DNA of 32,000 nucleotides from contig CAUJDS010000062.1 of the NCBI GenBank assembly GCA_963169695.1, positions 10,792 through 42,791 of the forward strand, given 5' to 3'. The notes beneath the pieces were generated by a model that saw only the letters and a list, made by a program, of their open reading frames with translations, had not been told where the DNA came from and searched no databases. Source of the stretch: Bdellovibrionota bacterium (GTDB lineage Bacteria > Bdellovibrionota > UBA1018 > CAUJDS01). Below, piece by piece: positions 1-32,000 of the stretch. Positions within the stretch are counted from its first letter, which is position 1; every line of letters starts with the position of its first letter. Position numbers and translations under genes: made by a program.

Positions 1-453
1 ATTCTTTCATCCACGCTGTATGGAAGGTATACGGTTCAATTCTCAGACGATGTCGATAGAAGAATCCCCACTTCACCAGGCAGTCTTCTCAGTCCCGATA
101 AAGAGCGCGTGAGCCGTGATCTCGGTGACCAAGTGGCCATGGGATTCGCACTCACTGTTCAGCCGCTTAAAGGATTTTCGATTGGGGCCGGTTATGATTT
201 TCAACACATGAATGCAACGTCCTATTCGGGCGCTCGATTTGCTCCCGAGCGCTATACCTATCTATCTGACCTCTATCCTGCGCAATCCTTGCACACTTTA
301 GTGGTGTCAGCTGGCTATTCGACAGCATCGCTCTATCGCGACGGACTCTTTGCGGTCCCCCTTGAGATTAACTTCAATTACAGCCAAACACTTACCGGAA
401 AAAACATCTATGCCGGCAACGTATTTTCTGGAGAGCTTGCAGTATTCTTCTAA
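1..453 (+). CDS. Outer-membrane beta-barrel protein, C-terminal part (5' end outside window)
   Basis: Frame 1 is open from base 1 to the stop at 451-453; the ORF track starts at GTG 109 only because the upstream part is cut off. The sequence has a strand-like alternating pattern (GFSIGAGYDF, HTLVVSAGYS, LEINFNYSQ). It ends ...GELAVFF, with the C-terminal Phe typical of BAM-assembled OMPs. Confidence 0.55.
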   Translation: MLSSTLYGRYTVQFSDDVDRRIPTSPGSLLSPDKERVSRDLGDQVAMGFALTVQPLKGFSIGAGYDFQHMNATSYSGARFAPERYTYLSDLYPAQSLHTLVVSAGYSTASLYRDGLFAVPLEINFNYSQTLTGKNIYAGNVFSGELAVFF

Positions 454-531
454 TATTCTGACAAGGGCCCTAGTTTTTATTGGAATCGAATAGCATACAC
501 AATTGACATCAAGCTTTTACCAAAGCCGGAT

Positions 532-1953
532 TTATTTTATTCGGTAGACCAAAGAGTGATCAGCAAGAATTTTGAACGGTTTTCCAACAAAACTCTCTAG
601 ATCTTCTCTCATGCTCATTCTTCCGATGGGAAGGTACACAAACTTATAATCTCTCCACACGGATCGAACCTCGTCCATTCGGTCTGTAAGGTACCCTCGG
701 CGACCTATCAAGTTCATAGGTGGAAAATAGCCCCATCCATCCACCACTAGAAAAAGATCCCTTCGACTAGAAAATTCGTCCACTTCTTTGGCAACTTGTC
801 GGACTTCTTCCCATTTCAAAAAACCATTGAGATGGTTGTTTTCCCAAAACCAAGACACCGCTATCAACTGCACTACCAGACAAACCCTAGCTACCTGCAT
901 GGGTAATTCTCTGATAAAAAGCGCACCAAAAATAGTAAGCGGCAAAGCAACAGGCGCGGCATAGTAGGTTTGGTCTTTTTGAACCAGTCCAGCCGCCAAT
1001 AGAAAAACAAAGTTGAGTCCGACCCAGGCCAGTAATGCCAACTTTTCGGGAGTTAACCACCACTTCTTGCGTGACATGGCCTTTTGCTTAAACCATCCAT
1101 ACAAAAGCGCCATTCCACCAGCCAAACCCAACCCATGCAAGACGGTCTTCTTCAACGCATGATAGGAATGTTCTAAGGTTAGCTCGCTCCAGATCATTGC
1201 GAAGTCTCGATGGTAATGATGGGTAACAGGCACTCCGCCATAAATATTTCCGGCGAATTGAATCGTCCAATGCTTCCAAATCCCAACCGCAATCAGTGGC
1301 AGCCCAAATGCAACTACGCAAACACTTACTGCAGCCTTCCAACCATGTTTCTGTATTCCCTTTGTCAGCCAAAGCATCGATACAAATCCCGCGGCACAGG
1401 CTCCCGGTGGCTTTACAAGCGCAGCCAAGGTTAGGACCAGTAGGCATGGAAAAATCCAACGCCAATCTTTCCTAACTGACCAATAACCCCATAGGCAAGA
1501 AAGAGCCAATAAGCCATTCAAGGTAGCTTCCGGCATAATCGCTGTCGCTTGCGTAATCAAAACCGTGTTTACCAGCGCCATCAACCAAAAGTAGCGGTAC
1601 GACTTTGAATCATTGGTCATATCCGATAGCAGACGTCCACCCGCCCAAACCATCAATCCGAAAAAAGCAAAGCTTGTCAGCCGCGCCCAGAACCAGTCTA
1701 TTCCGATAAATTTCATAACAAATGCCGAAGCGGCATTGTAAAACGGAAATTCACTGGGCAGGATCCCGCTGCCAAGGCCACGAAGATCGCAAGCGGGTCG
1801 TAGTATATCAATGCCCTCTTCTACATAATTTCTAATAACGCCGAAAGTGTGTCCATCTCTCCAAATATTCACACCTGCCATAGGTCGCCAGAGGCTCACG
1901 ACCGGCAAAATCATTCCAACAAAAGAAAACAATCCAACAAATAATCGAGTCAT
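532..1953 (-). CDS. Polytopic membrane glycosyltransferase, GT-C fold (ArnT/PMT-like, GT39/GT83-type)
   Basis: The 473-aa ORF has more than 10 predicted hydrophobic helices. Its first periplasmic-loop region (WRDGHTFGVIRNYVEEGIDIL...LPSEFPFYNAASAFVMKF) resembles ArnT/PMT-family proteins. A soluble C-terminal domain follows. Family assignment is by eye only. Confidence 0.5.
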   Translation of the reverse strand: MTRLFVGLFSFVGMILPVVSLWRPMAGVNIWRDGHTFGVIRNYVEEGIDILRPACDLRGLGSGILPSEFPFYNAASAFVMKFIGIDWFWARLTSFAFFGLMVWAGGRLLSDMTNDSKSYRYFWLMALVNTVLITQATAIMPEATLNGLLALSCLWGYWSVRKDWRWIFPCLLVLTLAALVKPPGACAAGFVSMLWLTKGIQKHGWKAAVSVCVVAFGLPLIAVGIWKHWTIQFAGNIYGGVPVTHHYHRDFAMIWSELTLEHSYHALKKTVLHGLGLAGGMALLYGWFKQKAMSRKKWWLTPEKLALLAWVGLNFVFLLAAGLVQKDQTYYAAPVALPLTIFGALFIRELPMQVARVCLVVQLIAVSWFWENNHLNGFLKWEEVRQVAKEVDEFSSRRDLFLVVDGWGYFPPMNLIGRRGYLTDRMDEVRSVWRDYKFVYLPIGRMSMREDLESFVGKPFKILADHSLVYRIK

Positions 1954-2116
1954 AACGCCTCAACCTACCATGAGGGTCGCAATAACCTGAAGTCATCCAA
2001 GAGAAGGGGCCTCTTCTAAGCTAATAACCATTTGCGTTAATTTTCTATGAAGTCCCCAAAGAGTGATCAAGACCCCCTTTGATTTTGATGCCAGGGACTG
2101 CTAACAACAAGAAGAA

Positions 2117-2539
2117 ATGCAACGAGTTAAGCCACAAGCCGATTTCATCAAACAAGGAATCCGATTTGAATGTCAAGGCACTGGGAAGTGTTGCATTTCT
2201 CGCGGATCCTATGGCTTCGTCTATATGACCCTTGAGGACCGACGACGAATGGCGAAACACCTTGGGATGCGGACTTCAGCATTTACTCGAAAGCATTGCA
2301 CTCAAACAGACGGTCATTTCCACTTGAAAGAAGTGGGCCCCGAATGCCAGTTCCTAGAAGGAACCCAATGCGGCATCTATGAAGGACGACCTATCCAATG
2401 CCGAACTTGGCCATTTTGGCCTGAAAACATGAATGCTCGTACGTGGAAGAACAGCATTGCTAAATTCTGTGCCGGTGTTGGCAAGGGCCGGATCCACACT
2501 CGAGAAGAGATTTTAAAAAAATTGAAATTGATGTCGTAG
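2117..2539 (+). CDS. YkgJ-family cysteine-cluster protein (UPF0153, putative Zn/Fe-binding)
   Basis: The N-terminus has FECQGTGKCC. The C-terminal half has ECQFLEGTQCGIYEGRPIQCRTWPFWP. Together these form the characteristic CxxCxxCC...C..C pattern of PF03692 proteins. Confidence 0.8.
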   Translation: MQRVKPQADFIKQGIRFECQGTGKCCISRGSYGFVYMTLEDRRRMAKHLGMRTSAFTRKHCTQTDGHFHLKEVGPECQFLEGTQCGIYEGRPIQCRTWPFWPENMNARTWKNSIAKFCAGVGKGRIHTREEILKKLKLMS

Positions 2540-2664
2540 TTTATTTCAAAAATATTGCGCGTATTGGAATTCACCTGAGCGATGAAAATGCGCAAAAAGG
2601 TGGTCTCAAAGACAAGAGATGCGTCATGGAGGCGCGACAGCAAGGTCCTCTTTCCGTATTCTCA

Positions 2665-3192
2665 TTAAATCACGTGATTCGGTGGCTCGAGTAAATCTTC
2701 GAGAAAAAAAGCAGAAAGCTCCGTGCGGCCAGATAGGCCCGACTTTTGATAGACTGCGTAGGCCTGCTGACGAGCACTCCCTTCAGAAGTACTCCGGACT
2801 GATGCGATTTCTTTATGGGACAGTCCTTTGAGGAGAAGAAGCGCGACTTCTTTTTCAGCTGGCGAAAGGGACCAGCGATCGAGTTGAGTATCGATCATTC
2901 GAGATAGGCCCTCGACGAGTCTGGCAGAATCCGTTTTCCAAATCAGTGCGTCTTTTGAAACCCGCTCGACTTCACTCTTGAGCGAGCGGACTTCGCTTTT
3001 AGCGCGCCTGAATCCGAGACTGAGAGCAATGGCTCCCAAAAAGGATCCGGATGCGAGCACCCCCTCCAACATGAGGTGAGCCATTGACGTATTCGTGCGG
3101 GAGTCGCTCCAAATATCGCCAGCGGCCGCGAGTCCTACAAAAAATAGAATCAAACTAGAAATCACCCGTTCAGTGGGTCGCAAACGCTGCAA
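2665..3192 (-). CDS. Membrane-anchored LuxR/GerE-family HTH transcriptional regulator
   Basis: The N-terminus has two hydrophobic helices (VISSLILFFVGLAAAG; LEGVLASGSFLGAIALSLGF), followed by a linker. The C-terminus has a LuxR-type HTH (LSPAEKEVALLLLKGLSHKEIASVRSTSEGSARQQAYAVYQKSGLSGRTEL). Confidence 0.7.
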   Translation of the reverse strand: MQRLRPTERVISSLILFFVGLAAAGDIWSDSRTNTSMAHLMLEGVLASGSFLGAIALSLGFRRAKSEVRSLKSEVERVSKDALIWKTDSARLVEGLSRMIDTQLDRWSLSPAEKEVALLLLKGLSHKEIASVRSTSEGSARQQAYAVYQKSGLSGRTELSAFFLEDLLEPPNHVI

Positions 3193-3222
3193 TACGTCTT
3201 AATCTACTACGCGACTGGGGTA

Positions 3223-3666
3223 ATGCGCAAAAGCGATGAAATGAAGCGATTTGCCTATTTCTTCACGGTCGCCATAGCGCTACTCGCCATACCGACTTTC
3301 CTTACTGGAGAGCCGGCTGAAAAACTTGTCGAACACCTTCCAGGCGTCGCTGAATCCCTCATCGAAAACCACGAGGAGGCCGCCCAGATTTCTCTCGTTT
3401 TAGTCCTACTCGCAGGAGCATTAGGAGGAATTAAGCTGCTGGTTCGTTGGGAAGGAATCAACCGTGTGACCTCGATAGGATTCGGGATCGCACTCGTCGT
3501 CTCCGCCATCTCGCTCGGGTACACCGCAAACCTCGGCGGCGAAATTCGGCATACCGAGATTCGGGCTAACGCGAACGGAGCCCAAAGCTTGAACGCCGAA
3601 TCAAAGGATAATAACGAATCGAACGAAGTGGGGAAAGAAGGCACGAAAGAAGATAGCGATGATTGA
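3223..3666 (+). CDS. Hypothetical integral membrane protein with acidic C-terminal tail
   Basis: The 147-aa ORF has three hydrophobic segments and a GGEIRHTEIR motif. It ends in a low-complexity acidic tail (NNESNEVGKEGTKEDSDD). It is divergent from the LuxR-like gene with a 30-bp gap. An alternative start lies at ATG 3241. Confidence 0.5.
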   Translation: MRKSDEMKRFAYFFTVAIALLAIPTFLTGEPAEKLVEHLPGVAESLIENHEEAAQISLVLVLLAGALGGIKLLVRWEGINRVTSIGFGIALVVSAISLGYTANLGGEIRHTEIRANANGAQSLNAESKDNNESNEVGKEGTKEDSDD

Positions 3667-3704
3667 CGTTGATTTAAACGAGTACTTTGGACACTCAGGC
3701 TAAC

Positions 3705-3733
3705 CGCAGCGGACGCTGCGTTCGAGATTTTTT
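3705..3733 (+). terminator. Weak candidate intrinsic terminator after 3223..3666
   Basis: A GC-rich 6-bp stem pairs cgcagc (3705-3710) with gctgcg (3715-3720) around a ggac loop. A T6 run lies at 3728-3733 but is separated from the stem by 7 nt, which is not ideal. Confidence 0.3.
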
Positions 3734-3747
3734 CCATCAGGCAAAAA

Positions 3748-3769
3748 TTGGCGTCCCCACGGGGATTCG
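3748..3769 (-). repeat. 22-bp duplicate of the 3' end of tRNA-Glu (att-like fragment)
   Basis: ttggcgtccccacggggattcg at 3748-3769 is identical to 3940-3961, which is the CCA end, acceptor 3' strand and half of the T-arm of the tRNA at 3941..4016. Similarity stops abruptly on both sides. Confidence 0.85.
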
Positions 3770-3897
3770 CAATCTGACTCCTTCGCGCTCACACTCAGTC
3801 CTCAAATTGCCGCTTCGGATTGCTTTCGCTCGCCTCACGCTCGCTCTGCGTGCACTGCACGCCGCAATCTTCAGTGGTTCGAATCCAGTGACACCCC

Positions 3898-3936
3898 AAA
3901 AAATAAAAAAGCCCAACCTTTCAGTTGGGCTTTTTT
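3898..3936. terminator. Bidirectional rho-independent terminator immediately downstream of tRNA-Glu
   Basis: The stem pairs gcccaac (3911-3917) with gttgggc (3924-3930) around a ctttca loop. It is flanked by an A-rich run at 3898-3910 and a T6 run at 3931-3936. A hairpin plus U-tract therefore forms on either strand. Confidence 0.75.
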
Positions 3937-3940
3937 ATTT

Positions 3941-4016
3941 TGGCGTCCCCACGGGGATTCGAACCCCGGTTACTGCCGTGAAAAGGCGGTGTCCTAGGCC
4001 TCTAGACGATGGGGAC
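3941..4016 (-). tRNA. tRNA-Glu: tRNA-Glu (anticodon UUC), 76 nt with encoded CCA
   Basis: The reverse complement reads GTCCCCATCGTCTAGAGGCCTAGGACACCGCCTTTTCACGGCAGTAACCGGGGTTCGAATCCCCGTGGGGACGCCA. The acceptor stem is GTCCCCA/TGGGGAC and the T-arm is CGGGG-TTCGAAT-CCCCG. The anticodon loop TTTTCAC gives UUC. It is near-colinear with E. coli tRNA-Glu, with one C-A mismatch in the anticodon stem. Confidence 0.92.
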
Positions 4017-4275
4017 GCATATTGTAAAAGTAGAAGCGGACTTCACGATTAGCGTTTCATCGCCACCTTTTCAACTCAAAAACACCCAACATCCACGAAG
4101 GTTTGCGAATGACTATGCGAGTCATGCACGGAACCTTGCTGAGCGGGAGAATTGATAGCACTATCCCCTTATGTCATCATCCATATTGAGCGAAAAAGGT
4201 TAGTCCAAGGAAGAAATTGAAGCCCTCGAGATTGCAGAGGACGCCCGAGAAGTAGATTGGAACGAACCCAGCCTG

Positions 4276-6033
4276 GTGGCTGACCTCTTTATGGGGAAGG
4301 TCCAAAGCCATGCGCTGCTGAACTTCCCGGTTCAAGATCCTACCGATAAGAAGGAAGGCGAGGCGTTCCTAGTCAAACTACAGAAGGTATTGGATCAACA
4401 CATCGATGCAGAAGCCATCGACCTGACGGGAGAAATCCCTGCTGCTGGCATTGAAGCATTGAAGAAACTGGGCGCATTTGGAATCAAGATCCCCAAGGAG
4501 TACGGCGGCCTCGGGATGTCGCAGGTCAACTACTGCCGCGCCCTCGAAGTCACCGCTGCACATTGCGTTTCAACCGCGGTTCTCTTATCTGCTCACCAAA
4601 GCATTGGTGTACCGGTACCGCTGAAGATGTTTGGTACCCCGGAGCAAAAGAAGAAATACCTTCCGCGCCTAGCCGCCGGTGAGATTTCAGCCTTTGCGTT
4701 GACGGAGCCCGACGTCGGATCCGATCCGGCCAAAATGACAACGACTGCGACACTAACTCCCGACGGAAAGCACTATATTCTCAACGGCAAAAAGCTTTGG
4801 TGCACTAACGGTGTTATTGCGGATATTTTGGTTGTGATGGCCCAGACCGCAGCCAAAGTTGAAAAAGGCCGCGAGAAGAAACAAATTTCTGCCTTCATAT
4901 TAGAAACCAAAGGCGCCGAGGGATTCAAGGTCCTCCACCGTTGCAAGTTCATGGGCTTGAACGGAATCCAAAACGGTCTCTTAGAGTTTAAGAACGTCAA
5001 AATCCCTCGCGAGAACCTACTAGGCCAGGAAGGGAAAGGACTTAAGCTTGCTTTGTCGACACTCAACCAAGGCAGACTCAGTTTGCCCGCAAGCGCGGTG
5101 GGCTGGGTTCGTAAGTGCCTGACTTGGAGCCGCGAATGGGGCAACGAACGCGTGCAATGGGGAGCACCCATTGGACAACATGAGGCGGGCTCCTCCAAAT
5201 TGGCTTCCATTGCTGCTGACCTCTATGCAGTAGATGCTATGACAACACTAGCCTCCCTTTGGGTAGATCACAAAAAGCGCGACATTCGACTCGAAGCCGC
5301 GATGTGCAAACTCTTTGGTAGCGTAAAGTCCCACGAAGCAGCAGAGCTTGCGCTCCAGCTACGTGGCGGACGAGGTTATGAAACCAGTGCCTCCCTTAAG
5401 GCGAGGGGCGAAAAAGGCATTCCTGTAGAGCGAGTCGTACGCGACTCCCGCATTAATCAAATCATCGAAGGTACGACCGAAGTGATGGGGTTGTTTATTT
5501 CCCGCGAAGCATTGGATCGCCATCTGCAAATTGCTGGCGATGTTATCAACCCTAAGGCTCCTATCGGAAAGAAACTCTCTGGTCTCGTGCGTTCCATCGG
5601 ATTCTATTCACTCTGGTATCCAAGGCAATGGATTAGTTTTCCGGTATGGTTTCGATTTTGGGGAATGGGAAAGTTGGGTTGCCACTTTCGCTATTTGCAT
5701 TGCACTTCTAAACGCCTCGCAAGAACCACGTTTCATTTGATGGCATTGAATGGTCCAGGACTTGAGCGCAAACAAATTCAGCTAATGCGCCTTGTCTGGA
5801 TCGCGACCGAACTCTTTGCAATGGGTGCTGCGATTGGACGTGCAACAGCAGGCAAGAAGTTCGGTGAAAATGGTAGTGAAGCAGTAATGCTGGCAGATTC
5901 TTTTTGCCAGGAAGCTCGAATTCGAATTCGACAACATTTTCAGGGAATCTATTGCAATAGCGACAGCGTGAAGCGTAAGTTGGGTCTGCAAGTGCTTAAG
6001 GGCCAACAAAAGTGGCTTGAGTCGAGCTTCTAA
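4276..6033 (+). CDS. Acyl-CoA dehydrogenase family protein (long VLCAD/ACAD9-like form with C-terminal extension)
   Basis: ACAD motifs are present: ALTEPDVGSDPAKM, KLWCTNG, and QLRGGRGYE...RINQIIEGTTEVM. The N-terminal LFMGKVQSHALLNFP resembles the VLCAD-type N-terminus. The ORF-track start is GTG 4276. Coding-like sequence continues upstream to ATG 4171 but is interrupted by TAG 4201 (see findings). Confidence 0.9.
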   Translation: MADLFMGKVQSHALLNFPVQDPTDKKEGEAFLVKLQKVLDQHIDAEAIDLTGEIPAAGIEALKKLGAFGIKIPKEYGGLGMSQVNYCRALEVTAAHCVSTAVLLSAHQSIGVPVPLKMFGTPEQKKKYLPRLAAGEISAFALTEPDVGSDPAKMTTTATLTPDGKHYILNGKKLWCTNGVIADILVVMAQTAAKVEKGREKKQISAFILETKGAEGFKVLHRCKFMGLNGIQNGLLEFKNVKIPRENLLGQEGKGLKLALSTLNQGRLSLPASAVGWVRKCLTWSREWGNERVQWGAPIGQHEAGSSKLASIAADLYAVDAMTTLASLWVDHKKRDIRLEAAMCKLFGSVKSHEAAELALQLRGGRGYETSASLKARGEKGIPVERVVRDSRINQIIEGTTEVMGLFISREALDRHLQIAGDVINPKAPIGKKLSGLVRSIGFYSLWYPRQWISFPVWFRFWGMGKLGCHFRYLHCTSKRLARTTFHLMALNGPGLERKQIQLMRLVWIATELFAMGAAIGRATAGKKFGENGSEAVMLADSFCQEARIRIRQHFQGIYCNSDSVKRKLGLQVLKGQQKWLESSF

Positions 6034-6051
6034 AAAACCTAAAGGTCGCAA

Positions 6052-6801
6052 ATGCTCTGGTTATTCATTGGACTGACATCAGGACTCGTACTGGGTCTTA
6101 CTGGAGCCGGCGGCGCGATTGTTTCGGTTCCGCTCTTTATGCATGTCCTTGGCAAGACTTTTCGTGAAAGCACGATCCTTGGACTTTTTGCCACGCTTTT
6201 TGGAGCAGTCTTTAGCTGGGCCATACAGCGCAAAGAAACTGACGTACGAAAGTCTCTGACCTTTGCCGCTTTTGCGTTGGTAGGTTCGAAGGCTTTTTCG
6301 TTGATCAAACCGCACCTTCCAGAAGGTTGGATTCGTGGACTCTTTGCCTACCTCTGCATCCACGCACTATGGGAGCTTTGGAGAAAGAAGCGTCGTAAAG
6401 CGAAAGCAACCGTCACGGATGCTTCAGCATCCAAAATGTTGGTGATCTACGGCCTTACGGGATTTGGGCTTGGAGGACTAACGGTACTTACCGGACTTGG
6501 AGGAGGCGTGATCCTCATCCCGGCTCTGACCAACTACTTTGGAATGGCCCTAACGCAAGCCGTACCCACAACCCTACTCACCGTTATTCTATCCACAATG
6601 TCTTCCCTGCTTTGGCAAAGAGGACAATGGGTTGGCCAAGTCCATACCAATGAACTCCTTGGCCTTGCCGGTGGATGTATCCTAGCAGCATGGGGAGTTC
6701 GACAAATACTCAAACACGCGCCAGAATCCTTTGCCCAATTGCTACGGCGATGGACACTTTCGCTTTTACTCGTGGGTTGCCTAATCAGTATCTTGAATTG
6801 A
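6052..6801 (+). CDS. Sulfite exporter TauE/SafE family membrane protein
   Basis: The 249-aa protein has about 8 TM segments and an internal duplication. Gly-rich motifs LGLTGAGGAIVSVPL and LTGLGGGVILIPAL are typical of DUF81/TauE. Confidence 0.85.
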   Translation: MLWLFIGLTSGLVLGLTGAGGAIVSVPLFMHVLGKTFRESTILGLFATLFGAVFSWAIQRKETDVRKSLTFAAFALVGSKAFSLIKPHLPEGWIRGLFAYLCIHALWELWRKKRRKAKATVTDASASKMLVIYGLTGFGLGGLTVLTGLGGGVILIPALTNYFGMALTQAVPTTLLTVILSTMSSLLWQRGQWVGQVHTNELLGLAGGCILAAWGVRQILKHAPESFAQLLRRWTLSLLLVGCLISILN

Positions 6802-6806
6802 GAATC

Positions 6807-7064
6807 CTAGGCCTTGAGGGCATCTAATCCACCCGAAGCCTGATCAAGGTCACTGAGCTGATCATAGCCACCAATCAATTTATCGCCGTGAAATATTTGG
6901 GGGAACGTTTTCATTTTGGACTGCTGATACAGCTTATCTCGCATATCGTCGTCATCACGAGAAACCTCGATCTCTTCAAACGGTACGCCTCTTTGCTTTA
7001 AAAGGGCTTTGGCTCTCAAGCAATAGGGACAAGGATTCAAAGTGTAGACTTGAACTTTTGGCAT
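6807..7064 (-). CDS. grxC: Glutaredoxin 3 (dithiol, CPYC)
   Basis: The 85-aa protein has VQVYTLNPCPYCLRAKALL with a CPYC active site. It also has TFPQIF and GGYDQL motifs. Confidence 0.9.
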   Translation of the reverse strand: MPKVQVYTLNPCPYCLRAKALLKQRGVPFEEIEVSRDDDDMRDKLYQQSKMKTFPQIFHGDKLIGGYDQLSDLDQASGGLDALKA

Positions 7065-7082
7065 AAGCCCTTCCTTTTCAAA

Positions 7083-8300
7083 TTATTTTTGGAGCTGTTG
7101 TATCTTCACAGACTTCTCAGCAATCGAAAGCCCTGTCTTACCAGAGAGAAACTCAAGCAATTGTCGTCCTACCAATTTTGCAGCGGTAGGTGCCAGGTAA
7201 TTTTCACTGATTAAATCTTCCACGGTCCGAATTTCTGATCGCAACAATCGCAGAATCTGGTCGGATTGCATCAGGTGACGAGAGGCCAATTCACTTTGGT
7301 CCGCCAGGATCCCGAGATAACACTTCAACAGATCCATCACCTGAGATTCATTCTTAGAGGGAGGGGGATTGCGATGAAGCTCGGGAGCCTGATCACGCGG
7401 CTCCTTTTGACCCTCAAGGATTGCACGAAAAATGGAAGGACCAGAGTTCTTCATCTCGCCGCGATTGATTCCTCGAAAAGTCTTGAGATGATCATCGGTT
7501 GTCGGTTGGACCCGAGTTAGGTCCAAGAGGATGCTATCAGCGGCAAGCCACTTCCTAGGAATATTCAATTCGCGGACGCGTGTCTCTCGCCACTGAACTA
7601 AGCGATGAAGAATTCCAAAATCCTTGGGATGAACTTTTCCGGACCGATACAAGCGGATCGCAATTTCTTCGGGAGACACTTCGAATTGATTGCCATCTTC
7701 GTATTCACCACATAGCTCCAATGCCCAATCGAGCCTGTCTCGCGTACGAAGTTCGTTCATCAATTTTTCTGCAACGTCCACCAAATAGGCGACATCACCC
7801 AGCGCGTATTCACAGAGGTGATTCGGCAAGGGACGCTGGGCCCAATTGGTTCGAGCATGGCCTTTTTTGATGGTTACACCAATCACGGTTTTGAGGAGAC
7901 TACCCAAGCCAATTCCATCTCCATAGCCGCAAAGCGCAGCACCAACTGCTGTATCAAATGTCCCTTTCGCAGTGGTCCCAAATGCGGTGTAAATGCATTC
8001 CTGATCTCCTTGAGCCGCGTGGAGGATTTTTAAAATAGAGGGGTCTTCAAATAATTCAATGAGTGGTTTTAGCGCGTCAAGAGCAGCGCGGTTCATTTGG
8101 GCGGGGCGAGCATCGACCAGCCAGGATTCTGAGCGGGTAGCAACCTGGATCAGCTCAAGCTGGGGGTAGAACGTCGTCTCGCGAATAAATTCTGTGTCAA
8201 AAGAGATGAGCTTCTCTTGCCTAAGGCGATCCACCAGCTGTTGAATCTCTTCTTGCGTATGGAGCAGCTCGAAATGATAGACTTTCTCTTCCGTGGACAT
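7083..8300 (-). CDS. rnd: Ribonuclease D (DEDD 3'-5' exonuclease plus HRDC)
   Basis: ISFDTEFIRETTFYPQLELIQVAT is exo motif I, HAAQGDQE is exo motif II, and YALGDVAYL is exo motif III. An HRDC-like C-terminal part follows. The gene lies 18 bp upstream of grxC on the same strand. Confidence 0.85.
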   Translation of the reverse strand: MSTEEKVYHFELLHTQEEIQQLVDRLRQEKLISFDTEFIRETTFYPQLELIQVATRSESWLVDARPAQMNRAALDALKPLIELFEDPSILKILHAAQGDQECIYTAFGTTAKGTFDTAVGAALCGYGDGIGLGSLLKTVIGVTIKKGHARTNWAQRPLPNHLCEYALGDVAYLVDVAEKLMNELRTRDRLDWALELCGEYEDGNQFEVSPEEIAIRLYRSGKVHPKDFGILHRLVQWRETRVRELNIPRKWLAADSILLDLTRVQPTTDDHLKTFRGINRGEMKNSGPSIFRAILEGQKEPRDQAPELHRNPPPSKNESQVMDLLKCYLGILADQSELASRHLMQSDQILRLLRSEIRTVEDLISENYLAPTAAKLVGRQLLEFLSGKTGLSIAEKSVKIQQLQK

Positions 8301-8334
8301 CCTGCTCCAGTGTTAACAGCGGAGCGGTTGAGAT

Positions 8335-8784
8335 TCAAGCTACAGACTGGGTGAGCTTCTTAGAAACCTGAAAAACCCGTATTTTTACTTGTGAGGTGGG
8401 TCCAGCCAAGACAAAATCTGTTTTTTCACGATCGGCCAAGAATATTTTGAAAGCATAGCCCGCAATAATATTCGTGGCCTCGTCCTCGGAGCTCCGATAC
8501 TGCTCGATTTTGATCTTGGATTTGAGCCAATTCACCGCATGGCCCTGGATCTGAGGGCTCAAGAAGGGATAGGCTAGCAATTCTTCCACATAATTGCCAA
8601 ATTCCTCATCTTCCGTAGTGAGTTGAATTCTCAGCTGATTGACCTTTTCTATAGGGTCACCAGCGCCCGATTCAATGGCTTTTTGCAGTTCTTCGATTTC
8701 GCGTTCATCGGAGAAGGCTCCGCGAAGCAAAGGGGTCGAATCATGGAGGTCAACAACGATGGCAACCGTTCCTATTTTCTTCAA
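8335..8784 (-). CDS. Hypothetical cytoplasmic protein (orphan), first gene of the rnd-grxC transcription unit
   Basis: The 149-aa ORF has no recognisable motif. It has an ATG start and lies 34 bp upstream of rnd on the same strand. The coding call rests on length and operon context. Confidence 0.55.
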   Translation of the reverse strand: MKKIGTVAIVVDLHDSTPLLRGAFSDEREIEELQKAIESGAGDPIEKVNQLRIQLTTEDEEFGNYVEELLAYPFLSPQIQGHAVNWLKSKIKIEQYRSSEDEATNIIAGYAFKIFLADREKTDFVLAGPTSQVKIRVFQVSKKLTQSVA

Positions 8785-8913
8785 CGAAGCACCATTCCCT
8801 TTTGCCGAGGGATCTTGTTGCGCAGCTGCCTTATGGATCTTTTCGGTTGCGTTGGGCCCTCAAATGAGGTTCTTAACAATCTGGGGTCCCAAGCGACACC
8901 CACGGAGCTGGAA

Positions 8914-10524
8914 GTGACCGTATCTAAAGAGCAAATTTTAAAGGAATCTCAGCGGCGAAGGACCTTTGCCATTATTTCACACCCCGATGCCGGGAAAACC
9001 ACCTTGACTGAGAAGCTCCTCCTTTATGGTGGAGCCATCCACCTTGCTGGAGCGGTTAAGGCCAAGAAGAACCAAAAGCACACCACCTCGGATTGGATGG
9101 ACATAGAGAAGGAGCGAGGGATCTCCATTAGTGCCTCCGTGCTCCAGTTCGAATATGCCGGCATCCACGTCAACCTACTGGATACGCCGGGACACAAGGA
9201 CTTCTCAGAAGACACCTACCGAACCCTCATGGCAGCAGACGCGGCGGTGATGCTGATCGACGCCGGAAAAGGAGTCGAGCCCCAGACCATCAAGCTTTTT
9301 GAAGTGTGTCGAATGAGAGGCATTCCGATTTTTACGTTTATGAATAAGCTCGATCGCCCGTCTAAGGATCCGTTGGACCTTTTGGACGAGCTTGAGAAGA
9401 TTCTGGGCATTCGCTCTTGCCCCATTACTTGGCCAATCGGCATGGGAGATCGATTCAAAGGGGTCTACAATCGTAGGAACCGAGAGGTCCTGCTTTTTGA
9501 GAGCCAGGATGAAGCCAACGTCAAACGCAAGTTAGGCTCGCAGACCTTGTCTGGAATTCACGATCCCATTCTCAAGGAAATTGCCGAAGCAGATGATGTC
9601 TACGAGCAACTCCTTTCAGAAATAGAGCTGCTCGAAGCCGCTGGAGACTCGTACGATGAAGCAAGGGTCCTTCAAGGACAGCTCACGCCCGTATTCTTTG
9701 GTTCTGCGATGAACAACTTTGGTGTGGAGAACTTTCTTCAGCATTTTATCAAAATGGCTCCGGCACCCGGTTCGCGCAAAACACTTCAGGAAGAAACGCT
9801 GGAGCCGAGTGATCTCGCCTTTTCATCGTTTATTTTTAAGATCCAAGCCAATATGGATCCGCGACATCGTGACCGCGTGGCGTTTATGCGGGTTTGCTCT
9901 GGCCATTTCGAAAGAGGAATGAGTGCGTACCACTCAAGGACTTCCGAAGAAGTGAAGCTTGCTCGGCCCATGAATTTCTTTGCCCAGGATCGAGTGATCA
10001 TTGAAGAAGCTTGGCCTGGAGATATTGTTGGACTGGTAGACACTTCTGGAGAACTTCGCATTGGCGATACGCTCACCACACGCAAGGGAATTGAGTTTGG
10101 CGGCATTCCTCGATTTTCTCCTGAGCATTTTTCGAGCATACGGATTGGGGACCCCATGAAGCGCAAACAGCTACGGAAGGGCTTGGAGCAGCTTTCTGAA
10201 GAAGGGGTCGTTCAAGTATTTTCTGACCGAGACCTGGGAGATCGCGATTCGATACTGGGCGCAGTCGGAGGACTCCAATTTGAAGTCCTCAAGGAGCGAC
10301 TCAAAATTGAATACGGCGTTGCTGCAATCATGGAGCCATTGCCTTATGTTCTCGCTCGATGGATCCGCTCGGACAAAATGGATCTTAAGCTCTTTGAAGG
10401 TCGCAGCGATAGTCGATGTGTTTTGGATCGAGACCAGAATCCAGTCATTCTCTTTAAGAGCCCTTGGGCGCTTCGATGGGCAGAAGATCACTACAAAGAC
10501 TGTCAGTTTCTTCCCATCGCTTAA
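8914..10524 (+). CDS. prfC: Peptide chain release factor 3 (translational GTPase)
   Basis: GTPase motifs are RRRTFAIISHPDAGKTTLTEKLLLYGGAI (G1), DTPGHKDF (G3) and NKLDR (G4), and the protein is colinear with E. coli RF3. I moved the start to GTG 8914, with GGAG at 8904-8907 and a 6-nt spacer. The track start at 8623 would overlap the divergent gene 8335..8784. ATG 8833 is an alternative. Confidence 0.9.
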   Translation: MTVSKEQILKESQRRRTFAIISHPDAGKTTLTEKLLLYGGAIHLAGAVKAKKNQKHTTSDWMDIEKERGISISASVLQFEYAGIHVNLLDTPGHKDFSEDTYRTLMAADAAVMLIDAGKGVEPQTIKLFEVCRMRGIPIFTFMNKLDRPSKDPLDLLDELEKILGIRSCPITWPIGMGDRFKGVYNRRNREVLLFESQDEANVKRKLGSQTLSGIHDPILKEIAEADDVYEQLLSEIELLEAAGDSYDEARVLQGQLTPVFFGSAMNNFGVENFLQHFIKMAPAPGSRKTLQEETLEPSDLAFSSFIFKIQANMDPRHRDRVAFMRVCSGHFERGMSAYHSRTSEEVKLARPMNFFAQDRVIIEEAWPGDIVGLVDTSGELRIGDTLTTRKGIEFGGIPRFSPEHFSSIRIGDPMKRKQLRKGLEQLSEEGVVQVFSDRDLGDRDSILGAVGGLQFEVLKERLKIEYGVAAIMEPLPYVLARWIRSDKMDLKLFEGRSDSRCVLDRDQNPVILFKSPWALRWAEDHYKDCQFLPIA

Positions 10525-10535
10525 GAAGTTTTGAA

Positions 10536-12335
10536 TTATGCGGCTAAGTAGAGCTGATCAATGAGATGGCTGAACTTGCGCTCCACAATGTGACGCTTGA
10601 GCTTGAGGGTAGCGGTCATTTCTCCACTATCTACTGTGAACTCTCGTGCAAGTACGACAAAGCTCTTCACTTTTTCGTACCCTGCAAGATTGGCATTCAC
10701 ACCATCAACGACTCGTTGAATCCGGGCGAGGATATCTGGATCCGTTACAACACTCTCTTCACCAATGGCTCCGGGTTTGTCCTTTGCCTTTTTAATTTCT
10801 GCCTCTGACAAAGTGATTAAAGCAGAAATGAATTTTCTACCTTCCCCCACCATGCAGACCTGAGCGATCATGGGAGATTCTTTAATCTTTTCTTCGATGG
10901 GTAAAGGGGCAACCATTTTTCCGCCCGATGTTTTCAATACTTCTTTTTTTCTACCACGGACAACAAGGCTACCATCTCCTCGAAATTCTCCGATATCTCC
11001 TGTGCGAAACCACCCATCCGTAAAGGTCTCATCCGTCGCCTTCGGATTCTTGAAATACCCCTTAAATACGTGGCGACCACGCGTCCAAATTTCTCCATCT
11101 TCAGCAATTTTGATCTCCGCACCGGGAAGTGGGACTCCCACCGTACCAATGCCTTCGCCGCCTAGCATTTCGTAGACATATGCTCCGGAGCATTCGGTCT
11201 GCCCCAAAGTATTGAGCACTCGCACGCCAATCTTACGAAACCACCGAACCACATTCTCAGGGAGTGCAGCGGCACCCGAAGCACAAGCAATGCTATTGCC
11301 TAAACCGAGAGCCTTGCGCACCTTCGATAAGACCAAGCGATCGGCGAGCTTGTATTGGATCAGATCCGAGAATCCAATCCCGCCTTCTCCGCCAATCCTT
11401 GCGTTGGTTACACGCTCGCCAACGGCCATCGCCCAACGAGCCATTTGCTGACGAGGGGAAGGAGCATCCGCCAAACGCTGTTCTACGCCTTCCATCATTT
11501 TTTCCCAGAGCCTTGGCACCGAGAGAAGAAGCTTGGGCTGAACCTCTGCCAACTCAGAGGAGACACTGTCAAAGTTGGAACAAAAACTCACGGTAAGTCT
11601 GCCCAGAATCCCTACGCCAATACCGTGTTCTTTCTCGGCAACGTGACAAAGCGGAAGAAACGAAAAAAGATCTCCCTTTCCTACCGGTAGATTCCAAACC
11701 TGAATCGCTCCCTGCGAAACAAAGGCGAGGTTGTCGAGAGAAACCATTGCCCCTTTGGGATTACCGGTTGTTCCAGACGTGTAGACCAGAAAAGCACCGG
11801 AATCTTTGTTGAGCCTAGCCAAGAAATAATCGGGCTTCTTATATTTGGCCAGTTCCATCCCCTGACGAATGGCATCTTCATAAGACACAGCTTTGGAAGA
11901 TATACTTGTATCACCATCATAGACAATAATGAGTTCAACATGGGCCGGAAGGGGATTTTCCTGCTGAGGGCCGGTAATTTTTAAAAAATACTCTCGGTCT
12001 TGAACTGCCAAAACTCGCGCTTTGGTTTCACTCAGAATGAACTCAATATCTTTGAGGCTGGCATTGGGATAAAGCCCACTAGATTTTGCTCCCAACAGAA
12101 TCATTCCGAGATCTGTATGCACCCACTCCGGACAATTGTAGGCAAAAATAATACTGACATCTTCGACACCGATTCCTCGGGACTCCAAAAAGAGGGCCAT
12201 CGCAAATACATGTTCCCAGTAGTCGCGTGCGCTCAGAGTCTTCCACTGACCAGCTTCTTTGTAACGCTGTGCGGGATGATTTGGATTCTGTTCCGCCCAT
12301 TTGGCCAAGTCGTGAAGCAATGGTGACATAAGCAA
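10536..12335 (-). CDS. Long-chain fatty acid--CoA ligase (AMP-dependent synthetase/ligase)
   Basis: The AMP-binding signature LVYTSGTTGNPKGAMVS is present. Also seen are GQTE, WFRTGDIGEF, and the C-terminal KLKR lysine motif. Confidence 0.85.
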   Translation of the reverse strand: MLMSPLLHDLAKWAEQNPNHPAQRYKEAGQWKTLSARDYWEHVFAMALFLESRGIGVEDVSIIFAYNCPEWVHTDLGMILLGAKSSGLYPNASLKDIEFILSETKARVLAVQDREYFLKITGPQQENPLPAHVELIIVYDGDTSISSKAVSYEDAIRQGMELAKYKKPDYFLARLNKDSGAFLVYTSGTTGNPKGAMVSLDNLAFVSQGAIQVWNLPVGKGDLFSFLPLCHVAEKEHGIGVGILGRLTVSFCSNFDSVSSELAEVQPKLLLSVPRLWEKMMEGVEQRLADAPSPRQQMARWAMAVGERVTNARIGGEGGIGFSDLIQYKLADRLVLSKVRKALGLGNSIACASGAAALPENVVRWFRKIGVRVLNTLGQTECSGAYVYEMLGGEGIGTVGVPLPGAEIKIAEDGEIWTRGRHVFKGYFKNPKATDETFTDGWFRTGDIGEFRGDGSLVVRGRKKEVLKTSGGKMVAPLPIEEKIKESPMIAQVCMVGEGRKFISALITLSEAEIKKAKDKPGAIGEESVVTDPDILARIQRVVDGVNANLAGYEKVKSFVVLAREFTVDSGEMTATLKLKRHIVERKFSHLIDQLYLAA

Positions 12336-12411
12336 TCCCCTTACTACTCTTTTAGATCAAAAATTTAAAATTGAGAACCTGTTTGACTTCGGCGCTACAC
12401 GAAATAGAATC

Positions 12412-13434
12412 GTGCGTGGGTTGAACATGGGGGAGCTTGAAGTGACAAATACAAAATGCTGGGGCTTTTTAGCCATTTTGACAGCCATGGTCGCAACAGG
12501 TTGCGACGCATCTCCTGGGAGCACGACTTCCTCCCTCACTCCCCCGACGGCTCGAGCATTGCGGCCAAATAGTGCGCCATTGCCAGAAAATTTTGAAGTC
12601 GACCGAATGGTAGATCAGATCAAGCAAGCCGATCCGCAAAATGAAAGTGAGATGATCCAACTCACCTCTCAGCTGGTTGCTTTTCTACCGCAAGGGCCAG
12701 GTACCGATCCCGATGAAACAGCAAAAGTACTTTTCAGGCTCCTCCGCGTTGGAAAGAGCCCCGAGGTTCGCAAAAACGCAATCATTGGCCTGGGGCTACT
12801 AGGAGATTCTGGCGAAATTGCGATACCCTTTCTTCTCCAAACACTCGGCGATTTGGCAATGCGAGCGGAAGATCCTTCGACGCCCTTCTTTGGAATGGAA
12901 GAGGCCATTCGTTCAACCCTTGGTATGAAGGGACTTGGAGTACGAACCGTCAAGATCATTAAGACCTTGTTTCAGGATGGTCGGCAACTCGATGGTGACC
13001 GTTCTCAAGCACTTCTGATAGCTGCCATGCTCGCATCAAATGGACCCAATGGTGGACTAAGCACTACCTCCAATGAAGCGATAGAAATTTTAGGAATGAT
13101 CCAACAAGTCCTTTTATTGCCCGAGACGACGTCCTTCCCTCTTATGAATCAAGGCAGAACTCATTCTACATTATTGGAGAGCCTCGCTTATCTCGGTCCC
13201 ATTGCGGAGCCGGCATTGGTAGCTCTCTACAAGGAATATGATCGAGTCCAACTACGTATTTTCAGCGACTCAGCTATCACGGGAGACATCAACCACGGCA
13301 CGCATCTCCTCAAGGTCATTCACAGCATTGAAGCCGCTATTCAGGCTGAAAAGGAAAAAGTAATTCTCCCACCATCTCCACCTCCAGCTGAGCCAGCTCC
13401 GGAGACACCTAAAGACCCAGAAAAGCCGAATTGA
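12412..13434 (+). CDS. Lipoprotein with HEAT-like repeats and Pro-rich C-terminal tail
   Basis: The signal peptide and lipobox-like sequence is FLAILTAMVATGC. A HEAT/PBS-lyase-like repeat reads VRKNAIIGLGLLGDSGEIAIPFLLQTLGD. The tail is PPSPPPAEPAPETPKDPEKPN. The maximal ORF is given. The likely true start is GTG 12442 (GGGGGAG at 12429-12435, 6-nt spacer) or ATG 12427. Confidence 0.6.
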   Translation: MRGLNMGELEVTNTKCWGFLAILTAMVATGCDASPGSTTSSLTPPTARALRPNSAPLPENFEVDRMVDQIKQADPQNESEMIQLTSQLVAFLPQGPGTDPDETAKVLFRLLRVGKSPEVRKNAIIGLGLLGDSGEIAIPFLLQTLGDLAMRAEDPSTPFFGMEEAIRSTLGMKGLGVRTVKIIKTLFQDGRQLDGDRSQALLIAAMLASNGPNGGLSTTSNEAIEILGMIQQVLLLPETTSFPLMNQGRTHSTLLESLAYLGPIAEPALVALYKEYDRVQLRIFSDSAITGDINHGTHLLKVIHSIEAAIQAEKEKVILPPSPPPAEPAPETPKDPEKPN

Positions 13435-15214
13435 TTGCGGGAAATCTCGCAACAACCGAAGATAGGCTTGCAGGAGTTCTACCTTCTTGCGACAGGACAT
13501 CAACTCCGCTTGGAGCATAGAGCGTTAAGTACCAGTAATAATTGCGGGCAATGAGTGAAACGTAATCACGCGTTTCAGAAAAAGGAATCAAATCCAAAAA
13601 GAGCATTCGATTCTCGGTAGGATAGCGATCTACCCACTTCTTTACATTGCGAGAACCAGCATTGTAAGCCGCGAGTGACAGTTCAGCATCTCCACCAAAT
13701 TCTTTGAGCAACTCATGAAAATGATGCACACCTAAAGCAATATTCGTCGCTGGCTGAAACAACGCACTTCTAGAAACATGTGCAATTTGGCGCGCAGTAG
13801 CTGGCATCAATTGCATCAATCCCACTGCACCTGCTGGGGACCGCGCGTAGGGCACAAATCCACTCTCCTGCCGAATCAATGCCGCTGCTAAGTAGGGATC
13901 CACTCGCCCTCGTTGCTTCCAAAGACTTTCGTAAAATCGAACAGGGAAGAACATTTCTAAAGTATCTCGCGTTATCCAGAGAGGATCATTGCGAAAGAGG
14001 TCTCCGAGTACTTGAAAAGCCGGAATCTGCAAACCCGCTCGATTGGCCAGCACAGCGATATACGCTTGAAATTCAGGCTCGGTGCCAGTCAGGTCCTGCC
14101 TCACTTCTTTGAAAATCGCACGAGTGAGGTCAGCCTCGTTCAGCTGGAGAAGCGCTTCAAAGGTTCGAACCTTCTGATTAATTGCGGGGTCCTTCATGGT
14201 TCGAAATTGAATCTGCGGTGTGCCACCCATATAAATAAGATTCGAAACCTCTAGCACTGAGCCGCCCCGAATACTCAGATGGTGGTAACCAAGTGGGTTG
14301 GCCTTGAGAAGGCGCGACTGCAATATCTGAAACCTAAGCTTGTCTCCTGATTTTCTAGCGCACCATGCATTCCAATAAAGGGCACGCGTAACAAAATCGC
14401 CATTTTTTTCGTCCGCTAGTAGTTCTAAGTGAGGTCGTGCACTTTGACAGTCTCCATCCAGAATATCCAAAAGACTGAGTCTAAAGACAACCTTACGAAT
14501 GTCTTCAGAGTCGGGTAATTCACTACCTACATAGCAACTGGCCACTCTCTCATAGAGCTTATGTGTAATTGTGCGATTTTCTTCATTTGGAAAATATTCT
14601 TCCGACTTGGATCCCAGCGCAAAATAAAGCTCTGCAGATGCACAAGACTTCTGCTCGATCAACGCATTGGCGGTTGAACGAAGATCCGACCACTCTGAAA
14701 TCAGTTTCAAACTTTTCCAAAGATCTTTGCGATTGAGTGTGTTGAGTTCAGTGAGTTTGGCTTCTTTCCAAAGTGCCAATAGGCTGCCTGGACTTGGGCG
14801 TATGGATCGTGCCAGCGAGGACTCCCCTTGTGTTTTTTCTTTCGGAAGGTAAGCACAAAATGGATCCGAAAAATCCGAGAGACAATGCGCAAGGTATTCA
14901 GCTTGAGCTTGGGACTTCATCTTTTTATTCAAGAAGGCGGCGTAGTTCTTGGCCTGCAACAAGAGGAGCTTGCGATCCTCGGGAGCAAGGCTTTCAAAGT
15001 CAAAACCCAGTAACTTCTCATGATAGACCTGCTTCAGTGGGCGACGCTCGAGCTTGAGGTCTCCTCCTTTGGGCCAGTTGGGGCTTTGCGCGTGGGGCGG
15101 TACCGAAGTATCGGGCGAATTAGGGGTCGCCTGTGTAGAAAAGGCAATCCCCATCCAGGTCAGAATAAAGACGGTCGTCAGAAATCGTAAGTTGAGAGAA
15201 TGCCTTGGCCCCAC
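13409..15214 (-). CDS. slt: Soluble lytic murein transglycosylase (Slt70-like; superhelical N-domain plus SLT domain)
   Basis: A signal peptide is present (FLTTVFILTWMGIAFSTQA). The C-terminal SLT domain has the catalytic Glu in AALIRQESGF, followed by AVGLMQLMPATA and AAYNAG. The start is GTG. Confidence 0.85.
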   Translation of the reverse strand: MGPRHSLNLRFLTTVFILTWMGIAFSTQATPNSPDTSVPPHAQSPNWPKGGDLKLERRPLKQVYHEKLLGFDFESLAPEDRKLLLLQAKNYAAFLNKKMKSQAQAEYLAHCLSDFSDPFCAYLPKEKTQGESSLARSIRPSPGSLLALWKEAKLTELNTLNRKDLWKSLKLISEWSDLRSTANALIEQKSCASAELYFALGSKSEEYFPNEENRTITHKLYERVASCYVGSELPDSEDIRKVVFRLSLLDILDGDCQSARPHLELLADEKNGDFVTRALYWNAWCARKSGDKLRFQILQSRLLKANPLGYHHLSIRGGSVLEVSNLIYMGGTPQIQFRTMKDPAINQKVRTFEALLQLNEADLTRAIFKEVRQDLTGTEPEFQAYIAVLANRAGLQIPAFQVLGDLFRNDPLWITRDTLEMFFPVRFYESLWKQRGRVDPYLAAALIRQESGFVPYARSPAGAVGLMQLMPATARQIAHVSRSALFQPATNIALGVHHFHELLKEFGGDAELSLAAYNAGSRNVKKWVDRYPTENRMLFLDLIPFSETRDYVSLIARNYYWYLTLYAPSGVDVLSQEGRTPASLSSVVARFPAINSAFLGL

Positions 15215-15238
15215 AGGTTCTCATCGGTGCGGGGACCC

Positions 15239-15344
15239 AGGTACTAAAGGTACAAGGTACGGACTTACTTGTGAGACCTGATGCGTCATTCTGATTCGTC
15301 GAATTAAAATGACGCGCTGGCATGTTGAAACTAGCTTCGTACCT
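15239..15344. repeat. Repeat copy A: 3x AGGTAC, a 34-bp unit shared with 19829-19862, and a decayed right arm
   Basis: AGGTAC occurs at 15239, 15248 and 15255. gtacggacttacttgtgagacctgatgcgtcatt at 15257-15290 matches 19829-19862 at 32/34 positions. Weaker similarity (9/12) extends to 15302. The region 15321-15342 matches the right palindrome arm of copy B at only 11/22 positions, ending in cGTACCTA (15338-15345). Confidence 0.85.
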
Positions 15345-15357
15345 ACCAGTAAAAGCG

Positions 15358-16224
15358 TTATCGGCGTGGCGCAGTCCAGGTCTGGACCGAAAAGGGCTGG
15401 GTCGGACGGTCCACGTGGATTTCGCGAATCGGGTTCTGCCTTTCCATGAAAAGCAGAACCTTCCAGGCCGGAGTCCGATGCACCCGACCGAAGTAAACCC
15501 TTTCGATCTGAGGCTGAGGACCTTCGAAAGGGTGGACAACCGTCAGGGGTGACTCAAATAGGATTGCTGCCTGCCATAACGATGAGTCGCCTGTGGCAAG
15601 ATCGATCTCCACCCCGCCATCCGACTGAATCGCATATTTGACCCCGTCCAGGGAGGGGTTGGCCGTGAGCAGTTCTCGGATCGTCACAGGGTGCGTGACC
15701 CACTCCACGGTGGCGCCTAGCTGTTGGAGGAAGAGTTCGTCCGATACTTTAGACACCGCTAGGAAAAGAACAGACTGATCCTCGGCCAATTCGCTGTGCG
15801 CGTCCAAGAGGTCCGCGGCTTTGGCATGCAGGGTGCCTGGCAGTTCATCCACACTAGCGTACGAAAGCACCCTACCCCGAGGGAGAAGGCTTTGAGCGTA
15901 GGCCAATAGTTCGAATCCACTGAGTCGAACTACTCCGGGGGCGCCGCCCCCTACCGGAGGTGTTTCGACAAAATGAATTGCATGCAACAGCCTCCATGCC
16001 CGCATTAAACGCGGGAGCGACTTACTCGTGTGGTGGAGTCCCGGACGGATCCGAATTTCTCCAGTAGGACAGGCCCTGCCCCCGCGGAGAATTTTGAAGT
16101 CGTTGTGATCCGAAATCAACGCTATCTGCGATAGCCCCAAAGGACAGTCCCGACCCGAGCCGGAACCAAACGCGGTCCCCGCCGACACGAAGATCAATAA
16201 CAGTGTGCGGGTCTTGTTCAACAT
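15358..16224 (-). CDS. Hypothetical secreted protein (orphan, GC-rich)
   Basis: This 288-aa ORF is the only long ORF in the interval. It has an N-terminal signal peptide (MLNKTRTLLLIFVSAGTAFG) and no recognisable domain. Hand-counted GC over seven 60-nt lines is 238/420 (57%), against 40-53% in sampled lines of neighbouring genes. Confidence 0.55.
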   Translation of the reverse strand: MLNKTRTLLLIFVSAGTAFGSGSGRDCPLGLSQIALISDHNDFKILRGGRACPTGEIRIRPGLHHTSKSLPRLMRAWRLLHAIHFVETPPVGGGAPGVVRLSGFELLAYAQSLLPRGRVLSYASVDELPGTLHAKAADLLDAHSELAEDQSVLFLAVSKVSDELFLQQLGATVEWVTHPVTIRELLTANPSLDGVKYAIQSDGGVEIDLATGDSSLWQAAILFESPLTVVHPFEGPQPQIERVYFGRVHRTPAWKVLLFMERQNPIREIHVDRPTQPFSVQTWTAPRR

Positions 16225-16314
16225 CGATCCGCACCATACTATACGTGCGAATCCATTTCCAAAGACTCCTCGGCGACGAACCAGCAGGAATGAACAACAT
16301 AAGCTAAGGAGCCG

Positions 16315-16343
16315 TTGACATATCTAATTAGTTATAGTACTTT
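16315..16343 (+). promoter_or_regulatory. Candidate sigma70-type promoter giving a leaderless toxin-antitoxin mRNA, with palindromic spacer
   Basis: The -35 is TTGACA (16315-16320), followed by a 17-nt spacer and a -10 of TACTTT (16338-16343, keeping T1, A2 and T6). The predicted TSS is about 16350, the A of the toxin ATG. No SD precedes the ATG. The spacer contains the perfect 8-bp palindrome ctaattag (16324-16331), a possible operator. Confidence 0.4.
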
Positions 16344-16349
16344 TTAGCT

Positions 16350-16634
16350 ATGTGGGTCGTGCTCGAGCACAAGTCCGTAGTTAAAGAGCTTAAGCGGTGC
16401 CCCAACCACATTGCGGAAGAGTATGAACTCTGGCGAACAACCGTGGAAAACTCGGGTCCCTACTCCGTAAGGAAAATTCCGGGATATCGAGACCATGCGC
16501 TTGAGGGAAAATGGAAGGGTTTTCGTTCGTCGTCCTTGGACCGAAAATGGCGAGTTATTTATCAAATCCATGATGATGAAATCATGGTGCAAATAGAGGA
16601 GGTAACAGCTCATGACTACCGGAAGAAAAACTAG
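16350..16634 (+). CDS. Type II toxin, RelE/StbE-family mRNA interferase (HigB-like gene order: toxin first)
   Basis: The 94-aa protein has KIPGYRDHALEGKWKGFRSSSLDRKWRVIYQIHDDEIMVQIEEVTAHDY. This matches the RelE/StbE pattern (G..K..RS.RL....R.IY.I......V..V..H.Y). It overlaps the downstream HTH gene by 23 bp. Confidence 0.8.
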   Translation: MWVVLEHKSVVKELKRCPNHIAEEYELWRTTVENSGPYSVRKIPGYRDHALEGKWKGFRSSSLDRKWRVIYQIHDDEIMVQIEEVTAHDYRKKN

Positions 16635-16902
16635 ATCGTTGCTTGGTAGCGGTCATTACGTGGTGGGCAAACGACGAGTGAGCCTTACAACGGGCGATAT
16701 CGTTCGTATGCTTCGAGAGAAAAATGAACTTACCCAGCTCCAATTGGCTCAAATCACTGCCCTAAAGCAGAGCACCATTTCCGCCATTGAAAAGAACAGA
16801 ATAAGCATCGGAATCGAGCGGGCGAAGGTGCTGGCAAAAGCTCTCCATGTCCATCCATCGACCCTCGTATTTCATGATTGGCAACAAGACGACGCTGCTT
16901 AG
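16612..16902 (+). CDS. XRE-family HTH antitoxin (HigA-like)
   Basis: The 96-aa protein has a Cro/C1-type HTH (LREKNELTQLQLAQITALKQSTISAIEKNRISIGIERAKVLAKAL). It appears translationally coupled to the upstream toxin. Confidence 0.8.
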   Translation: MTTGRKTRSLLGSGHYVVGKRRVSLTTGDIVRMLREKNELTQLQLAQITALKQSTISAIEKNRISIGIERAKVLAKALHVHPSTLVFHDWQQDDAA

Positions 16903-16934
16903 TGGATTCGGGAATTCGGTACCTAAACGGGAAG

Positions 16935-19796
16935 TCACGGTTTCTTCTTCAAAACCTTAGCCAAACACCTCCGGAAAAACCCGGGTCCTTCCGGTGGAAG
17001 GTAGCGTCTCTTAATAGGCTTGCCCCAATCGTCCAATTGAAAGGCAACCGCTCGCCTAAATTTCCAGGAGCGCAATAAGTCTCTGGTTTCGACCGGAAGA
17101 TCATTCTTCTGCTTCAGAACATCCGCAAGCTGCACAAGTTGGCTGGCTTCCATTCCCCACCGCTCTTTGTACCAACGGTTCTTAGTTTCGGACCATTCCC
17201 TGCGCGCTTCTAGCATTTTCTCCATTTTCGCTTTCAAAACACTGTGAAGGTTTGCCCAGACATCTTCAGGCAAGGTTGGGCGAGCGGTAACGAATTTCAT
17301 TGCGCCACTTTGAACGTCAGTACCGCGATTGTTCAATAAACTGTTGACGACTTTCCAAACGTTGACGGGAGGTTCTGGCATGTTTTTCTTGCTGCTTAAC
17401 TCCTCTAAAACCAACGCTTGAAAGCGGGCCTTACCTCCCACGACATGGACGCTGAAAACACCCCCTTCATCCGCTAGCTGCTGAAAGACCTGCCTCCAAT
17501 ATCCGGGATGGTGACTTGCTTGGGGAATATCCGCCAGTTGAACACGATCTCCCGTTGCCCCCAGAAAATCCCAATAGGCATCATCCCATCGAGCAACGTC
17601 CGATGCATTTGCGCCCTGGACCCGAGGATTGTCTCGAATGCCAATGTCGGGAAGAATATCGGCCAATTTTCCCAAGTTGTTTTGATTTCGGTAGAAAACC
17701 TGCTCAACCGCGATCCAGGTTGATGGCTTCCAGTTCTTTTTTTTCCTCAGCAGGTGCGCCAAAGCAAAAGATTGTACTCTCCTATCAGGATGCGCCAAGA
17801 GACTCTCCAGTTGTAATAGAGTTTCGTCGCCCCACTTGCCCAGGACACCCTTCACTCTTTGCAAGTAGACGGCGTGCTCGCGTTCACGACTTCTATACGT
17901 TTCCGCACCTTCATCCCAAAGTGACAAGCGATCGCCAGGCCCAAAGTCGAGTGCATGTTTCGTCCAAGCTTCCAAAGTAGCGGTAAGAATGAGTTGTTCG
18001 GGAAGGGTCTCCGCCTTTGCGACAAACTCCGGAAGATCCCGTATGAAACCTGCCGATGCGGGAAGGGCACGTTCAGTGACTTGTCGATAGCTCTTGAGAG
18101 TAGGAACTTCCTTTATCAAAGACTCTAAGGAGGAATCTCTTAAGGCTGCCTCCAATGCTTGGATCGCAAACTCGGCATGACTGGAATGATTTAAAGCCTC
18201 GGACAAGAAATTCATTCGCCTCGCCGAGGCACCTCCGCCAAAAATGGCACGAATCGTGGACGGTTTTCTCATGTAACTGCCGAGAAAAGCGTCCGTTACA
18301 TCCACGGTCTGAGTTTTTTCTAGGAGAACACGAAACCGCTCGATATCTTGCGGATCCGTTTCGGGATTGAGAAGGGAAGCCAATGCGCGCGCCACCGACG
18401 CGTGCTCTTCCTTCGACAGAGTTGGATCTTCCAATTGTCGTTCAAAGGTGAAAAACAACGTGTCTAACGTTAAAGGCAGAACTGCACGAATCTGAGCCCT
18501 ATCTTTAAGAACCAGACGACCGTCATAGTTCTTAGCGGCCGACGGCTCCACTTCCAGCGCGATCGCTACATCACCAAAGGATAGTTGATCCGCACCTTTC
18601 GCGCAGTAAAGGCCCGGCCCTAAAACGGCCGTTGAAGATTTACCTTGAATGAACATTGTTCCATTTGAAATCCAAAGTGCCCCATTCGCCATCGACTGAG
18701 CCGCGGCAAGGGAGGTTCGATGAAGAAACACCTCGGCTGCTGCTCCACTTGCAATGGCCTTACCCTCAGGAAGCGGATCAAAAATGCGGTACTTGGCAAC
18801 TCCCGCTTCTTTCGCCAACGTCGTCACTCCATACTCATCTAGGAGTCTGCGAGTGTGAAGAGAACCTCCTGAATAAAGCTGCGCCTTCTCCAGCGCCTCG
18901 ACAATTTTGCCGGAAGCGGTGGTGGCCTTTGCACCATAATACTGAAGTTCCTCATGCCCCGTTTTCAAAAAGGCCAAGGCTTCCTTCAAATGATTTTGCC
19001 GAATGTCTTGCAGAAGCGAGCGAATAGCCGACTGCGAAGTTGCAGACAAATGCATATCCGGATACTCCGAACCGTAGCGCAACCACCGCAATACTTGCTT
19101 GAGTTTGGCGAAAACCGCGTTCTGATTCTTAAATTCCGGATTAAGACGAAAATCCAGTTCTCTTTTCTGAAACTGCTTCACGCCCCACTCGGCGAGGTTC
19201 ATCGGCTTACCGTCCACCTGGGCTTGAAGCTCGGACAAAAACACAAATCCTTGAGGCCCAATAGGAATATTAGAAATCGCTTCAAAGTGCTCAAGCTGTG
19301 GACGAAACCTGGGATCTTTTAAAAAATCTGCCGCAATCTGGATGTCCAAATTTTTAAAGAAAATATTTCCCGGTAGCTCCTTTTGAATACCAGCGATGAC
19401 TTTTGAGTAATCTGGCTTGGACTTAACATTTGATTGGGCATCCTTCGCGATCAACATCAGATCCAAGTCACTTTGAATTCGATGCCAATCAAAGAGATGC
19501 AAGCGAGGTCGGCTCTCTACCCATTGTCGATACGCGTCGACCCCTCCCAATTCGTGCATCTTCTTGCGCATGAAGACCAGGATTTCCCGAGACGTCCCTC
19601 CATAGGTGACAAGGTCTGCGCCGTGTTGTTGAGCCAGAATCCGTGCTGCCCGAATTTCAAGCACAAGGTCTGTGGTCTTACCCGCGAGCTCTCCAAGCTC
19701 CTGGACATTCAGCGAATCAAAGTCGCGCCCAAACGTCCAAGGCGACGCCATCAGCGCTGTAACCAATCCGAGAATGAACACACCCCTACCCCTCAA
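16935..19796 (-). CDS. Large secreted protein of unknown function (about 953 aa)
   Basis: This is an uninterrupted 2.87-kb ORF. The SD AAGGAG (19804-19809) is 7 nt from TTG 19796, whereas the track's GTG 19802 is only 1 nt from the SD. The N-terminus MRGRGVFILGLVTALMASPWTFG is a signal peptide. I recognise no family; motif-level hints are listed in findings. Confidence 0.75.
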   Translation of the reverse strand: MRGRGVFILGLVTALMASPWTFGRDFDSLNVQELGELAGKTTDLVLEIRAARILAQQHGADLVTYGGTSREILVFMRKKMHELGGVDAYRQWVESRPRLHLFDWHRIQSDLDLMLIAKDAQSNVKSKPDYSKVIAGIQKELPGNIFFKNLDIQIAADFLKDPRFRPQLEHFEAISNIPIGPQGFVFLSELQAQVDGKPMNLAEWGVKQFQKRELDFRLNPEFKNQNAVFAKLKQVLRWLRYGSEYPDMHLSATSQSAIRSLLQDIRQNHLKEALAFLKTGHEELQYYGAKATTASGKIVEALEKAQLYSGGSLHTRRLLDEYGVTTLAKEAGVAKYRIFDPLPEGKAIASGAAAEVFLHRTSLAAAQSMANGALWISNGTMFIQGKSSTAVLGPGLYCAKGADQLSFGDVAIALEVEPSAAKNYDGRLVLKDRAQIRAVLPLTLDTLFFTFERQLEDPTLSKEEHASVARALASLLNPETDPQDIERFRVLLEKTQTVDVTDAFLGSYMRKPSTIRAIFGGGASARRMNFLSEALNHSSHAEFAIQALEAALRDSSLESLIKEVPTLKSYRQVTERALPASAGFIRDLPEFVAKAETLPEQLILTATLEAWTKHALDFGPGDRLSLWDEGAETYRSREREHAVYLQRVKGVLGKWGDETLLQLESLLAHPDRRVQSFALAHLLRKKKNWKPSTWIAVEQVFYRNQNNLGKLADILPDIGIRDNPRVQGANASDVARWDDAYWDFLGATGDRVQLADIPQASHHPGYWRQVFQQLADEGGVFSVHVVGGKARFQALVLEELSSKKNMPEPPVNVWKVVNSLLNNRGTDVQSGAMKFVTARPTLPEDVWANLHSVLKAKMEKMLEARREWSETKNRWYKERWGMEASQLVQLADVLKQKNDLPVETRDLLRSWKFRRAVAFQLDDWGKPIKRRYLPPEGPGFFRRCLAKVLKKKP

Positions 19797-19828
19797 GTAC
19801 ACACTCCTTCAGGTGTTTATCGGATACT

Positions 19829-19895
19829 GTACGGACTTACTTGTGGGACTTGATGCGTCATTTTGATGCGACGAGTCCCACAAGTAAGTCCGTAC
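19829..19895. repeat. Repeat copy B: 67-bp palindromic element (perfect 22-bp arms, 23-nt loop)
   Basis: The left arm gtacggacttacttgtgggact (19829-19850) is the exact reverse complement of agtcccacaagtaagtccgtac (19874-19895). The loop tgatgcgtcattttgatgcgacg contains tgatgcg twice. The left arm plus 12 loop nt form the direct repeat of 15257-15290. Confidence 0.9.
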
Positions 19896-19939
19896 CTAAA
19901 CGAGTACCTAAACGAACAAGTAAGTCCGTACCTAAACGA
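19892..19939 (+). repeat. Iteron-like 12-mers GTACCTAAACGA x3, within a 24-nt duplicated block
   Basis: gtacctaaacga occurs at 19892-19903, 19904-19915 and 19928-19939. The 24-mer acaagtaagtccgtacctaaacga occurs at 19880-19903 and 19916-19939. An 11/12 copy (gtacctaaacg) lies at 16919-16929, between the antitoxin stop and the stop of the 953-aa gene. Confidence 0.85.
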
Positions 19940-20101
19940 AATAACCTGAATATCTTATCGTCAGCGACTGTTTATTGGCACTGCGTCTTCCCTGACAGCA
20001 TGAGTGATTTCACTTCATTAGCCACAGTGACCACCGGCCTAGTGTTTGCATACCTCTGCCTGGGGCTTTCAATTTCGCGGAGTCTTAGGGGAATCATATA
20101 G

Positions 20102-21622
20102 ATGCAGCGATACGTCACACGGGCTCAACCATTCTGGCGATTGTTCGTAGTCGCCTTGGCACTAACTACGGGAGCTTGTTCTTCTTATAAGGCTACCTCC
20201 CTCGAGGATGACGCCCTCTTTGTCGAAGGCATGAGTCACTTCAATCGAGGGGACTACGAAAAAGCAATCCTAGCCTTCAATGCCTTATTGGACAAAAATC
20301 CAAAAGCGTCCGATCAGCAGCGTCGTCCGGTGGTAGCAGCGCTGAGCGAGTCCCATGCAGGAGCCTCTCGATTCTCCATTTTGGGCCTTGTAGACCTTCT
20401 GAACTCACTAGCCTCTACCAATCTCAGCTCGGATCCAACCATTAGGAACTATGGGTTGTTGTTTAGAAATCTTATCCATAACCTAAGGACGGGTCTCACA
20501 CTAGTACCCGCGCTTGATGCTCGTCAGGCGTTTCACCTCAATAAAGCAATAGAGCTTTCTGAGTTTCTTTATGAGAACCGCAATGATCCGTTAGGAAAGC
20601 TCAAACTTGGTAGCATCTCATTGTATTCACTCATGGTCCACGCTAAGACTTTCTTAAGATGGCTCGCCGAAACAGAAATTTCGACCGATCGTGCAAGAGA
20701 GCAATTTACGGCGGCGATTCAGCACATTCGTCAACTACAAATTGATTTCTATAGGACTGCCAAGGCTCTTCGCGGAAGTTTTCCTCAAATCGCGAATCCA
20801 GCCGGTGAGTTTGAATCAAAAATATTGCTGGCACTCAATGGACCTTTCAACGTGCCAAATCAAGTCGGCTTCACCTTCCAAAATGAAGCTCAGAACTATA
20901 TTCCGTATTTCATCCCTGCTATTCTCGAACAGACCTTTCGATCCAAGGCTTTTGCAGTAAGGGCTTTGACAGCCGCATACGAAAGCCTTGACCTAGATCA
21001 CGCTCTCCAAAGACCCGAAGAATGGACGATTCAATTCCTTATGGGCGCCTTTTCCTATTCGGATCCCTATGTCTCTAGACAATTGGCTTCAGAACACCAA
21101 GACGACTCGCAGCTGAAGTTGATTGCTGCAATAGACGTACTATTCGATGCCTTTAAGGCTTTTCAATTCAATGACAATACCCGAACTCGCCTTCCCGAAC
21201 TCGAAGAACGCTTTGCTCAATTCCAAATGGCTCTATTCCTTACTTATCAAAAAGCATTGCGCGAGGAACTGAGCGCTGAGTTGAGTCAACCGATAAGCGA
21301 CCGAGCCCCAGCATTTCAAGAAGTCTCCCAACTTACAGTCTACTTGGCAGGAAGAAGCAGAGAGCTTGCCATCTATGAAGTCGGTGATGATTCTCTTATT
21401 TATCTAGAGCGGCAGGTAGCGTTAGTATTTCAGGAACTCAAAAATAGAATCTTTGGTCAAGATCCTCCGGCCAGCACAGGTGGCGTCGGCGGGGTCCGCG
21501 GCGGAATCGAACCTCCAACGGGCGTCCGCGGTGGTGGTGGAGTTGGTGCAGTCAACCCAAACACTCCACCTCCAGGTCCACCGGCAGTCAACCCAAATCG
21601 ACCAGGACTTCGATGGCTCTAA
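20102..21622 (+). CDS. TPR-containing lipoprotein with Gly/Pro-rich repetitive C-terminal tail
   Basis: An SD aggggaa lies 8-9 nt upstream. The signal peptide and lipobox are FVVALALTTGAC. A TPR-like helix pair reads EGMSHFNRGDYEKAILAFNALLDKNP. The tail reads GGVGGVRGGIEPPTGVRGGGGVGAVNPNTPPPGPPAVNPNRPG, with gcagtcaacccaaa repeated at the DNA level. Confidence 0.7.
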   Translation: MQRYVTRAQPFWRLFVVALALTTGACSSYKATSLEDDALFVEGMSHFNRGDYEKAILAFNALLDKNPKASDQQRRPVVAALSESHAGASRFSILGLVDLLNSLASTNLSSDPTIRNYGLLFRNLIHNLRTGLTLVPALDARQAFHLNKAIELSEFLYENRNDPLGKLKLGSISLYSLMVHAKTFLRWLAETEISTDRAREQFTAAIQHIRQLQIDFYRTAKALRGSFPQIANPAGEFESKILLALNGPFNVPNQVGFTFQNEAQNYIPYFIPAILEQTFRSKAFAVRALTAAYESLDLDHALQRPEEWTIQFLMGAFSYSDPYVSRQLASEHQDDSQLKLIAAIDVLFDAFKAFQFNDNTRTRLPELEERFAQFQMALFLTYQKALREELSAELSQPISDRAPAFQEVSQLTVYLAGRSRELAIYEVGDDSLIYLERQVALVFQELKNRIFGQDPPASTGGVGGVRGGIEPPTGVRGGGGVGAVNPNTPPPGPPAVNPNRPGLRWL

Positions 21623-21639
21623 GCAACAGACCTAGGGAC

Positions 21640-22692
21640 TCAAAAGTAGAGGGATAGACCGCCTCCATACTGTCGCGTAGGATACTGTCCAAAGTTATCA
21701 AGTACTCTTTCCATAGTAAAAAAATGGACTTCAATGGGTCTGAGTTTGAAACGAAGAAAAGCGCCAAGCCGATATCGGTCCCAAAGAAACAAGTCCAGAT
21801 TGAACAACTCAGAGAAACCTACCTGAAGCCCAAGCTGAAGGGTCCTATCCCAATCGTAGTTTCCTCCAAAAAAGGGCGCCAGGGATAATTTCAATTTTAA
21901 AGTATCTACGAGTCCCCCACTCCAGAGAACTGCAAGATTCTTACTATGAACGCCTATCCGAGCCTCCCAATAACTTGGACGATTCTGAATCAGCGAGACT
22001 CCTTGCACACTGAAATGAATCGAAGAATGAAGCTCTCGAGTGAGATCAACCGAGGCAAGGGTACCCACTTCAACTACGGGCAAATAGGGAACTTCCTGAA
22101 TCTTCACTATGGGTTGGTTTTCGACGAGGTCGCCGATATCATAAGTTGGAAAAAGCAACCTGCGAGAACCATATGTTATTTTTGGTTTTAGTCGCAACCT
22201 TGGAGTGACCCTGACCCCGTAGGAAGTCGTAAATAAGAAATCATTAAATAGAACTCCTCGAAGTTCAGGGAAAACCGGATTATTTGGCTGAAAGATTGTC
22301 CCAGCATTGACTGAAAAGCTCTGCCAAATCCCGCGGTAGGATCCAGCTATTCCAATACTGGCGTTTGCAACGTAGGGAGTCCCCATATTGCTCTCCAGCT
22401 CTCCACGCACTCTAGTGGAATCCCCACTGTCCGCGGCATTGAATAGCCTAAACAAAGCGCCATGAGAGACAAAGATGGATCGGGACTTGAAGTGTGTACT
22501 CTCAGAGGAAGGCGGTCGATCATGAAAGAGTACCCATTCCTCCAGACTCTCGCTGCTGGATAGGCGCAGGGTGTGTGCCTCAATAAAGTTCAGTCCGTGC
22601 GCGTAGGACAAATCATGGAATAGAATGCTTGCCACGAAGAAAAGGCAGCGCCCTAGCAAAAGCTCCAAACCTAACCGAGTGGAAGAGTGCAC
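21640..22692 (-). CDS. Putative outer-membrane beta-barrel protein
   Basis: The 350-aa protein has a hydrophobic N-terminus and amphipathic strand-like segments throughout. It ends ...YGGGLSLYF with a terminal Phe, an OMP C-terminal signature. I recognise no specific family. Confidence 0.6.
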   Translation of the reverse strand: MHSSTRLGLELLLGRCLFFVASILFHDLSYAHGLNFIEAHTLRLSSSESLEEWVLFHDRPPSSESTHFKSRSIFVSHGALFRLFNAADSGDSTRVRGELESNMGTPYVANASIGIAGSYRGIWQSFSVNAGTIFQPNNPVFPELRGVLFNDFLFTTSYGVRVTPRLRLKPKITYGSRRLLFPTYDIGDLVENQPIVKIQEVPYLPVVEVGTLASVDLTRELHSSIHFSVQGVSLIQNRPSYWEARIGVHSKNLAVLWSGGLVDTLKLKLSLAPFFGGNYDWDRTLQLGLQVGFSELFNLDLFLWDRYRLGAFLRFKLRPIEVHFFTMERVLDNFGQYPTRQYGGGLSLYF

Positions 22693-22807
22693 TTGGCTAC
22701 TGTACTATGAGCACCTTCAACTAAACACTCTGATCTAGTAGCCACAGTCGACTCGGACAAATTCGCGTAGCGCATGGACGACATCTTATGTTATCCGGAG
22801 AGTCACT

Positions 22808-22963
22808 ATGAGCATGACAAGACATAAGAGAGTGGCAGGACTAAAGAAAAAGCGCCAACGCGACAAAGAGCGCGAACGAGGCAAGCTCAACGAGCGACAA
22901 GGTGCAAAAACCTCCCGCAAGCTCAGCAAGAAGACCCGCAAGAAGCGCATGTTCCGAGGTTAA
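22808..22963 (+). CDS. Small, extremely basic protein (51 aa), absent from the ORF track (<60 aa)
   Basis: GGAG at 22797-22800 is followed by a 7-nt spacer and ATG 22808. The product is MSMTRHKRVAGLKKKRQRDKERERGKLNERQGAKTSRKLSKKTRKKRMFRG, with TAA at 22961-22963. About 45% of residues are Lys or Arg. It sits alone in a 288-bp gap between 22692 and 22981. Confidence 0.45.
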   Translation: MSMTRHKRVAGLKKKRQRDKERERGKLNERQGAKTSRKLSKKTRKKRMFRG

Positions 22964-22980
22964 TCGGGCACCTGGCCAGC

Positions 22981-23310
22981 CTAAGCTTTGCTTAGCATTG
23001 CCTTGAGTTCGCCATTTTCATTGAGGTCCGTAAGGATATCGCATCCTCCCACGAACTCTCCGCCAACAAAGACTTGAGGAAACGTTGGCCAATTGGAGAA
23101 CTCTTTGGCCGCTACCCGCATGGTCTCGTCTTCGAGAATGTCCAAATGCGCCAATTGGTCCTTTTGAACGCCCTGAGACTTAAGGATCTCAATGACTTGC
23201 GCCGAAAATCCACACATCGGAAAATCAGGCGAGCCTTTCATAAAAACAACGACAGGCTTGGATTTGATGAGCTGATCATACTTGGTTCTTAGTTCTGCAT
23301 TTTGCGACAT
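22981..23310 (-). CDS. grxD: Monothiol glutaredoxin, Grx4 family (CGFS)
   Basis: VVVFMKGSPDFPMCGFS carries the CGFS active site. WPTFPQVFVGGEFVGGCD is also present. Confidence 0.9.
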   Translation of the reverse strand: MSQNAELRTKYDQLIKSKPVVVFMKGSPDFPMCGFSAQVIEILKSQGVQKDQLAHLDILEDETMRVAAKEFSNWPTFPQVFVGGEFVGGCDILTDLNENGELKAMLSKA

Positions 23311-23334
23311 GGAATCATCCTTCTTTCTATGTTC

Positions 23335-23565
23335 TTACTTGGGGACAGAAGTCTTAAGCGTCAAGGCATGGACTTCTCCGCTTTTAAGCTCGGGGGCCAG
23401 GAGATCAAAGACCATCCTATGTTGCTGAATCATCGGCTTGCCATTAAAGGCCGCGGACACCACCACTGCATGGTAGTGGTCCTCTGTGCCAGTCAAGTCC
23501 TTTACTTCGACGACCGTCCCTGGCGACAGGGCTTCAATTCTGCTTTTAAGTTCCGAGGGTTTCAT
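23335..23565 (-). CDS. bolA: BolA family protein (Grx4 partner)
   Basis: The 76-aa protein has DLTGTEDHYHAVVVSAAFNGKPMIQQHRMV...HALTLKT, fitting the BolA/IbaG fold pattern with its conserved His. It lies directly upstream of grxD on the same strand with a 24-bp gap. Confidence 0.8.
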   Translation of the reverse strand: MKPSELKSRIEALSPGTVVEVKDLTGTEDHYHAVVVSAAFNGKPMIQQHRMVFDLLAPELKSGEVHALTLKTSVPK

Positions 23566-23669
23566 TGACCCTATACCTACCCCAAGTCTCCGCCGAGAGC
23601 CAGGGCGGAGGTCTATTGCACCTAAGCCCTTAATCCTGCTGCACCCCAGTGAAAAGCTAGGACAGGGAC

Positions 23670-23697
23670 TTGCAACCTAACCCGAAAATGATATCAT
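23670..23697 (+). promoter_or_regulatory. Candidate extended -10 promoter giving a leaderless MNT-HEPN mRNA
   Basis: The -35 is TTGCAA (23670-23675), followed by a 16-nt spacer ending in TGa (extended -10 TGn at 23689-23691). The -10 is TATCAT (23692-23697). The predicted TSS is about 23704, the A of the ATG. No SD is present. Confidence 0.5.
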
Positions 23698-23703
23698 AGT
23701 ACT

Positions 23704-24273
23704 ATGTCGCGCCCTTCTGGAAAATTTGTCCTTCGAGTCGAACCCGAAACACACGGATTGCTTCGAGAGGCCGCTGTTAGGGAGAAGGCTTCACTCAACG
23801 AAGTTTGCAATCGACTGATTCAACGCGGCCTAAAGGGTAGTCAGCCCTACGAGCAGGTGTTGTCTTGCGCTCGAGAATTTCTCGACGAGCAATTGCCAGG
23901 GGTCGTGCTCATCGGATCGCAAGCTCGGGGCACTGCGACTGCTCGGTCCGACGTGGACTTTCTTGTCATTGTTGCTCCAGAGGTAAAAATCGACTCTGCT
24001 CTCTATAGACGCTGGGAGCGTTTCAAAAAAGATCTCCCCGAGCAGTATTCCGTCCATTTTGTTCACTCGCCCGATCCAGAAAGGCCTTCCGGCATATGGC
24101 TAGAGGCTGCCCTCGAAGGCCAGATCCTCGTCGATCTGGATGGTATCGGGACCGTACTTCAGAGACTGCGATGTGCGATCGCCTCGGGCGTATTTTGCCG
24201 AAGGCTTTCTCACGGCCAGCCCTATTGGACTCAAAATAGAACAGAAAAGGGAACAAAAGAACGTGCAAAATGA
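23704..24273 (+). CDS. Ribbon-helix-helix (Arc/HicB-like) domain fused to an MNT-type nucleotidyltransferase
   Basis: Residues 1-45, FVLRVEPETHGLLREAAVREKASLNEVCNRLIQRGL, fit the Arc/RHH pattern. The Pol-beta NTase core follows as VVLIGSQARGTATARSDVDFLVIV (GS...DxD). Confidence 0.8.
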   Translation: MSRPSGKFVLRVEPETHGLLREAAVREKASLNEVCNRLIQRGLKGSQPYEQVLSCAREFLDEQLPGVVLIGSQARGTATARSDVDFLVIVAPEVKIDSALYRRWERFKKDLPEQYSVHFVHSPDPERPSGIWLEAALEGQILVDLDGIGTVLQRLRCAIASGVFCRRLSHGQPYWTQNRTEKGTKERAK

Positions 24274-24670
24274 AAGCCTTGCAAGAGACTACCTGATTCG
24301 TTGTGAAAAGCGACTCAAGGCCCTGAAAGTCCTTCTGGATGAGCAGGCCTATCCAGATGTGGTTCGTGAAGCACAGGAGGTTGTGGAACTAGCTTTGAAG
24401 GGCCTGCTTCGTTTTTCGGGGGTCGATGTTCCTCGCGTCCACGATGTATCAGGCGTACTGAATGCCGAAGTGAAGCGGCTTCCTAAAGACTTGTCAGCCA
24501 AGGATCTTCAGAGAATGTGCGCTATTTCCAAGGCACTTCGTAAGGATCGAGAACTCGCCTTCTACGGAAGCGAAGACTTAACACCTGGAGAATTCTACAA
24601 TCAGGAAGACGCACAGGTTGCCCTCAAAGACGCAACATGGGTCGTGCAGTCGGTTCGGAAGTGGGTCTAA
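24263..24670 (+). CDS. HEPN domain protein (partner of the MNT nucleotidyltransferase)
   Basis: The protein is an all-helical bundle (ARDYLIRCEKRLKALKVLLDEQAYPDVVREAQEVVELALKGLL...RKDRELAFYG) typical of PF05168-type HEPN. The start is set at GTG 24263, overlapping the NTase stop by 11 nt. The track start 24140 would overlap by 134 nt. No clean Rx4-6H motif is visible. Confidence 0.7.
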   Translation: MQNESLARDYLIRCEKRLKALKVLLDEQAYPDVVREAQEVVELALKGLLRFSGVDVPRVHDVSGVLNAEVKRLPKDLSAKDLQRMCAISKALRKDRELAFYGSEDLTPGEFYNQEDAQVALKDATWVVQSVRKWV

Positions 24671-24708
24671 ACAATTTGGCAGGCACGGATTTCAGCATTG
24701 CGATCAAT

Positions 24709-24987
24709 TTATCTACCTGGAAAAAGCTTCCGGTCAAAAAGAAACGGGCCCAACGGAATGCATGAGATGAAAACGGCCAGGGCAACCTTGTATTGTGACC
24801 ACTGAAGTTCGTTACGCAGGACCTGAGCCCCCAGGCAGTACACAACAAAAAGGAGGCCGTGAATCATTCCCACCACTCGAACAGCTTCAGGAATACCTGC
24901 CAAGTACTTCAAAGGCATCGCGATAAAGAGGAGAACCAAAAGCGAGCTGGCCTCGATCAATCCAAGCATTCGAAATTTCGATTTCAT
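24709..24987 (-). CDS. DUF3817 (YdzA-like) small membrane protein
   Basis: The 92-aa protein reads LGLIEASSLLVLLFIAMPLKYLAGIPEAVRVVGMIHGLLFVVY...IPLGPFLFDRKL. This matches the conserved MPLKY...G..HG..F..Y...PFG.F..D pattern of DUF3817. Confidence 0.75.
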   Translation of the reverse strand: MKSKFRMLGLIEASSLLVLLFIAMPLKYLAGIPEAVRVVGMIHGLLFVVYCLGAQVLRNELQWSQYKVALAVFISCIPLGPFLFDRKLFPGR

Positions 24988-25152
24988 AGTATGCCGAACC
25001 CTCTAACACCGGTAAGAGTGAATTTCTATGTTTGAGATGAAGTGAAGGCTTGATGTCGAACTACGCGAAATCTAACGCATCAAATCTTATCGCATTTTTT
25101 ACCATCTTTTTCTCATTGACTATATCCAACAAAAGGCCGACTATTATAGGGT

Positions 25153-26328
25153 ATGTTCAATAGAACACTTAAACTACCGTTATCACGAAGTTTTTTTCTA
25201 TTTGGCCCTCGTGGAGTTGGAAAATCCACCCTCCTAAAAGTCCTCTTTCAGAATGAAAGCCCTCTCTGGCTCGACCTACTCAACCCAGACCTCGAAAGAC
25301 AATTTTCGAGAAGCCCTTCAGGTCTTGGGCTCCTGCTGGAAAGAGAGATAACCAAATCACGGACCAAGCCTCACTGGGTAGTAATCGATGAGGTCCAAAA
25401 AGTACCAGAGCTACTCAATGTCGTTCAGGCCTGGATGAGTAAAAAGCAGTTTCACTTTGCGTTGACGGGGTCGAGTGCTCGCAAACTAAAACGAGGTGGT
25501 GCAAATCTATTGGCCGGAAGGGCTTCATGGTTTGAGCTCTTCGGACTTTCCACGGTGGAACTTGGAGATCGCTTTGAAATCGAAGACTCATTGAACTGGG
25601 GCTCCCTTCCCGAGATCTTTTCCCTGAATGAAATGGATCGTATCAGGTACCTGAAGGCCTATGCGCAGGTCTACCTCAAAGAAGAAATCCTAGCAGAACA
25701 GCTCGTCAGAAAGGCTCAGCCCTTTCGGGAATTTTTGACTCTAGCTGCCCTTCAAAATGCTCAGATCATCAATTTTTCAAAATTTGGAAGGGACTGTGGT
25801 GTCGACACTACAACCGTCCAAAACTACTTTGAAATCCTCTGCGACACTTTGGTAGGTTTTCTTATTCAACCCTACCACCGATCTATTCGCAAGAGACAGA
25901 GAACGAATCCCAAATTCTATTTCTTTGATACGGGTGTCACTCGAGCACTCGCCGGTTCGTTAGAAAGCAAACTCACTCCTCAAACCACCGCCTATGGAAA
26001 GATGTTTGAACAGTTTGTTGTGACAGAGATTTATCGTCGCGCAAAATCGCTGGAGAAAGACCTGAAATTGAGCTATCTCACAACCAAGGATCAAGGCGAG
26101 ATTGATCTGATCGTTGAGCAAACTTCACATCCACCTGTTGCCATTGAAATTAAATCTTCCCGCAGCGTAGATGAAGTGGCTGTCCGTCGCTTTTCTCGAC
26201 TAGCTTCTGACATTCCAAAGGCCATTCCTCTTTGGATATCACAAGATCCTACACCGAAAAGAATTCAAGGAGTCGAGTGTCTCCCTTGGAACCGAGGCAT
26301 CGAATTTCTTATGCAAGGTCCACCCTAG
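25153..26328 (+). CDS. AAA-type ATPase (AAA_14/DUF4143 architecture) with C-terminal PD-(D/E)xK-like motif
   Basis: Walker A is LFGPRGVGKSTLL and Walker B is WVVIDEVQKV. The middle region is DUF4143-like. The C-terminal GEIDLIVEQ...VAIEIKSS resembles a D...ExK restriction-endonuclease-fold motif. Confidence 0.8.
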   Translation: MFNRTLKLPLSRSFFLFGPRGVGKSTLLKVLFQNESPLWLDLLNPDLERQFSRSPSGLGLLLEREITKSRTKPHWVVIDEVQKVPELLNVVQAWMSKKQFHFALTGSSARKLKRGGANLLAGRASWFELFGLSTVELGDRFEIEDSLNWGSLPEIFSLNEMDRIRYLKAYAQVYLKEEILAEQLVRKAQPFREFLTLAALQNAQIINFSKFGRDCGVDTTTVQNYFEILCDTLVGFLIQPYHRSIRKRQRTNPKFYFFDTGVTRALAGSLESKLTPQTTAYGKMFEQFVVTEIYRRAKSLEKDLKLSYLTTKDQGEIDLIVEQTSHPPVAIEIKSSRSVDEVAVRRFSRLASDIPKAIPLWISQDPTPKRIQGVECLPWNRGIEFLMQGPP

Positions 26329-26956
26329 GACAAAGCTCGCTGAGAAAGCAATCGTCGCAAAGGGGCTTTCTTGCCTGGCAGATAGCCCGGCCGTGATCAA
26401 TCCATAGGTGATTGAGAGCGGTCCAGTTTTCTTTTGGAAAGACCTTCATCAAATCAAATTCGACTTTGGTTGCATCCTTATTCCGTGAGAATCCAAGCCT
26501 CCGCGCAAGTCGACCCACATGAGTATCTACGACGACTCCAGGGATTCCAAAGGCGGTGCCCAATACCACATTGGCTGTTTTGCGACCCACGCCGCGCAAG
26601 GCGGTCAGGGCTTCTAGGTCTCGAGGAACTTCACCCGAATGCTGCTCGACCAAAGCCTGCGATAGCTTAAGAAGCGACGCGGCTTTGTTGCGATAGAAGC
26701 CGGTGGAGTGAATCAAGGCTTCAAGCTCGGATTTCTTGGCGCGAGCCATGGCAGGGGCATCTGGATATTTCTCGAAGAGCTTGGGCGTCACCTGGTTGAC
26801 CCGCGCGTCGGTACACTGTGCACTCAAGACCGTAGCGACGATCAACTCAAAGGGATTGCGAAAATGGAGGCTGCATTTGGCGTCAGGGTAGTGAGACCTC
26901 AAAAGCTCGAACATCTGAGAGCCGCGCTTTTTTAGGGATGCTTGCGACTCAGCCAT
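26309..26956 (-). CDS. nth: Endonuclease III (DNA glycosylase/AP lyase)
   Basis: The HhH-GPD element is LTALRGVGRKTANVVLG, followed by VVDTHV. The 4Fe-4S cluster loop is CQARKPLCDDCFLSELC (C-x6-C-x2-C-x5-C). The start is chosen at ATG 26956 by alignment to the E. coli Nth N-terminus. The maximal ORF reaches 26980. Confidence 0.9.
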   Translation of the reverse strand: MAESQASLKKRGSQMFELLRSHYPDAKCSLHFRNPFELIVATVLSAQCTDARVNQVTPKLFEKYPDAPAMARAKKSELEALIHSTGFYRNKAASLLKLSQALVEQHSGEVPRDLEALTALRGVGRKTANVVLGTAFGIPGVVVDTHVGRLARRLGFSRNKDATKVEFDLMKVFPKENWTALNHLWIDHGRAICQARKPLCDDCFLSELCPRVDLA

Positions 26957-28599
26957 GAAGCTACTTGCTCGACTTTCCAAGTATTGATGATCTGATCGCG
27001 AGGAAGGAGCGCTTTGCGGGCAAGTCCAATACCATGCACGGTATCTTCCAACCCTTCCAAAGAGTGCGCATCTGGATTGATGGACGTCAGCATTTGCACC
27101 TCGCGAATTTCAGGGCCCCACCGCCAATCAATATCCAGTCGCGTAGGATGCGAATTGATTTCGATTGCGACGTCATGGTCCTTCGCTTCCTGAATCAATC
27201 GAGGAATATCAATGTCATAAGCCTTTCGTCCTAGGAGCAATCGTCCAGTCAGGTGCCCAATAAAGCGTGTGCTAGGATGCCGAATGGCCTTGAGGATTCG
27301 ATCCGTCATTTCTTGACGTTCCATTTTAAAACGCGAGTGGATCGATGCAATCACGAAGTCAAACTTCTTCAAAACACGATCCGGATAATCCAACGAGCCA
27401 TCTTGAAGGATATCGCTCTCAACACCCCAAAAAACTCGAATCTCTGGATAACGTTCTTGGACTTGGCGAATTTCTTTTTCTTGAGACTTGAGGTCGTCTT
27501 CCTTTAAGCCTCTTGCATAAAACGCGGACTGGCTGTGATCCGAAATACCAATGTAGCGATACCCAAGGTCTCGAGCTCGCCGAACCATCGAATCCAAATC
27601 CGCCTTTCCATCCGAACGTGTCGTGTGTGTGTGAAACACCCCCTGAACATCATTCCACCCAACGAGTTTGTCCCACTGGGGTGTTCGAGCCATGGCTACT
27701 TCTTCCCCTGTCTCGCGCGACTCGGGGGGTATCCACGGGAGCTTCAACTTGCGATAAAAATCCACTTCGCTCTCGGAGTCAGGTGCGGTCTTGATCTTCA
27801 ACGCCTTCCAATGAGCCTCGGAAGAAGCAAGTTTGACGCTCGTTCCGCCAAAACTTTGCGGGCTTGTCCAATGGAGTTGAATCGGAAAACGCTCCTTCGA
27901 ATCCTCACGCCATTCCTTAAGTAGTGCGTCTGCTTTCTTCTGCAGAGTCTTTTGGTCCTTAGCTTCCGCGACGATCAAGATCTCGAGCTTCTCCAAGGTT
28001 TCGAGTCGACGTGCAAAGGCTCCAACAGGTTCAACTCGTAGGCCCTTGCCCAATCGCTCTTGAAGTAACTTCTGAACCGCTTGAAAAACCGGCCGCGCGT
28101 CGACCCACGACTTGAGATTCTGCTGGGACTTCAAAAACTCAATCCCCTCTAAGACCTGCTTTTGGAGCTTTTCTCCAAAGCCTTTCATTTTTTGAAGGCG
28201 GTTCTCTCGACAGGCGTATTCCAGCTCGATCAGGGTGTGCACGTCTAGGTCCTCTATAACTTGACGCGCTCGCTTTGGACCCAAGCCAGGGATCTTAGCC
28301 ATTTCGCGAAGCCCTTCTGGCAATTCTGCAGCAAGCTGATCTCGCTCGAGGCTTTTGCCAGTCGTGCCGTATTCTGCAAGCAGTCCCTCTATCCCTTTGC
28401 CAATTCCATCCAACTCTTGGAGCGTTCCGGCCTGAAGCCGCTTTCCAAATTCTGCTTCCGGCAGTTCACCAAGGACTTTGAGAGCCTTCTCATAGGCTCT
28501 GAGCCGAAACGGATTGCCCCCCGAGAGCTGAAGGACTTCGTAGACATCTCTTAGTAGAGATAAATGATCATCTTTTTGAACGCTTTGCCACTTTCCCAT
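26932..28599 (-). CDS. polX: Family X DNA polymerase with C-terminal PHP domain (PolX)
   Basis: The N-terminus reads NPFRLRAYEKALKVL, with HhH elements (LDGIGKGI, IPGLGPKRARQ) and a Pol-beta-like core. The PHP domain has GVFHTHTTRSDG and ISDHS. The protein is 555 aa. Confidence 0.85.
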   Translation of the reverse strand: MGKWQSVQKDDHLSLLRDVYEVLQLSGGNPFRLRAYEKALKVLGELPEAEFGKRLQAGTLQELDGIGKGIEGLLAEYGTTGKSLERDQLAAELPEGLREMAKIPGLGPKRARQVIEDLDVHTLIELEYACRENRLQKMKGFGEKLQKQVLEGIEFLKSQQNLKSWVDARPVFQAVQKLLQERLGKGLRVEPVGAFARRLETLEKLEILIVAEAKDQKTLQKKADALLKEWREDSKERFPIQLHWTSPQSFGGTSVKLASSEAHWKALKIKTAPDSESEVDFYRKLKLPWIPPESRETGEEVAMARTPQWDKLVGWNDVQGVFHTHTTRSDGKADLDSMVRRARDLGYRYIGISDHSQSAFYARGLKEDDLKSQEKEIRQVQERYPEIRVFWGVESDILQDGSLDYPDRVLKKFDFVIASIHSRFKMERQEMTDRILKAIRHPSTRFIGHLTGRLLLGRKAYDIDIPRLIQEAKDHDVAIEINSHPTRLDIDWRWGPEIREVQMLTSINPDAHSLEGLEDTVHGIGLARKALLPRDQIINTWKVEQVASWLSRKHP

Positions 28600-28685
28600 A
28601 CTGGTCTCAATATCACAGACCGAGGAGAGGCTTTACTAATCTAACCAAAACAGGCAAACCTAGGATCCTATAAGGAGTTTTAACC

Positions 28686-29279
28686 ATGAGTGCACGTCTA
28701 TCGAGTCGTCCCTTGGCCTTTGAAATTACGCAGACCGATCCCAAGCGCCTCTCGCTTATGCGAGACAGCCTATGGGTTTTGAGTGGAAGCATCGTACTTG
28801 CCTTGTCGTCTAAGGCAAGTCTCGTACTACCTGGCACAGTGATTCCAATGACGTTGCAAACGCTCGCAGTCCTTCTCCTCGCCACCACGTTGGGTTCGCA
28901 TCGAGCAGCTGCCGCTGTAGTACTTTACTTAGTAGAAGGTGCATTGGGTGCTCCGGTTTTTGCTCTGGGTGGAGGAATTGCGGTCCTCATGGGTCCCACT
29001 GGCGGATACCTCCTGGGCTTTTTACCAGCGGCCTACCTTGTTGGTCGATGGGCAGAAAAAGGCTGGGATCGCCAACCTGTAAGTGCTGGAATTATTTTTC
29101 TTCTCGGTCACCTAGCCATCCTGCTGTCAGGAGTCACTTTTCTTTCGGCTTGGATCGGTTGGGACGCAGCCTGGATTCAAGGTTTTTATCCGTTTGTTCT
29201 GGGAAGTTTCTATAAATCCATTCTTGGAGCGATTGCAGCTCCCACGGCACTAACCCTCTTCAGCAAGGAAAGATCATGA
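28686..29279 (+). CDS. bioY: Biotin transporter BioY (ECF S-component)
   Basis: An SD aaggag lies at 28672-28677. The sequence LPGTVIPMTLQTLAVLLLATTLG...GAPVFA...GPTGGYLLGF is typical of BioY. Confidence 0.85.
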   Translation: MSARLSSRPLAFEITQTDPKRLSLMRDSLWVLSGSIVLALSSKASLVLPGTVIPMTLQTLAVLLLATTLGSHRAAAAVVLYLVEGALGAPVFALGGGIAVLMGPTGGYLLGFLPAAYLVGRWAEKGWDRQPVSAGIIFLLGHLAILLSGVTFLSAWIGWDAAWIQGFYPFVLGSFYKSILGAIAAPTALTLFSKERS

Positions 29280-30289
29280 GCGCACCTACTCGGATTGGCA
29301 TCAACGGCTTTGGCAGAATTGGTCGAAAAGTATTTCGACTGTCGCTTCAGAATGACAACGTCGAGGTCGTCGGTATCAATGACCTCGGAAATATACAGAC
29401 CCTTGCTCACCTTCTCAAATACGATTCGGTACATGGCAACCTCCAAGCATCCATCCAGGTCGACGGACAGAACCTGATTGTTGACGGGAAGAAGGTACGA
29501 GTATTTTCAGAAAAAGATCCCGCTGCGCTTGGGTGGGACAGCGTTGCAACACAGGTCGTGCATGAATGCACGGGCATCTTCAAAGACAAAGAGAAGGTCG
29601 CCAAACACATGAGGCCTGGCGTAAAGAAGGTCATCATTTCTGCACCAGCCACGGATCCAGACCTTACGATTTGCATGGGCGTGAATGAGGCCGCTTATCA
29701 GCCTTCACAACATCATATTTTGTCCAATGCCTCTTGCACCACCAACTGTTTAGCGCCATTGGCGAAGGTTCTGGACGATCACTGGGGAATCGTGCGCGGA
29801 AGCATGACGACGATTCATAGTTACACCAATGACCAAAACATCCTCGACCTTCCACACAGTGACTTGCGACGGGCGCGAGCTGCAGCTTTATCCATGATTC
29901 CGACTTCAACTGGCGCTGCCAAAGCGGTGGGCCTTGTCCTTCCTCACTTAAAGGGCAAATTGGATGGATACTCCGTACGCGTACCAACACCCAATGTGTC
30001 GCTAGTAGACTTTGTCTGCGAAACCAAGAAGCCCACATCTGCCAAAGAAATCAACGACGCCTATACGAAAGCCTCCACTTCTGAACTCAAAGGCATCTTA
30101 GCCGTCTCTGACGAACCGTTGGTCTCTTGTGACTACAATGGCAATGTTTCAAGCTCGACCGTCGATATGGAGTTGACCAAAGTCATGGATGGCAACTTTG
30201 TAAAGGTAGTCGCTTGGTACGATAACGAATCTGGTTTCTCGCAGCGAATGCTAGACCTCACGCTCTTCTTGGCCAAGAAGGGACTGTGA
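29276..30289 (+). CDS. gap: Type I glyceraldehyde-3-phosphate dehydrogenase
   Basis: INGFGRIGR is the NAD-binding motif and SNASCTTNCLAP is the active-site signature. WYDNE is also present. The gene overlaps bioY by 4 bp (ATGA). Confidence 0.95.
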   Translation: MSAPTRIGINGFGRIGRKVFRLSLQNDNVEVVGINDLGNIQTLAHLLKYDSVHGNLQASIQVDGQNLIVDGKKVRVFSEKDPAALGWDSVATQVVHECTGIFKDKEKVAKHMRPGVKKVIISAPATDPDLTICMGVNEAAYQPSQHHILSNASCTTNCLAPLAKVLDDHWGIVRGSMTTIHSYTNDQNILDLPHSDLRRARAAALSMIPTSTGAAKAVGLVLPHLKGKLDGYSVRVPTPNVSLVDFVCETKKPTSAKEINDAYTKASTSELKGILAVSDEPLVSCDYNGNVSSSTVDMELTKVMDGNFVKVVAWYDNESGFSQRMLDLTLFLAKKGL

Positions 30290-31467
30290 TGAAGAATATC
30301 CATTCCATCCGAGACCTGCGCATTGCCAATCAGCGCGTTTTTATGCGTGTGGACTTCAATGTCCCTTTGAGCGAGCCCGATGCCGAAGGTCAAAGAAAAA
30401 TCCTCGAAGACAATCGCATTCAAGAATCCATTCCATGCATCAAGTATGCATTGGAAAATGGAGCGCGACTGATTCTGGCGTCTCATCTGGGCCGGCCCGA
30501 CGGCAAAGTGAGCCCCGAGTACTCGCTTGAACCTATCGCAGCCTACTTGGCTGAGGCACTTGGCGTGGAGGTTCTGCTCGCAGAAGACTACCTCAGCGAG
30601 GGATTCGAACTCCTGGTTCAGACCATGAAACCCGGAACCGTTATCCTTCTTGAGAATTTGCGCTTTCATGGAGCAGAAGAAGCTAATCAACCCGAGTTCT
30701 GTCACGCATTGGCGCGATTCACCGACATCTATGTGAGTGACGCCTTCGGGACCGCGCATCGCAAACACGCGTCCACTTATGGCCTACCTCAATTGATTGC
30801 AAAAAAAGGTGCAGGCTTCTTAATTGAGAAAGAACTAGAATTTCTGGAGCCTCTTCTCAAGGGACCCGCAAAGCCTTTTTATCTGGTTCTTGGTGGATCC
30901 AAGGTCAGCGATAAAATCAAGATGGTCGATCAACTTCTTAAGCATGTTCAGGGCGTTCTGATTGGTGGAGCCATGGCCCATGCTTTTACGAAAGCAAAAG
31001 GGATGACGCTACCGCCGAAAGCCAAGCAGCCGGCTGATTCGGACGTTGACTGCGCTCGCACGATCATGAGGGATGCTGAGCGAAGAGAGATTCCGCTCTT
31101 ACTTCCAGTTGATACGCTCGAGGGCTTTGATATCGGCCCTCGTACGGTGATGGCTTTTTCTGATTTTTTAACAAACGCCAAGACGATTTTTTGGAATGGT
31201 CCCTTGGGTTGGTTTGAAAATCCAGAATACGCTTCAGGCACGATGAATGTCGCAAAGGCTATCGCCAAGATCCAAGCGATAAAAATAGTTGGTGGTGGTG
31301 ACACGGTTTCAGCAATCAAACTCAGTGGCGTCGCAGAAAGTTACAACCATCTTTCAACGGGTGGCGGAGCTGTGCTGAAGTATTTGGAAGGCAAGGGTCT
31401 TCCAGGAATCGACGTGCTCAAGTTTGATCCCAAGCGCGTAGAGCCAGCAGTACTCTCAGGAGAATAA
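30286..31467 (+). CDS. pgk: Phosphoglycerate kinase
   Basis: Motifs RVDFNVPL, ASHLGRP, and FWNGPLG...STGGGA are present. The ATGA start overlaps the gap stop. Confidence 0.95.
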   Translation: MMKNIHSIRDLRIANQRVFMRVDFNVPLSEPDAEGQRKILEDNRIQESIPCIKYALENGARLILASHLGRPDGKVSPEYSLEPIAAYLAEALGVEVLLAEDYLSEGFELLVQTMKPGTVILLENLRFHGAEEANQPEFCHALARFTDIYVSDAFGTAHRKHASTYGLPQLIAKKGAGFLIEKELEFLEPLLKGPAKPFYLVLGGSKVSDKIKMVDQLLKHVQGVLIGGAMAHAFTKAKGMTLPPKAKQPADSDVDCARTIMRDAERREIPLLLPVDTLEGFDIGPRTVMAFSDFLTNAKTIFWNGPLGWFENPEYASGTMNVAKAIAKIQAIKIVGGGDTVSAIKLSGVAESYNHLSTGGGAVLKYLEGKGLPGIDVLKFDPKRVEPAVLSGE

Positions 31468-31468
31468 G

Positions 31469-32000
31469 ATGGCTCAACCTCAGCAGCGCAAGATCTGGGT
31501 GGCTGGCAATTGGAAGATGAACCAATCGCGCGAGGAGATTCGAAGATTCTTTGAATCCCTCAAACAAAATTGGACTCCAACCGAAAAAGTAGCGGTCGCC
31601 CTATTTCCAACTGCACTTGGAATTGCGCAGGCTCAAGAATCGTCAAAAGGCATGGGCATCCAGATTGGAACTCAAAATGCCCATTGGGAAAAGTCTGGCG
31701 CCTATACGGGAGAGCTATCAGGGCCACTTCTCAAAGAAGCAGGGGTCAATCTCTGCTTGGTGGGTCACTCTGAACGGAGACAGTACTTCGGAGAAACCAA
31801 TCAGACCGTGCACCTTCGGACCAAAAGCCTTTTGTCACAAGGGCTTCACGTCATGGCATGCATTGGTGAGACACGCCCCGAACGTGAATCCGGAAATACC
31901 AACAACATCCTTCAGGCACAACTCGAGGCTCTACTAATGGCGGGAGACGATTCCTTTCGCACGCAGGCTTGCGAGCGTCTAGTAATTGCCTACGAGCCAG
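31469..32000 (+). CDS. tpiA: Triosephosphate isomerase (3' end outside window)
   Basis: ATG 31469 lies 1 nt after the pgk stop. My translation gives MAQPQQRKIWVAGNWKMN...GAYTGE...VGHSERR...VIAYEP, which are the TIM signatures. The frame stays open to the window end, so it is absent from the ORF track. Confidence 0.9.
   Translation, partial: MAQPQQRKIWVAGNWKMNQSREEIRRFFESLKQNWTPTEKVAVALFPTALGIAQAQESSKGMGIQIGTQNAHWEKSGAYTGELSGPLLKEAGVNLCLVGHSERRQYFGETNQTVHLRTKSLLSQGLHVMACIGETRPERESGNTNNILQAQLEALLMAGDDSFRTQACERLVIAYEP

What the first reader, a model, noticed from the sequence alone, without database searches (positions are those of the whole stretch)
15239..19939. Four-gene accessory islet bracketed by a 34-bp direct repeat and inverted GTACCT triplets
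The 34-mer gtacggacttacttgtgRgacYtgatgcgtcatt occurs at 15257-15290 and 19829-19862. The copies are 32/34 identical, in the same orientation, and 4572 bp apart, with weaker similarity for about 12 more nt. The outer flanks carry AGGTAC x3 on the left (15239, 15248, 15255) and its complement GTACCT x3 on the right (19892, 19904, 19928), so the two ends mirror each other. Everything inside is non-housekeeping: a GC-rich secreted orphan, a RelE/XRE toxin-antitoxin pair and a 953-aa secreted orphan. The bordering genes, slt and a TPR lipoprotein gene, are divergent, as if the block was inserted into their shared intergenic region. There is no integrase or transposase inside. It could therefore be a non-autonomous or fossil mobile islet, or a cassette recombined between copies of a REP/MITE-like element. 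The combination of two secreted orphans with an addiction module, delimited by structured repeats, is the most likely place here for an undescribed system, such as a secreted effector locus or accessory predation or defence module.
Basis: partly seen in the sequence, partly recalled or inferred. Interest (0 to 1): 0.7.

Follow-up and report, generated by a model that had tools for sequence, protein, structure and literature searches.

The report
Dispersed palindromic repeats flanking mosaic accessory genes
The two repeats are real, but they are copies of a small hairpin-forming DNA element scattered between genes in Bdellovibrio-like bacteria, and the four genes between them are a patchwork with separate histories rather than one mobile island.

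Summary

**The repeats**
- The 34-mer is one arm plus half the loop of a hairpin element with arm GTACGGACTTACTTGTGGGAC.
- The right copy is a complete 67-nt palindrome (DNA fold -30.8 kcal/mol, z -13).
- The left copy is decayed and carries a solo terminal-repeat scar of an IS30-family insertion sequence.
- A third relic lies inside the "islet", at 16913-16929.
- The same arm occurs at 15 or more mostly intergenic loci in three other Bdellovibrionaceae genomes. There it sits next to ordinary genes such as sodB and divIVA.
- The GTACCT triplets are short tandem duplications of the arm terminus. One 36-bp unit is absent in a 99.8%-identical strain.

**The genes**
- The RelE/XRE toxin-antitoxin cassette recurs at 79% nucleotide identity in an unrelated context.
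- The 288-aa gene is GC-rich and has one detectable homolog.
- Relatives of the 955-aa protein sit in other contexts. Its N-terminus models as a nucleotidyltransferase fold, possibly followed by a PARP-like domain.
- The "bordering" TPR gene is itself an orphan.
- The variable slot runs from slt to grx (15.2-23.0 kb), well beyond the right repeat.
- In a near-identical strain, an intact IS30-family element sits inside the right hairpin, and similarity to the window ends there.

**Verdict:** an apparently undescribed member of the REP/MITE-like kind that marks a plastic region. It is not a discrete islet.

The parts
13409..15214 (-). slt (lytic transglycosylase), the conserved left anchor of the variable slot
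   Evidence: Pfam SLT 1.9e-30. Orthologs at 42-46% identity keep the same left-hand synteny.
15239..15260 (+). AGGTAC x3: short tandem partial duplications of the arm's outer terminus (stutter)
   Evidence: Sequence. Similar terminal stutters flank other family members: L050, L009, L025, L023 and L007.
15257..15302 (+). Left element: arm GTACGGACTTACTTGTGAGAC (15257-15277) plus a half loop shared with the right site; the second arm is lost
   Evidence: (D1). No hairpin is predicted (z -1.4).
15313..15344 (-). Solo terminal-inverted-repeat scar of an IS30-family IS (15313-15338), next to GTACCT (15339-15344), the outer remnant of the lost second arm
   Evidence: 27/30 identical to the IS left end plus GGTAC in L007. 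Pattern hits occur only here, in L007 and in this genome's own strains. The L046 transposase is IS30 family, NF033563 7.7e-62.
15358..16224 (-). 288-aa orphan; the N-terminus reads as a signal peptide by eye; GC 57.6%, GC3 63%
   Evidence: No Pfam, NCBIfam or PADLOC hit. One homolog (31% identity, E 6e-22) among 1.84 billion representatives. Composition.
16310..16902 (+). Self-contained type II TA cassette with the toxin first: RelE/YafQ-like toxin 16350-16634, XRE-HTH antitoxin 16612-16902
   Evidence: Pfam YafQ_toxin and HTH_3, TIGR02385. Positions 16310-16901 are 79% nucleotide-identical to L034/L035, which sit in an unrelated context, and the similarity stops at the cassette ends.
16913..16929 (+). 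Relic of a third element: AATTCGGTACCTAAACG, 15/17 to the right site's arm end plus flank, at the junction between the TA cassette and the 955-aa gene
   Evidence: D2; the 11-mer occurs 4 times against 0.21 expected; the 17-mer at up to 3 mismatches occurs 3 times against 0.05 expected.
16935..19802 (-). 955-aa orphan; the N-terminus reads as a signal peptide by eye. A conserved N-terminal 480 aa holds a pol-beta-type nucleotidyltransferase-like fold (about aa 30-340) and a possible PARP/ART-like module (about aa 355-445). The C-terminus is helical and modelled at low confidence.
   Evidence: Seven distant homologs at 34-39% identity. Invariant YGGTSRE...SDLDL and HRT...GPGLY motifs. AF2 pLDDT 86, pTM 0.84. 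Foldseek: CCA/A-adding enzymes at E 1e-4 to 5e-3 and probability 0.98-1.0; PARP1/2/16 at probability 0.14-0.44.
19829..19895 (+). Right element: complete 67-nt palindrome with arms at 19829-19849 and 19875-19895 and an apical GCGTC motif
   Evidence: I2. DNA fold -30.8 kcal/mol, z -13. Family alignment and covariation.
19880..19939 (+). Tandem stutter at the right flank: a 36-nt duplication (24-nt exact copies at 19880 and 19916) containing GTACCTAAACGA x3. It creates a third partial arm.
   Evidence: (D4). It is absent in the 99.8%-identical strain L027 and in L046.
20102..22692 (.). Rest of the variable slot outside the repeat pair: TPR lipoprotein orphan (20102-21622, +) and a 350-aa orphan (21640-22692, -)
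   Evidence: The TPR protein has no homolog except itself. The 350-aa protein has no Pfam, NCBIfam or PADLOC hit. Relatives hold a single unrelated 639-686-aa gene between slt and grx.

Best explanation
**What it is.** The repeats are copies of a non-coding, hairpin-forming interspersed element family of Bdellovibrionaceae. The arm is (AG)GTACGGACTTACTTGTGGGAC. The inner stem and loop vary, and the loop carries an asymmetric apical GCGTC motif. Whole elements are 49 or 67-74 nt long.

**Where the copies sit.** Three copies or relics occupy consecutive intergenic spacers at 15.26, 16.92 and 19.83 kb. These spacers lie in a hypervariable slot between the conserved slt and grx genes.

**What the genes are.** The genes between the copies are a mosaic acquired separately:
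- a GC-rich 288-aa orphan;
- an independently mobile RelE/XRE TA cassette;
- a 955-aa protein with a nucleotidyltransferase-like fold and a possible ADP-ribosyltransferase-like module, belonging to a small lineage-restricted family.

On this reading the bracketing is a by-product of the way these elements cluster in spacers. It is not the signature of one mobile islet.

**Shown:**
- family membership, intergenic dispersal and hairpin structure with compensatory changes;
- IS30-family insertion into the arm 5-7 nt from its outer end, seen as an intact IS in two other genomes and as a scar in the window;
- strain polymorphism of the terminal stutter;
- a synteny break at the right hairpin in a near-identical strain;
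- separate distributions of the genes.

**Inferred:**
- the elements spread in trans through an unidentified enzyme, or through recombination;
- the hairpins act as fragile or hot sites by three routes: as an IS target, as a replication-slippage site producing the GTACCT/AGGTAC stutters, and as short portable homology for gene swapping.
For: **Repeat and structure**
- Repeat anatomy and significance.
- Right site folds as a 67-nt hairpin; left site does not.

**Dispersal**
- The genome-contig scan gave 20 exact arms in 15 loci of three Bdellovibrionaceae genomes: HK-STAS-BDEL-4 (11 loci), ARS45 (2) and B. bacteriovorus kdesi (2). Most form inverted arm pairs.
- They are mostly intergenic, sit in every gene orientation, and often cluster 1-3 kb apart around single genes.
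- Their neighbours include sodB, divIVA, a histidine kinase, DUF1993 and a methyltransferase.
- Stem statistics: 12 outer pairs are invariant, 6 inner pairs change on both sides, and 93.8% of cells are paired against about 24-38% in slid controls.
- No arms occur in 151 kb of repeat-independent loci from related organisms.

**Third relic:**

**IS30 evidence**
- IS30 scar in the window.
- Intact IS inside the arm in L046, where the right flank is 97.7% identical to L027 and the left flank is unalignable.
- Second full IS next to GGTAC in L007.

**Strain polymorphism:** the 36-bp stutter is absent in L027.

**Mosaic gene content**
- The TA cassette recurs elsewhere.
- 955-aa homologs sit next to fliA, a cellulase, or an integrase with ParA.
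- The 288-aa protein has one homolog.
- The TPR protein has none.
- The genes differ in GC content.

**Slot synteny:**
Against: - I could not count copies in the window's own genome. Only about 38 kb was accessible, and it contains only these sites. The claim of dispersal therefore rests on other genomes.
- No mobilising enzyme was identified. A tblastn search with E. coli RayT found nothing in 185 kb, which is not decisive.
- No target-site duplication or empty/filled site pair was found, so mobility of the element itself is inferred, not shown.
- All four close strains with data (L027-L030) keep the block.
- The two flanking copies share loop sequence with each other and, among the copies found, only L024 (another genome) and L046 (the right site itself in a close strain) are comparably similar. 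That is also what a duplication tied to the block would produce.
Confidence: 0.7

Rival explanations
1. The block is a genuine, now non-autonomous mobile or exchangeable cassette. Its ends are the direct 34-46-nt repeats. It moves by recombination between hairpin copies, or as an IS30-flanked composite unit.
For: - Direct repeats share arm and loop: 32/34 identical, and 78% over 65 nt.
- An IS30 scar sits at the left end, and an intact IS30-family element sits in the right hairpin of a near-identical strain.
- Similarity to that strain drops from about 98% to nothing at the hairpin/IS.
- The content is non-core.
Against: - A third relic splits the block.
- The TA cassette moves alone, with similarity ending at its own borders.
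- The 288-aa and 955-aa genes differ in GC content and in distribution.
- The variable slot extends 3 kb beyond the right repeat.
- No recombinase gene lies in the window near the block.
- No empty site and no second copy of the block was found.
Confidence: 0.12
2. The hairpins are host-selected cis elements rather than selfish repeats. They could be a binding site for a conserved DNA-binding or nucleoid protein, or a regulon operator.
For: - The 17-21-nt arm is identical across lineages whose Slt proteins are at most 46% identical.
- An apical GCGTC motif is conserved.
- Compensatory changes keep the stem paired.
- The right site lies in a divergent promoter region.
Against: - There is no consistent position or orientation relative to genes: 5', 3', convergent and divergent spacers all occur, and the motif strand is sense about as often as antisense.
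- Many copies are decayed singles.
- Genome-specific subfamilies have near-identical loops, which suggests amplification.
- Neighbouring genes are functionally unrelated.
- Rfam gave no hit.
Confidence: 0.13
3. The four genes form one functional system, such as a secreted effector plus an addiction or defence module, and the repeats are incidental.
For: - Both orphans have N-termini that read as signal peptides by eye.
- The 955-aa protein has an enzyme-like NTase fold and a possible ART module.
- A TA pair is adjacent.
Against: - No co-occurrence was seen. None of the six contexts retrieved for five 955-aa homologs holds a 288-aa homolog or this TA pair.
- The TA cassette occurs without the orphans.
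- PADLOC gave no defence hit apart from the generic HTH domain.
- Gene orientations alternate (-, +, +, -), so there is no operon.
Confidence: 0.05

Closest known systems
REP / BIME / REPIN elements of Enterobacteria and Pseudomonas, with their RAYT transposases
   Same: Both are short, imperfectly palindromic, intergenic, multi-copy elements. Both have a conserved stem and a variable loop, form genome-specific subfamilies and cluster in spacers. Both are targets of insertion sequences (Tobes & Pareja 2006, PMC1525189).
   Different: - The terminal tetranucleotide is GTAC, not GTAG.
- Each arm is not itself a palindrome, so the element is one hairpin rather than a REP doublet.
- No RAYT was found in the DNA available.
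- Copy number looks modest.
- The arm is identical across distantly related hosts.
- The outer ends carry short tandem stutters.
MITEs with terminal inverted repeats (Correia elements of Neisseria, ERIC/IRU)
   Same: Conserved terminal inverted repeats surround variable internal sequence. The elements are non-coding, intergenic and fall into size classes.
   Different: - They are much smaller (49-74 nt).
- No target-site duplication is evident.
- No parent IS shares these ends. The IS30-family element found here has different terminal repeats and inserts into the element rather than mobilising it.
REP-targeting insertion sequences (IS1397/ISKpn1, IS621, ISPpu9/10)
   Same: An IS inserts at a fixed position and in a fixed orientation within a palindromic repeat. 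Here it is seen twice intact and once as a scar.
   Different: The transposase belongs to the IS30 family. The 2006 survey listed REP-targeting only for the IS3, IS110, IS4, IS256 and IS5 families.
Integron cassettes (attC) and Acinetobacter pdif modules
   Same: Palindromic sites separate single accessory genes, including TA modules.
   Different: There are no GTTRRRY/RYYYAAC core sites, no XerC/D-type half-sites, no intI gene nearby, and gene orientation is mixed.
HigBA-type (toxin-first RelE-superfamily / XRE) type II toxin-antitoxin modules
   Same: A RelE/YafQ-family toxin is followed by an overlapping HTH_3 antitoxin gene. The cassette is found in unrelated genomic contexts.
   Different: Nothing unusual. 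It is an ordinary member of this kind.

Membership tests
REP/REPIN (RAYT-associated) | Short imperfect palindrome located between genes | tested here: met
   Hairpins of 49-74 nt, mostly intergenic, in 15 loci. The right site folds at -30.8 kcal/mol.
REP/REPIN (RAYT-associated) | Conserved GTAG tetranucleotide at the foot of the hairpin | tested here: not met
   The terminus is GTAC in nearly all copies.
REP/REPIN (RAYT-associated) | Cognate RAYT (Y1 HUH transposase) gene in the genome, itself flanked by the repeats | tested here: inconclusive
   tblastn with E. coli RayT found no hit below E 0.99 in 185 kb of held Bdellovibrionaceae DNA. Whole genomes were not searchable.
REP/REPIN (RAYT-associated) | High copy number (tens to hundreds per genome) | tested here: inconclusive
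   There are 14 exact arms in 11 loci of MAG HK-STAS-BDEL-4. Only 3 sites occur in about 38 kb of the window's genome. A full census was not possible.
MITE | Terminal inverted repeats | tested here: met
   17-21-nt arms, with the outer 12 pairs invariant.
MITE | Target-site duplication flanking each copy | tested here: not met
   No consistent direct duplication was seen in about 20 sites. The flanks instead extend the palindrome (AG...CT) or carry stutters.
MITE | Autonomous IS with matching ends | tested here: not met
   The only associated IS (IS30 family; L046, L007) has unrelated terminal repeats, GGAGCCAGTTTCAACTTGCCAG.
Genomic island / composite transposon | Integrase or transposase, defined ends, and the unit present or absent as a whole | tested here: not met
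   No such gene lies inside the block. Only an IS scar is present. The genes have separate distributions. No empty site was found.
Integron cassette array | attC sites with R''/R' cores (RYYYAAC / GTTRRRY) and a nearby intI | tested here: not met
   The element ends are GTACGG...CCGTAC. No integrase domain was found in the flanking genes scanned between 12.4 and 31.5 kb.
Type II TA, RelE/ParE superfamily toxin with XRE antitoxin | Toxin family match above threshold, HTH antitoxin, overlapping bicistron | tested here: met
   YafQ_toxin scores 31.9 bits against a cutoff of 30. TIGR02385 scores 39 bits against 27.9. HTH_3 scores 1.7e-11. The genes overlap by 23 nt.
Pol-beta superfamily nucleotidyltransferase (955-aa N-terminus) | NTase fold with G[GS]...DxD catalytic signature | tested here: inconclusive
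   Foldseek probability 0.98-1.0 to CCA/A-adding enzymes, but with low TM scores (0.25-0.31). YGGTSRE and SDLDL are invariant among the 8 homologs. No Pfam hit. Activity was not tested.
H-Y-E ADP-ribosyltransferase / PARP-like (955-aa residues about 355-445) | ART fold with an H...Y...E triad | tested here: inconclusive
   H361-R-T and GPGLY399 are invariant. PARP1/2/16 hits are weak: E 0.02-0.4, probability 0.14-0.44.

The most novel reading that the evidence does not exclude
The GTAC-terminated hairpins are recognised by a dedicated, still unidentified enzyme conserved across Bdellovibrionaceae genera. That enzyme nicks at the arm terminus, which would leave the AGGTAC/GTACCT stutters. It would also drive integron-like, hairpin-to-hairpin exchange of single accessory genes, including secreted NTase/ART-type effectors, among predatory bacteria. 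IS30-family elements would have evolved to home in on the same sites.
Probability: 0.1. Interest if true: 0.65.

Novelty: new member of a known kind. Interest (0 to 1): 0.3.

Why it matters
- **For annotators.** Repeat-bracketed blocks in these genomes should not be read as islands without a genome-wide repeat census.
- **For Bdellovibrio biology.** It documents what appears to be an undescribed interspersed palindromic element shared by divergent predatory lineages; literature searches for the sequence and for Bdellovibrio REP/REPIN elements found nothing. It also documents an IS30-family element that targets this repeat, and a hypervariable slot next to slt.
- **A side lead.** It flags a small family of large proteins with secretion-signal-like N-termini and an NTase fold (plus a possible ART module). 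These are plausible, untested prey-directed effectors.
- **Limits.** None of this is surprising in kind. REP-like repeats, REP-targeting insertion sequences and mobile TA cassettes are all well known.

Tried and rejected
- **Structured RNA.** Rfam, both strands at E up to 1, gave nothing relevant. I rejected a structured-RNA reading.
- **Terminator role.** No terminator-like site coincides with the hairpins, and L022 has its own terminator after the element. Rejected.
- **Hits in other phyla.**
  - The Brevibacillus hits are a coding 13-aa tandem repeat.
  - The other non-Bdellovibrionaceae 17-mer hits are compatible with chance. My own estimate is about 69 matches expected in 596 Gb at uniform base composition.
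  - The metagenome scan gave only two relevant loci, L046 and L050.
- **Other collections.** The viral scan found 0 hits. Plasmid and phage BLAST of the whole block found no match.
- **Orthology of the slot genes.** The 639-686-aa slot gene of relatives has no detectable similarity to the two window proteins compared, the TPR-506 and 955-aa proteins.
- **Recombination boundaries from SNPs.** SNP positions between the window and strain L027 show no clear boundary at the hairpins.
- **Full-length 955-aa model.** pLDDT was 61, and the only fold hits were generic helical-repeat proteins. I discarded it in favour of the N-terminal model.
- **Source contig.** The NCBI source contig (107 kb) could not be retrieved through P0009.
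- **Literature.** Searches for the sequence and for Bdellovibrio REP/REPIN/RAYT found nothing relevant.
Full report
**1. Observation**

They are 32/34 identical, direct, and 4572 bp apart. Weaker similarity extends over 65 nt (78%). The AGGTAC and GTACCT triplets are at the stated coordinates. The 17-nt core GTACGGACTTACTTGTG matches four times in the window, against 0.01 expected from shuffles.

**2. Anatomy of the repeat sites**

*Right site.*
- It is a near-perfect 67-nt palindrome at 19829-19895, with a 31-bp stem. Folded as DNA it gives -30.8 kcal/mol, z -13.
- Its outer flank carries a 36-nt tandem duplication with 24-nt exact copies at 19880 and 19916. That duplication produces GTACCTAAACGA three times and a third partial arm.
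- A 99.8%-identical strain (L027, Logan ERR15459719) lacks exactly this 36 bp. The stutter is therefore recent and polymorphic.

*Left site.*
- It keeps one arm (15257-15277) and half the loop, and it does not fold (z -1.4).
- Where the second arm should be, there are 26 nt (15313-15338, minus strand) next to GTACCT (15339-15344).
- Together these are 27/30 identical to GGTAC plus the left terminal inverted repeat of an IS30-family element found intact in L007 and L046.
- The left copy is thus a decayed hairpin with an IS scar.

*Third site.* AATTCGGTACCTAAACG at 16913-16929 matches 15/17 to the right site's arm end plus flank. It lies in the 33-bp gap between the antitoxin gene and the 955-aa gene. 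The "islet" is therefore subdivided by the same element.

**3. The repeat is a dispersed family**

- One scan of 185,579 species-representative genomes with the 17-mer returned 26 loci. Fifteen are in Bdellovibrionaceae: MAG HK-STAS-BDEL-4 (11 loci, 14 exact arms), MAG ARS45 (2 loci) and B. bacteriovorus strain kdesi (2 loci). The window's own genome was not among the hits.
- In these loci the arm usually occurs as an inverted pair enclosing a variable inner stem and loop. The size classes are 49 nt and 67-74 nt. "Single" arms are decayed hairpins.
- Across 14 hairpins the outer 12 base pairs never vary. Six inner pairs change on both sides. 93.8% of cells are paired, against 24-38% when partners are slid.
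- An asymmetric apical RGCGTC motif recurs.
- Copies are mostly intergenic. They occur in divergent, convergent and co-directional spacers, with the motif strand sense or antisense about equally often.
- Neighbouring genes include sodB, divIVA, a histidine kinase, DUF1993 and a methyltransferase.
- Copies often cluster 1-3 kb apart around single genes (L007, L009, L015, L025). Bracketing of genes is therefore a general habit of the family.
- Controls:
  - 151 kb of related DNA fetched for other reasons holds no arm.
  - The viral collection holds none.
  - The Brevibacillus hits are a coding 13-aa repeat, so they are chance matches.
- Rfam found nothing. No paper in the library mentions the sequence or a Bdellovibrio REP/REPIN element.

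**4. Hot-spot behaviour**

- L046 is a 1.4-kb JGI contig. Its hairpin and TPR-upstream region are 97.7% identical to strain L027.
  - It carries an intact IS30-family element (313-aa transposase, NF033563 7.7e-62).
  - The IS sits inside the left arm of the right-site hairpin, between GTACG and GACTTAC, with an apparent 2-bp GA duplication.
  - To the left of the IS the sequence is unalignable with the window. It encodes the start of a different protein whose N-terminus reads as a signal peptide.
- L007 holds a second full copy next to GGTAC and a degenerate arm.
- Counting the window's scar, the same IS end meets the same arm position in the same orientation three times.
- REP-targeting insertion sequences are known, but the 2006 survey lists only the IS3, IS110, IS4, IS256 and IS5 families (PMC1525189).
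- Short tandem duplications that include the arm terminus flank about 8 of 20 sites. They occur at both window sites and in L050, L009, L025, L023, L007, L004 and L010. I attribute them to slippage at the hairpin foot. That is an inference.

**5. The genes**

- **288-aa protein.**
  - The N-terminus reads as a signal peptide by eye.
  - No family hit.
  - One homolog among 1.84 billion representatives (31% identity).
  - GC is 57.6% against 49.5% for the window.
- **TA pair.** A RelE/YafQ-family toxin is followed by an overlapping XRE antitoxin gene.
  - Positions 16310-16901 are 79% nucleotide-identical to a cassette in an unrelated context: next to a PemK TA, DUF1064, SRAP and cation-efflux genes in L034/L035.
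  - The similarity stops at the cassette borders.
- **955-aa protein.** It has seven distant homologs at 34-39% identity, which share only the N-terminal half.
  - Five of them were looked up, giving six contexts. These differ: downstream of fliA in two genomes, next to a cellulase and a secretin, and next to an integrase with ParA. None includes the 288-aa or TA genes.
  - An AF2 model of residues 1-480 (pLDDT 86, pTM 0.84) matches class II CCA/A-adding tRNA nucleotidyltransferases at E 1e-4 to 5e-3 and probability 0.98-1.0.
  - It matches PARP catalytic domains more weakly, at probability 0.14-0.44.
  - This fits the invariant YGGTSRE...SDLDL and HRT...GPGLY motifs.
  - The fold assignment for the NTase domain is reasonable. 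The ART-like module is only a lead.
- **TPR lipoprotein "border" gene.** It has no homolog other than itself.

**6. Synteny**

- Relatives whose Slt is 42-46% identical (L036, L037) keep TauE-Grx-RNaseD-x-RF3-AMP-ligase-x-Slt on one side. On the other side they keep Grx-BolA-HhH-GPD-PolX-BioY-GAPDH-PGK.
- Between slt and grx they have a single 639-686-aa orphan with no detectable similarity to the window's TPR-506 or 955-aa proteins.
- The window fills that slot (15.2-23.0 kb) with the 288-aa gene, the TA pair, the 955-aa gene, the TPR-506 gene and a 350-aa orphan.
- The variable region is therefore larger than the repeat-bracketed block.
- No arm occurs in the relatives' slot.

**7. Interpretation**

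The best reading (confidence about 0.7) is as follows. A REP/MITE-like hairpin family sits in successive spacers of a plastic slot. The genes between the copies are an accreted mosaic.

The hairpins plausibly promote that plasticity as an IS target, a slippage site and short portable homology. The step from "marks breakpoints" to "causes exchange" is inferred.

Rival readings:
- a true exchangeable cassette or composite unit (about 0.12);
- a host-selected protein-binding palindrome (about 0.13);
- a four-gene functional system (about 0.05).

The family fails two defining tests for REP/RAYT elements: it has GTAC rather than GTAG, and no RAYT was found in the DNA held. It fails two for MITEs: no target-site duplication and no parent IS. 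I therefore file it only as a new member of the general kind "bacterial interspersed palindromic repeats".

**8. Limits**

- I could not read the rest of the source genome.

Noticed in passing
L046 214-1262; L007 4953-6004; window 15313-15338: An IS30-family IS (313-aa transposase; terminal repeats GGAGCCARTTTCAACTTGCCAGYGCAAC) sits at the same position and in the same orientation within the hairpin arm, next to GTAC(G). It is seen twice intact and once as a scar. REP-like targeting by an IS30-family element was not in the 2006 survey of REP-targeting insertion sequences.
   Followed up: partly
window 15239-15260 and 19880-19939; L050 37-95; L009 3346-3387; L025 5826-5851; L023 6330-6430: Outer flanks of many family members carry short tandem duplications that include the arm terminus (for example CCGTACCTTCG x4-5 in L050 and CACGGC x4 in L009). 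One such unit (36 bp) is polymorphic between 99.8%-identical strains. The mechanism is unexplained; slippage is assumed.
   Followed up: partly
window 16935-19802 (minus strand), residues 1-480: The 955-aa orphan belongs to a small family of 8 detectable members, each about 950-1250 aa. They share a conserved N-terminal nucleotidyltransferase-like fold and a possible PARP/ART-like module. In two genomes the homolog sits immediately downstream of fliA. It is a possible secreted effector of predatory bacteria.
   Followed up: partly
window 23704-26328: A second lineage-specific insertion relative to L036/L037 lies between grx/bolA and the HhH-GPD glycosylase gene. It holds an MNT (nucleotidyltransferase)/HEPN pair (23704-24670) and a DUF4143 AAA ATPase (25153-26328). 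Gene calls on the strain contigs also place a small DUF3817 gene between them.
   Followed up: no
L018 4060-4190 (uncultured Lachnospiraceae, CADBLW010000033.1): An intergenic stretch holds three consecutive GGTACGGAC...GTCCGTACC-type hairpins. One contains the exact 17-mer of the Bdellovibrionaceae arm. I cannot say whether this is chance, convergence or a related element in a different phylum.
   Followed up: no
L034 3035-4788 (Logan DRR438498): The homologous RelE/XRE cassette sits beside a PemK-type TA and a second XRE gene, near DUF1064 and SRAP genes. This looks like a TA-rich mobile or prophage-like region in an unrelated organism.
   Followed up: no
window 12756-14486: 17 of the 21 SNPs between the window and strain L027 over 6350-19903 cluster in 1.7 kb spanning the 340-aa gene and slt. 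The 6.4 kb to the left has none. This is possibly a small recombination tract.
   Followed up: no

Follow-up and report, generated by a model that had tools for sequence, protein, structure and literature searches.

A rare exported protein of Bdellovibrionota joins a CCA-enzyme-like nucleotidyltransferase fold, a PARP-like NAD-binding domain and a fast-evolving helical tail

Introduction

Class II tRNA nucleotidyltransferases and poly(A) polymerase I (PAP I; PF01743; 3WFO, 3AQL) are the closest described systems for the N-terminal half of the protein analysed here. They have the head-and-neck fold in common with it, and the GG-x-x-R-[DE] loop, the DxD motif on β2, a carboxylate on β3 and the RxxR[FY] neck helix lie in register. 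Whereas these enzymes are cytoplasmic, our protein is exported. It carries ~30 extra residues between GG and DxD, has no Pfam match and no recognisable EDxxR motif, and an ART-like and a helical region replace the tRNA-binding body and tail.

For the segment that follows, the nearest known group is formed by the PARP-type ARTDs (PF00644), including the Glu-less PARP10 and PARP16. The hhH-x-T strand, the next helix and the GxGhYxA motif are found in both, as is a Tyr or Phe about 10 residues after that motif. In contrast to these enzymes, the ART-like domain of our protein is minimal (~90 residues), has R429 in place of the catalytic Glu by a manual register, and is fused downstream of a nucleotidyltransferase (NTase) in a bacterial, exported protein.

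Two further comparisons are analogies. The Legionella SidE family of multi-enzyme secreted effectors (DUB-PDE-mART-coiled coil) likewise comprises large exported proteins in which an ART is combined with another nucleotide-handling enzyme and a C-terminal helical region, a functional analogy only; no sequence or fold relation extends beyond the ART superfamily. SidE is an R-S-E ART delivered by type IV secretion, whereas our protein has an H-Y ART and only a Sec signal is seen. The NTase toxins MenT/AbiEii and the nucleic-acid ARTs, namely DarT and the RNA-end ADP-ribosylating PARP10/11/15 and TRPT1, illustrate that NTase- and ART-fold enzymes can poison cells via RNA or DNA ends. No homology is claimed here: MenT/AbiEii (DUF1814) and DarT belong to other families and are unfused, cytoplasmic toxin-antitoxin components, whereas our protein is an exported fusion. 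By analogy, the CCA-enzyme-like head suggests RNA or DNA ends as the substrate class.

Bdellovibrio-type bacteria kill or exploit other cells, and to our knowledge the mode of action is known for few of the enzymes that they export. Here, we describe a gene in a window of 32,000 nucleotides (the whole stretch of DNA analysed) from a Bdellovibrionota bacterium. Its product is an exported three-part protein, in which a CCA-enzyme-like NTase is followed by an NAD-binding domain of PARP-like type and by a helical tail that evolves fast.

Results

Gene model and export signal

16935..19796, minus strand: whole gene, stop codon included; 953 aa from TTG 19796 (ORF list, translation)
19728..19796, minus strand: Sec-type signal peptide, residues 3–25, MRGRGVFILGLVTALMASPWTFG (read from sequence)

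An alternative start at GTG 19802 yields a 955-aa form (ORF 16935..19802, minus strand), from which residues are numbered throughout. TTG 19796 is the better start, because an AGGAG at 19808–19804 is placed 7 nt upstream of it. The N-terminus (MRGRGVFILGLVTALMASPWTFG) combines a basic n-region with a hydrophobic core, has no lipobox Cys and, by these sequence features, is a Sec-type signal peptide. Comparable signal peptides are found at the N-terminus of almost all homologues and sister-family proteins. For our protein, a clear signal peptide had already been reported in an earlier note on this DNA. The open reading frame and all motifs listed in that note are present at the residues given below, and the conservation of key residues across 28 homologues shows that the motifs go beyond chance. 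Searches of Pfam (E ≤ 10), NCBIfam and PDB sequences with the single protein sequence gave no match, and the statement that no family could be named from sequence thus holds at this level.

A class II nucleotidyltransferase head and neck

18768..19721, minus strand: class II (CCA-adding / poly(A) polymerase-like) NTase head and neck, residues 28–345 (AF2, Foldseek, hhalign, conservation)

In the AF2 model (pLDDT 88.7, pTM 0.88), residues 28–345 fold like the head and neck of a class II tRNA nucleotidyltransferase or poly(A) polymerase. Fold matches were obtained with a second model covering residues 27–520, the full-length model having a pLDDT of 61. The top Foldseek matches in the PDB were the A-adding enzyme 3wfo and E. 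coli PAP I 3aql (chains 3wfo_A and 3aql_A; prob 0.98 over 313–341 columns, with a modest E of 1.6e-2), together with FAM46C, CdnG and TUT4. In BFVD, the model matched a phage tRNA nucleotidyltransferase (prob 1.0, with a modest E of 9.6e-4) and proteins with a PolyA_pol head.

When the N-module of the whole superfamily was aligned to CCA enzymes using hhalign, an E of 1.4e-5 was reached, with GG, DxD and the RxxRF neck helix in register. Family B alone gave E 5.5e-4, and here the third carboxylate and the RRD motif were aligned as well, the latter with family B vvRD. Family A, to which our protein belongs, yielded only E 0.045 alone.

The earlier note had proposed a Pol-beta-type NTase core on the basis of DLVTYGGTSRE (63–73), SDLDLMLIA (111–119) and NLDIQIA (151–157). 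This proposal is supported by the AF2, Foldseek and BFVD results, by the alignment to CCA enzymes and by the conservation of GG(T/S), DxD and the third Asp. In the alignment with CCA enzymes, YGGTSRE has its counterpart in GGxVRD and SDLD in KDxD. In the predicted structure, the motifs comprise the loop G68-G69-T70-S71, D112-x-D114 on β2, D153 on β3 (strand 149–156), E174/N178 and the LRWLRY neck helix. Y67, G68, T70, S71, E73, H107, E174, N178, R239, W240 and R242 are conserved among 28 homologues. D112 is kept in 21 of 26 homologues, and D114 is D in 22 and E in 4; the first Asp of DxD is lost in some divergent members (P0021, P0023, P0029, P0031 and P0037). Among 27 members, D153 is D in 20 and E in 4, and the family B equivalent of this third carboxylate is an E, matched in the alignment with that of the hEVxTFR motif. 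The likewise conserved E174, S177 and N178 (HFEAISN) could correspond to the D..N of motif B (RRDxTIN, ribose recognition).

The spacing from GG to DxD, which had been noted as unusually long, measures ~39–42 residues compared with roughly a dozen in the aligned CCA enzymes. The insertion responsible forms two helices and is common to the superfamily. An EDxxR base-templating motif (motif D) is not recognisable in the protein, and Q236 occupies the templating-Arg position by manual register. PolyA_pol (PF01743) was matched neither by the protein at E ≤ 10 nor by any of 28 members at E ≤ 0.1. Beyond the neck, the protein lacks the body and tail with which CCA enzymes bind tRNA and continues into the ART-like domain and the variable helical region.

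A PARP-type ADP-ribosyltransferase-like domain

18468..18740, minus strand: PARP-type (H-Y clade) ADP-ribosyltransferase-like domain, residues 355–445 (profiles, hhalign, pLDDT)

Profile evidence indicates that residues 355–445 are a PARP-type H-Y ART-like domain. Our protein itself is below every Pfam threshold for PARP (PF00644), and homology was established through a chain of comparisons. In hhalign, family A aligns with family B at 99.5%, with family C at 95.8% and with family D at 99.5%. In the homologous segment, these sister families match PF00644 at the borderline (17.3–27.2 bits, cut-off 26.7). The domain profile, searched against PDB sequences, returned H-Y-E ARTs in 25 of 32 matches (PARP10/2/3/4/15 and exotoxin A), aligned in the same register, with PARP10 as the best match. 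The superfamily domain profile also aligned to bona fide bacterial PARPs (themselves matching Pfam at E 1.8e-30 and 1.3e-12) with E 1.4e-5 and prob 80%; family A alone gave E 0.011 in the same register. As family A alone is weak for the NTase module and for this one, the profile significance of both depends on the pooled sister families. The segment is modelled with pLDDT 73–89, and its predicted strand-helix-strand order fits an ART. In the fold search with the two-module model, the sole ART was PARP16 at rank 38 (E 1.8, prob 0.10).

VFLHRTS (358–364) contains H361 and LGPGLYCAKG (394–403) contains Y399, 38 residues apart; in the alignments, the two fall on the His and Tyr of PARP10 and bacterial PARPs. 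H361 is conserved in 22 of 24 family members and invariant in 16 sequences from four families, and position 399 is Tyr in 21 of 24 members. Q369 and G374 are conserved among homologues, and F409 is replaced by Tyr in most relatives.

The earlier note had read these motifs, with ALEVEP (415–420), as an H-Y-E triad. The His and Tyr of this reading stand, but its Glu does not: E417 and E419 are both on β4, the wrong strand, and in homologues they are mostly Thr and Ser respectively. Conservation thus rules out E417/E419 as catalytic residues. The catalytic-Glu position at the start of β5 is taken by R429 in a manual alignment only (RLVLKDRAQIR versus NEMIVFDLNRIR of a true PARP), and a low-stringency hhalign extension gave no placement of the third ART residue. 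Relatives have an aromatic or hydrophobic residue at the R429 position, as in PARP10/16-type mono-ARTs. Because E417 and E419 are off-strand and unconserved and R429 falls at the Glu position in this manual register, the sequences suggest an H-Y-x rather than an H-Y-E triad. The second option that had been raised, an R-S-E reading as in cholera-toxin-like ARTCs (Arg on β1, S-T-S motif, ExE on β5), failed: no more than 15 of 24 members have R362, which is Gly in the variants that read HGT at this motif, and SST (389–391), E417 and E419 are unconserved.

A hypervariable helical region and a C-terminal Cys tag

16983..18467, minus strand: all-helical linker and hypervariable C-terminal region, residues 446–940 (DSSP on both models)
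16938..16982, minus strand: C-terminal lone-Cys tag, C946, ...FFRRCLAKVLKKKP

Identity to homologues is 16% in the tail versus 39% in the N-terminal modules. PxxxW motifs occur at residues 693, 766, 812 and 845. The view that they form helical repeats holds in so far as the region is helical and all four lie at predicted helix N-termini, but their recurrence is statistically marginal, the count being barely above that of shuffles (p about 0.03). The full-length model, in which the tail has low confidence, returned weak α-solenoid Foldseek matches (E about 2e-3, TM 0.11–0.16) and nothing else. A HEAT_2 Pfam match was found in 2 of 28 family members (E 0.003) and in sister family C (3e-7), and no HEAT match in the protein itself.

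The last 20 residues contain a Cys in 31 of 44 superfamily proteins, compared with 0.98 expected. Similar Cys tails are present on other Cys-poor exported proteins of the same genome, with 14 observed versus 2.8 expected.

A rare family within a wider superfamily

The protein had been described as an orphan; instead, it belongs to a rare family, comprising 31 clusters at E < 1e-30 among 1.84 billion representatives, within a wider superfamily of exported proteins of 800–4,200 aa. The superfamily was seen here only in Bdellovibrionota-type assemblies and includes giant fused forms of about 2,900 and 4,250 aa. For the lifestyle of the organism, we go by the names of the homologues' source assemblies only. 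Neither Pfam, NCBIfam and PDB nor the literature searched describes the family. Its profile returned only noise from PDB sequences (NurA at E 0.005), and Pfam detected no additional domains in distant members or giant forms. Second and third word-index searches for homologues added only six further proteins, and a metagenome scan one small fragment. The short homologue P0022 was considered as a stand-alone NTase and rejected, its locus being a frameshifted full-length gene.

The family is patchy and sometimes pseudogenised. It is present in about 11 of 401 sampled genomes of the phylum and was not found among the 40 nearest relatives searched, and three copies carry stops (1–12 per copy). Judged from these sequences, patchiness, stop-bearing copies and giant fusions appear effector-like in their population genetics.

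Discussion

We propose, with a probability of roughly 0.55, that the protein is a Sec-exported, NTP- and NAD+-using modular enzyme of a Bdellovibrionota superfamily that acts inside a prey or host cell. In the mechanism that we infer, from delivery route to catalysis and substrates, the protein would leave its producer via the Sec signal peptide. The first module, a divergent class II NTase with intact metal-binding carboxylates, is predicted to bind NTP-Mg2+ and to transfer NMP to a hydroxyl. The RNA 3' end would be the acceptor for which the class II NTase fold provides precedent; RNA as substrate is a guess, because the protein lacks EDxxR as well as the body and tail that bind tRNA in CCA enzymes. 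The second module, a PARP-type NAD+-binding ART fold with His and Tyr but no catalytic Glu, is predicted to be a mono-ADP-ribosyltransferase or at least to bind NAD+. The hypervariable helical tail may recognise the target, and the lone-Cys tag may serve as a sorting or processing signal. Outside a cytoplasm, an enzyme would find essentially no NTP or NAD+. Action inside another cell, as an effector or toxin, is thus the most plausible role for an exported enzyme that needs both. An extended and doubtful version of this proposal is a "double-warhead" arsenal, in which RNA ends or a shared acceptor in the target cell would be modified twice, by nucleotidylylation and ADP-ribosylation, while the tail chooses the target and the Cys tag, of a kind not described before, routes an entire class of exported proteins in the bacteria concerned.

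The family joins two folds that normally work inside cells, on RNA ends and NAD+, behind an export signal and with a fast-evolving tail. If its members are active, they would form a new class of toxins or effectors acting between cells, and they might also offer a new enzymatic means of modifying the ends of RNA or proteins. The lone-Cys tag that these proteins share at the C-terminus could be the sign of a sorting or processing pathway yet to be characterised.

A possible but distinctly less probable reading is that only one module is catalytic, and that the other, ART-like or NTase-like, is an NAD+- or NTP-sensing pseudo-enzyme gating its partner. R429 in place of the catalytic Glu, at a position that varies in relatives, would be in line with this. 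Moreover, since the divergent members listed above have lost the first DxD Asp, a single module can decay while the protein persists. However, H361 is retained by more than 80% of members, as are Y399 and the DxD/D triad, and the Glu-less PARP10 and PARP16 are active mono-ARTs, so that an absent Glu does not imply an inactive ART. It is unlikely that the protein remains in the envelope or periplasm and acts on its producer, modifying the cell's own surface or forming a helical scaffold. Such a role would agree with the export features, as Sec is the sole export signal apparent and the gene is not linked to any gene for a dedicated secretion system, and the Cys tag, common to several exported Cys-poor proteins, could then be an envelope-anchoring signal. 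Yet the periplasm does not normally supply NTP or NAD+, the patchy distribution and stop-bearing copies argue against a housekeeping envelope role, and conflict proteins typically carry such a hypervariable tail.

Defence systems often contain NTase and ART folds, and the surroundings of the gene might be taken for a defence islet: a YafQ/HigB-like toxin and HTH_3 antitoxin pair adjoins it, and genes for an MNT-type NTase and a DUF4143 AAA ATPase are located within 4–6 kb. It is nevertheless highly improbable that the gene is part of a module for intracellular defence or addiction, of the type known from NTase/ART abortive infection, given that signal peptides occur throughout the superfamily, that the homologue loci examined have no conserved neighbours, that a partner immunity or sensor gene is absent and that the flanking repeats are generic REP elements.

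19829..19939, no strand assigned: REP-like palindrome and tandem copies, outside the protein, just upstream of the gene (repeat search)

A partner copy of this palindrome is found at 15238–15302. There are 24–26 copies genome-wide and 0 in a reversed control. The islet that the earlier note described as repeat-bounded is thus flanked by copies of a general genomic element and not by ends specific to it, and the idea of a mobile islet bounded by these repeats was rejected. Elsewhere in the genome, there is a RAYT-like gene.

A two-module exported protein and its family

P0001 is a new combination of known folds, in which a nucleotidyltransferase (NTase)-like module (module 1, residues 28–345) is joined to a PARP-type ADP-ribosyltransferase (ART)-like module (module 2, residues 355–445).

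16935–19802, minus strand: open reading frame of P0001, 955 aa from GTG

An AGGAG box at 19808–19804 lies 7 nt from TTG 19796 and only 1 nt from GTG 19802. Because of this spacing, a start at TTG 19796 would be the likelier, which favours the 953-aa product named in the earlier note. The signal peptide that it had noted is present and of Sec type (MRGRGVFILGLVTALMASPWTFG, without a lipobox), and every motif that it listed was recovered at its residues, counted from the GTG.

Single-sequence searches of P0001 against Pfam, NCBIfam and PDB sequences gave no match; the protein falls outside all families of these databases, and the literature searched holds no description of it. It is, however, not the orphan it was taken for. 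A word-index search retrieved seven homologues of 965–1,252 aa, alignable over the N-terminal half only (alignment A1), and a profile search run exhaustively over 1.84 billion representative proteins yielded 65 matches at E<1e-3 (31 at E<1e-30), including giants of 2,917 and 4,249 aa. Source organisms, where given, are "Bdellovibrionales bacterium", "Oligoflexia bacterium" or plain "bacterium", in each case a metagenome-assembled genome. Identity to homologues is 39% at residues 28–445 versus only 16% at residues 521–955. Of 401 genomes sampled from the phylum, about 11, spread across several taxonomic families, carry this family (hereafter family A), with 12, 1 and 1 stop codons in three of the copies. 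The window's genome carries a single copy, and none was found in the 40 nearest relatives searched.

At its weak end, the representative search returned 800–1,400-aa proteins that match the module 2 segment only. Scanning the 401 genomes with Pfam PARP revealed matches in similarly large proteins, and a Pfam scan placed these in mid-protein at 17–27 bits (cut-off 26.7). Such proteins make up sister families B, C and D, which have the whole two-module core in common with family A (hhalign 99.5%, E 5e-23; 95.8%, E 7e-9; and 99.5%, E 4e-23, respectively). The NTase-ART superfamily appears to be unpublished. One of three short forms (the others being P0019 and P0020), the 345-aa "NTase-only" homologue P0022 (locus L047:5995–7546), is a full-length family member split by frameshifts, its ART-like domain carrying on in two other frames; the broken gene represents a pseudogene or else an error of assembly.

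Module 1 resembles class II nucleotidyltransferases

The AlphaFold2 model of residues 27–520, built from 16 sequences, is confident (pLDDT 88.7, pTM 0.88). In this model, DLVTY forms β1 and is followed by the GGTS loop and two helices, while SDLDLMLIA forms β2 and FFKNLDIQ β3, an order that sets each motif at its Pol-beta-type position. The top Foldseek matches in the PDB are class II enzymes, namely A-adding enzyme 3wfo_A (prob 0.98, E 1.6e-2) and the poly(A) polymerase of E. coli, 3aql_A (prob 0.98), with the NTases FAM46C, CdnG, NF90 and TUT4 lower in the ranking. Among predicted viral structures, a tRNA nucleotidyltransferase from a phage (E 9.6e-4, prob 1.0) and proteins with a PolyA_pol head match best.

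At the sequence level, module 1 was compared with CCA enzymes taken from 22 related genomes. Family A alone reached only E 0.045, in the neck, whereas family B gave E 5.5e-4 with GG, DxD, third carboxylate, RRD and RxxRF helix in register, and the pooled N-modules of all four families gave E 1.4e-5 (prob 80%, 201 columns). Conserved in homologues are G68, T70, S71, E73, D112, D114, D153, E174, N178, R239 and R242; in a small subgroup of divergent members another residue stands in place of the first Asp of DxD. The NTase-like motifs suspected in the earlier note are supported by fold, profile and conservation. The long GG-to-DxD spacing that it remarked on is also real and a hallmark of the superfamily, since sister families likewise have about 39 residues there; an inserted helical hairpin accounts for it.

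Module 2 is PARP-like and probably lacks the expected glutamate

Pfam PARP recognises the segment of families B, C and D homologous to VFLHRTS...GPGLYCA, with ART-PolyVal, Exotoxin A and HYD1-ART as secondary matches. In a 16-sequence alignment of the four families, the His is invariant and H-x-T near-invariant. The resulting profile finds PARP10 as its top PDB match (E 0.027), and PARPs and exotoxin A-type toxins, aligned in that register, make up 25 of the 32 PDB matches listed. In hhalign against two bona fide bacterial PARPs of the phylum, the superfamily profile reached E 1.4e-5 and family A by itself 0.011, with the His, the GxGhY Tyr and the second Tyr aligned. The fold match is weak (PARP16, Foldseek rank 38, prob 0.10).

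Of the proposed H-Y-E triad, His and Tyr stand, but the Glu does not: E417 and E419 both lie on β4, and most members have Thr and Ser at these positions. Residue conservation does not support the alternative R-S-E reading either. Setting RLVLKDRAQIR against NEMIVFDLNRIR of a true PARP by hand, we infer that Arg429 would occupy the catalytic Glu position. Relatives carry Tyr, Trp, Ile or Phe there, resembling PARP10 and PARP16. Another locus of the same order (L034:1408–3312, minus strand, genome G318) encodes a protein with Deltex C-terminal, RWD, ARTD15_N and PARP catalytic domains, a eukaryote-like PARP16/DTX-type architecture unusual in a bacterium.

Proposed function

The nucleotide- and metal-binding residues of both predicted enzyme cores are kept under selection. 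That one module is a pseudo-enzyme is a possible but unlikely alternative. An exported enzyme needing NTP and NAD+ would hardly be workable in the periplasm or the medium, and for this reason the most economical reading makes P0001 a candidate effector or toxin acting in the cytoplasm of another cell. Export, the hypervariable tail and the patchy distribution with pseudogenes are in line with such an effector. A role in the producer's own envelope we consider improbable, and a role in defence seems very improbable. For the candidate effector, RNA ends would be a reasonable first guess as target from what is generally known of the two enzyme families, the head being CCA-enzyme-like and Glu-less PARPs having known RNA-end activity.

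The C-terminal half and a lone-cysteine tag

Both models predict helices throughout the C-terminal half, with low confidence in the full-length model. Foldseek gave weak solenoid matches only; HEAT Pfam matches occur in sister families and two family A members. The PxxxW helical repeats of the earlier note hold in that four motifs open predicted helices, but their count is only marginally unusual (shuffle p about 0.03).

16938–16982, minus strand: C-terminal tag with lone Cys (C946, codon 16965–16967; last 10 residues C946-LAKVLKKKP)

Of 44 superfamily proteins that are 600 aa or longer, 31 have a Cys within the last 20 residues, usually 7–11 from the end, where the Cys content of these proteins would predict 0.98. 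In the window's genome (G000), 71 proteins of 400 aa or more are predicted to be exported and contain just 1–2 Cys; 14 of them carry one at −6 to −18 (2.8 expected), the lone Cys of tagged proteins preceding a short hydrophobic and basic stretch (examples at contigs C11:121437–126437, C31:931–3351, C44:21176–24109 and C56:9225–12836). NCBIfam sorting-signal models did not match the tag. It may represent a C-terminal signal for sorting or processing that has yet to be described.

Genomic neighbourhood

Neighbouring genes encode an SLT transglycosylase, an exported protein without assignment, a TPR protein, and a YafQ/HigB-like toxin with HTH antitoxin; the genes found beside homologues elsewhere are unrelated to these.

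16350–16631 and 16612–16899, plus strand: type II toxin-antitoxin pair, toxin first, directly downstream of the P0001 gene
15238–15302 and 19810–19939: REP-like palindrome GTACGGACTTACTTGTGGGAC flanking a four-gene "islet"

The toxin is YafQ/ParE/HigB-like (E 1.6e-7) and the antitoxin HTH_3 (E 1.7e-11), their genes overlapping by 20 nt. The flanking repeats had suggested a repeat-bounded islet, and we considered them as ends of a mobile unit. This was rejected: GTACGGACTTACTTGTGGGAC is a REP-like element with 24–26 copies genome-wide (none for the reversed control), often as intergenic hairpin pairs beside accessory genes. On another contig, eight copies surround a gene for a RAYT-like Y1 transposase (G000:C57:17595–18197; Pfam Y1_Tnp E 3.8e-4, full-length, just under the cut-off). 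Another large exported orphan, 1,234 aa long with a signal peptide and unmatched in Pfam (G000:C8:1764–5468; L070:165–3866), has REP-like hairpin pairs on both sides.
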